A stretch of 45,075 bases of DNA from a virus. A program made the position numbers and the translations under genes. The notes beneath the pieces are model-generated. The model saw nothing but the letters and a program-made list of their open reading frames with translations, made no database searches and had not been told where the DNA came from. How positions within the stretch are numbered: the stretch's first letter is position 1; each line of letters begins with the position of its first letter. Shown here in pieces: positions 1-45,075 of this stretch. The DNA lies in IMG/VR virus record IMGVR_UViG_3300045988_034500; one strand, given 5' to 3'.

Positions 1-85
1 CGAAGGGCATAACACTATTATGGATTTTTACCGACAGGTAAAAGTAAATGCTGATAGTATAACAATGACTGTTGTTGAAAAAAAG
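1..85. repeat. 85-bp sequence identical to 44991..45075, the window start/end overlap of a circular assembly
   Basis: Direct comparison shows bases 1-85 equal bases 44991-45075 exactly. The ORF beginning at 44809 runs in frame through this repeat into 2..211. Confidence 0.9.
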
Positions 86-211
86 TTGACAGTGGTATTA
101 AACTGGCACTCCCGTTACGGCTACCACACAATGACAGAAGTCTTCGATCCCTCAGATCAAGGGAAGACTTTTACTATTGTTTTTGATCCTGAACCAACTG
201 GTTATGTGTGA
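2..211 (+). CDS. C-terminal part of a hypothetical protein (5' part is 44809..45075; gene spans the circular junction)
   Basis: Open in frame from the window start to the TGA stop at 209-211. Same frame and same sequence as the ORF at 44809..45075. Confidence 0.6.
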   Translation, partial: EGHNTIMDFYRQVKVNADSITMTVVEKKLTVVLNWHSRYGYHTMTEVFDPSDQGKTFTIVFDPEPTGYV

Positions 212-239
212 CAAAAGCATCAAGTATAAAGAAATAATC

Positions 240-284
240 ATCCCATGTCTTTCGGTAACTATGACATGGGATACTATTTATTCT
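240..284 (+). terminator. intrinsic terminator (10-bp perfect stem ATCCCATGTC/GACATGGGAT followed by a T-rich run)
   Basis: Inverted repeat at 240-249 and 263-272 with a 13-nt loop, followed by ACTATTTATTCT. Confidence 0.5.
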
Positions 285-334
285 AAGTTACTAACAAACT
301 AACACTAGTCACATAGGCTAGAAAGGATTTAATT

Positions 335-898
335 ATGGCTGAATTTGCTTCTAAGGGTGTTGCGGGCTCAGGTCTTGGTCTTGGTATCGCAGGTACGGCT
401 CTTGGTCTCCTCAACAACGGAGGTAACGGTCTCCTTGGTGGTCTCCTTGGTGGAGGCAATCAGAACGTGGTGTCTGCTCTTCAGGCTGAGAACAGTATGC
501 TCAAGGCTGAGAACTACTCCGACAAGAATGCCAAGGAAGTCTACGCACAGTCTCTTGCAGACAACCGTAGACTCCGTGATGAAGCCTTTGCTTTCATTAA
601 GCCTCTTGCTGACGAATCTGCGAACAACAGAGTTGAACTCGCTAAACTTCAGGCTGAGCTTAAGTGTTGCTGTGAAAAGCAGGAACTCCGTGAGCAGATC
701 GTCCTTGGTAAGGTCAATGAGCTTGCTCTCACGACTCAGGCGAAGTTCGGTTGTATCGATCAGACCATTGCAGGTATGATGGGTACTCTTGGTAAGATCA
801 CGGCCACGATTGTTCCTATGAGTGCTATCTGCCCGACTCCGATGGCTAAGTACAACGCGTGGGTTGCTCCTACGAATACTCCTGCTACGGGCGCATAA
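335..898 (+). CDS. hypothetical protein with a Gly-rich hydrophobic N-terminus and a coiled-coil region (possible membrane or lysis-associated protein)
   Basis: ATG at 335 with an AAAGGA ribosome binding site (RBS) 8 nt upstream. N-terminal GSGLGLGIAGTALGLL...GGLLGGG segment followed by a heptad-like charged region containing a CCC cluster. Confidence 0.55.
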   Translation: MAEFASKGVAGSGLGLGIAGTALGLLNNGGNGLLGGLLGGGNQNVVSALQAENSMLKAENYSDKNAKEVYAQSLADNRRLRDEAFAFIKPLADESANNRVELAKLQAELKCCCEKQELREQIVLGKVNELALTTQAKFGCIDQTIAGMMGTLGKITATIVPMSAICPTPMAKYNAWVAPTNTPATGA

Positions 899-907
899 TA
901 ATTCCTT

Positions 908-1240
908 ATGAAAATCAGTTTGAGTAAAATCTCTCAGGTACTCCCTGAGTTCGTTGATACTCGACTGATGCCTAGTGCTCCCTCCACGATGAAATGGATT
1001 CTTGGAGGGAGTACGTTCTTGATTCTGCATCAGGCGGATACCCTCATCGGTAAGTATCTGCCTATGCTGAAGCAGGTGGGTATTGTCGATGAGAACAACA
1101 AGGTAGACATCGAAGTTGCTAAGGGATTCATTAACAGTGCATTCGATAAGAGTGGTGCTGTGGAATACCTTGGATTCAAGTTCGATAAATCCGATGGTGA
1201 AGCACTAATTAATATTATGGAGAAATACAAAGATGATTGA
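908..1240 (+). CDS. hypothetical protein
   Basis: 110-aa ORF, same strand, tightly packed with neighbours. Confidence 0.45.
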   Translation: MKISLSKISQVLPEFVDTRLMPSAPSTMKWILGGSTFLILHQADTLIGKYLPMLKQVGIVDENNKVDIEVAKGFINSAFDKSGAVEYLGFKFDKSDGEALINIMEKYKDD

Positions 1241-1403
1241 CGCTAAATGGGAAGATAATGTTTTTATGATGGCTAAGCATAAACTTCTCGAAGTTATTGA
1301 AAAACTTAATAAAGAAGAATATATTAGCGCAGAGGATGTTATTGAATACAAGAATGCAATTAAAGCACTGTATTATCTCCTGAGTATTGAAAAGAGTAAG
1401 TAA
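1233..1403 (+). CDS. small hypothetical protein (56 aa), translationally coupled to the upstream gene (ATGATTGA overlap)
   Basis: ATG at 1233 overlaps the stop of 908..1240. Not in the ORF track because it is under 60 aa. Confidence 0.35.
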   Translation: MIDAKWEDNVFMMAKHKLLEVIEKLNKEEYISAEDVIEYKNAIKALYYLLSIEKSK

Positions 1404-1410
1404 CTCTAGT

Positions 1411-1483
1411 GTTTCAGTAGTCCTAGAAGGACTGTACTGCAGTATTTTCCAAGATCAGTTCCCGTACAGTAACTATCATAGGG
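1411..1483 (+). other. nested hairpin element (outer stem TTCAGTAG/CTACTGAA enclosing two inner hairpins), possibly an RNase III site or regulatory RNA structure
   Basis: Inverted repeats read directly: 1413-1420 pairs with 1474-1481; inner stems AGTCCT/AGGACT and CTGTAC/GTACAG. Confidence 0.4.
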
Positions 1484-1511
1484 CTACTGAATCTATTAAG
1501 ATATTAAACAA

Positions 1512-1916
1512 ATGAATATTCAAGTCTATTGGGATGGTAATTCTGGAGTTATTGAACACAATAGCGATAGACTTAATCTGACTTCTAAGCCTAATATTAG
1601 TTCCGTTAATTTTGATGTTCTTAATTTCAGTGAGGACGACAATATTGGAATTAAGGTTTATCAGAATAAGACGATGGAATTAACCCCTGAAGAAATTACT
1701 ACGATTAAAGCGTTTGCTAAAACTAATGCCAAGCCTGTGAATACTCTTGATTCTGCAATTGGACAGCACAACGTTGCCCCTGATGCGCATCACGATATCC
1801 GTGTGAAGATCGAAGAGCTGTCTGCTGCAATTGCTCAGTTGAGTGCTTTGTATAGTCAGGCTATGGCTATGTCCGTAATGGAGGAGCCTAATGAGTGCGA
1901 AGACCAGTACGCTTGA
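1512..1916 (+). CDS. hypothetical protein
   Basis: 134-aa ORF. Overlaps the next gene by 26 nt. Confidence 0.45.
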   Translation: MNIQVYWDGNSGVIEHNSDRLNLTSKPNISSVNFDVLNFSEDDNIGIKVYQNKTMELTPEEITTIKAFAKTNAKPVNTLDSAIGQHNVAPDAHHDIRVKIEELSAAIAQLSALYSQAMAMSVMEEPNECEDQYA

Positions 1917-2178
1917 GAAACTTCATGAGATGCTTGCTGAGCTGTTTATCGAGGATATCAAGCTCTGTAGAGACGAGGGTATTCCTATGGCTGCTTCCGA
2001 CAAGGGTGTGATTGTTTCGTTCCTGAAGAACAATAACATCACTGCCGATCCTGATCTCGAAGATATGCAGAGACTCGATGAAGAGTTCAAGCGGCAGGCA
2101 GAGATTGAGAGAGCCGCTAGAGCCAAGAGTATGCTTGAACAGAAGGGAGATGATCGCTTTGACGATCTGCTGAATTGA
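1891..2178 (+). CDS. putative small terminase subunit (from position and size only)
   Basis: 95-aa ORF with a GGAGG RBS. Its stop overlaps the terL start (TGATG). T7 gp18 occupies the same position immediately upstream of the large terminase. Confidence 0.35.
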   Translation: MSAKTSTLEKLHEMLAELFIEDIKLCRDEGIPMAASDKGVIVSFLKNNNITADPDLEDMQRLDEEFKRQAEIERAARAKSMLEQKGDDRFDDLLN

Positions 2179-2432
2179 TGGAAGAGCTGACCCTACAACG
2201 AATCAAGCTACTGAAAGAACGTGTTAATCGTTATAGTAATGATCCTACGAAGATTCCGCAAGATGAGAGACGAGAACTCTCGCTGATGTTCGCTGTAGCT
2301 TTCAAGGACTTTAAGGACTTCTGTGAGATTGGTATGCGATTCCTTGGCTTCGGTATTACCGAGATGCAGTTGAGCATCGCAGAGTACGTCCAGAATGGCC
2401 CTAAGAAGAGAATGGTCCAAGCACAGAGAGGT
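2178..2432 (+). CDS. terL: large terminase subunit, exon 1 (N-terminal ATPase region up to the Walker A motif)
   Basis: The protein ends ...NGPKKRMVQAQRG, which aligns to T7 gp19 ...NGDNKKFILQAFRG immediately before the GIGKS Walker A motif. The open frame stops at TAG 2433-2435. Confidence 0.7.
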
Positions 2433-2662
2433 TAGTCTAAGGCTGAGCCTCGTAATCTCGTGAATACGGGGGAACTCTCGTAAGAGACAATCCCGTGCCA
2501 AGACTCGAAAGAGTAAGGTGTAACGACTATCCTATATGGAGTAGGGGCAAGTGTCCCGAAGCGCGAGACTCCGCATGTCGGAGAAGATATAGTCTGATCT
2601 TGTAGGCGACTACAAGCTGTCGAAAGACGGGGGAGGATTAACGACCCTCCCTGAACACAATG
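2433..2662 (+). mobile_element. group I intron (ORF-less, about 230 nt) interrupting terL at the Walker A motif
   Basis: Exon 1 ends in U (2432), which can form the U:G pair with G2448, and GAGG pairs with CCUC at 2449-2452 (P1). The intron ends in G2662. A gap-free alignment to T7 gp19 ([15 protein letters not shown] versus RG+EAKTTITALYAVW) places the 3' splice site here. The core region 2490-2545 is about 75 percent identical to the nrdD intron at 20143-20198. Confidence 0.65.
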
Positions 2663-4267
2663 GAAGCTAAGACGACCATTACAGCGCTGTACGCTGTGTG
2701 GAGATTGATCCAAGATCCTACTTGTCGTATCTTGATCGTCTCTGCAGGTGAAGATCAGTCCAATGACATCGCAGTGCTTATCATTCGATTGATCGAGCAG
2801 TGGTCTCTGATGTGTTGGCTTAGAGCAGATACCTCTAGAGGTGATAGATCCTCGTATGAGCATTATGACGTGAACAGGGATCTCAGACGAGTTGAGAAGT
2901 CTGCCAGTGTGTCGAGTGTTGGTATTAAAGCTAACCTCCCCGGTCGAAGAGCTGACCTCATCATTGCTGACGACGTTGAGTCGATTACGAACTCCACTAC
3001 GCAGGTTATGCGTGATGACCTTCTGAATAGAACGAAGGAGTTCACTGCTATCTGTACGCATGGACATATCCTGTACCTCGGTACCCCTCAGACTAGAGAG
3101 AGCGTGTACAAAACTCTGCTCAGTCGAGGCTTTGATATCCGTATCTGGCCAGGTAGATATCCTGAACCTGATAGGTTGGACAGGTACCTTCCAGGCACGC
3201 TAGCTCCAGAGATCGAAGAGGCTATCAGGAAGGACCCCTCGCTTCAGAGTGGTGGTGGTCTAGACGGTACCAGAGGGAAGCCTACTGATACGGGTAGATA
3301 CACGGAAGAGGATCTTCAGGATAAAGAGCTTGACTACGGTCCTGAAGGCTTTGACCTGCAGTACATGCTCGATACTACGCTCTCTGATGAAGCTAGAACG
3401 AAGATCAAGCTCAGTGATCTTATGATCGCCAATACTGGGTACATAGAAGCCCCTGAGACGTTCATGTACAGCGCAGAGCCTAGACTCCTCGTCAAGGATC
3501 CTGAGATTGCTACACCTCCGATGCACGGCAATCGAATGTACTACACGGCAAGAGCATCGGAGAACTTTATCAAGTACGATCATAAGGTTATGGTCGTAGA
3601 CCCTGCAGGTAATGGCGGTGATGAACTGGCTTACTGCTGTGGAGGTGCATGTAACTCTTACGTGCATATCTTTAGCGTAGGCGGGTTCATTGGCGGCACT
3701 ACCGAAAAGAACATCAACGATATTATTGATCTGTGCTTGGAGTTCGACATTAAAGCGATTAAAGTCGAATCCAACATGGGACATGGTACTGTTGAATCAC
3801 TGTTCATCGCTGAACTTCAGAAGCGAAAGATTAACGATATTGGTGTTGAAGGGTTCTATAACACAATCCAGAAGGAGAAGCGTATCATTGATACCGTGTC
3901 TCCTGTAACTCGTAGACACAAGATGGTGTTCCATGAGAGAGCCATCAGAGACGATTGGAAGTGTTGTATCAGGTACACCCCTGAGAAGAGAACCATCGTG
4001 AGTTGTCTGTACCAGATGGCTAACATCACGTATGATAGACAGTCCTTGGCTAAGGATGACCGTGTGGATGCTCTGGCAGGCGTTGTACAACACCTCAGTG
4101 ATTGTATCGCAAAGGATGACGATAAAGCGAATGAACTTAGAGAACAAGAACAAGCAATGGAGTTCTACAGAAATCCTATGGGATACAAGAACTACGGAGG
4201 TAAGAAATACAACGAATGGAACAACTTGCACAAGTACAGCAGGGTAACTCGGAAGCATCGTTGGTAG
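2663..4267 (+). CDS. terL: large terminase subunit, exon 2 (rest of ATPase domain plus nuclease domain)
   Basis: EAKTTITALYAVWRLIQDPTCRILIVSAGED... and LIIADDVE (Walker B) align with T7 gp19 [29 protein letters not shown]... and IIIADDVE. YLGTPQT is conserved. Confidence 0.85.
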   Translation, partial: EAKTTITALYAVWRLIQDPTCRILIVSAGEDQSNDIAVLIIRLIEQWSLMCWLRADTSRGDRSSYEHYDVNRDLRRVEKSASVSSVGIKANLPGRRADLIIADDVESITNSTTQVMRDDLLNRTKEFTAICTHGHILYLGTPQTRESVYKTLLSRGFDIRIWPGRYPEPDRLDRYLPGTLAPEIEEAIRKDPSLQSGGGLDGTRGKPTDTGRYTEEDLQDKELDYGPEGFDLQYMLDTTLSDEARTKIKLSDLMIANTGYIEAPETFMYSAEPRLLVKDPEIATPPMHGNRMYYTARASENFIKYDHKVMVVDPAGNGGDELAYCCGGACNSYVHIFSVGGFIGGTTEKNINDIIDLCLEFDIKAIKVESNMGHGTVESLFIAELQKRKINDIGVEGFYNTIQKEKRIIDTVSPVTRRHKMVFHERAIRDDWKCCIRYTPEKRTIVSCLYQMANITYDRQSLAKDDRVDALAGVVQHLSDCIAKDDDKANELREQEQAMEFYRNPMGYKNYGGKKYNEWNNLHKYSRVTRKHRW

Positions 4268-4512
4268 TGAAGGTCGCTATCCTTGAGGAGCGACTTAAGC
4301 AGACCAATCAGGATGTACATGAATTGAACGAGAAAGTTCATGTCTCAGTTACTGAGATCAAAGCAATGATCGAGAAGATCCAGAACAGACCGAACTCTGT
4401 ACAGGAGTTTATCTCTGAGAACTGGAAGAGTATCCTTCTCGTGATCCTAGCAATCATGGGGGCTAATGCTACGGTTGTAGAGAGCATTAGCCGAGTGATG
4501 CTCGGTGGATAA
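4216..4512 (+). CDS. holin-like small membrane protein (N-terminal coiled coil, single C-terminal TM helix)
   Basis: 98-aa ORF overlapping the terL 3' end. Hydrophobic segment WKSILLVILAIMGANATVV. Sits immediately upstream of the spanin pair. A shorter in-frame start is possible. Confidence 0.4.
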   Translation: MEQLAQVQQGNSEASLVVKVAILEERLKQTNQDVHELNEKVHVSVTEIKAMIEKIQNRPNSVQEFISENWKSILLVILAIMGANATVVESISRVMLGG

Positions 4513-4564
4513 ACCACCGATAGGGAGTGCATAGCACTCCTGTGCTCGGTGGATAATCAGGATA

Positions 4565-4604
4565 CCCCGTAGAACGCGAATACAGCCCTTCTACGGGGCT
4601 TTTA
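4565..4604 (+). terminator. intrinsic terminator (CCCCGTAGAA/TTCTACGGGG 10-bp stem followed by CTTTT)
   Basis: Perfect inverted repeat at 4565-4574 and 4589-4598 followed by a T-run. Preceded by two further hairpins at 4503-4521 and 4524-4542. Confidence 0.55.
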
Positions 4605-4615
4605 GAGGTTGGGTA

Positions 4616-5026
4616 ATGAAGTCTATCATCCAAAGGGTGTCGATCGCTCTAGCGGCCTGTATGGCTGTTTTAGCGGGGTATTGGTATATCCAGACCCTGA
4701 ACACTAAGATCGAGAACCTAGAAAGTAGCCTCCAGAACGCTATAGAGGCGCTTGCAGACGTTCAAGGGGCGGTGAGCGCACAGAACACTGCACTGAAGAA
4801 CTGGAGAGCCTCTCAGGAGGCTCTAGAGGCCTCTCAGAAGGAAACTAGAAACAGGATTGAGTATGTTCTCAAAACTACGAAGGGTAATGCTAGGGTTGTC
4901 GATAGCGCTGTTATTGACGAGCTGTGTAACGGTGCAGGAAGGAAGTACTGCGCAGAGAGTGCATACGCCAGTAAGAACAGTGGTACCAACAACGCTAACA
5001 ATGCAGTGCAAAGAACCAAGTCTTAA
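4616..5026 (+). CDS. i-spanin (Rz-like: N-terminal TM anchor plus periplasmic coiled coil)
   Basis: GAGG RBS. N-terminal IALAACMAVLAGYWYI TM segment followed by a long helical region. A lipoprotein gene overlaps its 3' end in another frame. Confidence 0.6.
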   Translation: MKSIIQRVSIALAACMAVLAGYWYIQTLNTKIENLESSLQNAIEALADVQGAVSAQNTALKNWRASQEALEASQKETRNRIEYVLKTTKGNARVVDSAVIDELCNGAGRKYCAESAYASKNSGTNNANNAVQRTKS

Positions 5027-5201
5027 AGGTAGTACGATAAGCGATCTAGTAAGGCACATCGTAGAACTACGAGAGAGCGTAGATGAATGTAATAATCGTA
5101 TGTCTACGATAGATAAGAGCCTAGATGAGTACGATAGAAGGTATAACAGAGATACTGAGATTAGCGGGGATGTGAATAGCGGGTATGTGAGTACTAAGTA
5201 A
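4863..5201 (+). CDS. o-spanin (Rz1-like outer-membrane lipoprotein), overlapping the i-spanin gene in the +1 frame
   Basis: Signal peptide MFSKLRRVMLGLSIALLLTSC with an LTSC lipobox. An alternative TTG start lies at 4857. Confidence 0.6.
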   Translation: MFSKLRRVMLGLSIALLLTSCVTVQEGSTAQRVHTPVRTVVPTTLTMQCKEPSLKGSTISDLVRHIVELRESVDECNNRMSTIDKSLDEYDRRYNRDTEISGDVNSGYVSTK

Positions 5202-5307
5202 CACCTAAATTTGGTATACTAACGCGAGAGGGTATCTCCCATTACACCAAGCGATTATCCCCCATATACCCCTAGTGCACTATTACCATCATCATGTTGA
5301 ACATCAT

Positions 5308-5666
5308 GTAGTTCACCTAGAGTATACCCTAGTACATCATCAGTACACTTAGTTGTAGTAGTAGTACACCTAGAGTACTACTGTGTGGTATATACTAGGT
5401 ATGCCTAGAGAGTAGAGTGTACTTGTGGGGATATATCTCTTTATCCCTATGTATATCTCTTTTGTCTACATAGGTATCTGTAGTACACCATTAGTATACT
5501 GCTAGAGATCTATCTCTTGTATTCATTAGTATATCTATGTATCTATCTATATTACGTCCAGCAGTATACTGTTATATATCTATAGTAGTTCACCTATAGT
5601 GTATATTAGTACATCCATCATTGTACTCTTAATAGTACATACTGTAGTACACCTATGTATACTACT
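5308..5666. repeat. array of five approximately 20-bp direct repeats GTAGTwCACCTAkAGTrTAc in an AT-rich non-coding region
   Basis: Copies at 5308-5327, 5361-5381, 5480-5500, 5585-5606 and 5644-5666, with interspersed hairpins carrying TATCTCTTT loops (5427-5449 and 5446-5489). Confidence 0.7.
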
Positions 5667-6316
5667 AAGTATACTATACATTGTTCTACTGTAGTTCTAT
5701 ATCTATCTATATATAAAGATATCCTGCTTGCGATGTATAGCCTCAGCGTTGTATCTCATGATTACATCTCATCATTACATCGCATGATTCTATGGCATAT
5801 CCTATGAGGTATCGTCCAGTGGTATCTTGTTTTGTCCATCATTATCCTCCGCCATGGGTTTCTCTTTATGGGCGTTCCCCTCCTTTCAGTCGGGTCGGGC
5901 TATCCGCTTCGGCTTCCTCGTCTATCACTAAGTTCGACTAATCGTCTCTGTGTCTCTTAGGAGCCACAGATACGATAAGTCTCACTAAGCTCTCTCCTCG
6001 GCGATCCTCCGCTACTATCCCTAACGCAGTACCCGCACTCGCAGGCTACCTATGAACATCCTATGCGCCTCTCTTACGCTCTCTATAGGTACTTGCCGCT
6101 CCGCCACGCTTCGTATCCCTCTAGACTATGACAGGCTGCTCGATAATCGCACCGTCCTCGCTACGCGAGGGGTGGTTGCTACGCACCCTCCCCTCGCTAC
6201 GAGTCCGATTTTAGCGATTATCTCCCATCCTGTCAAGTCTATACATCGTTTGTGGTCGCTCCGCTGTGGACGCTCAGGATGGTAGGATTTTGCCTACCTA
6301 GGGGAAATCCCTACAG

Positions 6317-6347
6317 TTTACACAGGCAGCCGAATCTGTGCTATACT
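6317..6347 (+). promoter_or_regulatory. candidate sigma70-type early promoter (TTTACA, 19-nt spacer, TATACT)
   Basis: -35-like box at 6317-6322 and -10-like box at 6342-6347, about 25 nt upstream of the GGAGG RBS of the first early gene. Confidence 0.3.
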
Positions 6348-6372
6348 TTATCCATCTTTTGGAGGAATCATC

Positions 6373-6462
6373 ATGATTGAGATGATCGCCAGAGGCGTAT
6401 GCCTCGCCCTCGCCGCCCTGTTCGTCTGGGCATGTTGTTACTTTGTTTACGCCATTGCTTAA
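6373..6462 (+). CDS. small hydrophobic peptide (29 aa, MIEMIARGVCLALAALFVWACCYFVYAIA) coupled to the downstream polymerase-like gene
   Basis: GGAGG RBS 7 nt upstream. Its stop lies inside the RBS of the next gene. Not in the ORF track because of its size. Confidence 0.35.
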   Translation: MIEMIARGVCLALAALFVWACCYFVYAIA

Positions 6463-6473
6463 GGAGTATCATT

Positions 6474-8030
6474 ATGGCTACGTCTAAGATTATCGCTCAC
6501 GTCAGTGCCCGTATGGAAGAGCTTAAGGCTCGCACCCTTGCCAGTCTCCAGAAGGCAGGTCGCCCTCGGGTAGTAGCCCAGACGATATTCATCGCCGCCG
6601 CCCGTGCCTGTGGTCTGCAGGCTACCCGTAACATCGTTGGCGACCTTACGGCAGTAAAGCCGCTCGTCCGTGCCATGGTTGCTGACGGCTCCCTTGTCTT
6701 CCATCACGTGGAGGGCGGGACTAGCTATTACACGATCCCGTCGGTTGACGGCATGACGGGTAACACTGCCCATACTCCGGGTAACGCCTCCTTTGAAGTC
6801 GATCCCCGTCACATCGGGGAGGACTGTCTGCACTTGCAGGCAGGGAAACTGATCGCCTCCCGCGTCTGGCGTGTCAACGTCCGCAGGCTTGAAGAAGCGC
6901 GAGACCGTAATGCTAACGGTTACGTGTTCAATGATTTCAAGTGGGAAAAAGCCCCGGCTGAGGACGATGCCGCATTTATCGCACAAAGGCAGCAGATTGC
7001 CGCTATTTCTGCTATCGTTGATAGCATCGGTGTCAACGTAGCGTTTGATGCTTTCTGTGATGACCGCGGACGTTTCTATGTCCGTGGGGGCTATACTAGC
7101 CCGTATATGGGCAAGTTGGGTCGTTGGCTCTACACCGCTGACGACGAGGTGACATTAGACCATAGGACGTCATTCGCCCAGAACTTCGCCCTGCTGACTG
7201 GCGATGCTATGGGGCAACACTGCGGTGTTGGTACCGCAGAGGATTGCGATTTCTGGCGTGGTCTCCTTGCCCCGTATGGCGTTAACATCGCCCCGCACAG
7301 CCTGCATAGGGATGCGTGCAAAAGCTACGGGATGCCCCTTTTTTATGGGGCAGGTCAGAGCCTTGCCGCTGAACGTCGTAATGCACTGCTAAAGCAGGCA
7401 GTATCGGCAGGGGAGATCGCCCAGACACAAGCCGACGCCATCGCCGAAGCCCTCGACAAAGTGGGCGAGAAGCTCAAAGGATTTCAGGAGCTGACGCGCT
7501 CCTTCGCGCAGTCCTTCGTGGACTGGGGCGAGGATCCCTCGTGGATTACGCCCAGTGGCTTCAAAGCCTGCAAGAAGTACCGCACGCATAAAACGCTTGT
7601 GTGGAACTCGGGCGAAAACGATTCCACTTGGGCATACCCCAAATCTATGACCCTTAAGGTCAAAACAGGTACAATCTGCACTCAGCCAAAGGACGAGTCC
7701 GACAAGTCCGTTCTTGTGGCAACGACTGCGAACATCCTGCAGTCGTTGGACGCCGCCCTGATGGCTAAGGTTATTGTGTCCTTTAAGCAGGAAACGGGGG
7801 TTACCCTGTTTCCCCTGCATGACTCCTACACCGTGCCAAAGGAGCTTGCCCCCGCACTTACAGCCTGCGTTATTCAGGCAATGCGAGAGCTTGCCGACTC
7901 CGACGAGATGAAGGCGCTCCGCCGTGAACTTAACCTCCCGCCTGTGAAGGTGATCACGGGGAAGGCTCGACCCTCCGACCAGATGCGAAACCTCGACCTT
8001 CGAGCGATGAACCCGCTCGACGAGGAATAA
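6474..8030 (+). CDS. truncated single-subunit RNAP homologue (518 aa; thumb, palm and fingers only; lacks the N-terminal promoter-binding domain)
   Basis: AAGGAG RBS. T7 RNAP motifs are intact: VAFDAFCDD (motif A; T7 LAFDGSCSG), HRDACKSYGMPLFYGAG (motif B RxxxKxxxxxxxYG; T7 RSVTKRSVMTLAYGS), PSWITPSGF (T7 HWVTPDGF), NILQSLDAALM (T7 NFVHSQDGSHL), LHDSY (motif C; T7 IHDSF). Clearly higher GC than the rest of the phage. An intrinsic terminator follows. Confidence 0.7.
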   Translation: MATSKIIAHVSARMEELKARTLASLQKAGRPRVVAQTIFIAAARACGLQATRNIVGDLTAVKPLVRAMVADGSLVFHHVEGGTSYYTIPSVDGMTGNTAHTPGNASFEVDPRHIGEDCLHLQAGKLIASRVWRVNVRRLEEARDRNANGYVFNDFKWEKAPAEDDAAFIAQRQQIAAISAIVDSIGVNVAFDAFCDDRGRFYVRGGYTSPYMGKLGRWLYTADDEVTLDHRTSFAQNFALLTGDAMGQHCGVGTAEDCDFWRGLLAPYGVNIAPHSLHRDACKSYGMPLFYGAGQSLAAERRNALLKQAVSAGEIAQTQADAIAEALDKVGEKLKGFQELTRSFAQSFVDWGEDPSWITPSGFKACKKYRTHKTLVWNSGENDSTWAYPKSMTLKVKTGTICTQPKDESDKSVLVATTANILQSLDAALMAKVIVSFKQETGVTLFPLHDSYTVPKELAPALTACVIQAMRELADSDEMKALRRELNLPPVKVITGKARPSDQMRNLDLRAMNPLDEE

Positions 8031-8065
8031 AAATTCCATAGGGGCGCTGCCCCTTGAATCCCCTA

Positions 8066-8095
8066 GCCCCTGCCAATCGGCGGGGGCTTTTTCTT
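8066..8095 (+). terminator. intrinsic terminator (GC-rich stem CCCCTGCC/GGCGGGGG followed by CTTTTTCTT)
   Basis: Read directly, 36 nt after the stop of 6474..8030. Confidence 0.55.
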
Positions 8096-8150
8096 GCTCC
8101 GGAGTTCCATAGAACCGATATCACAAAAGAATCAGGTGATAAAAAGAAAT

Positions 8151-8174
8151 TCGCTCGCTCGCTTCGCTCGCTCG
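8151..8174. repeat. (TCGC)n-like microsatellite with flanking GC-rich hairpins (8184-8200, 8208-8226, 8253-8269)
   Basis: TCGCTCGCTCGCTTCGCTCGCTCG read directly. Confidence 0.6.
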
Positions 8175-8531
8175 ATCTATAGTGGCACGCTTCGCGTGCC
8201 CCTCTTAAACTCGGGGGCGCTCCGCTCCCCCGAACCCCCTCGAAGGAAGGGGCATGCTGCCCCTCCCTCGCCCTCCCCTGCTCACGTTCCGTCGCTGTAC
8301 TGTACTCACAACGTTAAACTTATGAATAGGACAGAGGGGCTGTACTGCTAAACAGAGATCGTACCTAAGCTCGTCATGAATCCTCGACTTTCATCAGATT
8401 GATGATACAAGACATCTCCAATAAACTGTTGAAGAGCATTAGCTACGAAAGTCAAGGCTCCATGACTCTTATGAATCAAAGACCTACTAGCTTTGCAGAG
8501 CATGAGGAAACTCATGCGCTGCGGACTACGA

Positions 8532-8640
8532 CAGTGCCTAAAGATTCAGGAGTGTACTCATTCCAAAGCACTACACAGTGCCTAAAGAAAAAGGATAGTA
8601 CTACGCCGAGGCAAGGAGTGCCTAAAGTTAGAGGACTGTA
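8532..8640. repeat. three imperfect direct repeats (core CAGTGCCTAAAG plus about 17 nt) with a 40-44 bp period
   Basis: Copies start at 8532, 8576 and 8616. The period is not a multiple of 3, so this is a DNA-level signal and not a protein repeat. Confidence 0.6.
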
Positions 8641-8865
8641 GACACTCCGACGCTGATACTCGCCCTTCAGGCGAGTAAGGGGCCGTTCCACGCCCCTTTC
8701 AATCCCCTTGGCCTATCGCACGCGAGAGCTGTACTGCTTAACAGCGGTAAACTTACGCAAAGGGCTTGCCCTTCAAAAGGCAACGCCGTAACCAAGGCCA
8801 AGACTTAGGGTGTACTCTAAGGCGTAATCTTCATTTACAACATCTACCCTTACCAAGAGGACAAC

Positions 8866-9291
8866 ATGTACAAACTCACCGACAACATGTATGAACGCGT
8901 CAAGGCAACGTATGGTGAAGCCGTCGCCAACGGCATCAACGACGCCCTTCGAAACCCCGAAGGAATCGAAGACGAAGACAACGCCTTCGTAACCGTCAGC
9001 GTTCATCTCGACTGTAATGACAAGATTGCGTGTCTTGACTCAGCAATCTTCCTCCTTAAAAAGGAAGACGAGGTAACAGACCTCAAGCCTCCTCGAATGC
9101 TGGATTGGTACACCCCCAAGGATATCTTCATGGGCCACCTTGAAGAGAAGACTGTCGTCTTCTTACACAAGGATGGCAGCAGCTACCTCGGCAAGGTGGA
9201 CTGCGTTGACTATGAAAATGAGAGCATTCATCTTGAAAACGATGCGTGGTATTGGATGCCGAATATAACCAAGATCATGGTTCTCATGTGA
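8866..9291 (+). CDS. hypothetical early protein
   Basis: 141-aa ORF with an AGAGGA RBS. Confidence 0.5.
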   Translation: MYKLTDNMYERVKATYGEAVANGINDALRNPEGIEDEDNAFVTVSVHLDCNDKIACLDSAIFLLKKEDEVTDLKPPRMLDWYTPKDIFMGHLEEKTVVFLHKDGSSYLGKVDCVDYENESIHLENDAWYWMPNITKIMVLM

Positions 9292-9306
9292 GGAGAAGAA
9301 TTCATT

Positions 9307-9381
9307 CTGCAGGTAGCTCAACGGATAGAGCATAGGTCTTCTAAACCTACGATAGGGGTTCAATTCCCCTCCTGCGGTCCA
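9307..9381 (+). tRNA. tRNA-Arg (anticodon TCT), CCA encoded
   Basis: Folded by hand: 7-bp acceptor stem with one G-U pair; D-stem GCTC/GAGC with an 8-nt loop; anticodon stem TAGGT/ACCTA with loop CTTCTAA; 4-nt variable loop; T-stem AGGGG/CCCCT with loop TTCAATT; discriminator T then CCA. Confidence 0.8.
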
Positions 9382-9725
9382 GAGTTGGAAGTACAGTTTC
9401 AAGGGGGTACCCATGGGCTGTACTTGCAATGCGATGGTGGGATCCATCGCGTGGTCTTGCGCAAGACCCAAAGCAAAAGCCAGAGTAACTCAGCTGTAAG
9501 AAAACGAGTTGGTGAACACCACCTGAGCGCTTCGTGCAGAAACCCACGTTAATGGCCTCGTTGCTCCACGTATAGGCAGAGCTTGGAACTCTGAAACTCA
9601 CCACGCTGTGATGCCGCTCCATCACCCTTCATAAGATGAGGTAGAATCTTACGCGAGGTCATGCGTTAAACGACTAGGAAGGGATTCTAGATACCTTTCG
9701 GACTACACTCAGGCCAGAGCGTAGT

Positions 9726-9757
9726 CCTATGGATCAGTCCATAGGTCTACGTTTTGG
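9726..9757 (+). terminator. possible terminator (CCTATGGA/TCCATAGG stem, then TCTACGTTTT) closing the tRNA and non-coding region
   Basis: 8-bp perfect stem with a 4-nt loop. The T-run is offset by 5 nt. Confidence 0.3.
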
Positions 9758-9776
9758 TATAACCAAGGAGATTACC

Positions 9777-9995
9777 ATGAAACACCTCAAGGAGCAGTCG
9801 AAGACGCTCATTAAGGCAATTGTCCTGCTCCATGCGGACATCATAGAAGTTCCAGATAACGAATGGGACGAGATCTTCCAGAACATGGAAGAAACCTTCG
9901 CTGCACACACCAGTGACAAGCCCTGCAGGTTTGATATCAAGAACCCCAAAGGACTAGCATACGGCGTGTACATTGATTCCAACATGTTTGAGTAA
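9777..9995 (+). CDS. hypothetical early protein (72 aa)
   Basis: AAGGAG RBS. The 18-nt start context CAAGGAGATTACCATGAAA is identical to that of the next gene. Confidence 0.45.
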   Translation: MKHLKEQSKTLIKAIVLLHADIIEVPDNEWDEIFQNMEETFAAHTSDKPCRFDIKNPKGLAYGVYIDSNMFE

Positions 9996-10009
9996 TCAAG
10001 GAGATTACC

Positions 10010-10498
10010 ATGAAATACAAACTCACCGCAACTGCTCAAAAGTGCTTGGTGGCAATGGCACCCAAGATGCCTCCCCGATGGACTGATGAAGGTCATGCCC
10101 TGTGGGAAAAGACCTTTAGACACATCGAGAAGGCCTACCAAGATGCAAAGGAGCATGGTACTACGCCGAGATACGTCTTCCCGAAGGGCACCATCAGTGA
10201 AACCATGGATGTGGGGATCTATCTTCTCGACGACATGTTCGTAGAAGCCCTCGTCCCTGTCAAGGGACAGTGGTATCCCATGTCCGAACGCCAAAGGCTG
10301 TACCTTGAACCCGATGACATCGTGTGGTACAACGTGTGGTACGCAGAGCCTGACAAGGGCTACTACGTATCCAAGTATCCGTCAGGTGGAAACAAACGAA
10401 CTACGCACTTCTGCGTGGTGAATGCTCTTAAAGAACCCGAAGCAACCAAGGAAGAGGAGAATCATGAATCTCCAGAACATGACAATCATACGTCCTGA
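10010..10498 (+). CDS. hypothetical early protein
   Basis: 162-aa ORF with an AAGGAG RBS. Confidence 0.5.
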   Translation: MKYKLTATAQKCLVAMAPKMPPRWTDEGHALWEKTFRHIEKAYQDAKEHGTTPRYVFPKGTISETMDVGIYLLDDMFVEALVPVKGQWYPMSERQRLYLEPDDIVWYNVWYAEPDKGYYVSKYPSGGNKRTTHFCVVNALKEPEATKEEENHESPEHDNHTS

Positions 10499-10778
10499 TT
10501 GGGGTACTCAAGCCTTCTGCTTGTTGTACGACGGGAAATACATCCTCGTGTCGTACGACACTGCAATCTGCTGTGTACACGACGATGGTAAAGCCATCAT
10601 CGTTGAGTTCAACCCATGTTATAGGCAGAGCGTAACCACGAGCAGACACTTCAGGTGGTTTATGAGAACCATCCCGTTCTATATGAAGAACAAAATGCAA
10701 GAATTCCCCAAGCGCAAGATGCATAGCACAAGGGAATTCATGGACTACTTTGGTACAAGGACTGAGATCCCCGTATGA
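10464..10778 (+). CDS. hypothetical early protein
   Basis: ATG at 10464 preceded by GGAAGAGGAG. The track ORF starts at 10422 with a non-ATG codon. Confidence 0.45.
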   Translation: MNLQNMTIIRPDWGTQAFCLLYDGKYILVSYDTAICCVHDDGKAIIVEFNPCYRQSVTTSRHFRWFMRTIPFYMKNKMQEFPKRKMHSTREFMDYFGTRTEIPV

Positions 10779-11197
10779 AGAAACACGGACCTCATGAAAT
10801 TGAAATTACTTGGTTGGGCGGATACACCTTGGGCAGTATCCAAGGTGAAGCCCATTCCAAGTACGGTGATGTGTATATTGACATCACCAAGCGTGGAGCC
10901 AGTACATGGGTACTCGACATCTACAAAGATGAATACGAACTCATTGCGACATGGTATATTAATAACCAAGAACTAAGGAGCATGCTTATGTATGTTCAGG
11001 TAAACAATCACTCTGAAGACGAAACCGTAATGTTCGGTGAAGTCTACAGCATCGGAGACAATCAGAAGATCTGTGCGTTCAAGTGGACGCTCAGTGACGG
11101 CGTGGTGTGGACGGATCCCGCAGGTCTGTGGGGTACCAGCATCGTGGATTTCATTGACGAAGAATGCACGGGGATGTACTATGAATCGCTGCCCTAA
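10775..11197 (+). CDS. hypothetical protein
   Basis: 140-aa ORF. ATGA overlap with the upstream stop. Confidence 0.45.
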   Translation: MKKHGPHEIEITWLGGYTLGSIQGEAHSKYGDVYIDITKRGASTWVLDIYKDEYELIATWYINNQELRSMLMYVQVNNHSEDETVMFGEVYSIGDNQKICAFKWTLSDGVVWTDPAGLWGTSIVDFIDEECTGMYYESLP

Positions 11198-11714
11198 GAA
11201 CAAACGTGTAAATAAAAACAAGCGTAACCAAGACAAGGAGATTCAAGGCTACGTCTTCGGACAGAAGCGCGATTGGAAGAAGCTCCAGAGAGGCAAGCCT
11301 CGCTATGGCTGTACTGCCACTCTGCAGTTGGTAAGCGCCTTTGTCTTTGGCGATCCCTACTACTTTACCAAGACCCCCTCTTCGATTATGTGGGAGAACC
11401 TTCAGCATGAAGTAATCATTGGGACCATCGACAAGAAGAATGGACTCCATGTGAGTTCCTCTATTCATGCGGCATGTGCTCCCGTTGAGTACAACGCATA
11501 CAAGGTGTTGGTTGAGATTTGTAGTACGCAGATCATCAACAATGATGGGACCAAGGAGTACATGACTACTCGTGTTACTGCCGATGACGATCAGAACGAT
11601 CTCCTCATGGCGCCCATGAGTTTTGTGTACAGAATCTGTGACAATTTGGTAAAAGCAAGAGCTAAAGGATGGAGACCGAAGAGTGGCTACAAGAAGCACA
11701 GAGACTTCCTGTAG
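11181..11714 (+). CDS. hypothetical protein with a basic N-terminus
   Basis: Internal ATG (MNRCPKNKR...) of track ORF 11037..11714. The upstream part of that ORF overlaps the previous gene. Confidence 0.4.
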   Translation: MNRCPKNKRVNKNKRNQDKEIQGYVFGQKRDWKKLQRGKPRYGCTATLQLVSAFVFGDPYYFTKTPSSIMWENLQHEVIIGTIDKKNGLHVSSSIHAACAPVEYNAYKVLVEICSTQIINNDGTKEYMTTRVTADDDQNDLLMAPMSFVYRICDNLVKARAKGWRPKSGYKKHRDFL

Positions 11715-12454
11715 GTAGTTCTAAACGGATCTATCATGGTGCAGAGAGGCGCCCTAATCTCGTAGTAAGGAACCTACCAGATAAGTGGACAGCCTACTGC
11801 TTTGCGTGTAAGGAGTACGCAGAGGTACATAAGTCCTACGTTAGGATCGAAGAGGAGCAGTCAATCATTAACCAAGATCAGGTTAACACGACAGGACTAT
11901 ACAGCCTGACTGATCCTCGTGTACCTCTGCATCGCATTGTTTATTTCCTTCACACCAAGCACATGAGTCTATCGCTAATACAACCTTACAACCCTAGATG
12001 GGATGCAAGGCGAAAACGATTAACCATAGACCTGCCAGATGGCAGACTTGGTCGAGACATTTATGGAACCAATCCTGCCAAGTGGTACGTGTATTGGAAC
12101 TCTGTGCAGTACGGATCCGCATTCGGAACCAATGAGCTAACAGCACAGAACATAATCCTCACAGAGGACATGTTCAGTGCAATCAAGGCTCAGAGATTCC
12201 TGCCCGATACGCAGTGCATAGCGCTCCTAGGAACAGCCCTTACAAGGGGCTTAGAACAGGCTCTATTGCATTGCAAGCCTCGGATGGTACATCTTATGCT
12301 AGACGGGGATGAGACGGGCTACAAAGGCTCCTATAACGTCCTACGGCGTCTTAAACTCCTAGGGATTCCCTGCATCATGCAGAACCCTGAGAGGGGAGAC
12401 CCAAAGGATCAAAACAGAGCATGGTTTAAAACTAAATTCAAGGAGGCTACATGA
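11669..12454 (+). CDS. DNA primase (TOPRIM type), a separate gene from the helicase
   Basis: N-terminal C-x2-C (YCFACKEY), a TOPRIM acidic glutamate (ILTEDMF) and a DxD motif (LMLDGDETG). Confidence 0.6.
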   Translation: METEEWLQEAQRLPVGSSKRIYHGAERRPNLVVRNLPDKWTAYCFACKEYAEVHKSYVRIEEEQSIINQDQVNTTGLYSLTDPRVPLHRIVYFLHTKHMSLSLIQPYNPRWDARRKRLTIDLPDGRLGRDIYGTNPAKWYVYWNSVQYGSAFGTNELTAQNIILTEDMFSAIKAQRFLPDTQCIALLGTALTRGLEQALLHCKPRMVHLMLDGDETGYKGSYNVLRRLKLLGIPCIMQNPERGDPKDQNRAWFKTKFKEAT

Positions 12455-13716
12455 TTGACATTGTGCTTCTTAAGGCACTGTCAAGCAAGAAGCATTTCAC
12501 AGCAACGTACAAGAACCTACCGCAAGAGATGTTGGATCCTGTAACCAACAGGATCCTGTATCTCTATGGCTTGTACTTCGTAACTTATCCTGATCATGAA
12601 GAGATCAATCATGAAGCGTTGATCTCCTACATTGATTTTAAGGTAAGAGACGCAACCAAGCGTGAAGAGATTCATGCTGTGCTAAACACAGTACAGAAGA
12701 CTGAGATTCCTCCAGAGGTTCTAGAGAACACTCAGAACCAGATTGAAGAACTCGCATTCAGTGGTAAGCTCGGTGCAATGCTGACGAAGTACAACGCAGG
12801 TGAGGACATTGATCTCACCTATGAGGTGTCTGTACTTGCAACCCAAACAAGAGAAAGGATGTCTGTGCTTGGCTCCAAAAAGTGGGCTGACGAAGACATT
12901 CTGAAATACCTAGAGGAAGATGCTGATGACAGTGGACTTCAATTCACGACTTTCGATATTCTTCACGATAATCTTAAAGGCTTACATAGCGGGCACAACG
13001 TGGCTGTGGTTGCACCTACTGACAAGGGGAAGACCTCTCTACTCTGTAGACTGGCAGTTGACTTTGCAATTCAAGCCAAAGACCTCGAAGAATACAAAGA
13101 CTCCTGCATTCTGTACCTTGTCAACGAGGGGCTAGCTGAGACTATCACGCCAAGAATTTACTGCACGGCGTGTAACTGCACGAGAGACACAGCCCTTGCT
13201 ATGGCTAGGGAAGGCAAGCTCGTACCTGCCTATGAAAAGATCGTAGGCAAGAGAGATGCTATTCGACTTGTGAACATTCATGGTATGAATGTATCTCAAG
13301 TAGCCAAGATCATTGAAGCTCATAAACCGTACATGGTGATTACCGACATGACGGGTAGAATTCGTGCTAATGGTAACTCCAAGGGCATGAACGAACTCCA
13401 AGAACTTGAAGAAGTATGGAATAACATGAGAGAACTCAGTGCCATGCTTAAGTTCATTCATATCGGTACTATCCAAGTTAGTGCGGAAGGTATGGACAAT
13501 CTGTATCCGCCGCTCACAGCAATGCAATGGAGTAAAGTAGGCATTCAGACTACGCTCGACCTCTGTATCATGGTAGGGGCTTTACAGAACCCTGAAGCAG
13601 GTATGGAGGACATCCGAGGGATTAGCACACCTAAGAACAAGCTCAGTCGATCAGGTAAACGCGCAGAGAACAAGTTCGAAGTAGTGTTCAATCCAGAACT
13701 TAATCAATGGAGATAG
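12451..13716 (+). CDS. DnaB-like replicative helicase
   Basis: Walker A motif VAVVAPTDKGKTSLL. AAGGAGG RBS. Size and position are typical of the T7 gp4 helicase half. Confidence 0.75.
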   Translation: MIDIVLLKALSSKKHFTATYKNLPQEMLDPVTNRILYLYGLYFVTYPDHEEINHEALISYIDFKVRDATKREEIHAVLNTVQKTEIPPEVLENTQNQIEELAFSGKLGAMLTKYNAGEDIDLTYEVSVLATQTRERMSVLGSKKWADEDILKYLEEDADDSGLQFTTFDILHDNLKGLHSGHNVAVVAPTDKGKTSLLCRLAVDFAIQAKDLEEYKDSCILYLVNEGLAETITPRIYCTACNCTRDTALAMAREGKLVPAYEKIVGKRDAIRLVNIHGMNVSQVAKIIEAHKPYMVITDMTGRIRANGNSKGMNELQELEEVWNNMRELSAMLKFIHIGTIQVSAEGMDNLYPPLTAMQWSKVGIQTTLDLCIMVGALQNPEAGMEDIRGISTPKNKLSRSGKRAENKFEVVFNPELNQWR

Positions 13717-13717
13717 T

Positions 13718-16021
13718 ATGATTCCAATCCCGCGATATACAATTGTTGACCTAGAAACAGAGAACCATGAATACTATGGCATGGTAGCTCCTCCTTTCTG
13801 TCCCGAAAACTACATTGTTGAAGCGGGATGGAAGAACAACCAAGGCCCTGTAGAATCCATGCGATTCACTAATCGTGAAGAGCAGAAGAACTCTGCATGG
13901 TTTGACTACGCTTTCGATAACGGAAAGCCTGATTCGTACTGCGAAGTCATGGTTGCTCATAATGCAACCTATGAATTGCATTGGTTCATGCACGACTACA
14001 TGCCTAGCCTTATGCGATTCCTTCAGAATGGTGGTAAGATTTGGTGTACTCAATACGCCGAATATCTGCTTAGCCAACAGCAGGACTTGTATCCTGACTT
14101 GAATACCACGGCACCTAAGTACGGTGGTACACCTAAAGTTGATGAAGTCAAGATTCTATGGGAACAAGGCGTTCTCACCTCAGAGATCGACCCTGATCTT
14201 CTGCATGAATATCTGTGTTCTGACCATGGTGACGTAATCAACACTGAGAAGATCTTCCTTGGACAATGGGAAGAAGCTCAGAAGCGTGGTATGCTCAAAA
14301 TGATCCAGTACAGAATGGATGCGCTTCTGTTCAACGCATTCTGTACATTCTTCGGTATGCACATCGACATGGATGTTGCTGAGAAGAATCTCAAGGAACA
14401 AGAGAATCGGCTGCAAGAACTTCACAATAAGGTCAATGCTCATCTTCCAAAGGATCTACCCTTTGAATTCAAGTTCTCTTCAGACTACCACATGAGTGCT
14501 TGGTTGTTCGGTGGAACACTCAAGTACAAAACCAAAGTGCCCTACGACCCGCCTAAATACGTCAAGAAGACGGTGTACAAGGACTCTGAGGGTGGATACA
14601 CTGAAGAGCCTACAGAACGCTCTGTACGCTACGCTAGTGGCAAGAACAAGGGGCTTCCCAAGCCGTTCAAGATCGACACGGATGAAGAACTTCTGAAATG
14701 GGGTGAGAAGCTGTACACATTCGAAGGGCTAATGAACCTGAAAGATCTACCCCAAGAAATTTCTGATAAATTCATTGGTGAACGTCCTGAATTCGCAGGT
14801 AAGCGATTCCAAGTAGACGGTACGCCAGTCTTTAGCACTTCTGCGGATGCACTTGCAACCATAAAACGGTATTGCGACGTGGTCGATGAACTGCTAGAGA
14901 TTGCTCAGTTGGAGAAAGACAATGGAACGTACTATCGGCGGTACGAATACGACTCTGAAGGGAACGTTAAGAAGGTTTCTGGAATGCTACAATATGTTAT
15001 TCCAGAATCATCCATCATTCACCATCAGCTTAATGCGTGCGCTTCTAGAACAGGCAGACTCTCAAGTTCAAGACCAAACCTCCAGAACCTACCTAGAGAT
15101 GGTACGAGCAGAGTTAAAGAGATGTTCTCAAGTCGATTTGGAGACCATGGAAGATGTGTTGAAGTCGACTATTCCGCCCTTGAAGTCGTAACACTAGCTG
15201 CTGCTAGTAATGACAAAAACTTGATTGAACAGCTTGAGAAAGGCACAGACATGCACTGCTATAGACTAGCAGGCGCATTGAATGAACCTTATGAAGAGGT
15301 GTACAAGAAGTGTCATGAGGAGGATCATCCTGACCACAAGAAGTACAAAGAACTCAGAACGGCAATCAAACCAAGAGCCTTCGCTGCTCAGTACGGAGCC
15401 TCTGCAGGGGGTATCTCCTTTGCAACAGGCTGTACGCTACAAGAAGCAGAGAAGTTCCTCGAAACTGAAGCTAAGCTCTTCCCTGAGAGTAGAGCATTTA
15501 AGGACAAGGTTCGTGCAATGGTTGAGCAGACAGGTTTGTTACCTGAAGCCATTGAGCGAGAACTTGATCCTGCGACAAATTCATGGTATGTATACCGAAG
15601 GGGATACTACAAAGCGCCTGGAGGCACAGAATACTCCTTCAGGCAAAGAAAACAATGGAAAGACCACAAAGAAGTTCTAGACTATAAGGACACTGAGATC
15701 AGCAACTATCCTATCCAAGGCGAAGGTGCGTTCATCGTTCAGACAGCCTGTGCTAGGATCATTAGATGGTTGATCGAGGCGAACTTCTTTGATGGATCTA
15801 TCCTACCGATTAACACTGTTCATGACGCCGTGTACCTTGACTGCAAGACTGAAGACCTCGCTAGACGAGGAGGTAAGGCAGTAGCATGGATCATGGGCAC
15901 TACACCTAAATACATTGCAAAGAACATCCCAGCGTACAAGGCATGGATGTACGACAAAGTACCTTTCCCTGCTGTACCTGAAATGGGATACAACCTCTTT
16001 GACAAGGCCCACGTAGAATAA
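13718..16021 (+). CDS. family A DNA polymerase (T7 gp5-like) with a 3'-5' exonuclease domain
   Basis: Exo I motif IVDLETE; motif B RTAIKPRAFAAQYGAS; motif C NTVHDAVYLD. Confidence 0.85.
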   Translation: MIPIPRYTIVDLETENHEYYGMVAPPFCPENYIVEAGWKNNQGPVESMRFTNREEQKNSAWFDYAFDNGKPDSYCEVMVAHNATYELHWFMHDYMPSLMRFLQNGGKIWCTQYAEYLLSQQQDLYPDLNTTAPKYGGTPKVDEVKILWEQGVLTSEIDPDLLHEYLCSDHGDVINTEKIFLGQWEEAQKRGMLKMIQYRMDALLFNAFCTFFGMHIDMDVAEKNLKEQENRLQELHNKVNAHLPKDLPFEFKFSSDYHMSAWLFGGTLKYKTKVPYDPPKYVKKTVYKDSEGGYTEEPTERSVRYASGKNKGLPKPFKIDTDEELLKWGEKLYTFEGLMNLKDLPQEISDKFIGERPEFAGKRFQVDGTPVFSTSADALATIKRYCDVVDELLEIAQLEKDNGTYYRRYEYDSEGNVKKVSGMLQYVIPESSIIHHQLNACASRTGRLSSSRPNLQNLPRDGTSRVKEMFSSRFGDHGRCVEVDYSALEVVTLAAASNDKNLIEQLEKGTDMHCYRLAGALNEPYEEVYKKCHEEDHPDHKKYKELRTAIKPRAFAAQYGASAGGISFATGCTLQEAEKFLETEAKLFPESRAFKDKVRAMVEQTGLLPEAIERELDPATNSWYVYRRGYYKAPGGTEYSFRQRKQWKDHKEVLDYKDTEISNYPIQGEGAFIVQTACARIIRWLIEANFFDGSILPINTVHDAVYLDCKTEDLARRGGKAVAWIMGTTPKYIAKNIPAYKAWMYDKVPFPAVPEMGYNLFDKAHVE

Positions 16022-16030
16022 GGACTAACT

Positions 16031-16720
16031 ATGCTTTCCGCTATTAAGAACATTGCAAACGAAACCACGACTGACCTCGACATGAGTACCGCCTCCAAGG
16101 GCGGTGAGAAGTACCTGCTTCCTGTTGGTACTGCCCTCGGTCGACTTGTTGAGTACATTGAATTCGGCAAACAGCCACAGGAATTCAAGGGCGAGAAGAA
16201 GGATCCCGCCATGGAGATCCAGATTGGCTTTGCCCTGTATGGTGAAGGCTATCAGAAGGAAGACGGCTCTCCGCGTATGATTAGTACGTACCGCATGAAG
16301 CTCTCGAACAACGAGAAGAGCAAGTCTTTCAAGCTCTTTAGCCGAATGAACGCCAAGAAGACTGCCAAGAACTTCGCACAGCTCCTTGGCGAACCGTTCC
16401 TTGTGCCGATCATTCATAGCACGAATGGCAAGGGCACGTATGCTCGTATCGACCTTGACAACATTGGCTATGCCATTGATCCGATTCGTCGTACTGAGTA
16501 TCCTGTGCCTATGCCTAACGAAGATGTCTATCGTGTCTTCCTGTGGAACCATCCGACGAAGGAGATGTGGGATTCGATCTACATTGAGAAGAACAACTTC
16601 CTTCAGGAGACGTGCCTCTCTGCTACTGACTACCCGAACAGCAAGCTCGAACAGCTTCTGAAGGGTTCTGTCCCTTCTCTTGAAGCCACTCCTGAGAACT
16701 TCGACGAAGTGCCGTTCTAA
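16031..16720 (+). CDS. hypothetical protein, possibly a ssDNA-binding protein (acidic C-terminal tail ending in Phe)
   Basis: 229 aa, similar in size to T7 gp2.5. C-terminus ...ENFDEVPF resembles the acidic Phe-terminated tail of gp2.5. No further sequence support. Confidence 0.25.
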   Translation: MLSAIKNIANETTTDLDMSTASKGGEKYLLPVGTALGRLVEYIEFGKQPQEFKGEKKDPAMEIQIGFALYGEGYQKEDGSPRMISTYRMKLSNNEKSKSFKLFSRMNAKKTAKNFAQLLGEPFLVPIIHSTNGKGTYARIDLDNIGYAIDPIRRTEYPVPMPNEDVYRVFLWNHPTKEMWDSIYIEKNNFLQETCLSATDYPNSKLEQLLKGSVPSLEATPENFDEVPF

Positions 16721-17616
16721 TGAAACTCAGGGATATACAGATCCCTGATACCGATCAATTCAAGCCTAGCATGGACCGTGTCCTCATCATGGATGGGGAT
16801 GCGGCATGCTATGAGGCTGCTTCTAAGTACGTAAAGTTGGATACAGCTATTCGATGCGTACACATGAAGATTCTTGAAGCTATGTTTCTTACGAACTGCA
16901 AGAAGGCTAGAGTCCATATCACGCCTGCAGGTTGTTTGAAAGCAGGCAGAATGAACTTGATTGGTGTAAAGCCTTATCAGGGTAATCGTAAGGACAAGAA
17001 GAAGCCTGAGTTGTTGGAAGCTCTCAGGCAGAATATCTCGGCATTGCTCAATGACAAGAACATTGAGGTATTTGCTCATTATGATATTGAGGCTGATGAT
17101 GCAGTGGTTATCGACAGTTATTACTACCGCAACAAAGGACTTGTGTACAGTCCTGACAAAGATCTTAGAATGGTTGTGTATCCTCTGTATGATTTGGATA
17201 CTGGCAGGGTTTGTACTATTGCTGACCCTTTTGGTGATATTAGCATCACCAGTACTGAGTCTGGTCTTCCTCATCCAAGGGGGCAAGGACTGAAGTTCTT
17301 CTGGTGGCAGATGCTCATGGGAGATACTGCCGATAACATTCGAGGCTTGGATAAGTACCAAGGCAAGAACATCGGTATGAAGAAAGCCTATGAACTACTA
17401 AAGCCTATCAAAGACGAAGTCACTGCGGCTATTGTAGTGCTTAGTGCATACAAGGAAATCAATCAGAATCCTTTTCCTGAAGCGAACATGCTATGGCTTC
17501 TACGTAATGAAGCAGACAGCTTTCAGAAGCATCTTGCGGAGCTTACTCCGAGTATGCCCCATGAGCTTGTTCAATGGCTTAGAGATTGCTACAAAAGGAA
17601 GTGGAGGAAGGATTGA
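16720..17616 (+). CDS. 5'-3' exonuclease (T7 gp6-like FEN family)
   Basis: VLIMDGDAACY versus T7 ILVMDGDWLVF; YQGNRK versus YKANRK; EADDAVVIDS versus EGDDVMGVIAS; SPDKDL versus SCDKDF. Confidence 0.8.
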   Translation: MKLRDIQIPDTDQFKPSMDRVLIMDGDAACYEAASKYVKLDTAIRCVHMKILEAMFLTNCKKARVHITPAGCLKAGRMNLIGVKPYQGNRKDKKKPELLEALRQNISALLNDKNIEVFAHYDIEADDAVVIDSYYYRNKGLVYSPDKDLRMVVYPLYDLDTGRVCTIADPFGDISITSTESGLPHPRGQGLKFFWWQMLMGDTADNIRGLDKYQGKNIGMKKAYELLKPIKDEVTAAIVVLSAYKEINQNPFPEANMLWLLRNEADSFQKHLAELTPSMPHELVQWLRDCYKRKWRKD

Positions 17617-18047
17617 GAAAGATTAGCAGGTCCCAGCTCAGAGCGTGGGCTATCGGACACATCAAGACTAAGCAGGGAGGACTGTGTCCTCTCTGTGGCA
17701 AGCCCATCTCTCTTCAGGTGATGGGTAATAAATCCGACTACGTGGTTGACCATGACCACGAAACGGGAGAAATTAGGGGCGTGCTGCATCGCTCATGCAA
17801 TGCAGCTGAAGGTAAGGTAAGCAATGCAGCCGCCCGTTGGGGTGCCAAAAGCACCAAGTACAGCGACATCATCCCATGGTTGCACAGAATGCTTGATTAC
17901 CTAGAGAACAATGAGGGTACTGGGATTATCTATCCAGACCATAAGACTCCTGAAGAACGTGAAGAATTCAGGAAACAACGCGCTAGAAAGGCGCAGGCAT
18001 TGCGCAAAGCAAGACAGGCTTTGCGTGCTAAGGAGAAACATGATTAA
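17586..18047 (+). CDS. endonuclease VII-like Holliday-junction resolvase
   Basis: GGLCPLCGKPI...VVDHDHETGEIRGVLHRSCNAAEGK matches T4 gp49 GKCLICQREL...HLDHDHELNGPKAGKVRGLLCNLCNAAEGQ. Possible internal TTG or GTG start at 17601 or 17613. Confidence 0.8.
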   Translation: MLQKEVEEGLRKISRSQLRAWAIGHIKTKQGGLCPLCGKPISLQVMGNKSDYVVDHDHETGEIRGVLHRSCNAAEGKVSNAAARWGAKSTKYSDIIPWLHRMLDYLENNEGTGIIYPDHKTPEEREEFRKQRARKAQALRKARQALRAKEKHD

Positions 18048-20088
18048 GGTAATTAAGAAAGACGGCACTGTCGAACCGTTCGATATGGAAAAAATCTTCA
18101 AGGCTATCGACAAGGCCAGCCAACGTGCTAACTGCAACATCCGTAGAGGCGACCATGAGCTTCTGGAGTCGTACATCACTTTTGAATGCGAGTCCAAGGG
18201 CAAGGACATTCCTACGTCTGAGATGCACAGCATCGTAATCAAGGCGCTGTATGCTTGTGACTACAAGGCTATTGGTGACGCATACAAGGAGTTCAGAGAT
18301 TACAAGAACACGTATGCCAAGGCCTTTGAAAAGGTGAAGGATGATGCGGACACTGTTCTTCTTCTCGGAGACAGGGAGAATGCTAACTTTGATTCTTCGC
18401 TTATCAGTACGAAGGGTTCGCTCATCAAGGGGTACCTCACGAAGGAACTGTACAAGCAGTTCTATCTGAACAAGGAAGAACTCCAAGCTACGAAGGAAGG
18501 CACGATCTATATCCATGATCTTCGAGACATGATTTTCAACAGCATCAACTGCTGTCTGTTCGACATGGGTAATGTCCTCAAGGGTGGATTCAGCATGTCC
18601 AATGTGGACTACACTGAACCTACTAGCGTGCTCAGTGCGCTTCAGGTTATCGGTGACATCACGCTCGTCGCTACTGCACAGCAGTTCGGTGGGTTCACCA
18701 TTCCGAGTATTGATAAGACGCTTCTCCCGTATGCCAGAAAGACTTACAATAACGCCTTCAAGAAATACTTCGATACTTGTAATCTGGAGTATGACGAAGC
18801 AGACTCCATGGCTCTTGGTGACCTCAAGCGCGAACTTGAACAGGGCTTCCAGTCTCTTGAACTGAAGCTCAACACTGTGCCGTGTTCCAGAGGTGACTTC
18901 GCCTTTACCACTCTTACGTTCGGTGAATGGAGCAATGACCTCCCTGATCTCGACAAGGAAATCCTCCAGATGGTGTGTGAAACCATCCTTGAGATTCGCA
19001 TGAAGGGGCATGGTCCGAAGGGTAAGCAGGTTGTGTTTCCCAAGCTCGTGTATCTCTATGACTGGGAACAGCACAGTGGTGCTGAACATGCTGAGGTGTT
19101 CGACAAGGCTGTTGAATGCTCTAGCAAGTGCATGTACCCTGACTACCTTGCAATCAACTCTGACTATGGCTCGGTATCTGAAACCTACCGAGCATCGAAC
19201 AAGCAGTGCGTGATTCATCCGATGGGTTGCAGGGCGTACCTCACGCCTTGGTACGACATTGAAACCAATGAATACGTGTCTGTTGGCCGATGCAACATCG
19301 GCGCTGTGTCTCTGAATCTTCCTCTTATCTACAAGAAGGATCCTGAGAAGTTCTATGAGAACCTCACTGAGAACCTTGAACTTATTCGTAAGTTCTTCCA
19401 GAAGAGATATGAAGCAGTTGCTGAAACGAAGGCATGCACGAACCCCATGGCATTCTGTCAGGGTGGATTCTACAAGGGGAATCTCAATCCTGATGATAAG
19501 ATCGGTGATCTTACGCAGTACATGACTGCTAGTTTTGGTGTTACCGCCCTCTCAGAATTTGTTGAACTTCATGGTCTGAAGCTGAACTCTGCTCTTGGTA
19601 GAGACCTTGCCATCAAGGTTGTTGACTTCATCAATAAGAAGATCAATGAGTTCAAGAAGGAGGATGGGCACCTGTATGCTCTTTACGGTACTCCTGCAGA
19701 GTCCCTGTGTGGTACTCAGATGCAGCAGTATCATGACTATTGCAAAGCACACGGAGTTAAAGATGAATTCGAAGGAAGAAACTACTTCACGAACTCGTTC
19801 CACATCCATGTCGCAGAAGACATCTCGCCCGTCGAGAAACAGACGTGGGAATTCCCTCTGTTCCATAAGGTTCAGGGTGGGCACATCCAGTACATCAGAA
19901 TTGATAACCCTGAGAATCTGAAGGCCGTTAAGGCTCTGATTATCAGGGGCATGTACAACGGTTTCTATCAAGGTGTGAACTTTGATGCTGCAGTTTGTGA
20001 AGACTGTGGCGAGCACTCCACTAATGTAGGCAAGCACTGCCCGCATTGTGGTTCCAACAACATCTCTGTCATCAGTCGTGTCTGTGGG
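18040..20088 (+). CDS. nrdD: anaerobic ribonucleotide reductase NrdD, exon 1 (ATP cone, core, Zn ribbon, RVCG of the glycyl-radical motif); exact 3' end uncertain by about 3 nt
   Basis: ATG at 18040 with an AAGGAG RBS and an ATP-cone start MIKVIKKDGTVEPFDMEKIF. Zn ribbon CEDCGEHSTNVGKHCPHCGS, then SRVCG, then an in-frame stop, so the conserved Tyr and C-terminal tail are missing from this exon. Confidence 0.8.
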
Positions 20089-20719
20089 TTAACTTAATGG
20101 CTCACGTTAAATTCTCCCTAAACGGGGAACATCCAGAACGGACAATCCCGTGCTAACCCGTGTGACTACGGAAATGTGTAACGACTATATAGGAGAACTA
20201 TGTTAAAAGAAATTCCAGACTATCCAAGCTACTACGCCGATGAACTCGGCAACATCTATGGTACTAAGAACCAAAAGAAAATGTATAGGCTAACGCCCTA
20301 CAGTAAGTTAGGATACTTGCGTGTCAGAATGCGACTGAATGGTCGCTGTGTAGACAAGTCTGTTGCTTACTTAGTCGCTAGAGCGTTCGTAAGTGGATAC
20401 AAGGAAGATCTAGAAGTCAACCATATAAACAAGATCAGAGACGACAATCGTCCTGAAAACCTTGAATGGATGACTCACAAGGAGAACGCAAGATACTCCT
20501 TGTGCAGGAAACTCAAAGTAACTACAAAGGCAGGTACAGTGCTGTACTATGACTCTTGTGGTAACTTCTCTAGAGATACAGGTATTGCTACCAATAATCT
20601 CGCTAGATGGTATATGCAAAAGAATAATGGCTATATCAAGAAGTTTGAGTTGACTGTCGAATACATAGAAGAGATAGTCTGAACTGCATAGGAATATGCA
20701 GATTAACAAAATTGATCTT
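20089..20719 (+). mobile_element. group I intron in nrdD carrying an HNH homing endonuclease ORF (boundaries approximate)
   Basis: The 5' segment TAACTTAATGGCT...ACGGGGAAC...GACAATCCCGTGCTAA...GTGTAACGACTATATAGGAG parallels the terL intron (TAGTCTAAGGCT...ACGGGGGAAC...GACAATCCCGTGCCAA...GTGTAACGACTATCCTATATGGAG). The 3' segment GAAGAGATAGTCTGA...TGATCTTG parallels terL intron 2583-2602. The intron interrupts the RVCG|Y glycyl-radical motif. Confidence 0.65.
20200..20682 (+). CDS. HNH homing endonuclease (intron-encoded)
   Basis: TAGGAG RBS. HNH motif EVNHINKIRDDNRPENLEWMTHKEN. Located inside the nrdD intron. Confidence 0.75.
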   Translation: MLKEIPDYPSYYADELGNIYGTKNQKKMYRLTPYSKLGYLRVRMRLNGRCVDKSVAYLVARAFVSGYKEDLEVNHINKIRDDNRPENLEWMTHKENARYSLCRKLKVTTKAGTVLYYDSCGNFSRDTGIATNNLARWYMQKNNGYIKKFELTVEYIEEIV

Positions 20720-20797
20720 GGTTACTCTAATGTCAATGGACATTCCAGAATGAATGATGCCAAGATGGCAGAGATCAAAGATAGGAAATCAATGTGA
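20720..20797 (+). CDS. nrdD: NrdD exon 2 (GYSNVNGHSRMNDAKMAEIKDRKSM, the tail after the glycyl radical)
   Basis: A short frame beginning GGT TAC directly after ...GATCTTG. It restores the expected G-Y after RVC(G), and its tail length (about 25 aa after the Gly) is typical of NrdD. The exact junction cannot satisfy both the U(-1) rule and the omega-G rule simultaneously. Confidence 0.55.
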   Translation, partial: GYSNVNGHSRMNDAKMAEIKDRKSM

Positions 20798-20947
20798 CAT
20801 TTGAAGTGCTTACGCTTGTTATGAACGCTTGTCTTTGCGTTATGATGGTGTGCGCAACGGTAACCGCCGTGTTTTTGCTGTACGCAGGTATCCGCAATAT
20901 GCTTAAAGAGTTCAAGCATAATGAACAACCAATTGGAGATCATTTCT

Positions 20948-21181
20948 ATGATCCCTAATGAAGACAAGACTAAACTTAAAGAAGACATTTTTGAGAAGCT
21001 CGAAGAGCTTCGAAAAATGATCTACGAATACGTAAATGAGTATGGTTGGCATGACATGAATGACGATGTATACGTACGTCTCGGGGACGTTCGAGACATC
21101 CTCAAACTCAATCTCTTGTACTCTAACTGCTGTTGGTTAGAGGGAAGAAAGAAGAAATCGCCAAAGACTATCTTTAACTAA
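20948..21181 (+). CDS. hypothetical protein (77 aa)
   Basis: ATG at 20948 with a GGAG RBS. The track ORF 20921..21181 starts further upstream. Confidence 0.4.
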   Translation: MIPNEDKTKLKEDIFEKLEELRKMIYEYVNEYGWHDMNDDVYVRLGDVRDILKLNLLYSNCCWLEGRKKKSPKTIFN

Positions 21182-21199
21182 CTAAGGAAAGACCCTACA

Positions 21200-21526
21200 A
21201 TGACTACTCCTAAGAAGTACACTAGCGTTACCCGTATTGGTGTTACCGCTGAATTCGAAGCCTATCCCACCTGTAAGGGACACGTGGACTTTGCAACCTT
21301 CCATTTCCCGAGCATCCGATCCTTCGTTGCTTGGGTGAATGACCATAACAGCAACATTGCTTACGTTGTGGTTAAGGATCCTAAGAAGACTTCGGCTGAT
21401 CTTTACACGGAATGTTGGTCCCGAACGTTCATCTCGCCTCATATCAAGCGAGGTTGCACGTGCCATGTGACCGTCAGGCTTGACTGTGGAGCTGTTGGAC
21501 AGCTTACGCTCTATAAGAGCGAATAA
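21200..21526 (+). CDS. hypothetical protein
   Basis: 108-aa ORF with an AAGGAAAG RBS. Confidence 0.5.
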   Translation: MTTPKKYTSVTRIGVTAEFEAYPTCKGHVDFATFHFPSIRSFVAWVNDHNSNIAYVVVKDPKKTSADLYTECWSRTFISPHIKRGCTCHVTVRLDCGAVGQLTLYKSE

Positions 21527-22029
21527 TGAATTACTCTGGACTCAACCTATGCGATACCGCTAACGGACCAGGGGTCCGCGTATCTCTGTTCGTTAGCGGG
21601 TGCTCCTTGCATTGCAAGGGGTGTTTCAACCAAGAGGCATGGGATAAGAACTACGGAATGCCTTTCGATTCCTACGCCCTCACAAAGGTTCTAGAAGCCT
21701 TAAAGGAGCCCTGTATTGAGGGCTTAAGCATCCTTGGGGGTGACCCCATGGAGGAGTACAATCGACGCGATGTGGGGCTTGTATGCGCCTCTGTGAAGGC
21801 CCTGTATCCAGACAAGAGTATTTGGCTTTGGACAGGTCGTAAGTTCGACGAGATCAAATACTACGGTCATATCTTGGATTACGTAGATGTGCTCATCTGT
21901 AATCCGTTTATCGAACATCTTAAATGTAAAGGAAAATACTATGGAAGTTCAAACCAACGAGCTTATCGGAAATCTCCAGACGGAACTTGGAATTTGGTTC
22001 AAGAGGACTCATCAGAATGTCCCTGTTAA
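21526..22029 (+). CDS. nrdG: anaerobic ribonucleotide reductase activating protein NrdG (radical SAM)
   Basis: N-terminal CSLHCKGC (CxxxCxxC) cluster. Size of about 167 aa. Adjacent to nrdD. Confidence 0.75.
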   Translation: MNYSGLNLCDTANGPGVRVSLFVSGCSLHCKGCFNQEAWDKNYGMPFDSYALTKVLEALKEPCIEGLSILGGDPMEEYNRRDVGLVCASVKALYPDKSIWLWTGRKFDEIKYYGHILDYVDVLICNPFIEHLKCKGKYYGSSNQRAYRKSPDGTWNLVQEDSSECPC

Positions 22030-22345
22030 GGGACACCTGAAGCAACTGTATCTCACGTGCATCATTGAGGAGTTCAATGAACTCGTTCAAGAGAAGTGCG
22101 GTACCCCTAACGACATGAAGGAGCTGTGTGATCTTATCTGGGTGTGCGTGCAGTATGCCAATGCTTGTGGCTATGACCTTGAAGCAGGCATGAATGAACT
22201 GCTTAAGGAGTATTCCAGTAAGTTCTATGATGCGCATGGTAACTACAATCCTACCTTCCGATCGGATGGTAAGCTCCTGAAGGGAGCAGGTTTCAAGAAG
22301 GCAGATTTCAACAAGTTCTTCGAGGATAGACATGAAGATCAGTGA
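21941..22345 (+). CDS. MazG-like nucleoside triphosphate pyrophosphohydrolase (putative)
   Basis: All-alpha pattern with acidic EExxE clusters (IIEEFNELVQE, DLEAGMNELLKE). AAAGGAAAA RBS before the ATG at 21941. Confidence 0.4.
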   Translation: MEVQTNELIGNLQTELGIWFKRTHQNVPVKGHLKQLYLTCIIEEFNELVQEKCGTPNDMKELCDLIWVCVQYANACGYDLEAGMNELLKEYSSKFYDAHGNYNPTFRSDGKLLKGAGFKKADFNKFFEDRHEDQ

Positions 22346-22988
22346 CATTTCTGTTGAGTACATGGATCACATGGGCAGTGATTGCACTGTTGTGAATGCC
22401 GCACGTGTCTCCTTTAACAAGGAGATCAAGGCTATGAGCCTCAGTGATGTGAAACTCCTGCAGTATCTTGCCAAGCACAGGCACTGGTCTCCGTTTGCTC
22501 ATACGAGCATTCAGTTCAGATGCAAGGCGCCTATCTTCCTTGCTCGACAGCTTGTGAAGCATCAGGTTGGTGGTGTGTGGAATGAAGTGTCTCGTCGATA
22601 CGTAGACTCGGCGCCTGAGTTCTACATCCCGAAGGTTGTGCATAATTATCCTCAGAATGCTAAACAGGGTTGCGGTGAAGAACACATGTACTCTGAATTC
22701 TACGTAGGAAATATTATTGAATTGACGGCAATGTCAGAGTCCGAGTACAACAAACTCATTGCAGAAGGTATTGCTCCTGAAGAAGCACGCATGATTCTTC
22801 CTCTGAACACCATGACCGAGTGGATTTGGACTGGGTCTCTGATGTTCTGGTACCGAGTGTGGAGTCTTAGGCATGATCCTCATGCACAGTCTGCTGCACG
22901 AGAATTCGCTGATCTTCTGTACAAGGCTATCCCTGACGACTTCAAGGAAAGCATGCGGAGTTTGGTTGATTATTATGGAGATGTGTAA
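22332..22988 (+). CDS. thyX: flavin-dependent thymidylate synthase ThyX-like
   Basis: FAHTSIQFRCKAPIFLARQLVKHQVGGVWNEVSRRY matches the ThyX core (..ReL.RHR-x7/8-S.RY), but with KHQ in place of RHR. Confidence 0.6.
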   Translation: MKISDISVEYMDHMGSDCTVVNAARVSFNKEIKAMSLSDVKLLQYLAKHRHWSPFAHTSIQFRCKAPIFLARQLVKHQVGGVWNEVSRRYVDSAPEFYIPKVVHNYPQNAKQGCGEEHMYSEFYVGNIIELTAMSESEYNKLIAEGIAPEEARMILPLNTMTEWIWTGSLMFWYRVWSLRHDPHAQSAAREFADLLYKAIPDDFKESMRSLVDYYGDV

Positions 22989-23275
22989 TGCGTAAGAAGA
23001 TTCATAAGTTCCCTAGTAAATTGCTTAACCAATTGCACTACAAAGATCAGGTTATTACTGATGAGTATTACCTTCAGTACATTATGAATGAAAGGGTGGA
23101 TGATGAAGCCTCTGGAGAGCACCACTGGTACTACCTGTTCAAAGATGTACAAGAAGACAAGTTCTACCTTGCAACGTATTTTGAACACAATGATATCTCT
23201 GGGTTCTTCCCCATTGATGAGAAGGGCATGGTTGAATGTCGTAATGTAAGTATTATTGGTATCTTAAAGGGTTGA
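22988..23275 (+). CDS. hypothetical protein
   Basis: 95-aa ORF with ATG/stop overlaps on both sides. Confidence 0.45.
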   Translation: MRKKIHKFPSKLLNQLHYKDQVITDEYYLQYIMNERVDDEASGEHHWYYLFKDVQEDKFYLATYFEHNDISGFFPIDEKGMVECRNVSIIGILKG

Positions 23276-23277
23276 TT

Positions 23278-23727
23278 ATGCTTTATAAAGATGTGCCTTA
23301 TGAAGGCGAAGAAGATTATTACGGTGATGAGCCGTATGACGAGGTGTACGATGAGGTATACGGTAATGACCCGTATGTTACCTCTGATGAACTCAAGAAG
23401 AGCCTGAATGCGTATTCCAAGACTGCAAAGTCTTTCGATCTTCTGGACATTGCTCCTGCGATCCCGTTTGTCCTTGGTAACATCATCAAGTACACGCTTA
23501 GGGCACCGCACAAGGGTCAGAAGGAGTCTGATATGGCTAAGGCTAAGGACTACTACTTTACCATGGTTGACAACTACGAGGTTTACGTGGCGTGTCAGGT
23601 GTGGTATAATGAACATCCTGATGCCATGCGCCTCATCCGAAAGCTCTATGGTGACGAACTGTTTGCTGACATTGATTCTGCAGACTGTACCCTGAGTGTT
23701 TTCTGTGACCATGTGCTAGCGCTTTAA
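23278..23727 (+). CDS. hypothetical protein with an acidic Tyr-rich N-terminus
   Basis: ATG at 23278 with an AAAGGG RBS. The track begins at TTG 23272. Confidence 0.45.
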   Translation: MLYKDVPYEGEEDYYGDEPYDEVYDEVYGNDPYVTSDELKKSLNAYSKTAKSFDLLDIAPAIPFVLGNIIKYTLRAPHKGQKESDMAKAKDYYFTMVDNYEVYVACQVWYNEHPDAMRLIRKLYGDELFADIDSADCTLSVFCDHVLAL

Positions 23728-23749
23728 TCTTAAAACATAAGGAGAACTG

Positions 23750-26176
23750 ATGACGGAATGTCCTGATTATACCGATGAAGAACTTGAGAAAGAAGCTCAA
23801 TACGAACGTAGATTCTACCAAGAAGGCTTGGCTAGAGCGTACCAACAGATGAAGGAGGCCGTCGATAACGGTAGGCTTCCTGATGTAGGGGTTGGTAAGA
23901 AGATCATCAATAGGTCTTTTGCTACGTTGGTTGAGGATCTTACGGAAGCAGCTAAGCCCTGTCGAGGTGTGGGTGCAAAGTACAGCGCCCATATCCGTAA
24001 GCTAGGGATTGAAGCATCCATGATGATTGGTTTGAGAATCATCCTTTCCAACGGCAGTTCTCCTGAACCGCGACACAGAACTGTTCAGTGCATCTTGGGA
24101 CGTATTGGTATGGCTATTGAGACGGAATTGCTCGCTCGTAAATTCGAGGAGATCAATCCGTACTACAATGCTCGTATCGCTTCTCAGGTTAAGGAACAGT
24201 GCGTACATGACGTGCGTACCATCAGAGCCAAGTACCTCACTGGCTATAAGGATCTTAGTATTAACTATGAACCTTGGACTGAGCAAGAGAGGCTGGGTAC
24301 TGCAAAGGTAGTAATGCAAACTATCTGGAAGGCGGGTCTCTTCACAATCACAAACGGTAGTCGTCGTGCTCCTTCTCTGGTTGAACTCTCTGATGAAGTG
24401 AAGATGTTCATCCAGAACAACTACGACCACATCCATCCAGTGATCCAGTTCCCCGTGATGCTCATCAAGCCCCTTCCGTGGAGAGGGATGTACAATGGTG
24501 GGTACATTATCCCTGAGCTGAGGAATCACTGCCCGATGATGAAACTCCACGCTATGCCTAGAGACCTCCGTAAATGGGTAACAGAGCGCGTAGGAGGCGT
24601 CGAGGACGCTCAGGTAAGGGAAGGTATGACCAAGGCTCAGGAAGTCCCGTATCGCGTTAATACGCGCGTCCTAGAGGTTGCTAGGAAGGCGTTCGCCTCT
24701 CCCAAGGGATTGCTTGGGCTTCCTCCCCATGGTCCACAGCCTCAACCGCCCTTCCCCTTCCCTGAAGGGTGGAATAAGGACTCCGCTACAAAGGATGAGC
24801 TTGAGTTGTTCACGAAGTGGAAGCTCGAAATGAAGAGCTGGTACACGTATGAGAACACTCGACTGGGTAAGAAGAGCGGATTGAATGGTAGGCTCAGGTA
24901 CCTGAATGAACTCAAGGATGAGCCAAGGTGGTACTGTCCTGCGTTCATTGATTGGCGTGGTAGGGTGTACTTCAGAAGCACGATCAATCCCCAGAGTGCT
25001 GACGTAATCAAGGGGTGTATTGATTTTGCAGAGGGTAAGGAGTTAGGTGCAGAAGGATTGTACTGGCTGAAGGTTCACGTAGCCAACTGCTGTGGGTACG
25101 ACAAGAAGAACTTTGATCTCAGAGTTCAGTGGGTCGACGAACATTGGGAGGAAATTAAAGCATTCCTTCACGATCCATTGAATGTTGATCCTCCAGAGAA
25201 GGACACTGCCTTCACGCTCCTGCAAGCAGGATGGGACTTAGAGAGCGCTCTAGCGCTTCCTGACCCAACCAAGCATATCTCCCATACCCCAGTGGCTATG
25301 GACGCCACCTGCAGTGGCCTACAGCACTACAGCGCTATGCTGAGAGATGAGGTAGGCGGGTACTACACGAACCTCGTCAAGAGTGATTCTGATGAGAAGC
25401 ACGACATCTACAAGGCTGTTGCTGAGAAGGCTATGGAGTTCCTTCCTGAAGTTACCGATGATGCGTTCATCATCAAGTGGTGGAAGGACAAGGGGATTCC
25501 TAGGTCTATGGCTAAGCGTCCTGTGATGACATACGTGTACAGTGCTACGCTTAGAAGCTGTATTGATTACGTAACGGAGGAGCTAGTCGAGGAAGGTGTT
25601 GAGATTCCCAGTGGCTATAGCTACATCAGTCTTAGCACTCCTATTGGCAAGGCTCTTAGAAAAGCCGTTGAAGCTACTGTTCCCAAAGCCAAGGAAGGTA
25701 TGGATGCTCTTAAGGAGCTAGTTAAGTCCCAAGACGATGCAATTAGATGGATAACTCCAGTAGGTGTTCCTGTTGTTAACTACAAGGACAGCTACCATAT
25801 GAAGTTAGTGCGTCTTAGCTGTATGGGTTTAACGAATATCTCTTATGGCTTTAGTGGTTCAGAGTACAATCGTATGAAAGCTATCAACGGTATTAGTCCG
25901 AACTTCATTCACTCGATGGATAGTTCACATTTGATTAAGGTGGTTAATGCTTTTAACGGTCGTATCCTTTGTATCCATGACAGCTTTGGTACTCACGCTT
26001 GTGATGTACCTGTTCTTCGAACTGAACTGCTCAGACAATTTGTGGATCTGTACGCACATTACGATGCCAAGGACCATTTCGTATTGTCTGCAGAGAATCG
26101 AACAGAGGTACAACTCCCTCCTCATGGGACATTGTCTCTAGAGGAGGTACTGGAATCGGAGTTCGCATTCTGCTAA
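23750..26176 (+). CDS. T7-like single-subunit DNA-dependent RNA polymerase (808 aa)
   Basis: PVAMDATCSGLQHYSAMLRDEVGG (motif A), RSMAKRPVMTYVY (motif B), IHDSFGTHA (motif C), C-terminus ESEFAFC (T7 ESDFAFA). Confidence 0.9.
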   Translation: MTECPDYTDEELEKEAQYERRFYQEGLARAYQQMKEAVDNGRLPDVGVGKKIINRSFATLVEDLTEAAKPCRGVGAKYSAHIRKLGIEASMMIGLRIILSNGSSPEPRHRTVQCILGRIGMAIETELLARKFEEINPYYNARIASQVKEQCVHDVRTIRAKYLTGYKDLSINYEPWTEQERLGTAKVVMQTIWKAGLFTITNGSRRAPSLVELSDEVKMFIQNNYDHIHPVIQFPVMLIKPLPWRGMYNGGYIIPELRNHCPMMKLHAMPRDLRKWVTERVGGVEDAQVREGMTKAQEVPYRVNTRVLEVARKAFASPKGLLGLPPHGPQPQPPFPFPEGWNKDSATKDELELFTKWKLEMKSWYTYENTRLGKKSGLNGRLRYLNELKDEPRWYCPAFIDWRGRVYFRSTINPQSADVIKGCIDFAEGKELGAEGLYWLKVHVANCCGYDKKNFDLRVQWVDEHWEEIKAFLHDPLNVDPPEKDTAFTLLQAGWDLESALALPDPTKHISHTPVAMDATCSGLQHYSAMLRDEVGGYYTNLVKSDSDEKHDIYKAVAEKAMEFLPEVTDDAFIIKWWKDKGIPRSMAKRPVMTYVYSATLRSCIDYVTEELVEEGVEIPSGYSYISLSTPIGKALRKAVEATVPKAKEGMDALKELVKSQDDAIRWITPVGVPVVNYKDSYHMKLVRLSCMGLTNISYGFSGSEYNRMKAINGISPNFIHSMDSSHLIKVVNAFNGRILCIHDSFGTHACDVPVLRTELLRQFVDLYAHYDAKDHFVLSAENRTEVQLPPHGTLSLEEVLESEFAFC

Positions 26177-26191
26177 GTTCGCATTCTGCTA
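26160..26191. repeat. perfect 16-bp tandem duplication AGTTCGCATTCTGCTA x2 spanning the RNAP stop codon
   Basis: Read directly at 26160-26175 and 26176-26191. Confidence 0.8.
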
Positions 26192-26220
26192 GTATCCTAA
26201 TGTTACTATGTAGGGTCTAA

Positions 26221-26315
26221 TAAAGAACTTTTATAGTACGTATAGATGTAATATACTAATGTATATTGTATGTACTCTAGTATATACATATATTACGTAC
26301 TATATTAGTTCTTTA
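26221..26315. repeat. approximately 25-bp imperfect inverted repeat (TAAAGAACTTTTATAGTACGTATA / TATTACGTACTATATTAGTTCTTTA) with a 46-nt spacer in a very AT-rich region; two ACTCTAGTATA motifs (26270-26286, 26321-26338)
   Basis: The reverse complement of the left arm matches the right arm with 2-3 mismatches. Confidence 0.65.
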
Positions 26316-26364
26316 TATAATACACTCTAGTATACTATATCCTCGTTTGCTACAAGGTTATGAG

Positions 26365-26592
26365 ATGAGTAATAATAAAACTACTGTTAAAACTCTACAA
26401 ACTACTACTGTTGGTAAAGTAGTATGGCTACCTCTACACGTCAAAGAACTCGATAAAGTTTTTCCTGAAGACACTAGTAATGACAAGTACGGTGTGATGT
26501 GCTATCGTAATGGGCAACGCTCAGTCATTAAGTACATCGAGCAACAGGTAAAGAAGATGCTCAAGGATGATACTAATGGTATCCCTCGATGA
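26365..26592 (+). CDS. hypothetical protein
   Basis: ATG at 26365 (MSNNKTTVKT...). The track starts at TTG 26347. Confidence 0.4.
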   Translation: MSNNKTTVKTLQTTTVGKVVWLPLHVKELDKVFPEDTSNDKYGVMCYRNGQRSVIKYIEQQVKKMLKDDTNGIPR

Positions 26593-26995
26593 GTATCACT
26601 ATGAGGTACCAAACATCAATATCTTGCGTAATGTGATTGAAGCACACGCTGAAGACTACCCGATGTACCAAGGTGATAAGGTACCTTGGAGTCAGTGGTT
26701 GACTCTTTCTGCTGTGTGTGCTTCTAATTATGTTCTTGTAGGTACTGATGATGAAGGTAAGCAAGCGTTTGCGATCTTCGACATAGGCTATGATCCTCAT
26801 GTTGTTGGTTCTGTCTTGACTATGCAGATGACTGTAAGCAACAGTCCTAAAGCTATGTCTGCGATTACAAAGCGCTTGCTAAGAATTGCGTACAACTGCG
26901 GTTGCTCGTACATCTGGATGACTAGAAGGACAGGTGCATACAGCTACTCAGGTACGTTTCATAAACTTAGAGAAAAATCTAATGGGATTTTTTAA
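26576..26995 (+). CDS. hypothetical protein
   Basis: ATG at 26576 with an AAGGA RBS. 139 aa. Confidence 0.45.
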   Translation: MVSLDEYHYEVPNINILRNVIEAHAEDYPMYQGDKVPWSQWLTLSAVCASNYVLVGTDDEGKQAFAIFDIGYDPHVVGSVLTMQMTVSNSPKAMSAITKRLLRIAYNCGCSYIWMTRRTGAYSYSGTFHKLREKSNGIF

Positions 26996-27254
26996 AGACT
27001 TGATTACCTTTGGTGGGTACAGCCAGTCTAAGGCTACGGCTAAGGCGGCTCAGGATCAGGCTAGACAGCAGGAAGAGCTGTATAACCAACAGCTCAAGGA
27101 GCAGCAGGAAGCCGCTATTCTCAAGGGTGACGAAATGGCAGAAGCCGTTGCTACTATCAATACTGGTGGCGGTGGTTCTTATGCGGATGATCCGTTCGCT
27201 AAGAGAAAGAAGCGTTTTAATTTCGGATCCAGTGATTCGTTGGGGATTATGTAA
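26982..27254 (+). CDS. small Gly-rich basic protein (90 aa), paralogue of the next gene; possible small virion or ejection protein
   Basis: MGFFKDL...GGGGSYADDPFAKRKKRFNFGSSDSLGIM. Position is equivalent to T7 gp6.7/7.3, upstream of the portal. Confidence 0.4.
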   Translation: MGFFKDLITFGGYSQSKATAKAAQDQARQQEELYNQQLKEQQEAAILKGDEMAEAVATINTGGGGSYADDPFAKRKKRFNFGSSDSLGIM

Positions 27255-27511
27255 TGGGAAAGGTTAAGAAGTGGTTTGGCGGTGGCGGTAATAATGGTGC
27301 TGCTGAAGCTGAACGTCGTATGCGTGAACAGCAGGAACGCGATCGTATCGAGCGAGAGAACAGACTCATGCTTGAAGGTTCTACTGGTGCGGATACTGCT
27401 GAGTCGTCTGGTAATGTGCAGACGGGTTATGATGTCTATGATGGTGGCGGCGGTATTCGTCGTAAGAAGCGAGTCGGTGATAATGTCAGTGCTTCCCTCG
27501 GCATTGGTTAA
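27254..27511 (+). CDS. small Gly-rich basic protein (85 aa), paralogue of the previous gene
   Basis: MGKVKKWFGGGGNNG...GGGGIRRKKRVGDNVSASLGIG shares GGGG, KRKKR and SLGI(M/G) features with the upstream gene. Confidence 0.45.
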   Translation: MGKVKKWFGGGGNNGAAEAERRMREQQERDRIERENRLMLEGSTGADTAESSGNVQTGYDVYDGGGGIRRKKRVGDNVSASLGIG

Positions 27512-27533
27512 CGACGGTTGGGGCTGGTAGTTA

Positions 27534-29054
27534 ATGATCGACAAGACGCATCAAACCCTGTTTGAGGAGTACAGGGATTTAAGACTCCTCAATAAGTTCG
27601 AACAGTACAGTAAGTGGACTGTAGCTTCTGTGTTCCCTCACAGTATGAAGATTGACGATCTTCAGGGTAATGATGTGATTGAACGTGACTTCCAGTCCAT
27701 GGGTGCTGTGTTGGTTAATAACCTCACGGCTAAGCTGTGCAAGCTCCTGTTCCCTGTTGGGCTTTCTTTCTTTAAGCTCAAGGATACGAAGGAGCTTAAA
27801 CAGTTCTTGGGTTCTCTTGGTGAAAGGAAGAGAACTCTTACCGAGATCGAGAACACATGCTCGGAACGTATTCTGATGAATGCAGGATACGCACAGTTGC
27901 ATCAGTTGATTAAGACTCTGATTGTGACTGGTAATGCTTTGGTTGTACGCAAGGAGAACAAGCTCGTTGTGTATACTCCGAGAAACTACAGTCTCTTGAG
28001 AGACGCAGACGGTACTGTGCTTGACATGGTACTGTGTGAACAGATTAGTTATGATAGAGTTCCAGTCGACATTAAAGCATTTATCAATGCTGAGGGTAAA
28101 GAACCCAGAGACACTGTCGATATGTATACACGAGTCAGAAGGATTAAAGATGGAAGTGGAAGGTACAAAGTCAGTCAACAGATCGAAGGACATCAGGTCG
28201 GAGACGAAGTCATCTTCGCTCAAAATCTGTGTCCTTACATTCCTGTTGCTTGGAGTATTGTTAATAGCGATTCTTACGGACACGGACTCGTTGAAGACCT
28301 CGCAGGAGACTTCGCCAAGCTATCATGTCTCTCCGAAGCCCTCGCCAAATACGAGATCGACGCATGTAGAGTAGTCAATCTCGTCAAGAGCGGTAGCGGT
28401 GGCGACATCGACGCTCTTGCTGAAGCAGAGATTGGCGAGTGGGTTCAGGCTGATCCTGATGCAGTCGGTAAGACTGATGCAGGTGATGCGAACATGATTA
28501 AGAACCTGCTCGTAGATATCGAGCAGATCATTGGCAGACTCAGTATCGCGTTCATGTACACGAGTAATGTTCGTGACGCAGAACGAGTTACTGCCGAAGA
28601 GATCAGACAGAAGGTTGCTGAAGCCGATCAGGCACTTGGTGGTGTTTACTCCCAGTTGTCTGAAGCCCTTCATAAGCCTATCGCGTATCTTCTCCTCGCT
28701 GAAGAAGATCAGAAGATCGAAGCGGCTATCAAGGCCAATAAGGTAAAATTCGAAATCCTTACGGGTACCGCCGCTCTTGGCAGAGGGAATGACACTGAAA
28801 GACTTCTGACCAGTATTCAGACTCTTGGTGTACTCATCCCTGCGATGTCACAGCTCAGTAAGAGATTCAACACCGAAGGCGTCATCGACATGATTCTGAC
28901 GAACAACGGTGTTACGCTCGATAAGGTTATGAAGTCTGACGAACAGCTTGAGCAGGAAGCTCAGGAAGCTCAGGCTCAGATGCAAGCAATGCAACAACAG
29001 GCTACTGCCTTGGACGCCTCTCAGGCGGCAGGCGGTATGCTTCAAGGATTTTAA
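27534..29054 (+). CDS. portal (head-tail connector) protein
   Basis: 506 aa, first large gene of the structural block. Gln/Ala-rich C-terminus. Followed by scaffold and capsid as in T7 genes 8, 9 and 10. Confidence 0.75.
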   Translation: MIDKTHQTLFEEYRDLRLLNKFEQYSKWTVASVFPHSMKIDDLQGNDVIERDFQSMGAVLVNNLTAKLCKLLFPVGLSFFKLKDTKELKQFLGSLGERKRTLTEIENTCSERILMNAGYAQLHQLIKTLIVTGNALVVRKENKLVVYTPRNYSLLRDADGTVLDMVLCEQISYDRVPVDIKAFINAEGKEPRDTVDMYTRVRRIKDGSGRYKVSQQIEGHQVGDEVIFAQNLCPYIPVAWSIVNSDSYGHGLVEDLAGDFAKLSCLSEALAKYEIDACRVVNLVKSGSGGDIDALAEAEIGEWVQADPDAVGKTDAGDANMIKNLLVDIEQIIGRLSIAFMYTSNVRDAERVTAEEIRQKVAEADQALGGVYSQLSEALHKPIAYLLLAEEDQKIEAAIKANKVKFEILTGTAALGRGNDTERLLTSIQTLGVLIPAMSQLSKRFNTEGVIDMILTNNGVTLDKVMKSDEQLEQEAQEAQAQMQAMQQQATALDASQAAGGMLQGF

Positions 29055-29069
29055 ACAAAAGGATATTTC

Positions 29070-29846
29070 ATGACAGACCCTATCAATCAGATGGATCAGC
29101 AGTCGCCTCAGACTGCAGAACCCTCTCAGAGCCGCGTAGAACCCTCTCAGACGGCTCCACAGGTGCCTCCTGCTATGGTTGCACCAACCGCCCCTCAGAA
29201 CGCTCCACAGAGCGTTAATGAGCCTCCTACGGCTCCTAACGATTGGGGCAACCTCACCTCTGGTGATGCGGTGCTTGATGGCGCGATCAAGGCGTTTACT
29301 GACGCATCGGGTATGAGTCCGCAGGATTTCATTCAGATCGTTGGTAATGCAGTTGATTATGGTGATCCTGAACTTATCGACAAGACGCTTCTGAATACGA
29401 AGTACGCAGGTAAGGAAGGAACGATCAGGGAACTGGTGAATGCTCTTATTCATCAGAGCGCTAACGCAGAGAACGCTGTGCGTAATACTGCATACAGTGT
29501 TGCAGGTTCTAAGGAAGCGTGGGATCAGGCAGTGGCGATCTTCAATGCCAATGCTCCTGCGTATCTCAAGGAGACGGTTAAGACTATGATTGACAATGGA
29601 AAGGTCCAAGAAGGTGCGCAGATGCTCATGAACAGTGTTGGTTCTTATGGGCAGGGTGCATCGTCCATGCCTCAGATGGGTGGCGGTATGACTCCCCAGA
29701 AGGGGCTGAGCTTCGACGAACTCAAGGTTGAGTTGGGTAAGCTCGTACAGGAGGCAGGTGGTGCCTCTCTCGAATCTGGTACGTATGGAAGACGTTACCA
29801 AGATCTTATGAGACGCCGTGCTATCGGTAGACAGCACGGTATCTAA
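29070..29846 (+). CDS. scaffolding protein
   Basis: 258 aa, low complexity with a Pro/Gln-rich N-terminus and a helical remainder. Lies between the portal and the capsid. Confidence 0.65.
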   Translation: MTDPINQMDQQSPQTAEPSQSRVEPSQTAPQVPPAMVAPTAPQNAPQSVNEPPTAPNDWGNLTSGDAVLDGAIKAFTDASGMSPQDFIQIVGNAVDYGDPELIDKTLLNTKYAGKEGTIRELVNALIHQSANAENAVRNTAYSVAGSKEAWDQAVAIFNANAPAYLKETVKTMIDNGKVQEGAQMLMNSVGSYGQGASSMPQMGGGMTPQKGLSFDELKVELGKLVQEAGGASLESGTYGRRYQDLMRRRAIGRQHGI

Positions 29847-29852
29847 TTAAAC

Positions 29853-29880
29853 AGGGAGCCAAGTGCTCCCTTATTTTTTT
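29853..29880 (+). terminator. intrinsic terminator (AGGGAGC/GCTCCCT stem followed by TATTTTTTT) between the scaffold and capsid genes
   Basis: Read directly. Confidence 0.6.
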
Positions 29881-29903
29881 AACCAACTAAAGGAAAGAAA
29901 AGA

Positions 29904-30905
29904 ATGGCTAATACTCAGTGGCAGCCCTATTATTCCCGCAATCATTGGGCGGGTCAGAACGCTACTACCGACGAACATCTCGAAATGTATCTTGGCGAAG
30001 TCGAATCCAGATTCGAGTACAATGCTGTGATGCGTGGCTTCACGAACGAACGTTCTGTTGCTAATGAAACGAATACGTATCGCATTGACCGTATCGGTTC
30101 GTCCAAGGTCATGGGTCGTAAGGCAGGTGAAACCCTGACGGCTCAGCGAGTCACGAACGAAAAGATGATCCTCTCTGTGGATACGGTGCTGTACATTCGT
30201 GAAGTCTTTGACTGGCAGGACCAGTGGACGGCTCCTGATCGTCTGATGGAGATTGCTCGTAACAACGGCTATGAATTCGCTGAAATGTATGATAATGCTC
30301 ATATCATTCAGCTCATCAAGGCTCGTAAGGTTACGGTCCCTGCTCACCTTAAGCCGTCCATTAATGACGGTATTGAGATGACGGGCGAGTTCAAGGCTAA
30401 TGCTAAGACGCAGGCGGAACTCGAAGCTAATGCTATCGCCATTAACCTTGCTCATAAGAAGGGTGTGGATCACCTTATCAAGAACAAGGTTCCGCTTGCG
30501 GATATGGTAACGATTGTCAAGCCTGAAATCTACTCGGCTCTGCTTGAACATCCGAAGCTCGTGAATCTTCAGTACGATACCACGAACGGTGGTGACTACT
30601 CTGGTCGTCGTATGGTTCGACTCAATGGCATTCCTGTTATTGAAGTTCTTGAATGGCCGACGGACACGAATGCTCATCCGCTTGGTGATGCCTTCCAGTG
30701 CGACGCTGAAGACCTTGAGGCGGGTATGATTACGTTCTCTCGTTCCAAGACGCTTGTGACGGTCAAGGCCAAGGATTTCACGACGAACCTCTGGCAGGAC
30801 AACGAGAACTTCGCTCAGGTGCTTGACTGCTACACGATGTACAACGTTGGCATTCGTCGTCCTGATGCTTGTGTTGTCTGCAGGTTCGAAGAACCTGCGG
30901 GTTAA
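29904..30905 (+). CDS. major capsid protein
   Basis: 333 aa, T7 gp10 size and position. AAAGGAAAG RBS. Confidence 0.8.
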   Translation: MANTQWQPYYSRNHWAGQNATTDEHLEMYLGEVESRFEYNAVMRGFTNERSVANETNTYRIDRIGSSKVMGRKAGETLTAQRVTNEKMILSVDTVLYIREVFDWQDQWTAPDRLMEIARNNGYEFAEMYDNAHIIQLIKARKVTVPAHLKPSINDGIEMTGEFKANAKTQAELEANAIAINLAHKKGVDHLIKNKVPLADMVTIVKPEIYSALLEHPKLVNLQYDTTNGGDYSGRRMVRLNGIPVIEVLEWPTDTNAHPLGDAFQCDAEDLEAGMITFSRSKTLVTVKAKDFTTNLWQDNENFAQVLDCYTMYNVGIRRPDACVVCRFEEPAG

Positions 30906-30919
30906 TCTAGGAGATCAGT

Positions 30920-31084
30920 ATGCCGACTATCATTGACATGAAGGGCGTCTGGTCTGCTGCTAAGAATACTCAGGCCGCAGTTCACGAAGTGAACCGACCT
31001 GGGTATCAGGGTGCCCCGAAGGCTGCGGCTAAGCCTGCAGCCCGCAGGGCTCCTGCACAGCAGACTGCATCTAAGGCTGAATAA
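30920..31084 (+). CDS. small Ala/Lys-rich protein (54 aa) between the capsid and tail tube A
   Basis: TAGGAG RBS 7 nt upstream. Not in the ORF track because of its size. Followed by a GGGAATCC/GGATTCCC hairpin (31092-31119). Confidence 0.4.
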   Translation: MPTIIDMKGVWSAAKNTQAAVHEVNRPGYQGAPKAAAKPAARRAPAQQTASKAE

Positions 31085-31120
31085 TTCAGAGGGGAATCCT
31101 CTGACACTAGGGGATTCCCT

Positions 31121-31675
31121 ATGGATTTGTTGGAAGCTGTAAATAATATCTTGCCTTACTTCGGTGAGGCTCCTGTAACTCGTGTGGAGAATAAGCACCC
31201 CACGGTTACTTTGATTACGAGTACCATTGACACTGTTCGTAAAACCTTGTTGGCAGAGGGTTGGTGGTTTAATACAAGAGTTGTTACCTTGTATCCGTCT
31301 AGTGAAGGCGATATGCCTGCTCCAGAGAATGCTATTAGCATTGAATCCGCAGACGGTAAGAACTATGAACTTAGAGGTAGAGCCATCTTTGATTTGGATA
31401 CTGGCTCCTTCTTGTTCAAAGATAAGGTTGTTGTTAAAGTTCATGAGGACATTAAGTTCGAAGACCTTCCTAGAACTGTAGCTCAGTGGATTACCTGTAG
31501 AGCGGCTAGTAAGGCTTACACCATGGACTTTGGTATTGAAGACGTACTGCAGGAGATGCAGTTGAGAGAACAGGAAGCATACAACAAGATGCTTGCTGAA
31601 CATCTCAGGAAGAGAAAGTATTGCACGTGGAAGAGCCGTGCAGGGATTACGTATCTGGGATCCTTGTTGACCTAA
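31121..31675 (+). CDS. tail tubular protein A
   Basis: 184 aa. Size and position match T7 gp11. Confidence 0.7.
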   Translation: MDLLEAVNNILPYFGEAPVTRVENKHPTVTLITSTIDTVRKTLLAEGWWFNTRVVTLYPSSEGDMPAPENAISIESADGKNYELRGRAIFDLDTGSFLFKDKVVVKVHEDIKFEDLPRTVAQWITCRAASKAYTMDFGIEDVLQEMQLREQEAYNKMLAEHLRKRKYCTWKSRAGITYLGSLLT

Positions 31676-31685
31676 GAGGTAGAGT

Positions 31686-34088
31686 ATGATCGTTGAATTG
31701 GCGTATCCGTCTTTGTTGTATGGTGTCTCACAGCAGACACCTAGAGAGCGACAGAACGGTCAACTCACTGAGCAAGTGAATATGCTGTCTGACCCTGTTA
31801 CGGGTTTGAGACGCAGACCCGGACTTCTCAAGGCGTTTGAGTTAGAGTCTAATGGGGACATTGACTGGACTAAGGTGTGGTCTCAGTACATGGAAGTTGG
31901 TTCCTTGCAGATTAACCTTATCGTTTTTACGAACTCAGGTAAATGGCTTGCGTTAGACAAGCGAATGACGACCTTGTTGTCCAGTGGTCAGACGGATTAC
32001 TTCAAGGCTAGCAAGGCAGGTTCCCTTAGAGCTACGAACAACACTAGTCTTGGTTGGGTTCTGAATACAGAACAGAAGCCAAAGCCTATTACGGGCGGTG
32101 CTGACTATCTCGATGAGACTAGTGGATATCTCACGATTAAATCTGGTGCGTTCCTAAAAGAATACTCCTTCAGGCTTGAAGGTAAGTACAATGGGGTAGC
32201 GTTCTCTCATGAGATCTCGTACACCACTCCTGCAGGTACTGCTTCTGGTGATGCGGCTAAGAGTACGCCTGAAGGTGTAGCTAAGGAGATCTACAACAAG
32301 ATCAATAGCCTTTCGAATATCTACCCGACTAGAGAAGGTGCTAGTGTGTTCATCCGTCTTGGTCCCAGTAATAAGGACGGGGACTGGCTTGGTGTTGTGA
32401 ACAAGTCTGGTACCACGTATGCTACGGCTAGCACTAGAGCAAAGGTACGCAATGTGTCTGAACTTCCCGCTACGCTTCCTAGTGTAGCTGATAATTGGAT
32501 TATCAAGGTAGGTACTAGCACTTCTGCTATGCAATACTACGAGTGGGATCATAGCACTCTCTCTTGGAATGAATGCGGTAAGAGAAGTTCTGTACAGAAG
32601 ATTCAGAACATGCCTGTTCAGATCTCTCCTAATGAAGAAGGTACTGGCGTTACCATCAAGGCTGTAGACTTCGAAGGTAGAAAGGCAGGTGATGAGGAGA
32701 ACAACCCTACTCCTGCTTATGTGTATGATGGAATCACGGGTATTGGTACGTTCATGGGTAGATTGGTACTCATGAGTGGCTCTAGAGTGTGCCTCAGTGC
32801 AAGTAGATATCCTACTAGGACTATGCGAAGTACCGTTACTGAGATTCTTGATGCTGATCCTTTTGAAGTAGCTTCTGGTAGTATCAGTAGTGCTAGCTTT
32901 GAACACAGCGTACAATTCAACAAAGACTTGATCCTGTTCGCTAGTACGCATCAGGCTGTGATTCCTACTGGTAATGTAGCCATTACGTCACAGAACGCTA
33001 TGCTTGTGATTACGTCTGAGGAGAACGTAGACACGAATGCAAGACCTGCTGTGGTTGGTCAGACGTTGATGTACGCTAGTAAGCCTAGCGGTGATTACTT
33101 TGGTGTCGGAGAACTTACTCCGTCTGCGTACACGTCTTCTGTGTACACTCCGCAGTCTCTTACGGACCACATCCCTAAGATGATGCAGGGGTCTTGTAGG
33201 CACATTGTATGTGCCAGTAACAGTAACATCGTGTACTTCACGAGTGATAAAGATCCGTACACTGTCTATGTCTGTGAATACTTCTGGAATAATCAGACAC
33301 GCACTCTGATATCTTTCCATGAATGGAAACTTCCGGGTAGAGTCTGTGCTATGCACTATACTGGAGATAAAGTATGTGTAGTGCTTGATGCTGCTGAAGA
33401 TGGTAACAACTGTCTGATTTGTAGTATTGATACGAAGACTGCGCAGTATCTCACGCAGGATACTGTGGTGTTCCTCGACTGTGCTCAGGATGTGCCCGTA
33501 AACGTGTCTAGAACGTCTCAGGCGACGACGAAGACTATCGAGCTACCTCCTCACCTCCAAGGTGCTAAGAACCGCGAGAAGCTCGTTCTTGCGTCTCTTA
33601 CGGCAGGTCTTGTTGGTGAGCCTATCGGTATCTACTCAATCAATGGAAACACCATCACGATTGACAGCTCGTACAAGACTGACAAGATCATGGTCGGTTG
33701 GTGCTACGAGAGTGCCGTTACTCCGAACTCCCCTGTCGTGTACAGCACTAGCTACACGACAGGCAACAGACGCATGATCTCTGACACAAAGGATACGCTC
33801 CAGAGTGCATTGATTACTGTTCAGAGGAGTGGTAACTTCTACGTTACCATCAGTGATGTGAATACTTCACAAGAGAAGTACAACCGTACTGGTCTTACTT
33901 GGAGTGCCAGAGAACTGGACCTTGGTAAGAACAAGATCAGTAAGATTGGTGACATTCTTGTTCCCTGCAGATTGAATGCTCATACAGCAGAGATCAGACT
34001 TAGCACTTCAGGTACTAAAGAGATGAATGTTCTGTCATTGGTTTACAACATCAGACTTCATCAGAATAGAAATAGAAAGCAGTATTAA
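31686..34088 (+). CDS. tail tubular protein B
   Basis: 800 aa. Size and position match T7 gp12. Confidence 0.75.
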   Translation: MIVELAYPSLLYGVSQQTPRERQNGQLTEQVNMLSDPVTGLRRRPGLLKAFELESNGDIDWTKVWSQYMEVGSLQINLIVFTNSGKWLALDKRMTTLLSSGQTDYFKASKAGSLRATNNTSLGWVLNTEQKPKPITGGADYLDETSGYLTIKSGAFLKEYSFRLEGKYNGVAFSHEISYTTPAGTASGDAAKSTPEGVAKEIYNKINSLSNIYPTREGASVFIRLGPSNKDGDWLGVVNKSGTTYATASTRAKVRNVSELPATLPSVADNWIIKVGTSTSAMQYYEWDHSTLSWNECGKRSSVQKIQNMPVQISPNEEGTGVTIKAVDFEGRKAGDEENNPTPAYVYDGITGIGTFMGRLVLMSGSRVCLSASRYPTRTMRSTVTEILDADPFEVASGSISSASFEHSVQFNKDLILFASTHQAVIPTGNVAITSQNAMLVITSEENVDTNARPAVVGQTLMYASKPSGDYFGVGELTPSAYTSSVYTPQSLTDHIPKMMQGSCRHIVCASNSNIVYFTSDKDPYTVYVCEYFWNNQTRTLISFHEWKLPGRVCAMHYTGDKVCVVLDAAEDGNNCLICSIDTKTAQYLTQDTVVFLDCAQDVPVNVSRTSQATTKTIELPPHLQGAKNREKLVLASLTAGLVGEPIGIYSINGNTITIDSSYKTDKIMVGWCYESAVTPNSPVVYSTSYTTGNRRMISDTKDTLQSALITVQRSGNFYVTISDVNTSQEKYNRTGLTWSARELDLGKNKISKIGDILVPCRLNAHTAEIRLSTSGTKEMNVLSLVYNIRLHQNRNRKQY

Positions 34089-34091
34089 TAT

Positions 34092-34901
34092 ATGGCGTAT
34101 AGAAATAACAATTACACTGTAACCTTCAATAGTCCCCTGAACACTACGCATAAAATGACTGCTCAGGGGATGTCTCAGGGCTTCCAGATGGGTGGACCAT
34201 GGGGTATGCTCATTGGTGCCATTGCAGGTACCGTTACTGGTGGCATTGTTGGGAGGTTACAGACTAAAGAAGCGTGGAAGACCTTTCAATCGCAGTTGAA
34301 AGCGGCTGATGCTCAGAACAAGAGCACGCTTCAGGAGCTTGGTAGAAATCTCTCTGAGATCTCCAGAAAGCGAGCAGTCCTTGCTATGGAGACTCAGAGT
34401 GCCTTAATGTACAACAAGACTCAGGCTGTGAAGGCTAATGCTAAGGCTAGGAATACACTAGCAGCAGCTGATCAGGTCGGTAGTGCAGTGGCGTATGCTA
34501 AGAGTCAAGTCGCTCTTGAAGCATCTCAACAGGATTGGATGTCTAGGTTCAACTACGAAACCCAGCAATGGAATATGAATGCTCAGGCTCAGAATCTCAT
34601 CAATACTGCGGATGCTCAGTTCGTTGGCGTTAATGTCAATGGTCCGAAGTTCAATGCGGCAGAGGCCCTGCAGGATTTGTTTAGTGCAGGGGCCAGTATT
34701 GCGCAGTCCTATGCCTCCAAGGGTGGTGGTGGATCCAGTAAGTCTGGCGCACAGAATAGCAACTACATTCAGAAGAGAAGCGACTCTTGGAATGGTAAGA
34801 TCACGTGGGGCACAGGCTCAAACGGCTTGACTATGAATGGTAAATCCTATAGTAATCGAATGAAAATGAGTCCGCAGGTCTCTAGTATGTTGGGGCTTTA
34901 A
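34092..34901 (+). CDS. internal virion protein (gp14-like)
   Basis: 269 aa, directly after tail tube B and before two proteins larger than 1000 aa. Confidence 0.5.
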   Translation: MAYRNNNYTVTFNSPLNTTHKMTAQGMSQGFQMGGPWGMLIGAIAGTVTGGIVGRLQTKEAWKTFQSQLKAADAQNKSTLQELGRNLSEISRKRAVLAMETQSALMYNKTQAVKANAKARNTLAAADQVGSAVAYAKSQVALEASQQDWMSRFNYETQQWNMNAQAQNLINTADAQFVGVNVNGPKFNAAEALQDLFSAGASIAQSYASKGGGGSSKSGAQNSNYIQKRSDSWNGKITWGTGSNGLTMNGKSYSNRMKMSPQVSSMLGL

Positions 34902-37900
34902 ATGATTGAACAGAAATTTGCAAGTGCAGGTGGTGCTTCGTTTGTTAATCCTTATCATGGGACGAGCGATCAACTGTACACGCCTACGGATTACAGCGAA
35001 GTAGCTCAGAACTTGGGAAAGCTCTTTAGCACTACGTATAAGCAAATCCAAGACAATGCCTTTAGACAGGGGCAGATTGATCAGATGGCTAACGCTGTGG
35101 ATACTGATCGTTGGCTCGGTAAGGATCAGTATCTCAAGGGAGCCAAGTACGCAAAGGCTCAGATTGATCTACAGACTGTCATTGGTAAAGCACAAGACAT
35201 TGTGAACACAGCCATTGCTAATGGCAAGGGCAGTGAAGAGATGCTGGAAGAGATCAGGAAATCTCAAGAAGGTCTCTTTAATGTTGCTACTGAGCTTAGG
35301 GGTACGAATCCTTCTGCGGCTGATAATCTGATTAACCAACTTAATAATGTTCAGGGTGCGGCTGTAAAGAACCATGCTGAGCAGATGGTTGCTAAGACTA
35401 ATGAGTACCGTATGAACGGTGACTACATGAGCGTTAATTCGTTTCTTAGTAACTCTGCTGAGTCTGCTAGGCTTAGCAATCAGGGATTTATCCTTGATGA
35501 AGAAGCTACGTACAAGGGTCTGAAAGCCCAGATCAATGCTCTTGACACCAATGCTACGGTAATGGGAGTTGATAAACTCGAGTATCGTAGTCAGATTCTT
35601 GGTGGGTCTTTCAAGAACATGCTCACTAATGCCAAGATGGATTCTCCAGAGGCTGTGGGTCTTGTGAACAGTATGGCTCGCACCATGGATAGCCTCGTTA
35701 AGGATGGGTACATTGATCCTAAGACGAGTCTTGGCATCAAGGTGTTTGCTGAGAATAAGCTCGGGGAGGCTAGACAATACTACATTGCTCAGGCTAGTAT
35801 TGTAGCTAATAATCCTGAAATGGTGTACACTCCTGAACTGGAACATCAGTTCAGTGGTATGCTTACCACAATGAAGGCTATGGGTGTTGAACCTATGACG
35901 CTTGCTAGTCTCCTGAATGGTTTTAGTACAAAGAAGGCTAAGTTCTTGAAGGCTGATGGTAATGCCAAGGCTTCTGGTATGGCACCTCTTGCAGGAAGTC
36001 CCGGTAGTGAGTCTTGGCGTAAGGGCCTCGCTCAAGAAGTTCTTAAACAACATAAAGCTATTGCAGCACAGACAGGTACTACTGTCAGTCCGCAAGAGGT
36101 TTCAAAAGACATCATTACACAGATGTGTCAGTACTCTGACTTCAAAGGTTCACACAAATACATTGAGGGGCTTGCCACTACTCTTACCAACGGTATGAGT
36201 GCCTCTGGTGACTTCTTCAGTGACAATGTGGCTCATACCGCCATGGTTCTGAATGGACTCATTAATTCTGATGATCCTAACATCAGAATGACTGTAAGAG
36301 ATCATCTTGGTCCGAAGCTCAGTATCTTCTTGGATCAACAGCTTATCCCTGCAATTCAAGCAGCCAGTGCTGCTGCAGGTGATAAGAAGCCAGAAGTCAT
36401 CAAGGAGATTAACAACAAGCTCCATGAGGCTTGGAGTAATCTCAACAGCGGTAGTACGTACAAGCTCGGTGATAACATTACCGAGGACACTAAGATCGCT
36501 CATTGGTTGGGTGAAGGTGTAGCTAATAAGTACACGTTCTTTGGCTATGGCTTTGGTGGTCTTGGCTTCAATGAGGGACTTGCTCAGGTTCTTGCTCCTA
36601 CCATGAAGGCATATACGCCTAACATCACTTCCATGCTTCAGAGCGCAGGTACTACGCTTATGGAAGGTAAGGAGCTTGAGACGCTTCAGGCTGTCGGTGT
36701 TGTACAGTCTCTGAATGACGGCTACACGATGATCTCTCCTAATGGTAATGCACCCATCTTTGCTATTCTTGGTAGTGATGGTAATACCACTAGAGAGTTC
36801 ATTCCTGAAGTTCTTCAGAGTACCCTTACTGAGCTTGCCAAGAGGCAGAACATTGGTCTTGGTGATGTTACTAGTACGTTCGGTAATAGTGACGTTGCAC
36901 TGTTCCTGAATCCTGATACTGGTGGACTTGAACAGGTGTTTGAGCCTGCTGATTCTGGTATGCCTGCTAGACACAGGTACACCAACAGGGAGGTGCTTGA
37001 TCTCTATGATAAGCTCAAGGACGATTACGTTGCTCAGAAGCAGGAGGCTGCTAGTTCTAAGATCGTGTCTGCTGAGGATCTCAGATCTAGGATTACGGAG
37101 TTCGAGGATAGTGACTTCTTGGATCCTGAAAGTGTAGAGAACATCAAATCCAGTGGTAACATCATGGATGTTGGCAAGGGTGAGTTCGTGTTCGTTACTG
37201 ATCCCGATAAACTTCAGAGCCAGTACAGAGAGGTTAGTAATAACTTTGTGAATATCGGCGAGGCTCTTAAGACTGCATGGGATGCTTCCAGAGAGAGCAT
37301 CGGTGAATCTTATGATAGTCTCGATATTGACGCTCTTGCTAAGGGTGCAGAGGATAAGTTCGTTGGTGCTTCCAAGACTATTCAGTCTATTGGTGCAGAC
37401 ATCAAGAACTCTGACATCCCTGCTGAGGTTAAGCAGAAAGCTACTGATATTTGGGATTGGATTACTAATCCCGAAAACACAGCTCAAGTGCAAGACTTGC
37501 TCGCTGAGGCTAATGAGAACACTGTCGATGCCATTAAGCTCGTAATGAGCAAGGCAGGTGATTACCTCAAGGAGAAGTTCAAAGCTCCTGAGTTGAACCT
37601 TGCTATGGATGCGTACAACGCTCTTCAGGGTGCTGAGGATGGTTTGTCGTTCATTGGACAGCATATCTTGAACAGAGTGCGTCATGGGTTCTATGGTCCC
37701 AATGGCAAATACTATCCGCCTCTGAATCAGAGGGATGCTGATGTCATTGAGAGATTCATGGCTAATCCAGAGGGTGTAGGTCCTCTGTATGCCAATACCC
37801 TTGGCAATATCTATCGTAGATATGCTGTGGATGCTATTGGCTTATTCGAGAATTTGATGGATATTTCAAATAAGAACGTTACGCCTGTTAAGGTGAGTAA

Positions 37901-38468
37901 TGGTAAGAACGGCTTTGAAACGTTCTACACCACGGGAGCCATGTCTGGCTCTGTGTTTGGTCAGGCTCTTGGCAATATCGTTATGTCCGAGCTTGCCAAG
38001 GAAGAAGGCATGCTCCTGAATTGGACTGCTACTAATCCGAAGGTTACAAAAGACCCTGTGATCGGTATTGGTTACAAGCGAGGTTACCCTGCTTGGGATA
38101 AGCGCTTTGAAGCCGCTGAGGGTGATGCTATCGCTCTTAGTAGAGTTACGTGTGAGTTCGCTACTTGGTACTTCAACAACATTCCGACCAAGTTCTCTAA
38201 GGCTACGGGTACGGATTGGGAAAGGGCTACGACTAATCCTATGCTGTTGCCTGTGATCGTTGCGACTACTGACTACTCTTGGCACGCAGGACGCAATGCC
38301 AATGGGTACTACGAAGCCCTTGAGCTTGTGAAGCAGAATAAACTTGATGCGGCTATGGATCGACTCAAGGCATCTGCCCCGTACAAGCAGAGTGGCTTTG
38401 GTAGAAAGATGAAACTTGAACACGGTCTCAGGGCGTACTACAAGTTCTGGCACGAGACTGAACACTAA
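34902..38468 (+). CDS. internal virion (ejectosome) protein (gp15-like)
   Basis: 1188 aa. Position in the structural module. Confidence 0.6.
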   Translation: MIEQKFASAGGASFVNPYHGTSDQLYTPTDYSEVAQNLGKLFSTTYKQIQDNAFRQGQIDQMANAVDTDRWLGKDQYLKGAKYAKAQIDLQTVIGKAQDIVNTAIANGKGSEEMLEEIRKSQEGLFNVATELRGTNPSAADNLINQLNNVQGAAVKNHAEQMVAKTNEYRMNGDYMSVNSFLSNSAESARLSNQGFILDEEATYKGLKAQINALDTNATVMGVDKLEYRSQILGGSFKNMLTNAKMDSPEAVGLVNSMARTMDSLVKDGYIDPKTSLGIKVFAENKLGEARQYYIAQASIVANNPEMVYTPELEHQFSGMLTTMKAMGVEPMTLASLLNGFSTKKAKFLKADGNAKASGMAPLAGSPGSESWRKGLAQEVLKQHKAIAAQTGTTVSPQEVSKDIITQMCQYSDFKGSHKYIEGLATTLTNGMSASGDFFSDNVAHTAMVLNGLINSDDPNIRMTVRDHLGPKLSIFLDQQLIPAIQAASAAAGDKKPEVIKEINNKLHEAWSNLNSGSTYKLGDNITEDTKIAHWLGEGVANKYTFFGYGFGGLGFNEGLAQVLAPTMKAYTPNITSMLQSAGTTLMEGKELETLQAVGVVQSLNDGYTMISPNGNAPIFAILGSDGNTTREFIPEVLQSTLTELAKRQNIGLGDVTSTFGNSDVALFLNPDTGGLEQVFEPADSGMPARHRYTNREVLDLYDKLKDDYVAQKQEAASSKIVSAEDLRSRITEFEDSDFLDPESVENIKSSGNIMDVGKGEFVFVTDPDKLQSQYREVSNNFVNIGEALKTAWDASRESIGESYDSLDIDALAKGAEDKFVGASKTIQSIGADIKNSDIPAEVKQKATDIWDWITNPENTAQVQDLLAEANENTVDAIKLVMSKAGDYLKEKFKAPELNLAMDAYNALQGAEDGLSFIGQHILNRVRHGFYGPNGKYYPPLNQRDADVIERFMANPEGVGPLYANTLGNIYRRYAVDAIGLFENLMDISNKNVTPVKVSNGKNGFETFYTTGAMSGSVFGQALGNIVMSELAKEEGMLLNWTATNPKVTKDPVIGIGYKRGYPAWDKRFEAAEGDAIALSRVTCEFATWYFNNIPTKFSKATGTDWERATTNPMLLPVIVATTDYSWHAGRNANGYYEALELVKQNKLDAAMDRLKASAPYKQSGFGRKMKLEHGLRAYYKFWHETEH

Positions 38469-38480
38469 TAAGGATAAAGG

Positions 38481-41400
38481 ATGTTCCCACAAAAATACTC
38501 AACGGCAGTCCCCGATATTGACTTCGGAGTGGGGACTCCTTCTACTGGGGAATGGCAGGGCGTTACGTCCTCGTATTCCCCCGCTACTTACTCCAAGCCT
38601 GAACATAACATTGATATGTGGCAGGCTTTCAAATACTCGTGGCTGTATGATAGCATGAGTACCGCTCTGTACAATAGAGCAACTAAACCTAATCGTCTTG
38701 ATCAGGCATACGTAGACAGCGGTGCTAACAACAAGTTCATGGAAGAGATGAAAACTACCTACGGTAGCAAGCTCAACGAAGCCATGCTTGATGAGATCAA
38801 GAACACTAGATCCAAGGAAGACGAGGACCATACTAGAGCTACTATTCAACATAAGCTCTTGTCTGAAAAGGCATGGAAGGATCATCCTGTCATTGCCTTG
38901 GGTGCGCAGTTCGTAGCTCCTGAGAACATTCCTATGTTTTTTGTAAATCGAGGGGCTCTTGCTGCAAAGCTCGGCGGTAATGCTGTTAAATTCGCTCAAT
39001 GGGTTGAGAAGGGCATGCATCCTGCGGCTAGGAATGCTCTGTACTGGGGTGGTGCAGGTGCCGCTCAGGCTATCCCAGGAGTTGCTTGGAACTATGATAA
39101 TCCGAATGCAATCCTCCTCTCCGCTAGCATCGGCGGTCTCCTCGGCGTTGGTATGTCTGCAGGCATGTCCGCTAATAAGGTCTTTGCAGATGCTCCTAGA
39201 CGCGCATACAAGGCCTCTACGGGGTCCACGACCCCTCTCAAGGGGGTACCTACTAGAAAGGCTTATGCAGGCACTCTATCGCTCTCTGATGACCTCAGAG
39301 TGGCATCTGATGGGGATAGGCTCGATGAACAGCTCCTCGGTGCTGCGCAGTTCGGACATGCAGCAGACAGTGGTTCTGCGGCGGCTATGCAGGATGCCCT
39401 GCAGGCTGAGCTGAGCATTAAGCTCAAGAAGTTTGAAGACCTCTGTATTGAGAAGGGTCTTGCTAATGATGGCTTCTTTGAGCATCTTAAGCAGGCTGTT
39501 GGTATGGAATCTACCAATACTAGGATCCCTCTGCCTCAGAGAGAGGGGGCTCAGGCTGAAGCTATTGCGTTCCTAGGTAATACCTATCACTATAATAGAG
39601 CTGTGGCTGAACGTAAGATGCACATTGAAGCCCTCACTGATAAGATCAGTAAGCTCAAGCAGGAGTTGAAGATCAATGAAACCACCGTAACTGATGGTAG
39701 TCCTGTGTCCCTCCGTGATGAATACAATCGTTTGCTTGATGCAAAGTACAAAGCCGAGATGGATGCCTATAACAAGGCTGTAGCCGATGCTAAGAACACT
39801 GGTGCAGATACCAGCAAGCTCGCTAAACCTGAGCCCCCTGTGAAGCACTCTCTCACGCTTGGTGCTGTCAAGGTCATGGAGAAGCCTAACATTGACTCTC
39901 TTAGTCCTACCGCTAGGAAATGGGTAGAGGCTTACAGAGAATCTGGGCTTGCTACTGAGTTGGGTAATATGGTTAATCATCTCGGTAAGGATATCAGAGA
40001 AGTTGCCGTTGACGAAAACTACTTCCATACTAGGTTCTCTCTTGATAGAATTGATGAAGTAGCCAACGGTCTCCGAGAAGAAGAGTATCGTAGAGCTATT
40101 ACTATGGTGGAAGCTCTTGAGCAGAGTAGACCCAAGAGATTGAAGCACATTACGAATCAGGAAACTAAGCTCAAAAACAAGATCACAAGGCTTGAACAGA
40201 TTAGAGCTAATGTAGGTAATAATCATCCTGTTGTTGAGACGATGGAAGCTGAAATTGAACAGCTCCGAAAGGACATCGAAGTCCTTACAGCTGAATTCCA
40301 GAGACGAGATGAGTTCGTTACTAATGTTCGAACCAAGTGGGCAGATTCGTCTAACGGTCATTGGATGCAGAGAGGCTACAGACGTGTCTTCACTATGCTT
40401 GGTGAACAGATGGCTGATGACATCAAAGCTCTTACTAAGGAAGAAGTAGACGCTACTAAGATCGGTGCATTCCTGATGTCCAAGTACATCACTAAGATTG
40501 GTCATGACGATCTCAAGCAAGCTATTAGATCTACGGGTATTGAGAACGAACAGAGGCTCGCTGAACTTATTCTTGAAGTTGGTGGTGATCTTGATATCCC
40601 TAAAGATGCTTTGGAGTCCCTGAATCTGACTGCGCTTGTTGCTCAGGCTACTGAACTTAAGTCAGTTAGTAATGCAAAGATCATTGGCGAAGCCAGTGCA
40701 TTCAAACAGCGTTACATGTGGGACTACAGCACTCCCAGTAAGAGTACGGGCATTCCTCTAAAAGCTCTTCTCGGTGGTGACTTCATGAACACCGTGAATA
40801 GAAACATTCAGGAAGAGACTGGACGTATTGCTCTTAGCCATGTTCATATGAAGGATAATACTGGTGAGACGTTCTATCTCAACAATGGTTTGAATATCAG
40901 TAGAGCGCAGGACATCATCAGAGACAGGCTCAAGAATCAGGGGTATTCTGATCGTGCAGCAGAAGAAGTTGCTACTCAGACCTTCGATGCTCTGTTGGGT
41001 AGGGCTACTGGTGAAACCCTCGGTCCAGTTATGCAGGTGCTTACTCAAGTCGCTATGGCTTCACAGCTCAAGAACTCTGGTATTTATCAGGCAGTGGAGG
41101 CTATCGCCAATACTGCTCATGAATACGGTGTACGCATGTGTGTAAAGCATATGCTTCCTGCTTTGAAGATGGGTCTTGGTACGTCTAAGGTTACCAAACT
41201 GGATGGTAAGAAACTTGCCAATATCCTTGCTAAGATGGGTGCCATGGACTCTCGTATTCGTCCTGACGTGGCTGTATTGCCTGACGACATGTCAGATGTC
41301 ACTAAGAGTGCCGTAGGCAGAGGCATCATGAACTGTGCGCAGTATCAACGATGGATTAACCTGCAGGCCCCTATTCAACAGTGGCAGACTAATATGTGCG

Positions 41401-42083
41401 CAGGTATTGTTGACGAGCTTTTGGAAGATGCTCTTAAGGCTAAGGATATCTCTAAACTTGGTGAACTAGCTGAGAGCTACTCCAAAGAGGAGTGGAAAGT
41501 CATGCTCAATCAGTACGAAAAGCATGGTATGAACGTCAATGATTGGGACTACGAGATTGCTCATACGGTTCTTAAGAACAGCTTCTCCGCTATAAGTATG
41601 GTAGCTCTTAGGGCAAGACGAGGCGATAGGCCTCGCTTCTTGAATACTGCTTGGGGTAAGGTGTGCTTTGCATATCAGTCCTTTGCATGGAAGGCAAACA
41701 ATGCTCTTACCCGTAGATACGCCAATACTAGGGGTATCGGTAGTGCAGCAGGGCTTGTCGTTAGACAGCTTCCGTTGTCTGTCCTAGCCGCTATCAGTAT
41801 TCAGGCTATGGATGGTAAGGATCCCTTCAAGGACCCTGCTGCTCTTGTTGGTAAGGCAGTGAATGCTACGTCTGGGCTTGGCCTTATGACGTATATTGGT
41901 TCCTTCGCTAGTCAGGACATTGGTGGTACGGCTCCTGCATTGGGCTTCTTGAATACTACTAAGAGAGACCTCATCAACACCGCTACTGGTGATCCTATTG
42001 GGTTGGCACAGCACTTCCCACTAATCAGTGCGTTCTTACCGTTTAGAATTGGTATTGGCGCTATTAAAGGTATTTCAGAATAA
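38481..42083 (+). CDS. internal core (ejectosome) protein (gp16-like)
   Basis: 1200 aa. Position. No recognisable lytic transglycosylase motif. Confidence 0.6.
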   Translation: MFPQKYSTAVPDIDFGVGTPSTGEWQGVTSSYSPATYSKPEHNIDMWQAFKYSWLYDSMSTALYNRATKPNRLDQAYVDSGANNKFMEEMKTTYGSKLNEAMLDEIKNTRSKEDEDHTRATIQHKLLSEKAWKDHPVIALGAQFVAPENIPMFFVNRGALAAKLGGNAVKFAQWVEKGMHPAARNALYWGGAGAAQAIPGVAWNYDNPNAILLSASIGGLLGVGMSAGMSANKVFADAPRRAYKASTGSTTPLKGVPTRKAYAGTLSLSDDLRVASDGDRLDEQLLGAAQFGHAADSGSAAAMQDALQAELSIKLKKFEDLCIEKGLANDGFFEHLKQAVGMESTNTRIPLPQREGAQAEAIAFLGNTYHYNRAVAERKMHIEALTDKISKLKQELKINETTVTDGSPVSLRDEYNRLLDAKYKAEMDAYNKAVADAKNTGADTSKLAKPEPPVKHSLTLGAVKVMEKPNIDSLSPTARKWVEAYRESGLATELGNMVNHLGKDIREVAVDENYFHTRFSLDRIDEVANGLREEEYRRAITMVEALEQSRPKRLKHITNQETKLKNKITRLEQIRANVGNNHPVVETMEAEIEQLRKDIEVLTAEFQRRDEFVTNVRTKWADSSNGHWMQRGYRRVFTMLGEQMADDIKALTKEEVDATKIGAFLMSKYITKIGHDDLKQAIRSTGIENEQRLAELILEVGGDLDIPKDALESLNLTALVAQATELKSVSNAKIIGEASAFKQRYMWDYSTPSKSTGIPLKALLGGDFMNTVNRNIQEETGRIALSHVHMKDNTGETFYLNNGLNISRAQDIIRDRLKNQGYSDRAAEEVATQTFDALLGRATGETLGPVMQVLTQVAMASQLKNSGIYQAVEAIANTAHEYGVRMCVKHMLPALKMGLGTSKVTKLDGKKLANILAKMGAMDSRIRPDVAVLPDDMSDVTKSAVGRGIMNCAQYQRWINLQAPIQQWQTNMCAGIVDELLEDALKAKDISKLGELAESYSKEEWKVMLNQYEKHGMNVNDWDYEIAHTVLKNSFSAISMVALRARRGDRPRFLNTAWGKVCFAYQSFAWKANNALTRRYANTRGIGSAAGLVVRQLPLSVLAAISIQAMDGKDPFKDPAALVGKAVNATSGLGLMTYIGSFASQDIGGTAPALGFLNTTKRDLINTATGDPIGLAQHFPLISAFLPFRIGIGAIKGISE

Positions 42084-42085
42084 TC

Positions 42086-44332
42086 ATGGGTACTGTATCC
42101 TCTGAATCTCCGAAGGTGCAGTACTCTGTTCAGAGAGAGCAATCTGATGGTTCCTTGAACCGAATCTCTGTCAGAGTACCGTACTTTAGTAAAGATGACA
42201 TTCATGTGTACGTGAATGACATTGAGATCAACAGCACTGCTACTGAAGGCAGTACGTACACATGGAGATGGGATGGTGATTACATCTCCATTACTCCGAA
42301 CGTAGCTTCTGGTGAAGAAGTCCTTGTTCGTAGAATCACCCCTATTGATGAAGCTATTCATATCTTTGACGGTCGATCTGAGTTCGACGATCAGAGTATG
42401 GACGAGAACTTCCAACAGCTCGTCTACATTGCTCAGGAGTATTCCGAAGGCTCTGGTATTAAGGACGTGTTCTCCGACATTAACATGCACGGATACAAGA
42501 TCCGTAATGTCGGTTGGGCTACTGATGATGATGACGTTGTTACCTATGGTCAGTACAAGAAGGACGCTGAAGGTGCTAAGGTAGCACTGCAGAAAGCAGA
42601 GGCTGCCGCTACTAAGGCAGAACAGCATGAACAGAATACTCAGGCTATTGCCAATCAGGCACAGACTGACATTACTGCGTCTAAGGAATCTGCTATTAAG
42701 GAGATTACCGACCGTATTGCTCCTGAAGTAGACAAGGCTAGGGTTCATGCTGTGACTGCCCAGTCTGCTGCTGGTACTGCTGTCAGTGCAAGTACCAGGT
42801 CTGAGACTGTACTTCAACATGTACAGATGCTTGAGGATGAGACTGAACTTCATGCAGGTACTGCTGAAGCGGCTAAGAATCTCGCTAAGGATTGGGCTAC
42901 TAAGCTCAATGCTACCGTTGATGGTTCTGAGTATTCTGCTAAGCACTACGCTAATGAGGCTAAGAAGAGCGCTGATAAGACGGACTCTGACCTCACTGCG
43001 ATTATCAATGCTAAGACCCAGGCTATTAAGGACATCAATGCGTCTAAGACTTCTGCTGTTCAAGCCGTCACTGATAAGAGTGACGAGCAGATGGTTCTCA
43101 TTGAATCTGAGGGCGATACTCAGATTCAGAGGGTTAGAGACGAGGGTACTGCTCAGACAGGTGCTGTAGAGATCAAGGGTACTCAAGAGATCAACAGAGT
43201 ACAGGCTGAGGGCGATACGCAGGTCGCGGCTGTACAAGCTGAGACTACCAAGGTTGTTCAACAGGTTACTGCTGAAGGTACCAAACAGACTGGTCTTGTG
43301 AAGACTCAGGGTACCACTAGCGTTAATGCAGTTAAGACTCAACAGACTACCAGTACCAATGCAGTAATTGCTGAGGGTGATAAGCAGATTAAGCGTGTTA
43401 CTACTCAGGGTACGACTACCGTTGGTCTTGTGACTGCTGAAGGTACTAAGCAGGTTGATCTTGCTAAAGCTGAAGTTACTAAAGCTACCGCTCAGACTGC
43501 AGAGGCTACTCGTCAAGCTGAAAGAGCTAGGCAATACGCAGATCAAATGTCTACTGGTCAGATACAAGCTGACTGGAATGAGGCTGTGTCTACTTCTAAG
43601 GCATTCATCAAGAACAAGCCTACGCTCGGTGCCCTTGCATCTAAGGACAGCATTGCGTATAGTGAGATCACTGGTACTCCTCCTGAGCAAGATCTTAGTG
43701 GTCTTGCTACTAAGAACGAGCTTCAGACAGGTCTTGCAGGCAAAGCTAATGCCTCTCATACGCATACCACGGCACAGATTACTGGGCTTGATACTGCTCT
43801 AGCAGGAAAAGCTAACAGCTCTCATACGCATACCAGTGCTAGTATCACTGACCTGAGCACTACTTTGGCTCCGTATGCTACGACTGCTGTGATGAACACT
43901 GAGCTTGCTAAGAAGGCTCCTATGAGTCATACGCACACCATTGCTAACGTTACTGGTCTTCAGGATGCCTTGAATGCCGCTAGTACGCAGGCTTCCAATG
44001 CGATCCCTAAAGCAGGCAATAGGGGTGCTATTGCAGGCTATGAGCAGTGGACTAACGCAGGCGCTACTATAACTCTCAATGTTTCTAGTGGTGACGCATT
44101 ACTGATGAAAACTGCAGGTGCGGCGGCTACTATCAATGTGCAAGCGAGCTCTATTGGCCAGGTAGCTACTAAACTTGTTTGGGTGTCTAACTCTAATAAG
44201 AGTATCACTATTAACGGTAGTGTCGGATGGTTTGCGGGAGATGTTCCCACCCTTAATAAACGTAGTGCCGTGTTGCTGTTTTTCTTTCACGACAGTTATG
44301 CTGACTGTAGACTTATTGGCCAGTGGGATTAA
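42086..44332 (+). CDS. tail fiber protein with a T7 gp17-like N-terminal tail-attachment domain
   Basis: N-terminal roughly 150 aa match the conserved gp17 adaptor pattern. The central region has tandem repeats of about 14 aa, and there are three 22-aa repeats each containing SHTHT. Confidence 0.8.
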   Translation: MGTVSSESPKVQYSVQREQSDGSLNRISVRVPYFSKDDIHVYVNDIEINSTATEGSTYTWRWDGDYISITPNVASGEEVLVRRITPIDEAIHIFDGRSEFDDQSMDENFQQLVYIAQEYSEGSGIKDVFSDINMHGYKIRNVGWATDDDDVVTYGQYKKDAEGAKVALQKAEAAATKAEQHEQNTQAIANQAQTDITASKESAIKEITDRIAPEVDKARVHAVTAQSAAGTAVSASTRSETVLQHVQMLEDETELHAGTAEAAKNLAKDWATKLNATVDGSEYSAKHYANEAKKSADKTDSDLTAIINAKTQAIKDINASKTSAVQAVTDKSDEQMVLIESEGDTQIQRVRDEGTAQTGAVEIKGTQEINRVQAEGDTQVAAVQAETTKVVQQVTAEGTKQTGLVKTQGTTSVNAVKTQQTTSTNAVIAEGDKQIKRVTTQGTTTVGLVTAEGTKQVDLAKAEVTKATAQTAEATRQAERARQYADQMSTGQIQADWNEAVSTSKAFIKNKPTLGALASKDSIAYSEITGTPPEQDLSGLATKNELQTGLAGKANASHTHTTAQITGLDTALAGKANSSHTHTSASITDLSTTLAPYATTAVMNTELAKKAPMSHTHTIANVTGLQDALNAASTQASNAIPKAGNRGAIAGYEQWTNAGATITLNVSSGDALLMKTAGAAATINVQASSIGQVATKLVWVSNSNKSITINGSVGWFAGDVPTLNKRSAVLLFFFHDSYADCRLIGQWD

Positions 44333-44334
44333 CT

Positions 44335-44745
44335 ATGATTAGATACACGTATAAAGATAAGAAGTACACTAGTCTGTACACTCTCCGTCAGGCTATTTGG
44401 GATAACGATCACACTATCTTTGGTGATCTCACTGATGAGCTTAAGACTCGCTTTAACATCACTGAAGAAGAATACAACCCTGAAGATGATTGGTCTGACG
44501 ACCAATGGGCTGACATGGTTCGTAGAAAGCGAGACTCTCTTATATCTGGTACGGACTACTACATCCTCCCTGATTACCCCAGTACCCCTGACGGTATTGA
44601 AGCTGTGAAGCAGTACAGACAGGATCTTAGGGACATTACTCTTCAGAGTGGATTCCCTAGGAATGTACAGTGGCCTACCCTCCCGTCTGCCCTTAGTGGG
44701 GATAAGGGTTTGGCTACTGTTGGTCTAGCTAAGGTGGGAGTGTAG
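44335..44745 (+). CDS. hypothetical protein downstream of the tail fiber (possible fiber assembly or accessory protein)
   Basis: ATG 2 nt after the fiber stop. The track begins at GTG 44323. Confidence 0.4.
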   Translation: MIRYTYKDKKYTSLYTLRQAIWDNDHTIFGDLTDELKTRFNITEEEYNPEDDWSDDQWADMVRRKRDSLISGTDYYILPDYPSTPDGIEAVKQYRQDLRDITLQSGFPRNVQWPTLPSALSGDKGLATVGLAKVGV

Positions 44746-44808
44746 TATGCTCAATAATCAATCTAGGAAGAGGGTACTATGTAGAAGAAGTTCCTTGGGA
44801 GGCTCAAG

Positions 44809-45075
44809 ATGCTGAACAAGGAGCTTCTATTGGCTACAGAGAGTCAAATAGCAGGGCATATTAAGCTAACGGTCGGAGAATACTATGGCACTTTTGGGTA
44901 CTTTGAAGCCCGGGCAGGTTCTATAAATAGAATCCCAACATGGAACAAAGGAGAGAACCCTATTAAAATGCTTTCGCTACTTACTGATCCCGAAGGGCAT
45001 AACACTATTATGGATTTTTACCGACAGGTAAAAGTAAATGCTGATAGTATAACAATGACTGTTGTTGAAAAAAAG
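44809..45075 (+). CDS. hypothetical protein, 5' part (continues as 2..211 across the circular junction; full length about 131 aa)
   Basis: GGGAGG RBS 7 nt upstream of the ATG at 44809. Open to the window end. Confidence 0.55.
   Translation, partial: MLNKELLLATESQIAGHIKLTVGEYYGTFGYFEARAGSINRIPTWNKGENPIKMLSLLTDPEGHNTIMDFYRQVKVNADSITMTVVEKK

Follow-up and report, generated by a model that had tools for sequence, protein, structure and literature searches.

The DNA analysed here (the window) is a stretch of 45,075 nt from a T7-like (Autographiviridae-like) phage of ~45 kb found in human gut metagenomes. On its plus strand, the TGA of a small terminase subunit gene (ORF list; Pfam PF11123, DNA_Packaging_2, E = 6.4e-16) overlaps the start codon of the large terminase gene, terL, at ATG 2178 (TGATG). 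The terL frame stays open through CAA GCA CAG AGA GGT (QAQRG) and meets an in-frame TAG at 2433-2435 directly thereafter; 230 nt further on it resumes with GAA GCT AAG ACG ACC (EAKTT) and continues to a stop codon at 4265-4267. The features of the locus, with paired strands of helices separated by a slash, are as follows:

1891..2178, plus strand, small terminase subunit gene (context)
2178..2432, plus strand, terL exon 1, 85 codons, ending with the first half of Walker A (A82-Q-R-G85)
2433..2662, plus strand, group I intron of 230 nt, td-like (IA2-like), without ORF and without P2
2428..2451, plus strand, P1: exon GAGGU (2428-2432) with guide GCCUC (2447-2451), U2432.G2447 wobble at the splice site
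2456..2594, plus strand, catalytic core overall
2456-2462/2562-2568, plus strand, P3
2466-2471/2491-2496, plus strand, P4
2476-2479/2484-2487, plus strand, P5, GUAA loop
2497-2499/2517-2519, plus strand, P6
2503-2506/2511-2514, plus strand, P6a, a 12-nt hairpin with 4-bp stem and GAAA loop
2525-2529/2590-2594, plus strand, P7
2530-2532/2538-2540, plus strand, P7.1
2544-2548/2553-2557, plus strand, P7.2
2569-2573/2579-2583, plus strand, P8
2599-2605/2610-2616, plus strand, P9, GCGA loop, opening the 3' peripheral domain (2599..2662)
2617-2621/2626-2630, plus strand, P9.1, GAAA loop
2631-2636/2646-2651, plus strand, P9.2, loop AUUAACGAC, followed by the tail UGAACACAAUG to the omega-G at 2662
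2663..4267, plus strand, terL exon 2, 534 codons plus stop, opening with the second half of Walker A (E86-A87-K88-T89)

Both ends of the insert were fixed by an intron-less allele from a close relative (L003), whose gene shares ~93% nucleotide identity with the window terL and whose protein (P0001, start MEELT...) is 99% identical and colinear with exon 1. This allele reads ...CAGCGAGGT|GAAGCTAAGACGACC... (CGA GGT|GAA GCT AAG) without interruption, the empty site being ...CAGCGAGGTGAAGCTAAGACG..., and in BLAST its positions 2700 and 2701 adjoin at the point where the window skips from 2432 to 2663. Because a boundary shifted by a single base loses GGT GAA, U(-1) (T2432, the last base of exon 1 and the 5' splice site) and the omega-G (G2662) are unambiguous, and the exon ends and 230-nt length proposed in an earlier reading made from the sequence alone (the sequence-only reading) prove base-exact. 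L003 and the more distant L005 and L006 have one continuous frame through RG|EAK. Joined as QAQRG|EAKTT, the window exons encode 619 aa, the same length as P0001; the predicted spliced-RNA junction is ...AGAGAGGT|GAAGCTAAG..., and the junction k-mer GCACAGAGAGGTGAAGCTAAGACG carries a combination, AGA-GGT|GAA-GCT, that is absent from the intron-less DNA alleles examined. When proteins were clustered at 90% identity, 199 members had the uninterrupted form and 62 the exon-2-only form, the latter number indicating that the interrupted allele persists in populations.

Full-length homology, together with ATPase and RNaseH-like nuclease domains, identifies the product as a T7-type large terminase (gp19 / DNA maturase B). 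Exon 2, which includes the T7-type RNaseH-like nuclease domain, matches Pfam PF22530 (E = 3.8e-33) and is 99% identical to P0001; the spliced protein matches the T7-type TerL structures 8dgc (E = 2.2e-80) and 4bij (E = 8.8e-68) in the PDB, and 2634 phage records match TerL at 80% coverage or more. Against T7 gp19 it aligns over its full length (E = 2e-80), with Walker B (IIADDVE) and the nuclease domain conserved. The gap-free join claimed for the Walker A region was checked against NC_001604, where T7 has QAQRGEAKTTITALYAVW, and it stands. The P-loop itself differs, T7 having the canonical A-F-R-G-I-G-K-S and the clade of the window A-Q-R-G-E-A-K-T/S; in the window, A82-Q-R-G-E-A87-K88-T89 departs from the canonical [AG]xxxxGK[ST], in which Gly precedes Lys. 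This substitution of Ala for Gly had been noticed from the sequence and is real, but splicing neither creates it nor sets it apart: R[GS][EQ]AK[ST] is the clade consensus, present in 117 of 117 full-length top homologues (RS in three), among them genes without interruption from cultured phages of Erwinia, Klebsiella, and E. coli. A role of the intron in creating the unusual P-loop, or any linkage to it, was rejected since intron-less relatives carry the same motif; the Ala-Lys P-loop characterises a phage clade that is large and viable.

For the insert, the sequence-only reading had suggested a comparison with Rfam group I models. It scores 56.3 bits against RF00028 (gathering score 50, E = 9.3e-12) over the full model (1-253), beginning with the in-frame TAG and ending ...ACACAAUG. 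The minimum free energy (MFE) fold (-84.3 kcal/mol, z = -2.7) recovered P1 and P3-P9.2, and within the core both it and the centroid fold gave every helix except the P7 pseudoknot; the catalytic core as a whole was delimited by folding, pair counts, the Rfam alignment, and blocks in common with the T4 td intron. P1, whose MFE pairing agrees with the GAGGU/GCCUC helix first proposed, is extended within the intron by AGUC (2434-2437) and GGCU (2441-2444), and a possible P10 of 4 bp between exon 2 (2665-2668) and 2441-2444, found by inspection, is weak and offset by 2 nt.

Covariation was assessed by counting pairs on manually written structure strings over an alignment of 261 columns. Among five terL introns, compensatory double changes occurred at four pairs (one in P1, two in P3, and one in P8); P3, P8, and the remaining core paired in all five, and the single non-pairing cell lay in P9.1. 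The change in P1 replaces A2429-U2450 with U-A in relatives that carry a homing endonuclease gene (HEG), giving GUGGU/GCCAC, and the guide tracks the exon Arg codon more generally—AGA or CGA before GGU goes with GCCUC, and CGU-GGU with GCCAC, the codon change being synonymous. A candidate seventh pair of P9.2, A2637-C2645, was unpaired in all sequences and is not counted as part of that helix. Across nine family members including T4 td, which were used for P7, P7.1, P7.2, P9, and P9.2, double changes were found at 17 of 27 pairs, and 98.8% of cells were paired versus 37-50% in slid controls, a level reached by none of 500 shuffles. The predicted P3/P7 pseudoknot core, with helices P3-P8, is thus supported by covariation.

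In the window intron, P7.1/P7.2 lie between P7 and P3', P9.1/P9.2 extend the 3' side, and homology to td is evident, as in subgroup IA2, whose definition here follows PMC3984707 in part. The T4 td intron, an IA2 member that carries I-TevI, matches it at 69% identity along the 3' 142 nt, up to and including the omega-G, and at 83% along 36 nt of P4-P6; the blocks of P4-P6, P7, and J8/7 hardly differ, the helices follow one another in the same order (P7.1/P7.2 and P9-P9.1-P9.2 among them), and the 3' motif ...GAUUAACGACC...CUGAACAYAAUG occurs in both. HEG-bearing terL relatives hold their endonuclease ORF in the P6a loop, as td does I-TevI, though theirs is of the HNH_3 rather than the GIY-YIG type. 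The two introns also differ in host gene (thymidylate synthase for td, terL in the window) and in P2, a hairpin that td has and the window intron lacks, and P6a in the window is the short GAAA-capped stem with no ORF. The core that had been described as common to this intron and one in nrdD was found again, both being td-like group I introns that share sequence blocks of P4-P6 and P7. The nrdD and nrdG genes of this phage are anaerobic gene content, which bears on the identity of its host. Within the window intron the ORF list holds no homing endonuclease ORF, and the copy would seem to belong to a mobile family without itself being autonomous. That a group I intron splits terL within Walker A, the central claim of the sequence-only reading, is accordingly borne out by the Rfam score, the exact intron-less allele, covariation in P1, P3, P8, and the wider family, and td homology.

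Other members of this intron family interrupt DNA polymerase genes, both in Pakpunavirus phages of Pseudomonas such as PaoP5 (Rfam 71.9 bits) and in uncultured IMG/VR phages. The P9.2 hairpin and 3' tail are 97-100% identical over 34-37 nt in the Pakpunavirus introns, recur in 11 IMG/VR loci, and are recognisable in T4 td; the polymerase introns differ in host gene (DNA polymerase A), in the remaining ribozyme, which is only ~70% identical, and in their larger P7.1 and P9.1. A megablast search of GenBank phages with the whole terL gene found no close relative, the only match being this 34-37-nt tail in Pakpunavirus. Splicing of the Pakpunavirus polymerase introns is not reported in PMC10914365, which covers LUZ24 and phiKZ only.

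Introns in terminases, called rare in the sequence-only reading, are neither especially rare nor new: terminases are typical targets of phage introns (PMC3984707), and in Bastillevirinae such as SIOphi, along with other Gram-positive phages, TerL is interrupted by group I introns, of which some carry HNH endonucleases, the SIOphi intron having been shown to splice in vitro and in vivo (PMC11878797). Those phages differ from the window in TerL lineage, which is not T7-type, and in host. In the KP34-like podophage Henu2_3 of Klebsiella (GenBank PQ394119.1), TerL belongs to the same family as in the window (P-loop RGEAKS) and contains two Rfam-positive introns (64.4 and 59.6 bits), both placed at catalytic motifs: one follows ...RADLLIPDD (Walker B), the other lies within the nuclease domain, and a GIY-YIG ORF comes after one of them, whereas the window intron lies at Walker A. 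Both Henu2_3 introns are unannotated in the record, and the gene was deposited as three separate CDSs. A two-piece TerL match in Klebsiella phage K51PH129C1 (H34) was rejected as an intron, as its CDSs overlap (303-1322, 1261-2286) and look like a frameshift. What is novel in the window is the insertion site, introns in terminase genes being already documented; our literature search, whose limited coverage means that absence is not proof, found no report of an intron at Walker A codons. The case is otherwise a fairly ordinary one of a mobile intron within a conserved catalytic site, by which the Walker A codons of T7-type terminases join the sites of this kind colonised by td-like introns, and it leaves knowledge of intron mechanism and terminase chemistry unchanged.

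Close relatives from the gut showed three states at the same terL site. Besides the empty site, an identical 230-nt intron lies in an independent gut contig with diverged flanking exons (L019), and introns of 744-751 nt with a 165-aa HNH_3 / phrog_59 ORF in the P6a loop were found in L004, L007, L009/L012, L020, and L021; the ribozyme of L020 equals that of the window except for one guide-sequence base and P6. All three states (HEG-positive, ORF-less, and empty) coexist among phages sharing 90-96% identity. The HEG-containing L004 intron had no Rfam match at E <= 0.01, presumably owing to the ~500-nt ORF in P6a, and was established by alignment to the window intron. In the window, the exon 2 flank is GCT AAG, as in intron-less alleles, and in the other seven intron-bearing copies it is GCA AAA, a mismatch that implies recombination very near the intron in the history of the window and makes a simple picture of recent homing incomplete. 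A 430-aa TerL fragment (P0010, start MESITNS) that suggested a second insertion at Walker B was discarded as a scaffolding artefact, its contig L007 having a run of N in exon 2.

We propose, with a probability of roughly 0.92 for the explanation as a whole, that 2433-2662 is a functional, ORF-less, td-type self-splicing group I intron in the terL gene of this phage. The terL pre-mRNA would fold so that exon GAGGU pairs with the intron guide GCCUC in P1; an external guanosine would attack after U2432, and the freed exon 1 would then attack after omega-G 2662, joining GGT to GAA and yielding the 619-aa TerL with its P-loop A82-Q-R-G|E-A-K88-T89. Unspliced RNA would be translated only to TAG 2433, such that an intact packaging ATPase would require splicing, a consequence drawn in the sequence-only reading and supported by the same evidence as its central claim. 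The intron probably reached the terL site by homing: in sister phages the ribozyme at this site has an HNH gene within its P6a loop, other phages have the site empty, and the window copy may represent the endonuclease-free state of the homing cycle. We regard the intron boundaries, the structure, the covariation, the family relationship, and the polymorphism in the population as shown; we infer that the window copy splices, that it is catalytically active in vivo, that the HNH enzyme drives homing, and in which direction the endonuclease was gained or lost.

The element might instead be a relic that is decaying and has lost the ability to splice, leaving either a defective genome or a TerL made of two non-covalently assembling polypeptides (85 aa, and 535 aa from ATG 2660). 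It lacks an endonuclease ORF and P2, as such a relic might, and gene callers do call the 535-aa ORF (P0002); yet the catalytic core is intact and near-identical to that of T4 td, the guide fits the Arg codon of its own allele, and the identical intron in a second assembly with diverged exons, together with the 62-sequence exon-2-only cluster, fits a viable circulating allele. The start at ATG 2660-2662, moreover, belongs to the conserved ...AAUG with which td-like introns terminate, the sole GGAGG is 23 nt upstream of it and sequestered by the P9.2 stem, and a two-piece protein would have its P-loop broken between Gly85 and Glu86. We regard decay as very improbable, and an assembly artefact or chimera as more improbable still: the window does come from an assembly of metagenome type, its ends overlapping by 85 bp, but at least eight independent contigs from differing samples and collections have an insertion at the same site (L004, L007, L009, L012, L019, L020, L021, and the window), and the insert has base-exact boundaries and is a complete ribozyme.

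It is also conceivable, if unlikely, that the intron splices and is kept for the benefit of the phage, either as a resistance allele or as a gate, sensitive to GTP or to translation, that controls how the packaging ATPase is expressed. The three allelic states do occur side by side in phages of 90-96% identity, an intron-encoded HNH endonuclease drives competition between co-infecting phages in PhiPA3/PhiKZ (PMC11620839), and introns in RNR, polymerase, and terminase genes have been suggested to act as an 'on-switch' (PMC11878797). The sequence, however, requires nothing beyond a selfish homing cycle, in which the ORF-less state is an expected intermediate (the Goddard-Burt model, cited in PMC3984707). 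We offer only tentatively, and rather doubt, the specific proposal that the ORF-less intron makes the Walker A target uncuttable by the sibling HNH endonuclease without the cost of encoding one; if it were true, the three-state polymorphism would amount to a continuing arms race over terL within a phage population of the human gut. This natural polymorphism in near-identical gut phages could serve for studies of homing, of endonuclease loss, and of competition between phages. For annotation, the consequence is that gene callers report terL as two proteins, an orphan of 85-86 aa and a "MEAKTT..." product of 535 aa (P0002, P0014), which distorts TerL-based phage taxonomy and protein clustering; recognition of the intron restores the 619-aa TerL.

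Gene calling divides the large terminase gene (terL) of the window, which lies on the plus strand of a ~45-kb genome of 46.9% GC, into two open reading frames:

1891-2178, small-terminase gene (Pfam PF11123)
2178-2432 (+), terL exon 1, an 85-codon ORF starting at ATG 2178, ending in ...QAQRG and closed by TAG 2433-2435
2433-2662 (+), intron
2663-4267 (+), terL exon 2, called as a 535-aa ORF from ATG 2660 (MEAKTT...) after a 230-nt gap

Joining 2178-2432 to 2663-4267 yields a 619-aa protein with a T7-type terminase nuclease domain (PF22530, E = 3.8e-33), which aligns from end to end with T7-type large terminases of known structure (8dgc, E = 2e-80; 4bij, E = 9e-68). Rfam RF00028 matches 2380-2616 with 56.3 bits against a gathering score of 50 (E = 9e-12), bearing out the assignment to group I. 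Searching proteins with the spliced product found a 99% identical homologue, P0001, which is 619 aa long and uninterrupted; its contig (L003) reads ...CAG CGA GGT|GAA GCT AAG ACG... at the site; in BLAST alignments, L003 positions 2700/2701 are contiguous where the window skips from 2432 to 2663. Because a one-base shift of either boundary fails to yield GGT GAA, the intron is 2433-2662, with U(-1) at T2432 and omega-G at G2662. This intron-less allele fixes the coordinates exactly as a sequence-only reading had placed them, and that reading also had P1 right (GAGGU 2428-2432 with GCCUC 2447-2451). Its observation is confirmed, and its interpretation, a group I intron splitting terL at the Walker A motif, is supported with two corrections: the unusual P-loop is shared by the whole clade, and introns in terminase genes are nothing out of the ordinary. 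From sequence comparison, we put the probability that 2433-2662 is a functional self-splicing group I intron at roughly 0.92. An exact 85-bp repeat at the window ends (1-85 = 44991-45075) indicates either a complete genome assembled as a circle, of ~44,990 bp, or a short direct terminal repeat.

The unconstrained minimum free energy fold of 2423-2672 (-84.3 kcal/mol, z = -2.7) recovers P1, P3 (2456-2462/2562-2568), P4, P5 (GUAA loop), P6, P6a (GAAA loop), P7.1, P7.2, P8, P9 (GCGA loop), P9.1 (GAAA loop) and P9.2, with P7 (2525-2529/2590-2594) as the expected pseudoknot. Among five terL introns, compensatory double changes occur in four pairs (one in P1, two in P3, one in P8) and, once an erroneously added P9.2 pair is disregarded, all cells pair except one in P9.1. 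A wider count over P7, P7.1, P7.2, P9 and P9.2 covered nine diverse members (the window, locus L004, PaoP5, T4 td and five IMG/VR loci): 98.8% of cells were paired, against 37-50% with the 3' partners slid, both sides had changed in 17 of 27 pairs, and none of 500 shuffles reached the observed values. The guide sequence follows the exon it pairs with: every intron copy carrying an HNH endonuclease ORF in its P6a loop (HEG-positive) combines exon CGU-GGU with guide GCCAC, and guide GCCUC occurs in the window (exon AGA-GGU) and in contig L019 (exon CGA-GGU). Since a synonymous codon change is mirrored by a guide change, this matching is a direct argument that P1 pairing, and with it splicing, is under selection. 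The Arg codon within P1 is AGA in the window and CGA or CGT in relatives; AGA is the codon read by a phage-encoded tRNA-Arg(TCT) at 9307-9381.

The insertion point falls within the ATP-binding loop. The alignment with T7 gp19 (QAQRGEAKTTITALYAVW) runs without gaps across the splice junction, as had been claimed, which places the intron between Gly85 and Glu86 of A82-Q-R-G-E-A-K88-T89. The Ala preceding Lys, rightly noticed as non-canonical, deviates from [AG]xxxxGK[ST], but a link to the intron is rejected: R[GS][EQ]AK[ST] is present in 117/117 full-length proteins among the top 120 matches, including those of Erwinia phages Zoomie and Loshitsa2 and Escherichia phage PAS7. The supposed rarity of terminase introns does not hold either, given that terminases feature in a published list of the phage genes usually invaded by group I introns (PMC3984707), that splicing of TerL introns in Bastillevirinae has been shown both in vitro and in vivo (PMC11878797), and that Klebsiella phage Henu2_3 (PQ394119.1 33512-38620; locus L023), a cultured KP34-like podophage whose TerL belongs to the same family and has the P-loop RGEAKS, carries two Rfam-positive introns. 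These (L023 2385-2630 and 3339-3557; 64.4 and 59.6 bits) lie directly after Walker B (...RADLLIPDD) and in the nuclease domain, the latter followed by a GIY-YIG ORF; both are unannotated and fall between the three separate CDSs under which TerL is deposited. In the searchable literature, no intron was found described for the Walker A codons of any T7-type terminase; the insertion site is new, the element one more member of a well-known kind. Klebsiella phage RCIP0099 (OR532893.1; locus L024) also has an unannotated group I intron (L024 1949-2157, 70.6 bits; 72% identity to the window intron over 87% of length), flanked by two 'hypothetical protein' CDSs that seem to be halves of one gene, possibly DNA polymerase.

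Pattern and protein look-ups revealed several states of the terL site. It is empty in L003 and in the more distant L005/L006, holds an identical 230-nt ORF-less intron in L019 (a 45.9-kb human gut contig), and holds a 744-751-nt intron with a 165-aa HNH_3/phrog_59 endonuclease ORF inside the P6a loop in L004, L007, L009 (= L012), L020 and L021. Most of these contigs share 89-96% identity with the window over aligned DNA (L004, ~74%), and the L020 ribozyme is identical to that of the window save for P6 and one guide base. In 90%-identity clusters, the uninterrupted protein has 199 member sequences and the exon-2-only form 62. Just 3' of the site, GCA AAA is found in 7/8 intron-bearing copies and GCT AAG in the empty sites and the window, a split suggestive of co-conversion tracts and of recombination very near the intron in the window's ancestry. 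The window P6 (GCCAAG-stem-AAGGUG) agrees with the family and Rfam consensus, not with the HEG-positive P6. HNH-bearing siblings would presumably home into empty terL sites, and the window copy would represent an endonuclease-free state, the endonuclease having been lost, or never gained, in this lineage; possibly, the ORF-less intron is a resistance allele against HNH-armed sibling phages (cf. PMC11620839). The truncated 430-aa TerL and split HNH ORF of L007 (ENA ERZ28627037 scaffold_1604) were dismissed as assembly artefacts of N runs, which lie at ~2745-2858 and inside the intron ORF.

After transcription, exon 1 would pair through its end with the guide sequence to form P1, and exogenous guanosine bound in P7 would cleave after U2432; once omega-G had taken over the guanosine's site, exon 1 would attack after G2662, giving a continuous terL mRNA. 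On unspliced RNA, ribosomes would halt at TAG, the first intron codon, so that, judging from gene structure, an intact P-loop and hence packaging would require splicing.

With P7.1/P7.2 and P9.1/P9.2 present, the intron falls into the td-like, IA2 type. Its last 142 nt, omega-G included, share 69% identity with the T4 td intron, and a 36-nt P4-P6 block shares 83%, with P7 and J8/7 nearly identical; unlike td, it lacks P2 and has a minimal P6a. Rather than being a start codon, ATG 2660-2662 belongs to the conserved ...AAUG with which introns of this family end; the closest GGAGG lies 23 nt upstream, within the P9.2 stem. Relatives in Pakpunavirus and uncultured phages reside in DNA polymerase genes. 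The P9.2 hairpin and 3' tail (GGGAGGAUUAACGACCCUCCCUGAACAYAAUG; window 2631-2662, and database loci L001 2501-2534, L008-L018 and L025 1210-1250) are 97-100% identical between the window and Pseudomonas Pakpunavirus DNA polymerase introns, occur in 11 IMG/VR loci and are recognisable in T4 td; outside them these introns are only ~70% identical. The heptamer UAACGAC appears twice in the terL intron, in J6/7-P7 (2521-2527) and the P9.2 loop (2639-2645).

The core said to be common to a second intron, in nrdD, was indeed found, as td-like blocks in both window introns:

20090-20714, td-like group I intron in nrdD (exon 1 17911-20089, exon 2 20715-20797), boundaries by inspection
21526-22029, putative NrdG-type radical-SAM activase
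21887-22345, putative MazG-like pyrophosphatase
22332-22988, putative ThyX-type thymidylate synthase

The Rfam score of the nrdD intron (40.1 bits) falls below gathering, attributed to a large insert. It splits the anaerobic ribonucleotide reductase gene within the glycyl-radical motif, with P1 GUGGGU/GCUCAC, a 5' splice site after T20089 and omega-G at G20714 by inspection, boundaries that predict the spliced end ...RVCG|YLGYSNVNGHSRMNDAKMAEIKDRKSM*. Its ORF (20200-20682) encodes a 160-aa HNH_3 endonuclease only 36% identical, in the HNH core, to that of the relatives' terL introns. The nucleotide-metabolism cluster 3' of nrdD (21526-22988) was assigned from ORF resemblances judged by eye.

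Follow-up and report, generated by a model that had tools for sequence, protein, structure and literature searches.

The gene-free stretch at 5202-6372 of the window (the whole piece of viral DNA analysed, 45,075 nucleotides long) is probably a T7-like concatemer junction, at which a circular assembly has merged both genome ends and collapsed the direct terminal repeat to a single copy; judging from the sequence, we put the probability of this reading at about three in four. Short-read assemblies collapse terminal repeats (PMC10438801). An initial annotation of the same DNA had listed, as one candidate for the region, a genome terminus whose direct terminal repeats are collapsed, and this proposal is now supported by homology to the left repeat boundaries of T7, phiKMV and AS11, by a T7-type terminase, and by the length and layout of the junction.

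Because positions 44991-45075, inside coding sequence, repeat bases 1-85, comparison of the window with itself identifies it as a circularised assembly of a genome of approximately 44,990 bp, as the initial annotation had held. All convincing genes are carried by the + strand, in the one-strand layout of T7-like phages, and those that bear on the ends of the genome are the following:

1891-2178, + strand: terS (PF11123, DNA_Packaging_2)
2660-4267, + strand: terL, exon 2 (PF22530, Terminase-T7_RNaseH-like)
4616-5026 and 4857-5201, + strand: two spanins
23750-26176, + strand: T7-type RNA polymerase, 808 aa

Further + strand genes encode a primase-helicase, a family A DNA polymerase, an exonuclease and NrdD, and the portal, capsid, tail and fibre genes come after that of the 808-aa RNA polymerase. 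This polymerase is at most 43% identical to that of any GenBank phage, with the best matches in Acinetobacter Friunaviruses, and human gut metagenomes have yielded contigs that encode identical TerL proteins. The phage is thus a distant, uncultured, Autographiviridae-like member of the T7/phiKMV kind from the human gut. Its terminase genes (phrog_38 and phrog_891), to which public annotation assigns PF11123 and PF22530, specify a terminase of the T7 type, as goes with an Autographiviridae-type terminal repeat. A T7-type terminase large subunit predicts short exact direct terminal repeats, and for a phage of the T7/phiKMV kind a linear genome with such repeats is therefore expected. Two neighbours of the junction are unusual in their own right: terL contains an intron, which is polymorphic, and the first gene after the gap encodes a compact second RNA polymerase (a polymerase-fold protein).

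The gap itself measures 1,172 bp, from the end of the spanins at 5201 to the first early ORF at 6373, and so occupies the place ascribed to it from the start, between the last late genes and the first early gene; this passage from the late packaging and lysis module to the first early gene of a one-strand genome is where Autographiviridae-type ends lie. That the region lacks ORFs also held up, in that none is credible: the only frame of at least 51 aa lying wholly within 5202-6372 is an unconserved one of 77 aa, and public gene callers called no genes in the corresponding gaps of relatives L011-L013, L017 and L019. The region is indeed AT-rich, with a G+C content of 0.349 in 5202-5740 against 0.469 for the genome, and of 0.30 in 5435-5740. 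A nucleotide search of GenBank phages (50,697) with the junction returned no match, a search of Rfam over 5100-9000 at gathering and E-value thresholds returned nothing relevant, and the number of 9-mers common to the two long noncoding stretches (six, with ~3.8 expected) was not significant.

Conservation of the gap was gauged in an alignment set of seven strain-level relatives from one IMG/VR sample together with others from ENA, NCBI and Logan assemblies. Compared with L006, the gap is 90-99% identical, against 70-79% for the flanking spanins and 63-90% for the downstream gene; in L018 the noncoding part is 93% and the next gene 61% identical. Among strains the gap is as conserved as terL, and a tandem repeat at 5427-5480 is its only length-variable part. 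More distant clade members (L007, L017, L019 and L021) retain the layout, in which terL and the spanins are separated from the first gene by a gene-free 1.2-1.5 kb; the first-gene product is 63-41% identical across L017, L019 and L021, and L007 terL is 71% identical. These distant members have discrete boxes in common, of which Box A comes first, starting at the stop codon of the spanin gene. The features that define the proposed left end and repeat are:

5189-5272, + strand: Box A (GAGTACTAAGT..AAATTTGG..GCGAGAGGGTA/TCTCCCATT..ATCCCCCATATACCCC, the slash marking the left boundary of the terminal repeat, which the box spans), recognised by alignment to known termini
5235 (±2 nt), + strand: predicted left physical terminus, the first base of the terminal repeat, 5'-TCTCCCATTACACC...
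5235-5434, + strand: predicted direct terminal repeat, present as one collapsed copy; estimated length 200 bp, with the right end in the range 5401-5511

Box A is nearly invariant in seven strains and is also found in L007, L017, L019 and L021, and it carries the homology to phages with mapped ends. We compared it with the annotated ends of T7, T3, gh-1, SP6, phiKMV, LKA1, KP34 and AS11: all eight of these phages, from five subfamilies, begin with YCYY and have CCCCC[AG]T some 24-33 nt in, as does the window when read from 5235. A MAFFT alignment brought the junctions between unique right-end sequence and repeat of T7, phiKMV and AS11 into one register with the window and four clade members, essentially gapless from AATTT to CCCCC, and in it the first repeat base of T7 and of AS11 falls on window position 5235 and that of phiKMV on 5234. 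In addition, phiKMV and L007 agree in two motifs, the identical AATTTTGAT and TTCCCCCGTAGG, and in their spacing of exactly 50 nt.

Probes of 70 nt, composed of the 30 nt before and the 40 nt after each known repeat start, were slid ungapped along whole sequences, and 5235 emerged as the best of ~44,900 window positions for both the T7 probe (35/70) and the AS11 probe (38/70). For the phiKMV probe 5235 was not the top-ranking window position; in L007, L017 and L019 the phiKMV and AS11 probes choose the same base (±1). A terminal pattern derived from the known termini, with its spacer range widened by 1-2 nt so that the window genome is admitted, has a single match on both strands of the window, at 5235; in T7 it matches only at 1 and 39778, and in shuffled genomes it matches 0.5 times per genome, at random places. 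Because alignment, 70-nt probes and terminal pattern agree there, the left terminus is placed at 5235 ±2 as a prediction from homology to mapped termini. No public contig starts at 5235.

The right end of the repeat is less sharply drawn, and the candidates are 5401, 5434, 5454, 5475 and 5511. They stand beside a series of short + strand motifs, with ATCTCTT at 5435, 5455 and 5512, ATCTGTA at 5476 and TGCCT at 5402; there are three copies of TATCTCTT and one of TATCTGTA at the junction. The elements concerned, with the runs that follow them, are:

5432-5478, + strand: two units of a variable tandem repeat of 21-23 nt, with ATCTCTT at 5435 and 5455, followed by ATCTGTA at 5476
5512-5518, + strand: third ATCTCTT heptamer
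5532-5550, + strand: TATC/ATCTAT run
5700-5712, + strand: ATCTAT run

We place the probable end of the repeat directly before the first ATCTCTT, between 5434 and 5435, which would make the repeat 200 bp long. In each of the clade members, 148-179 nt separate the C-run from the first ATCT[CG]T[CT], which in L007 reads ATCTGTC. On the + strand of T7 (39,937 bp) ATCTGTT is found once, beginning at 161, immediately beyond the repeat; the same heptamer directly follows the repeat in T3 and SP6, and gh-1 has ATCTGTC/..ATCTGTA at this boundary. The repeats of phiKMV, LKA1, KP34 and AS11 instead end directly before TGCCT, but the window's TGCCT at 5402 is not invariant among close strains, and the T7-like heptamer lies 33 nt further on. 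The wider motif TATCTNT is also concentrated here, with ten + strand copies in 5434-5710 compared with 36 on both strands genome-wide. Probes built from eight known right boundaries fell at positions in the window that were inconsistent with one another.

At the T7 concatemer junction ATCTGTT is the class II pause/termination signal (bioRxiv 10.64898/2026.02.12.705533). A member of this class would have the strictly conserved heptamer, with A, C or T in front of it, on the transcribed strand. The window's ATCTCTT differs from it by one base, and ATCTGTT itself is absent from the + strand of the entire window, which thus lacks the T7 class II signal in the strict sense. Lyakhov et al. and Zhang and Studier are said to have found the class II pause to be needed for concatemer processing and packaging, and He et al. 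(1998) reportedly found that, for T7 RNA polymerase, the signal is lost when it is changed at single positions. The junction heptamers may nevertheless work like the T7 pause site without being members of it by sequence, such pausing being putative. The avoidance of ATCTGTT on the + strand (0 vs 5) was dropped as an argument because close relatives carry ATCTGTT in + strand coding sequence, for which reason this phage's polymerase may not read that heptamer.

Five independent public contigs stop within 5425-5441, with ends at 5425, 5428, 5428 and 5441 and with one contig (L045) folding back at 5434; overall, contig ends are scattered over 5362-5939 and clustered at 5425-5441, and a Logan contig, L018, starts at 5705. 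We did not adopt these ends as a map of the terminus, as strain forks and a tandem repeat starting at this very place can break assemblies, and the cluster, although it falls at the predicted repeat end, is ambiguous because the tandem repeat begins there. Nor was the L045 fold-back accepted as a snap-back from a free 3' end, since an imperfect inverted repeat (5264-5281 / 5416-5434) provides another cause.

The tandem repeat comprises 2 units in the window, 3 in L006 and 7.1 in L016, and the conserved element within it is the sequence GGGGATATATCTCTTTT, with which it opens. It also accounts for the perfect hairpins that had been reported here. Both stems exist, one of 6 bp (GGGATA at 5428-5433 with TATCCC at 5442-5447) and one of 8 bp (CCTATGTA at 5446-5453 with TACATAGG at 5467-5474), and the latter ends at 5474, not at 5489 as first given. 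The stems arise because two units of the 21-23-nt repeat adjoin, and they are weak: the DNA folding energy of the region is -4.3 kcal/mol (z -2.3), six of 200 shuffles fold as well, and the homologous stretches of L006, L017 and L019 fold no better than shuffles, so that we rejected the hairpins as conserved structures. The ATCTAT runs noted in the same place are present at both 5532-5550 and 5700-5712.

On either side of the predicted right end lies an array of repeats that the initial annotation had described as five copies of GTAGTwCACCTAkAGTrTAc. The 10-mer core, GTAGTWCACC, is exact in all five (+ strand, starting at 5308, 5361, 5480, 5585 and 5644), and no further perfect copy occurs in the 45 kb outside 5308-5653; the full 20-mer is matched with at most three mismatches by four of the five, where 0.05 would be expected, the copy at 5644 having a 1-nt deletion. 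Likewise, a 26-nt weight matrix made from the copies found nothing outside 5306-5670 above the shuffle maximum. With a degenerate copy added, the array reads:

5308-5327, + strand: 20-mer copy 1, GTAGTTCACCTAGAGTATAC, inside the predicted terminal repeat
5361-5380, + strand: 20-mer copy 2, GTAGTAC-N7-GTACTAC, internally palindromic, inside the predicted terminal repeat
5399-5410, + strand: degenerate (sixth) copy, GTATGCCTAGAG; the TGCCT at 5402 is an alternative repeat end, 5401/5402, like that of phiKMV, LKA1, KP34 and AS11
5480-5499, + strand: 20-mer copy 3
5585-5604, + strand: 20-mer copy 4, duplicate of copy 1
5644-5662, + strand: 20-mer copy 5, with the 1-nt deletion, duplicate of copy 2

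The 20-mers are spaced 38-119 nt apart; with the degenerate copy counted, the successive spacings are 53, 38, 81, 105 and 59 nt. The copies at 5308 and 5361 and those at 5585 and 5644 are parts of a segmental duplication of ~85 nt that is 79% identical. Distant clade members are without the 20-mers and have other motifs instead, TAGCTCT in L007 and GTAGTATAC-like sequences in L017 and L019. The perfect GTAGTAC-N7-GTACTAC palindrome of one copy suggests, on its sequence, a dimeric DNA-binding protein. A literature search yielded no usable account of the function of the T7 short repeats, nor of two-polymerase Autographiviridae.

That one component of the region is a truly copy-number-variable tandem repeat (2-7 units) and that two pairs of 20-mers derive from one segmental duplication would also fit repeats that are neutral products of slippage and duplication, in a spacer without sequence-specific function. 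The spacer outside the tandem repeat is nevertheless conserved like terL, when neighbouring genes are 70-80% identical among the same strains, and most close relatives with contigs spanning the whole array keep four or five of the 10-mer cores, which makes this the least probable of the readings considered.

An origin was the third candidate of the initial annotation. An iteron-type replication origin, with direct repeats bound by an initiator beside an AT-rich unwinding element, would have its ingredients in the five or six direct repeats of ~20 bp, the AT-rich stretch and the variable tandem repeat. We hold it to be highly improbable: no initiator gene adjoins, the neighbours being the spanins and the polymerase-fold protein; the spacings of the repeats show no helical phasing; the conserved block is accounted for by homology to termini; and the replication genes are of the T7 type (primase-helicase and family A DNA polymerase). 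Replication of the T7 type starts from transcription, not from iterons. A secondary role of the genome ends in replication, by analogy with T7, would be compatible with rejecting this and the other alternatives.

The array might instead direct transcription, by either of two kinds of polymerase. The initial annotation had suggested an early promoter cluster, which for host RNA polymerase would resemble A1-A3 of T7 and transcribe through the leader into the first genes. T7-like phages do have strong host promoters within their first kilobase, and the 20-mers, which are all on the + strand, precede a long conserved leader and a hairpin that is a possible processing site:

5741-6128, + strand: pyrimidine-rich leader (64% C+T), highly conserved, with clade-wide boxes at 5893-5909, 5928-5940 and 6001-6023
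6122-6241, + strand: long stable hairpin of 120 nt, RNA folding energy -60 kcal/mol, z -9.4
6319-6347, + strand: sigma-70-like promoter TACACA-17-TGcTATACT, just 5' of the first ORF, kept in L017 as TTGACG-17-TATACT

The structure of this hairpin is kept and its sequence is not, its equivalents in L017, L019 and L007 having z values of -5.3 to -9.2. However, 5202-5740 contains no sigma-70-like pair of -35 and -10 elements 16-18 nt apart; the one rightward site is that at 6319-6347, ~1.1 kb from the predicted left end and comparable in position to the phiKMV promoters at 897-1272. Three copies of the 20-mer would moreover fall within the predicted terminal repeat or on its edge, and the partly palindromic arms GTAGTAC-N7-GTACTAC are more typical of a site bound by a protein than of a promoter. 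The suggestion of an early promoter cluster is thus not supported, the 20-mer being neither sigma-70-like nor dispersed, and although the promoter consensus of the host may differ from that of sigma-70, we regard host promoters in the array as very unlikely.

The second kind, in which the 20-mers would be promoters or binding sites of one of the two phage single-subunit RNA polymerases, and perhaps a secondary origin like phiOL/phiOR, draws on the 3' half of the 20-mer (CACCTATAG / CACCTAGAG), which resembles CACTATAG, the core of the T7, SP6 and K11 promoters. Phage promoters lie near both ends in T7 and T3, the surroundings of the array are AT-rich (G+C 0.30 in 5435-5740), and the next gene is the compact polymerase. 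But the likeness to CACTATAG requires a 1-nt insertion, and the 20-mer is confined to the array, unlike promoters of the T7 type, which are dispersed. In this genome the dispersed motif is instead CTGTACT(N)GC, with 8 intergenic copies on the + strand where 1.1 are expected, and it recurs in L017 and L019. This explanation, too, we judge unlikely. A separate candidate for a shared promoter, ACTCTAGTRT, was discarded, as it is not enriched (11 copies, 8.2 expected).

Taken as a concatemer junction, the region would be organised as follows. The terminal repeat would extend over ~200 bp to 5434, where it would be abutted by a copy-number-variable array of ATCTCTT units, each a one-base variant of the ATCTGTT that stalls phage RNA polymerase at the T7, T3 and SP6 junctions. 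Of the five 20-mers, three would lie in or close to the repeat and the rest to its right, and together they would be the counterpart of the CCTAAAG-type arrays of T7; we infer that they most likely serve as recognition, docking or architectural sites in end formation, packaging or genome entry. The remainder of the gap, with the leader, the long hairpin and the promoter at 6319-6347, would form an untranslated left end, the first part of the genome to go into the cell, from which early transcription is launched. A bolder version, which we consider doubtful, would have the ATCTCTT array (2-7 units, in co-occurring strains) act as a tunable roadblock coupling transcription to terminase cutting, with the strain-specific 20-mers as docking sites for the packaging machinery.

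Under the concatemer-junction reading, the correct linear start of the genome would be 5235, the frequent breaking of public assemblies of this gut phage group at this place would be explained, and the sequences to be left intact in rebooting or engineering the phage would be marked. The mechanism of end formation is already known; what the comparison yields is the prediction of an end at nucleotide level, together with the conservation of the left block across distant Autographiviridae. On the sequences aligned here, the block AATTT-N-GAG-N-/YCYC-N20-CCCCCRTA is conserved in at least six Autographiviridae lineages, among them T7, phiKMV, Friunaviruses and the uncultured gut clade, and the ends of circularised metagenomic T7-like genomes should therefore be predictable without reads.

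Among known systems, T7 and the phiKMV-like phages are the closest parallels. The T7 junction likewise follows the last late gene and precedes the first early gene, its left-terminal TCTC..N..CCCCCATA is in the same register as the window, and the window has both a T7-type terminase and a T-rich ATCTNTT heptamer at the predicted repeat end. The heptamers differ in number: ATCTGTT is a single copy in T7, whereas the window's version belongs to a tandem array that varies between 2 and 7 units. The arrays correspond in placement, and on that ground the 20-mers can be likened to the T7-type short repeat arrays (SRL/SRR) by analogy: in T7, 16 of 22 + strand copies of CCTAAAG lie inside and beside the terminal repeat, and a CACCTAnAG core is common to the 20-mers and to CACCTAAAG of T7. 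The T7-type units are, however, ~7-9 nt long, with a period of ~13 nt in T7 and SP6, whereas those of the window are 20 nt long at irregular distances of 38-119 nt. Arrays of other sequence follow the repeats of SP6 (CTTAGT) and AS11 (TGCCTCTATG and TCTTATC), and no equivalent of the T7 phage promoters phiOL or phiOR was recognised in the window.

The phiKMV-like phages have no nucleotide similarity to the window outside Box A. Their RNA polymerase gene follows the DNA-metabolism genes, as it does here, and the geometry of Box A in phiKMV (AATTT ... 50 nt ... TTCCCCCGTA) is identical in L007. Just after their repeats the + strand of phiKMV and AS11 is 69% pyrimidine, compared with 64% in the leader of the window. 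Terminal repeats measure 414 bp in phiKMV, 298 bp in LKA1, 216 bp in KP34 and 340 bp in AS11, and 160 bp in T7, and the junctions of phiKMV and AS11, if collapsed in the same way, would be ~1,450 bp and ~1,000 bp long, between which the 1,172 bp of the window falls.

The first early gene of any size encodes a compact RNA polymerase-like protein, with only a 29-aa ORF upstream of it in the early region, and it is flanked on both sides by long noncoding stretches:

6373-6462, + strand: hydrophobic 29-aa ORF (MIEMIARGVCLALAALFVWACCYFVYAIA); its ribosome-binding site is good
6474-8030, + strand: compact single-subunit RNA polymerase-like protein of 518 aa, with the predicted fold of the T7 single-subunit RNA polymerase
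8031-8865: second long gene-poor stretch, directly after the compact polymerase gene
8065-8088: strong terminator within that stretch
8533, 8577 and 8617: three copies of AGTGCCTAAAG-N-GTACT within the same stretch, 40-44 nt apart
9307-9381, + strand: tRNA-Arg (TCT) in the early region

The 518-aa protein matched Pfam only weakly (PF00940, E 1e-5). Searching Foldseek with its AlphaFold model (pLDDT 90.6) recovered T7 RNA polymerase (E 1.5e-11) as well as the yeast and human mitochondrial RNA polymerases, and by this model the protein is of the T7 single-subunit RNA polymerase fold. Its 73 homologues (92-38% identity) come almost entirely from short fragments or from phage contigs of ~45-47 kb, and D229, R279/K283/Y291/G292 and H449/D450 are invariant. 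The gene is GC-rich (G+C 0.56-0.59 versus 0.47), and the same phage carries a second, canonical polymerase of 808 aa at 23750-26176. A limited literature search yielded no description of the compact form. The 29-aa ORF lies directly ahead of the gene and is kept in the strain-level relative L006 and in the Logan contig L018.

Alignment of L018 (1-2330) to window positions 5705-8030 revealed an abrupt mosaic boundary, with identity of 93% across the noncoding leader and of 61% (nucleotide) and 57% (protein) in the adjoining compact polymerase gene. Either the leader has been exchanged between lineages, or it is far more strongly constrained than the gene that it precedes.

All clade members examined have a gene-poor stretch comparable to that at 8031-8865 (0.6-1.5 kb), which in this phage also holds two copies of GCTGTACTGCTWAACAG. 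A further motif, CTGTACT(N)GC, is present in eight copies where 1.1 would be expected. The + strand carries six of them, four being intergenic, and the motif is repeated in the second noncoding stretch of two more distant clade members (L017 and L019). It is a candidate promoter for one or the other phage polymerase. The stretch after the 808-aa polymerase gene contains a long inverted repeat and carries ACTCTAGTAT twice. By analogy with T7, in which the primary origin and promoters follow gene 1, this stretch is a candidate for an origin or for a region of late promoters.

1432, 8340, 8729, 9418, 11309 and 12830, + strand: CTGTACT(N)GC
26177-26346: AT-rich stretch (G+C ~0.36) directly following the RNA polymerase gene

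Two features of the late genes vary among relatives:

2380-2662, + strand: group I intron (Rfam RF00028, 56 bits)
5162-5190: outer spanin gene, 3' end; variable tandem repeat, here 15 nt x 1.9

The intron divides terL into exons of 86 aa (2175-2435) and 535 aa (2660-4267). It is missing from four relatives (L001, L004, L005 and L006), the insert is larger in L002 and L003, and terL of L017 and L050 is intron-free (619-622 aa). The spanin repeat, which is 18 nt x 4.1 in L016 (1-73), terminates in conserved GAGTACTAAGT, the opening of Box A, a conserved block spanning the predicted left boundary of the terminal repeat. In the public contig L045, positions 12417-12549 correspond to window 5381-5434 followed by the reverse complement of 5281-5186; the contig folds back exactly after 5434 and continues leftwards from 5263 in reverse complement. 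A free 3' end at 5434 would give this pattern by snap-back priming; alternatively, an imperfect inverted repeat (5264-5281/5416-5434) could have caused the fold-back.

The first ORF is preceded, at a distance of ~130 nt, by a very stable hairpin:

6122-6241, + strand: 120-nt hairpin (RNA -60 kcal/mol, z -9.4)

L017, L019 and L007 have hairpins of differing sequence at the equivalent place (z -5.3 to -9.2). The structure may serve for processing of the RNase III type, as R0.3 does in T7, or may be a DNA cruciform. Further likenesses to known phages are the T7 CCTAAAG core contained in the AGTGCCTAAAG-N-GTACT copies and, in the right arm of the hairpin, a leftward near-consensus TTGACA-17-TAAAAT (6236 to 6208), comparable to the leftward promoter A0 that T7 and T3 also have near their left end.

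Follow-up and report, generated by a model that had tools for sequence, protein, structure and literature searches.

Short relatives of the T7 RNA polymerase in phages

Bacteriophage N4 encodes RNAPII, a 673-aa minimal T7-like RNA polymerase (RNAP) with a truncated N-terminal domain and thumb (PMC4496689). This enzyme is a heterodimer of gp15 (269 aa) and gp16 (404 aa; PDB 6dt7), and it is an early product that transcribes at the intermediate stage, N4 being a phage with more than one polymerase. A second case comes from the marine Autographiviridae, where groups AG-10.1 and AG-14 carry an additional RNAP of ~650 aa (PMC12361551, 2025). In AG-10.1, this extra RNAP is encoded 5' of the typical one, amid small unknown genes, and it has been proposed to transcribe a different set of genes (PMC12361551). 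Other short phage RNAPs are found in UniProt/BFVD, including those of phiEcoM-GJ1 (648 aa), Vibrio phiV141 (673 aa) and Shewanella SppYZU05 (527 aa), some of which may be fragments or split genes.

Here, we describe a still smaller polymerase, a single chain of 518 aa (hereafter mini-RNAP), encoded by an uncultured T7-like phage (IMGVR_UViG_3300045988_034500). The window is the whole stretch of DNA that was analysed, 45,075 nt in length. The initial annotation of this locus saw no obvious precedent for a second, shortened polymerase of this family; N4 RNAPII and the ~650-aa marine Autographiviridae RNAPs are such precedents.

A miniature member of the T7 polymerase family

The following features of the mini-RNAP gene were delineated:

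6474..8030, + strand: coding sequence of a 518-aa miniature single-subunit RNAP (ORF, profile, fold and alignment evidence; dN/dS 0.10-0.14)
6474..6758, + strand: winged-helix-like N-terminal domain, residues 1-95 (helices and a beta-hairpin at 75-87)
6759..7043, + strand: linker and thumb-like helices, residues 96-190, the most variable segment with the lowest identity
7059..7073, + strand: DxxGR motif, D196-D-R-G-R200, equivalent to T7 D421-R425 (hhalign)
7155..7181, + strand: motif A, L228-DHRTSFAQ-236, with catalytic Asp D229 equivalent to T7 D537 (hhalign)
7308..7349, + strand: motif B (O-helix), R279/K283/M287/Y291/G292, equivalent to T7 R627/K631/M635/Y639/G640 (hhalign and hmmsearch; invariant)
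7581..7676, + strand: long beta-hairpin, residues 370-401, where T7 has its specificity loop (AF2 strands 370-378 and 391-401)
7728..7751, + strand: A419-NILQSLD-426, equivalent to T7 P780-NFVHSQD-787 (hhalign)
7815..7829, + strand: motif C, L448-HDSY-452, with the second catalytic Asp D450 equivalent to T7 D812 and H449 to T7 H811

The open reading frame is intact, as first annotated, and a longer in-frame version starting at 6399 finds no support in the N-termini of homologues. Assignment to the T7 family is supported by several profile comparisons. For example, mini-RNAP scores 25.1 bits against Pfam PF00940, above the curated threshold of 22, matches PHROG 414 with an E-value of 7e-16, and aligns by hhalign to a profile of T7 and 808-aa RNAPs with a probability of 99.1 and an E-value of 1.9e-18. 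The AF2 model is confident and compact (pLDDT 90.8, pTM 0.86), and 413-436 of its 518 residues superpose on the mitochondrial (mtRNAP), N4 and T7 RNAPs. Its right-hand fold is nearer to these single-subunit RNAPs (436 aligned residues) than to family A DNA polymerases (~300).

Only the family profile, and not the single sequence, reaches mtRNAP and T7 RNAP. A phmmer search of PDB sequences with mini-RNAP gave no match, as did tblastn against 50,697 phage records at E 1e-3 and megablast of regions 6000-8600 and 23000-27000 against the same records. Foldseek does relate mini-RNAP to the short RNAPs of phiEcoM-GJ1, phiV141 and SppYZU05 (E 1e-8 to 1e-11), which are of comparable length, at no more than 14% identity; none of them falls within its subfamily. 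Judged by sequence, mini-RNAP belongs to an uncharacterised subfamily of RNAPs of ~480-590 aa. Taken together, mini-RNAP is a conserved and very probably active relative of the T7 RNAP, and it would rank with the smallest complete single-chain enzymes of this family.

What was retained and what was lost

Mini-RNAP shares its fold and catalytic motifs with T7 RNAP (gene 1, 883 aa) and is 365 residues shorter. Its thumb, palm and fingers remain, together with a hairpin resembling the specificity loop and the full set of four catalytic motifs. What has gone is the palm insertion at T7 426-536, the FAFA tail and some three quarters of the T7-type N-terminal domain. In the profile alignment, T7 residues 1-144 have no counterpart and 145-300 align loosely. 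T7 426-536 has shrunk from 112 to 29 residues, and 537-627 from 90 to 50.

The full promoter-binding domain (Pfam RPOL_N, PF14700) is absent. The initial annotation had taken the whole N-terminal domain to be missing; instead, a winged-helix-like domain of ~95 aa is present, which is probably a remnant of the promoter-binding domain. Beyond it, mini-RNAP VWRVNVRRLEEAR (131-143) pairs with T7 AWKINKKVLAVAN (327-339). The beta-hairpin at 370-401 was also retained, between WITPSGF (357-363; T7 WVTPDGF, 727-733) and ANILQSLD (419-426), and may read promoters. As most of the domain that recognises and melts promoters in T7 has been lost, a cofactor or single-stranded or primed templates may be needed, as with N4 RNAPII.

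The catalytic residues do not vary in an alignment of 33 sequences that reaches down to 37% identity, and they are nearly invariant in another of 17 that reaches 25%. D196, R198, G199 and R200 are invariant in both, as is H449, and D450 is replaced once, by N, in the 17. Most of the catalytic assignments made at first sight hold, namely K283 as K631, D450 as D812, and the placement of R279, Y291 and WITPSGF. The exception is D192 in 'AFD', which had been equated with T7 D537 and lies four residues before DxxGR (D196-R200); the motif A aspartate is D229. At the C-terminus, MNPLDEE stands in place of the FAFA-type tail, as had been noticed, and its terminal Glu is conserved family-wide.

Both mini-RNAP and N4 RNAPII have a truncated N-terminal domain and thumb, but a single mini-RNAP ORF covers both DxxGR, found on gp15 in N4, and motifs A-C, found on gp16. 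Motifs A and B read more like those of gp16 than those of T7 (mini-RNAP DATSSGLQILACLTGD and RNDCK versus gp16 LDHRTSFAQNFALLTGD and RDACK). Similarity to the N4-type PHROG 2051 reaches an E-value of 2.7e-5, and hhalign gives marginal values of 0.0076 to gp16 and 0.063 to gp15. Unlike N4, a Schitovirus, the phage is of an Autographiviridae-like type of 45 kb, with no virion RNAP recognised among the ORFs scanned, which are other than the two of ~1,200 aa at 34902-38468 and 38481-42083. No cofactor of the gp1 or gp2 type was seen in the early ORFs that were scanned, and four early ORFs lack an informative PHROG match. At 518 aa in one chain, compared with 673 aa in two for N4 RNAPII, mini-RNAP reveals the parts of the T7 architecture that are dispensable, and such a compact scaffold could serve orthogonal expression systems.

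Genomic setting and the second polymerase

As in AG-10.1 and AG-14, the shorter, divergent RNAP sits beside one of ~800 aa in an Autographiviridae-type genome:

23750..26176, + strand: canonical 808-aa RNAP, ending in ...FAFC (PHROG 414, E 1e-217)

This enzyme, correctly located from the outset and absent as a companion in T7, lies directly 5' of the structural genes (phiKMV-type position), and its best cultured relative, at 43% identity, is from an Acinetobacter Friunavirus. The AG RNAPs differ from the mini-RNAP family in reported length (~650 versus 480-590 aa). The layout differs as well, since here the typical RNAP follows the DNA-metabolism genes, at the phiKMV position, and the gene for mini-RNAP comes first after the genome end.

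Related phages carry the same gene at the same position, always after the lysis genes in Autographiviridae-like contigs of 45-47 kb. The order runs from terminase and lysis genes through 0.5-1.5 kb of non-coding DNA to the mini-RNAP gene, then more non-coding DNA, early genes, and primase, helicase and DNA polymerase genes, and it recurs in relatives L001, L002, L004, L005, L010, L013 and L016. In L016, a SAM-lyase gene, a classical early gene of the T3 type, follows the polymerase. The one distant relative checked for a second polymerase, contig ERZ27291702:k141_10890 (46,191 nt), encodes an RNAP of 819 aa beside its family member of 560 aa. The family defines an uncultured, Autographiviridae-like clade with what appears to be a conserved two-polymerase programme, in which the early unit is apparently the small polymerase alone. 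A search of IMG/VR returned only three near-identical loci, and GTDB genomes gave no relative and hence no clue to a host or prophage.

The gene has a GC content of 0.568 compared with 0.469 for the genome, which had been read as foreign origin. The difference is real, but the excess is common to every relative down to 30% identity, and is therefore an old feature of the clade and not the mark of a recent or foreign island in one phage.

A putative stand-alone transcription unit

The elements flanking the gene are as follows:

6319..6347, + strand: sigma70-type promoter candidate, TACACA, 17-nt spacer, extended -10 TGcTATACT (consensus scan; putative function)
6373..6462, + strand: micro-ORF of 29 aa, hydrophobic (MIEMIARGVCLALAALFVWACCYFVYAIA; translation)
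6461..6466, + strand: Shine-Dalgarno sequence AAGGAG, 7 nt 5' of the ATG at 6474 (GGAG invariant in five aligned relatives)
8065..8098, + strand: intrinsic terminator with a 10-bp GC-rich stem (AGCCCCTGCC/GGCGGGGGCT), hairpin to 8088, then TTTTTCTT (scan)

The promoter candidate lies ~25 nt 5' of the micro-ORF and comes from a crude consensus scan. Supporting it, the element aligns in three relatives (L004, L005 and L001), with TTGACG-18-TGcTATACT in L005 and TTGACA-17-TGtTATGAT in L001. The gene's own ribosome-binding site (6461-6466) and terminator (8065-8088 plus T-run), both annotated at the start, were confirmed, and a GC hairpin with a T-run follows the stop codon in nine of 11 relatives. 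Between the terminator and the next genes, a simple scan found no sigma70-like site. The upstream micro-ORF is present as described, has its own GGAGGA at 6362-6367, and overlaps the polymerase ribosome-binding site with its stop codon. It is conserved in only the closest relatives, being present in L004 and missing from L005, L002 and L001, and is therefore not core to the unit. Going by these sequence elements, promoter, gene and intrinsic terminator appear to form a stand-alone unit in most relatives examined.

Proposed role in a two-polymerase cascade

We consider it about an even chance that mini-RNAP is a functional, extremely reduced RNAP, transcribed early by the host, which takes over middle transcription in a two-polymerase cascade. 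After DNA entry, host RNAP would transcribe essentially the mini-RNAP unit only and halt at its terminator. Mini-RNAP would then initiate from phage promoters situated in non-coding DNA around its own gene and proceed rightwards through the early and middle (DNA-metabolism) genes, that of the 808-aa RNAP among them, and its transcription may help to pull the genome into the cell. Finally, transcription of the late genes would fall to the 808-aa enzyme, whose gene immediately precedes the structural genes. This logic is comparable to that of N4, where the virion polymerase (vRNAP) precedes RNAPII, and of T7 gene 1, likewise an early-region gene transcribed by the host polymerase and one whose product carries a specificity loop where mini-RNAP has its hairpin.

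The analysis shows the homology, fold, conserved motifs, purifying selection and constant position of mini-RNAP, the terminator and promoter elements shared with relatives, and the presence of the large RNAP alongside it; from there on, we infer its enzymatic activity, templates, promoters, timing and division of labour. The gene had been called the first early gene, injected first: it does lie at the early end of the genome, while the remainder of that description follows from gene order in an assembly that is circular (1-85 identical to 44991-45075). If such a cascade operates, it bears on how the hand-over of transcription from host to phage evolved, whether through the arrangement seen in T7, that seen in phiKMV, or the two at once.

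Repeats in the non-coding DNA and a possible role at an origin

No genome-wide promoter consensus was found for either polymerase using repeated k-mers, intergenic pairwise 20-mers or repeats in relatives, and the search yielded only local repeat families. Those nearest the gene are:

8339..8355, + strand: first copy of GCTGTACTGCTWAACAG, candidate phage-polymerase promoter or origin element
8531..8642, + strand: iteron-like array of three direct repeats (core AGTGCCTAAAG, spacings of 44 and 40 nt; repeat search)
8728..8744, + strand: second copy of GCTGTACTGCTWAACAG, 122 nt 5' of the next gene (8866)

Three matches to GCTGTACTGCTWAACAG were counted against 0.21 expected by chance, of which only two are noted as copies. 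The sequence is conserved in position in L004, L008 and L009 and is not found in more distant relatives. It is also identical in a phage whose mini-RNAP is 57% identical and has a different hairpin, which argues against its being the cognate promoter. Copy numbers of AGTGCCTAAAG vary, with three in this phage, four in L004 and at least seven in L008.

These regions suggest another role, in which mini-RNAP would make short transcripts of the flanking non-coding DNA that open or prime a replication origin, and would not be a general middle transcriptase. T7 RNAP acts in this way at phi1.1A/1.1B, just 3' of gene 1, as does the mitochondrial RNAP for mtDNA. In all relatives, conserved non-coding regions of 0.5-1.5 kb flank the gene on both sides, and the downstream one here, with its two copies of the 17-mer and its iteron-like array of variable copy number, recalls the layout of T7 gene 1 followed by phi1.1A/B. 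A minimal polymerase lacking promoter-melting elements would also suit a specialised role at one structured site. However, a Toprim primase and a DnaB-like helicase are encoded by the phage itself, subclades do not share the same repeat families, and nothing links the repeats to the enzyme. We regard origin priming as unlikely.

An altered nucleotide-sugar pocket

In T7 RNAP, R425, G542, Y639 and H784 have been randomised to alter the acceptance of 2'-substituents (PMC9533422). Two of these four 2'-sugar specificity residues are invariantly changed in the mini-RNAP family. At the G542 position, F234 is F in 118 of 118 family members, compared with G in 119 of 120 canonical RNAPs; at the H784 position, Q423 is Q in all 118, compared with H in 115 of 115. 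N4 gp16 has G and H at these positions, the former at motif A+5 (DATSSGLQ). In family A DNA polymerases, a steric-gate Glu lies five residues after the motif A Asp (Klenow E710). This Glu is absent from mini-RNAP, which has F234 there, together with an RNAP-type hairpin.

With F234 and Q423 at positions of 2'-sugar selectivity, ordinary RNA synthesis is not guaranteed. Mini-RNAP could have an altered sugar or substrate specificity, producing DNA or mixed primers, extending primers, or using modified nucleotides. Against this stand Y291, which corresponds to T7 Y639, favours rNTPs and is invariant in the family; a fold, specificity-loop hairpin and motif spacing that match RNAPs better than DNA polymerases; and the family A DNA polymerase that the phage already encodes. 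We hold altered specificity to be improbable. The same low expectation applies to the broader idea that the F234/Q423 pair and the new acidic C-terminus mark a subfamily that is not an ordinary RNA polymerase but a T7-fold enzyme with different demands on sugar or primer, which could, for instance, make DNA or mixed primers at an origin or genome terminus, or handle modified nucleotides. If true, the subfamily would be a natural counterpart, on the smallest scaffold of the family, of engineered T7 RNAP mutants with changed 2'-specificity. The family-wide swap of two of four 2'-selectivity residues is a natural experiment for polymerase engineering.

Allele exchange and selection

The mini-RNAP gene is a hotspot of allele replacement. 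One phage shares 8.7 kb of replication genes at 97% identity but carries a mini-RNAP allele that is only 57% identical, with no nucleotide match in the first 600 nt and 74% across the rest. Across relatives, the domains show a mosaic pattern of identity. Repeated allele swaps between otherwise near-identical phages point to a role at the phage-host interface, and host-interaction genes are typically of this kind, variable, early and placed at the end of the genome. Mini-RNAP might thus be a counter-defence or host-takeover factor, producing decoy or regulatory RNAs or providing back-up transcription when the host or large phage RNAP is blocked. We give this little credence, as none of the relatives examined lacks the gene and dN/dS is low in all three domains (0.10-0.14 overall, with dS of 0.67-0.94). 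Such values indicate alleles that are old and functionally conserved, not rapidly diversifying, in a subfamily that is under purifying selection.

The loss of the N-terminal domain, palm insertion and FAFA tail, and a similarity to canonical RNAPs so weak that tblastn is silent, could suggest a decayed fragment or a catalytically dead decoy or inhibitor, the latter having been among the first proposals, but this is highly improbable given an ORF intact at constant length in more than 100 database members, the (nearly) invariant catalytic residues of DxxGR and motifs A to C, a dN/dS of ~0.1 and the compact predicted fold.

Other features of the non-coding DNA

Further local repeats are GTAGTWCACCTAKAGTATAC, with four copies at 5308-5604, and ACTCTAGTATA, with two copies at 26274 and 26324. 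The palindrome GCACTCRCAGG was considered as an N4-like hairpin promoter and rejected, with five occurrences in the window and 3.3 expected. It recurs 5' of and within the gene in several relatives, where the in-gene copies are explained by the conserved LH.QA and HSQA peptides that they encode. Rfam searches of either strand of the flanking non-coding DNA gave no match except tRNA. As regards structured RNA, folding z-scores for 5800-6210 are no more than suggestive (minus strand -3.2, plus strand -2.5).

A second, small polymerase of the T7 family

The second, 518-aa polymerase noticed in the initial annotation is a real feature, and that account was mostly right; what has to be corrected is the residue assignment and the statements that the N-terminal domain is missing, that the gene is a foreign island and that precedents are lacking. 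Sequence profiles and a predicted structure place the protein in the T7 polymerase family. It matches Pfam RNA_pol (25.1 bits; threshold 22) and PHROG 414 'RNA polymerase' (E 7e-16), and a 33-member profile of its family detects mitochondrial and T7 RNA polymerases (RNAPs) among PDB sequences. Using hhalign, residues 8-514 aligned with T7 145-877 (Prob 99.1, E 1.9e-18; the target was a small profile built from the T7 enzyme, the phage's own 808-aa RNAP and three others). AlphaFold2, run on the family alignment, returned a model with pLDDT 90.8 and pTM 0.86.

Small-polymerase residues and their T7 RNAP counterparts
D196-D-R-G-R200: T7 D421-R425
D229 (LDHRTSFAQ): T7 D537
R279, K283, M287, Y291, G292: T7 R627, K631, M635, Y639, G640
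WITPSGF 357-363: T7 WVTPDGF 727-733
N420, Q423, D426: T7 N781, H784, D787
H449-D450: T7 H811-D812

As this map sets D229 at T7 D537, the earlier assignment of D192, which lies just ahead of DxxGR, is wrong. Compared with T7, the segments from DxxGR to motif A (29 residues against 112) and from motif A to motif B (50 against 90) are shorter. In the AlphaFold2 model, two long strands (370-378 and 391-401) lie at the position of the T7 specificity loop.

Residues 1-95 are predicted to fold as helices plus a beta-hairpin, so the view that no N-terminal domain exists needs amending. The hairpin (74-88) falls opposite T7 226-246, the intercalating-hairpin region, in a low-confidence hhalign placement; residues 1-95 are plausibly a pared-down remnant of the promoter-binding domain. 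Residues 96-190, the protein's most variable part, form thumb-like helices (for example, 131-143 against T7 327-339).

An uncultured family with an unusual sugar pocket

A word-indexed search recovered 73 clusters of relatives (497-528 aa, 38-92% identity), the majority on 45-47 kb contigs. Exhaustive phmmer against 1.84 billion cluster representatives gave 28 matches in all, about 21 of them family members (479-588 aa, identity down to 25%), and canonical ~800-aa RNAPs surfaced only at E ~1e-5. The nr database holds one member, 'MAG TPA: DNA directed RNA polymerase [Caudoviricetes sp.]' (DAQ74808.1), and JGI annotates the window's gene as a 505-aa hypothetical protein. The family was not found in cultured phages (tblastn, 50,697 phage records) or in GTDB genomes. 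The following never vary within the wide family: DxxGR; D229, S233, F234 and Q236; R279, K283, M287, Y291 and G292; N420, Q423, S424 and D426; H449; and a Glu at the C-terminus.

All 118 members examined carry F234 in place of T7 G542 and Q423 in place of T7 H784, positions at which canonical RNAPs have G (119/120) and H (115/115). N4 gp16 likewise has G and H there, unlike the small polymerase. In family A DNA polymerases, the steric-gate Glu is the residue at motif A+5. The family retains R at R200 (T7 R425) and Y at Y291 (T7 Y639). In T7 RNAP, R425, G542, Y639 and H784 have been randomised to alter acceptance of 2'-modified nucleotides (PMC9533422). With F and Q replacing G and H at these 2'-pocket positions, sugar selectivity or initiation chemistry may depart from that of T7; a further-reaching reading built on this, that the subfamily is not an ordinary RNA polymerase, has a low probability.

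Genomic setting

As positions 1-85 equal 44991-45075, the window was assembled as a circle and represents a genome of ~44,990 bp. Its layout is that of phiKMV-type Autographiviridae: primase, helicase, family A DNA polymerase, exonuclease, NrdD/NrdG and ThyA genes precede the 808-aa RNAP (23750-26176), followed by portal, scaffold and capsid genes.

Features around the small-polymerase gene
Ending 5201: spanin-like genes, Rz/Rz1 type, from their nested arrangement and sequence
6319-6347 (+): putative sigma70-type promoter, TACACA-17-TGcTATACT, aligned with relatives' TTGACG-18-TGcTATACT and TTGACA-17-TGtTATGAT
6373-6462 (+): micro-ORF, 29 aa, hydrophobic, its stop codon shared with AAGGAG
7 nt 5' of ATG 6474 (+): ribosome-binding site (RBS) AAGGAG, overlapping the micro-ORF stop codon
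6474-8030 (+): small-polymerase ORF, 518 aa
8065-8088 plus T-run (+): strong intrinsic terminator downstream of the gene

A longer in-frame ORF starting at 6399 was rejected: it has no RBS, and homologue N-termini line up at MxxSKII. With the spanin-like genes ending at 5201, gene order suggests that the small polymerase is the first sizeable gene past the presumed genome end.

The same gene order recurs in relatives at 63%, 57%, 46%, 40%, 38% and ~30% identity: terminase and lysis genes are followed by a non-coding stretch of 0.5-1.5 kb and the small-polymerase gene; after further non-coding DNA come small early genes and then primase, helicase and DNA polymerase. Among the small genes downstream of a 588-aa member is one for a SAM lyase, an early gene of the classical T3 type. 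As the promoter aligns in relatives and a GC hairpin with T-run follows the stop codon in 9/11 loci, host promoter, small polymerase and host terminator form a conserved module. On one 46,191-nt contig, a 560-aa family member coexists with an 819-aa RNAP; the two-polymerase state therefore extends to a relative whose small enzyme is ~30% and whose large enzyme is 48% identical.

The gene's GC content is 0.568 (GC3 0.64), against 0.469 for the genome and 0.457-0.497 for five other genes. Every relative shows a similar excess, 7-15 points above its replication genes, so it is a stable trait of this gene and not evidence of recent import into this phage, contrary to the foreign island proposed earlier.

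Selection and allele exchange

Against two 90%-identical alleles, the window gene has dN/dS 0.10-0.14 (dS 0.67-0.94). This low ratio holds in each of the three domains and makes a pseudogene or dead decoy very unlikely. Over 8.7 kb of replication genes, the related phage L004 matches the window at 97% identity, and the non-coding DNA upstream matches at 92%; the first 600 nt of its small-polymerase gene have no nucleotide match to the window, the remainder is 74% identical, and the proteins share 57%. Identity between alleles is also mosaic across the three domains (91/63/89% for family member P0024, 65/81/93% for P0019). Together with low dN/dS, these patterns indicate old alleles reshuffled by recombination, not rapid adaptive change.

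Possible roles and precedents

The best-supported reading is a three-step cascade. Host RNAP would transcribe the small polymerase from its stand-alone early unit and then terminate; the small enzyme would transcribe early and middle genes, possibly aiding genome entry; and the large RNAP, whose gene lies last in that region, would transcribe late genes. The conserved promoter and terminator agree with this reading, as does a simple scan that found no sigma70-like sites from the terminator to the genes that follow; T7 gene 1 and N4 RNAPII are precedents for it. Counting against it, the sole 17-mer repeated downstream (8339, 8728) is unchanged in a phage whose enzyme is 57% identical, and repeat and motif searches of the window and relatives defined no cognate promoters. 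With so little N-terminal domain, the enzyme may depend on a cofactor or on templates that are not duplex, as is the case for N4 RNAPII (PMC4496689). Rival explanations to the cascade are origin priming, the altered chemistry suggested by the F/Q pocket, counter-defence and, weakest in view of the purifying dN/dS, an inactive remnant.

The earlier statement that such a polymerase lacks precedent was too strong. N4 RNAPII (269 + 404 aa) is truncated in N-domain and thumb (PMC4496689), marine Autographiviridae groups AG-10.1 and AG-14 carry additional ~650-aa RNAPs (PMC12361551), and short annotated phage RNAPs are known, among them the 648-aa enzyme of phiEcoM-GJ1. What appears new is a distinct ~500-aa single-chain subfamily that keeps the same place, as a self-contained early unit, throughout a clade of uncultured phages, together with its invariant F/Q pocket and acidic C-terminus. 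A literature search of incomplete coverage found no paper on this subfamily. No cultured phage has an RNAP more than 43% identical to the clade's large one.

Flanking DNA and other elements

At 5800-6236 (both strands) lies a non-coding block, rich in GC and in pyrimidines, in which GC and AT skew are reversed; some of its segments, GGGTCGGGCTATCCGCTT and GCTCCGCTGTGG among them, do not vary even in relatives with 40% protein identity. A leftward near-consensus promoter (TTGACA-17-TAAAAT, 6236 to 6208, minus strand) is directed into the block, which folds with a z-score of -3.2 on the minus and -2.5 on the plus strand, and the block may specify a leftward non-coding transcript.

At the presumed genome end, 5300-5720 (+) is AT-rich (GC 0.35) and contains GTAGTWCACCTAKAGTATAC four times, against a chance expectation of none, along with further short repeats; the related contigs L005 and L002 have similar repeats of the form TAnAGTrTAC. 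The related ACTCTAGTATA occurs twice, at 26274 and 26324, just past the 808-aa RNAP gene. An iteron-like array with core AGTGCCTAAAG lies 3' of the small-polymerase gene in the window (8531-8642, 3 copies), L004 (2778-2985, 4 copies) and L008 (9217-9600, at least 7), copy number thus differing among close relatives.

Among the early genes are a tRNA-Arg (anticodon TCT, 9307-9381, +) and a 141-aa ORF (8866-9291, +) without family match; the ORF is missing from the otherwise 97%-identical L004, so that an insertion or deletion lies between 8798 and 9297. Just 3' of the small polymerase, several relatives encode, as one of their early genes, a FolD-like methylene-THF dehydrogenase/cyclohydrolase (L001 7924-8715, L010 13356-14201, L013 5597-6397). 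L002 also encodes a reverse transcriptase (Pfam RVT_1, 275-1300), 5' of tail and terminase genes, which may belong to a diversity-generating retroelement.

A group I intron (2380-2616, +; Rfam RF00028 at 56.3 bits, exceeding the gathering score) splits the large terminase gene; ~220 nt at this site are missing in L005 and L002, where the window alignment skips from 2440 to 2663. A probable second group I intron (20058-20701, +; RF00028, 40.1 bits, E 2e-8, below the gathering score) directly follows nrdD, contains an HNH endonuclease ORF (20200-20682) and shares a similar 33-nt stretch with the first.

Follow-up and report, generated by a model that had tools for sequence, protein, structure and literature searches.

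Organization of the nrdD locus and boundaries of the intron

The window, that is, the whole stretch of 45,075 nucleotides analysed (IMG/VR record IMGVR_UViG_3300045988_034500), is the genome of a gut T7-like podovirus, with a T7-type terminase, a single-subunit RNA polymerase, a connector, a nozzle and a tail fibre. The DNA polymerase gene (13718..16021) is uninterrupted, while introns were found in nrdD and in the large terminase gene (terL), which is likewise cut short by automated callers. A split RNA polymerase gene, suspected from a partial Pfam match, was ruled out, as the 808-aa protein ends in ...FAFC, like that of T7.

The nrdD gene starts at the ATG at 18040 and, as all the features described here, lies on the + strand. 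Its uninterrupted frame reaches ...CPHCGSNNISVISRVCG and then, as the first-pass annotation had noted, meets a stop just after the glycyl motif, with two intron codons (L, T) preceding the stop at 20095-97. Exon 1 (18040..20089), delimited from the ORF and by comparison with intronless alleles, comprises 683 complete codons and the initial T of the Tyr684 codon, ending in ...SRVCG + t. It is followed by a group I intron of 625 nt (20090..20714), which begins right behind U20089, ends with the omega-G, G20714, and was delimited by its match to RF00028 and by the absence of the stretch from seven related phages (L004-L010). Exon 2 (20715..20797), recognized from the tails of homologues, supplies the 'at' that finishes Tyr684, followed by LGYSNVNGHSRMNDAKMAEIKDRKSM and a stop, with the Tyr codon of the motif divided t/at by the intron. 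Outside the intron, nrdG (21526..22029) encodes the radical-SAM activase, the functional partner of NrdD (TIGR02491, 143 bits, cutoff 126; Pfam Fer4_12, E 5e-39). On contigs with the 625-nt intron, public gene callers report only a truncated NrdD of 685 aa.

Every donor from 20070 to 20097 was paired with every acceptor from 20690 to 20729, and a unique best pair was obtained, U20089 and G20714, which obeys the U(-1) rule and the omega-G rule alike and yields RVCG-Y-LGYSNV. The insertion point is one base after the radical-glycine codon (RVCG/Y, the slash marking the intron), between the first and second bases of the Tyr codon. The anomaly perceived earlier, that splice sites satisfying both rules would give RVCG-C-Y or RVCG-F-Y, disappears with this pair; both junctions were ruled out, as was the 3' end of the Rfam model at G20701 (giving RVCG..INKIDLGY), because the conserved SRVCGYLGY arises only from U20089/G20714. 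The residue formerly taken for the conserved Tyr (20720-25) is the Tyr at 20723, the second of GYLGY, since uninterrupted NrdD homologues read SRVCGYLGYSNVNG. The C-terminal tail of NrdD does reappear downstream and ends at 20797 as had been proposed, but exon 2 starts at 20715 and not at 20720, and the tail counts 27 residues including the split Tyr instead of about 24.

The ligated product reads ...SRVCG-Y-LGYSNVNGHSRMNDAKMAEIKDRKSM, in which the SRVCGYLGY motif and the register of the tail match the uninterrupted homologues. Alignment of the spliced product to NrdD, a check suggested at the outset, was successful, with TIGR02487 scoring 461 bits (cutoff 326) over profile positions 2-581 of 581, RVCGY located at residues 680-684 and the radical glycine at Gly683. 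This end-to-end match together with the RVxGY motif was observed for the spliced product only, the unspliced ORF ending in RVCGLT and a stop. Among the fetched loci, 63 distinct uninterrupted alleles with a glycyl motif were obtained, of which 55 carry RVCGYLG and the remaining eight RVCGYLS, RVSGYLS, RVCGYIS or RTVGYIG. At the level of sequence, the boundaries of the intron and the restoration of the motif on its removal are established. The Gly codon GGG, which is compatible with the pairing requirement of P1, was rejected as a marker of intron-plus alleles; it is present in all eight intron-plus copies, yet also in 17/63 intronless alleles, and is not diagnostic of the intron.

Structure of the ribozyme

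The Rfam group I intron model (RF00028) matched 20058..20701 with an E-value of 1.5e-8 and 40.1 bits (gathering score 50) over the full length of the model (positions 1-253); the alignment holds an ORF insertion of ~480 nt in P8, and the J8/7-P7 core motifs are conserved. The terL intron of the same genome, which contains no ORF, scored 56.3 bits. The P1 hairpin (20084..20105), read from the sequence and the minimum-free-energy fold, pairs exon GUGGGU (20084-89) with the guide GCUCAC (20100-05), the U20089.G20100 wobble sitting at the 5' splice site and the omega-G, G20714, being the last intron nucleotide. Compensatory changes were observed in all six P1 pairs across the intron family, with column 10:42 being U.G in 23 sequences.

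The 5' domain of the ribozyme (20112..20197) was assigned manually with the guidance of the Rfam alignment, the minimum-free-energy fold and covariation, and comprises P3 (20112-17 with 20192-97), P4 (20123-27 with 20146-50), P5 (20132-34 with 20140-42), P6 (20152-53 with 20176-77), P6a (20158-61 with 20168-71) and the 5' strand of P7, GACUAU (20183-88). The 3' part (20663..20714), placed by the Rfam alignment, contains the 3' strand of P8 (20663-68) with J8/7 next to it, the 3' strand of P7, AUAGUC (20674-79), which completes six checked Watson-Crick pairs, and the P9 hairpin with a GGAA loop (20684-20701), followed by a 13-nt tail to the omega-G at 20714. The core is very compact, with ~170 nt outside the ORF, lacks P2 and P7.1/P7.2, and has spacers of 3 nt between the P7 5' strand and P3', 0-1 nt between P3' and P8, and 6 nt (GUUAAA) between P1 and P3.

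When the core was folded without the ORF, the minimum-free-energy structure contained 37 of the 39 assigned pairs. Across 33 distinct family sequences, covariation for P3, P4, P5, P6 and P6a showed 93.2% of the cells paired, compared with 72% for shuffles and 37-51% for slid controls; changes on both sides were found in 22/26 pairs, values that no shuffle reached, in an alignment that favours the structure because it was fitted to the covariance model. The closing pair of P8 (20198:20668) is C-G, A-U or U.G depending on the copy. P10 is only weakly formed in the window and L094 (exon 2 AUCUUGG), whereas the L083, L085 and L088 lineages (AUUUAGG) have a convincing helix of 5-6 bp. A20682-A20683 with U20712-U20713 is proposed as a candidate P9.0. 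A long-range pairing of GUUAA (20106-10) with UUAAC (20703-07) was also seen in the minimum-free-energy fold. The features of subgroup IA2 (td / nrdB / sunY type: P7.1, P7.2, P2) were not found in the nrdD intron, which is therefore not filed as canonical IA2 despite its sunY-like 5' domain. Two other matches were discarded: TAACGACTATATAGGAGA, inside the intron, resembles the T7 promoter consensus superficially, has a single genomic occurrence when as many as three mismatches are allowed, belongs to no repeat family and is treated as the conserved J6/7-P7-P3' core rather than a promoter, and a SNORD99 match at 20711-20780 (24 bits vs a gathering score of 60) is noise.

The intron-encoded HNH endonuclease

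The P8 loop harbors the gene of an I-HmuI-like HNH homing endonuclease of 160 aa (20200..20682), and the earlier reading of an HNH gene with its own ribosome-binding site is borne out. The ORF matched Pfam HNH_3 with an E-value of 3.5e-11 and 43 bits (cutoff 24.8), PHROG 59 (HNH endonuclease) with 2e-28, and PDB 1U3E (I-HmuI) with 6.7e-9 over residues 3-111, where EVNHINKIRDDNRPENLEWMTHKEN aligned to VVDHKDGNKDNNLSTNLRWVTQKIN. The Shine-Dalgarno GGAG (20192-95) that precedes it is part of the 3' strand of P3, the AUG lies within the 5' strand of P8, and the last codons overlap the 3' strands of P8 and P7. The ORF is intact in all eight intron copies and is evidently under purifying selection, with dN/dS between variants ranging from 0.13 to 0.16 at dS of ~0.5-0.6. 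The endonuclease of the window is four codons longer than the 156-aa variants, and the nearest endonucleases of GenBank phages share only ~30-46% protein identity.

Distribution and mobility among phages

Seven IMG/VR phages (L004-L010) carry an uninterrupted nrdD, whose protein is 98-99% identical to that of the window; they lack exactly the 625 nt, the rest of the gene (2133 nt) having 95.5-98.0% nucleotide identity. The 625-nt intron was found at the same site in seven other loci on five distinct contigs (L083, L085, L088, L092, L094, L097 and L099), and the intron-plus nrdD genes are as little as ~60% identical. Between the window and L088 the intron is 98.4% identical and the flanking exon 63%, whereas between the window and L094 the intron is 89.9% identical and the exon 96.8%; in L099, exon 1 is L088-like and exon 2 is of the L085 type. 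The similarities of intron and host gene are discordant, and therefore the nrdD intron moves horizontally. Across the copies, the ribozyme core is 97-99% identical and the ORF 86%. Sequence comparison demonstrates helices P1 and P3-P9, presence and absence among near-identical phages, and occupation of the same site in distant nrdD genes.

Mismatches near the insertion site amount to 7-13 per 100 nt, vs a gene-wide mean of ~2-4.5, a rise which is only suggestive of co-conversion. The intronless allele of L006 and L007 reads ...CGTGTCTGTGGTTATTTGGGTTAC... at the site. A search of IMG/VR for the exact 19-mer AACGACTATATAGGAGAAC returned nothing, because the other copies differ at position 20198. 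The 26-mer of the P4-P5 core had no match in 185,579 bacterial and archaeal genomes, and among GenBank phage records none carried the nrdD intron, the distant matches being limited to its first 66 nt and a portion of the ORF.

Proposed mechanism and alternative explanations

In our reading, to which we assign a probability of about 0.88, 20090..20714 is a mobile group I intron that interrupts nrdD, the gene of the class III (anaerobic) ribonucleotide reductase. The central claim of the first-pass annotation, a group I intron with an HNH homing endonuclease interrupting nrdD at the glycyl-radical motif, is upheld by the RF00028 match, P1 and P3-P9 with compensatory changes, the precise 625-nt polymorphism, the recurrence of the intron at this position in divergent nrdD genes and the I-HmuI-like ORF. 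The pre-mRNA would fold with exon GUGGGU paired to the guide GCUCAC in P1, an external guanosine held at P7 would attack after U20089, and the released exon 1 would then attack after the omega-G at 20714, joining ggg t to at ctt and giving a 710-aa NrdD that could be activated by NrdG, which would generate the radical on Gly683. Unspliced RNA would give only the truncated protein ending in RVCGLT, without the tail. Ribozyme folding and translation of the endonuclease should be mutually exclusive, because the ribosome-binding site and the start codon of the endonuclease are inside P3 and P8. During mixed infection, the HNH enzyme would nick or cut an intronless nrdD near TGTGG(T/C)TA(T/C), and recombinational repair would copy the intron together with short flanking exon stretches.

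The ribozyme may splice while the HNH ORF has lost its homing activity, in which case the intron would pass on vertically or spread only through ordinary recombination when phages co-infect a cell. T4 offers an example of a defective intron HNH in I-TevIII (PMC2988022), and the ORF of the window extends four codons past the 156-aa variants; we nevertheless regard this as unlikely, as dN/dS stays low at appreciable dS, the ORF is intact in every copy, the HNH motif aligns with that of I-HmuI, and an intron 98.4% identical within a gene 63% identical implies recent site-specific transfer. Still less probable is a decayed, non-splicing relic, in which case nrdD would be a pseudogene or yield nothing but a shortened, inactive product, and ribonucleotide reduction would depend on the enzymes of the host. 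The Rfam score under the gathering score, the poor P10 in the lineage of the window and the truncated NrdD given by public gene callers would all suit a relic. Against these stand a core that remains 97-99% identical across copies whose ORFs drifted to 86%, a P8 that stays paired through compensatory change, two nrdD exons in frame and conserved beside an intact nrdG, and the recent mobility of the element, which requires a tolerant host gene.

Intron-free split ribonucleotide reductase genes are documented in phages (PMC3653736), and a free-standing homing endonuclease could likewise have split nrdD into two separately translated polypeptides, as in Aeromonas phage Aeh1, where mobE separates nrdA-a from nrdA-b and the two products assemble, or left a spare part like GrcA/YfiD; an ATG at 20696 indeed opens a 33-aa ORF (MQINKIDLGYSNV...) in the frame of exon 2. 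This we consider very improbable. Neither nrdD fragment encodes Tyr684, because its codon is divided t/at; ~140 nt of non-ORF sequence fold as a covarying group I core; and the conserved SRVCGYLGY returns once exactly 625 nt are taken out. The spare-part protein, which the first-pass annotation had itself weighed against its reading, was not found: exon 2 encodes 27 residues only, the RVxG glycine is encoded in exon 1, and the downstream ORF (20696..20797), which does not contain that glycine, cannot therefore serve as a radical-domain spare part.

Taken as a mobile group I intron, the nrdD element is a genuine selfish element of an ordinary kind and reveals no new mechanism, while its insertion site is new; no report of RVCG/Y was found in the searchable literature. 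It adds a previously unreported site, one base after the radical-glycine codon, to the catalogue of ribonucleotide reductase introns and inteins, in keeping with the rule by which homing elements occupy the best-conserved motifs. The gene model is also corrected, with automated callers ending NrdD at 685 residues and missing the essential C-terminal tail. In addition, the intron-plus and intron-minus alleles and the three endonuclease variants provide material for mapping a new I-HmuI-type recognition site.

Comparison with known systems

Self-splicing introns, some with HNH genes, have been described beside functionally critical conserved residues of ribonucleotide reductases in nrdE of Staphylococcus phage Twort and in bnrdE/bnrdF of SPbeta (PMC3653736). 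Those introns are in class Ib genes, none of them at a glycyl-radical motif, while the intron of the window is in the class III gene nrdD. Cyanophage Pf-WMP3 (PMC3428280), one of the T7-like phages whose DNA polymerase genes contain group I introns, resembles the window in being a T7-like podovirus with a group I intron for an HNH homing endonuclease, there the nicking enzyme I-PfoP3I, but differs in the host gene of the intron.

In the Bacillus phage SPO1 the intron that encodes I-HmuI has its ORF in a peripheral loop as well, and enzymes of this type nick a single strand close to the site of insertion. I-HmuI and its relatives, among them I-BasI, belong to the same endonuclease family as the enzyme of the window, as shown by the 1U3E match above and by nucleotide similarity to genes annotated as I-BasI, whereas the SPO1 intron is in a DNA polymerase gene, so that host gene and target sequence differ from those of the window.

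The T4 nrdD (sunY) intron interrupts the same host gene, which in both genomes is preceded by endonuclease VII and followed by nrdG, and is likewise mobile, its presence varying among relatives. We take it to be 1033 nt long, from its coordinates and an assumed 605-aa NrdD; its ORF is in the P9 region, and P7.1/P7.2 are present. When compared with the 5'-domain covariance model of the window family, it scored 54.3 bits (E 3e-9), pointing to a related ribozyme 5' domain. The T4 intron is located ~400 codons upstream, near residue 275 of the window protein, rather than at the glycyl site, and its enzyme I-TevII is of the GIY-YIG family (PMC2988022) and not HNH. The suggestion that the window mirrors the T-even sunY situation in a T7-like podovirus thus stands for the podovirus and the 5' domain (54 bits), fails for the site and the enzyme, and is otherwise an analogy.

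Group I introns in nrdD were also found in Vequintavirus (rV5-like) coliphages, such as 241Ecol014PP and navn, one of them with an HNH homing endonuclease, where GenBank labels the interrupted gene merely as nrdD_1/2/3 fragments. The first 66 nt of the HNH-carrying intron are 85-87% identical to the intron of the window, and it scored 53.9 bits with the 5'-domain model. The Vequintavirus introns are near residue 286 and at PMG/CR (396/397), presumably the thiyl-radical cysteine loop of nrdD, and not at RVCG/Y, the glycyl-radical region being uninterrupted (RVSGYLS). Tentatively, and with less than even odds, one lineage of sunY-like cores and I-HmuI-type HNH enzymes may have become established at two or more radical-chemistry motifs of nrdD (PMG/CR and RVCG/Y) in gut T7-like phages and coliphages, both being actively exchanged today among phages with nrdD genes only ~60% identical. 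In a bolder version of this view, splicing at the radical site would be conditional and would gate the production of active NrdD. If such a single lineage is true, the introns of the window and of the Vequintavirus coliphages would offer a natural series of related endonucleases retargeted within one gene.

Splice junction of nrdD

The nrdD frame opens with the ATG at 18040 and runs through ...CPHCGSNNISVISRVCG, after which it gains Leu-Thr and meets a stop at 20095-97 (a stop here had been recognized in the first-pass annotation), and the C-terminal tail of NrdD lies downstream of the HNH ORF and ends at 20797. The closest GenBank homologue, MT835695.1, encodes an uninterrupted NrdD of 700 aa with the C-terminus ...SRVCGYLGYSNVNGKTRMNDAKMAEIKDRKSM, and the same glycyl motif was found in two more faecal phage contigs. 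All donors from 20070 to 20097 were combined with all acceptors from 20690 to 20729, and the C-termini were scored against the homologue; a single best pair was obtained, which cuts after U20089 and after G20714. The ligated exons (18040..20089 and 20715..20797) encode ...SRVCG-Y-LGYSNVNGHSRMNDAKMAEIKDRKSM, 710 aa in total, with the codon of Tyr684 divided t/at by the 625-nt intron (20090..20714). The alignment of the spliced product to NrdD, proposed earlier as a check, covers the equivalog TIGR02487 from end to end with 461 bits (cutoff 326). Because this pair obeys both the U(-1) rule (last base of the 5′ exon) and the omega-G rule (last intron nucleotide), the anomalous RVCG-C-Y or RVCG-F-Y junction suggested at first disappears. 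Likewise, the Tyr at 20723-25, which had been taken as the conserved Tyr of the motif, is the second Tyr of GYLGY, since the uninterrupted homologues (MT835695.1 and the two faecal contigs) show the motif so.

Distribution of the intron among related loci

IMG/VR was scanned with the spliced NrdD protein, and seven contigs (L004-L010) were obtained whose NrdD is 98-99% identical to that of the window and whose gene is uninterrupted (2130 nt), with 95.5-98.0% nucleotide identity to the ligated exons across 2133 nt. Precisely the 625 nt are absent from these contigs, where the site reads TGTGGTTATTTGGGTTAC or TGCGGCTACCTCGGGTA(C/T). In total, the fetched loci contained 63 distinct alleles that are uninterrupted and have the glycyl motif, 55 of them carrying RVCGYLG and the other eight RVCGYLS, RVSGYLS, RVCGYIS or RTVGYIG. 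A 26-nt pattern of the P4-P5 core, searched in IMG/VR and public metagenome assemblies, revealed a 625-nt intron at exactly RVCG/Y, one base after the radical-Gly codon, in seven more loci: L083 (=L089), L085, L088, L092, L094, L097 and L099. With the duplicates L083/L092 and L085/L097, these represent five distinct sequences, and each locus contains an intact ORF of 156 or 160 aa. The radical-Gly codon is GGG in all eight intron-plus alleles, and P1 requires its last G as partner of C20101; GGG is not diagnostic of the intron, since 17/63 intronless alleles have it too. The exact endonuclease protein of the window was also located on at least six public metagenome contigs, including L107 (UMGC01019088.1) and L108 (an ERR414441 contig); on these contigs, gene callers report an NrdD of 685 aa, cut off at the intron, and leave nrdG uncalled where the window has it.

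Ribozyme structure

Over its full length, the Rfam RF00028 model aligned to 20058..20701 (E 1.5e-8) at 40.1 bits, below the gathering score of 50, with an ORF insertion of ~480 nt in P8. The helices, in our own assignment, are P1 (20084-89 with 20100-05, U20089.G20100), P3 (20112-17 with 20192-97), P4 (20123-27 with 20146-50), P5 (20132-34 with 20140-42), P6 (20152-53 with 20176-77), P6a (20158-61 with 20168-71), P7 (20183-88 with 20674-79), P8 (20198-203 with 20663-68), which encloses the ORF, and P9 (20684-90 with 20695-701), which has a GGAA loop; a 3′ tail of 13 nt has G20714 as its last base. When the core without the ORF was folded by minimum free energy, 37 of the 39 nested pairs were recovered, and the closing pair of P8 is variously C-G, A-U or U.G in the eight copies at this site.

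A covariance model of the 5′ domain (R1) gave 36 matches in the sequences searched, scoring 54.3 bits for the T4 nrdD (sunY) intron, 53.9 for the Vequintavirus nrdD intron and 28.7 for an intron in the window's terL. In the alignment of this domain, which was fitted to the model and is thereby biased toward structure, 93.2% of cells are paired against 72% in shuffles and 37-51% in slid controls, a large margin, with changes on both sides in 22 of 26 pairs. Since the core contains neither P2 nor P7.1/P7.2, the intron is not assigned to canonical IA2. A good P10 helix of 5-6 bp forms in the L083, L085 and L088 lineages; in the window and L094 it is weak. In the fold of the ORF-deleted intron, GUUAA just 3′ of P1 (20106-20110) pairs with UUAAC (20703-20707), a part of the 3′ tail upstream of omega-G, and closes the whole core; this pairing is invariant in 8/8 copies, so covariation is uninformative there. 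The nrdD intron is predicted to be self-splicing.

HNH endonuclease ORF

The ORF (20200..20682, 160 aa) matched Pfam HNH_3 (E 3.5e-11, 43 bits, cutoff 24.8) and is preceded by GGAG at 20192-95, in agreement with the earlier reading of an HNH gene with its own RBS between the exons. Its residues 3-111, including the HNH motif, align with I-HmuI (PDB 1U3E) with E 6.7e-9, PHROG 59 was also matched, and the nearest GenBank phage proteins share ≤46% identity. The putative enzyme would cleave DNA site-specifically. The Shine-Dalgarno is the 3′ strand of P3, the AUG start codon is part of the P8 5′ strand, and the end of the reading frame runs into the 3′ strands of P8 and P7; because of this placement, ribozyme folding and ORF translation would be mutually exclusive, and a regulatory consequence of RBS sequestration may be expected. 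Comparable RBS sequestration is known for T4 intron endonucleases (PMC2988022). No phage-promoter-like repeat was found in the intron.

Mobility, selection and alternative readings

Intron similarity and host-gene similarity are discordant among the same-site loci. The window and L088 share 98.4% identity in the intron and 63% in the flanking 600 nt of exon 1, and the window and L094 share 89.9% and 96.8%, respectively. In addition, exon 1 of L099 resembles that of L088, and its exon 2 is that of L085. Discordance and mosaic together form the pattern that results from homing (site-specific horizontal transfer) accompanied by either co-conversion of the exons or recombination at the intron. Within the 100 nt that span the site, the window differs from the intronless alleles by 7-13 mismatches, compared with ~2-4.5 per 100 nt on average over the gene, a modest enrichment that is suggestive of co-conversion, not proof of it. 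Outside the ORF, the core keeps 97-99% identity in every pair, against a drop to 86% in the ORF, and the ORF dN/dS is 0.13-0.16 (dS ~0.5-0.6); both ribozyme and protein are therefore under constraint.

The interruption might otherwise be a relic intron that does not splice, a free-standing endonuclease splitting nrdD, or a case in which the downstream exon is a GrcA-like spare part, the counter-case named in the first-pass annotation. All three are disfavoured jointly: the Tyr codon is split, exon 2 lacks the radical Gly, the ribozyme core covaries, and removal of the intron restores the conserved motif exactly. The HNH ORF may encode an inactive endonuclease, but this is disfavoured by purifying selection on the ORF and by the recent transfer of the intron.

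Genome context and other introns

The window harbors a T7-type terminase, a complete single-subunit RNA polymerase of 808 aa (23750..26176), a family A DNA polymerase, connector, nozzle and T7-type tail fibre, which bears out the T7-like podovirus host proposed earlier. Because both ends are exact 85-nt direct repeats (1..85 and 44991..45075), it is a complete genome of ~44,990 bp that either carries a terminal repeat or was assembled with a circular overlap. No close relative was found among 50,697 GenBank phage records, the related records there being three unannotated human-faeces contigs only. The endonuclease VII gene (17586..18047) overlaps the start of nrdD (18040..20797), and the activase gene nrdG follows at 21526..22029 (+; TIGR02491, 143 bits). 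This is the T4 order 49, nrdD, (mobC), nrdG, which suggests block transfer of the cassette between phages of very different type. An additional 543-aa ORF (6399..8030, +) matches PF00940, the domain of single-subunit RNA polymerases, weakly and only in part (E 1e-5, profile 247-369), and a tRNA gene is located at 9307..9378 (+; RF00005, 65 bits).

The large terminase gene is interrupted at its Walker A motif by a second group I intron (2433..2662, +), which lacks an ORF and scores 56.3 bits with RF00028, above gathering. Exon 1 (2175..2432) closes with ...VQAQRG and exon 2 opens with EAKTTITALY; splicing after U2432 and G2662 gives QAQRG/EAKT, which aligns with QAFRGIGKS of T7 gp19. In the 3′ part of this intron, the 37 nt at 2627..2663 (GGGGGAGG...CCCUCCC hairpin) recur with 97% identity in 48 records of Pseudomonas phages of ~92 kb, where the stretch is unannotated; this is possibly a shared peripheral element of introns. 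Further group I matches (Rfam ≤71 bits; model R1) were observed in relatives 2-4 kb downstream of nrdD (L078 7909-8234; L083 7717-7929; L099 13504-13634 and 12336-12397; L003 6146-6248; L041 6914-7038; L011 6951-7075), with no counterpart in the window. The phage group appears unusually intron-rich.

Comparison with known introns

Group I introns with homing endonucleases are classic in phage ribonucleotide reductase genes, and, among the RNR genes of 128 surveyed phage genomes, nrdD was the one most often split (PMC3653736). Searches of the published literature returned no description of an intron placed at the glycyl-radical motif; RNRdb mentions >100 further curated introns beyond these searches. 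The resemblance to the T4 sunY intron proposed at first holds for the host gene and the 5′-domain match, but not for the site, which in T4 lies near window residue 275 instead of RVCG/Y, nor for the enzyme, which is the GIY-YIG I-TevII in T4 and an HNH enzyme in the window.

Vequintavirus nrdD introns lie near residue 286 and at PMG/CR (residues 396/397), where the window is uninterrupted; the PMG/CR intron harbors an HNH gene and shares 85-87% identity with the window intron over its first 66 nt. This site is also filled in gut relatives, namely L066 (4177-4894, a 175-aa HNH ORF), L078 (4165-4443) and L083 (4189-4435), the last two ORF-less, and in the cultured Vequintavirus L105/L106 (OR062943.1, MN850642.1; 3009-3758). 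PMG/CR is a second hot spot for nrdD group I introns, shared by gut T7-like relatives and by Vequintavirus coliphages; an HNH ORF is present in some of these introns and missing from others. L083, with two nrdD introns, carries them at both radical-chemistry motifs (PMG/CR and RVCG/Y). The L105/L106 records annotate nrdD as three CDS (nrdD_3, nrdD_2, nrdD_1) with an 'HNH homing endonuclease' between them and without an intron feature. In phage navn, an extra ORF of 311 aa separates nrdD from one of 38 aa that is labelled 'putative anaerobic RNR'; the 38-aa product is a Cys-rich peptide and not an NrdD tail. The window intron is rated as a known kind of element at a new insertion site.
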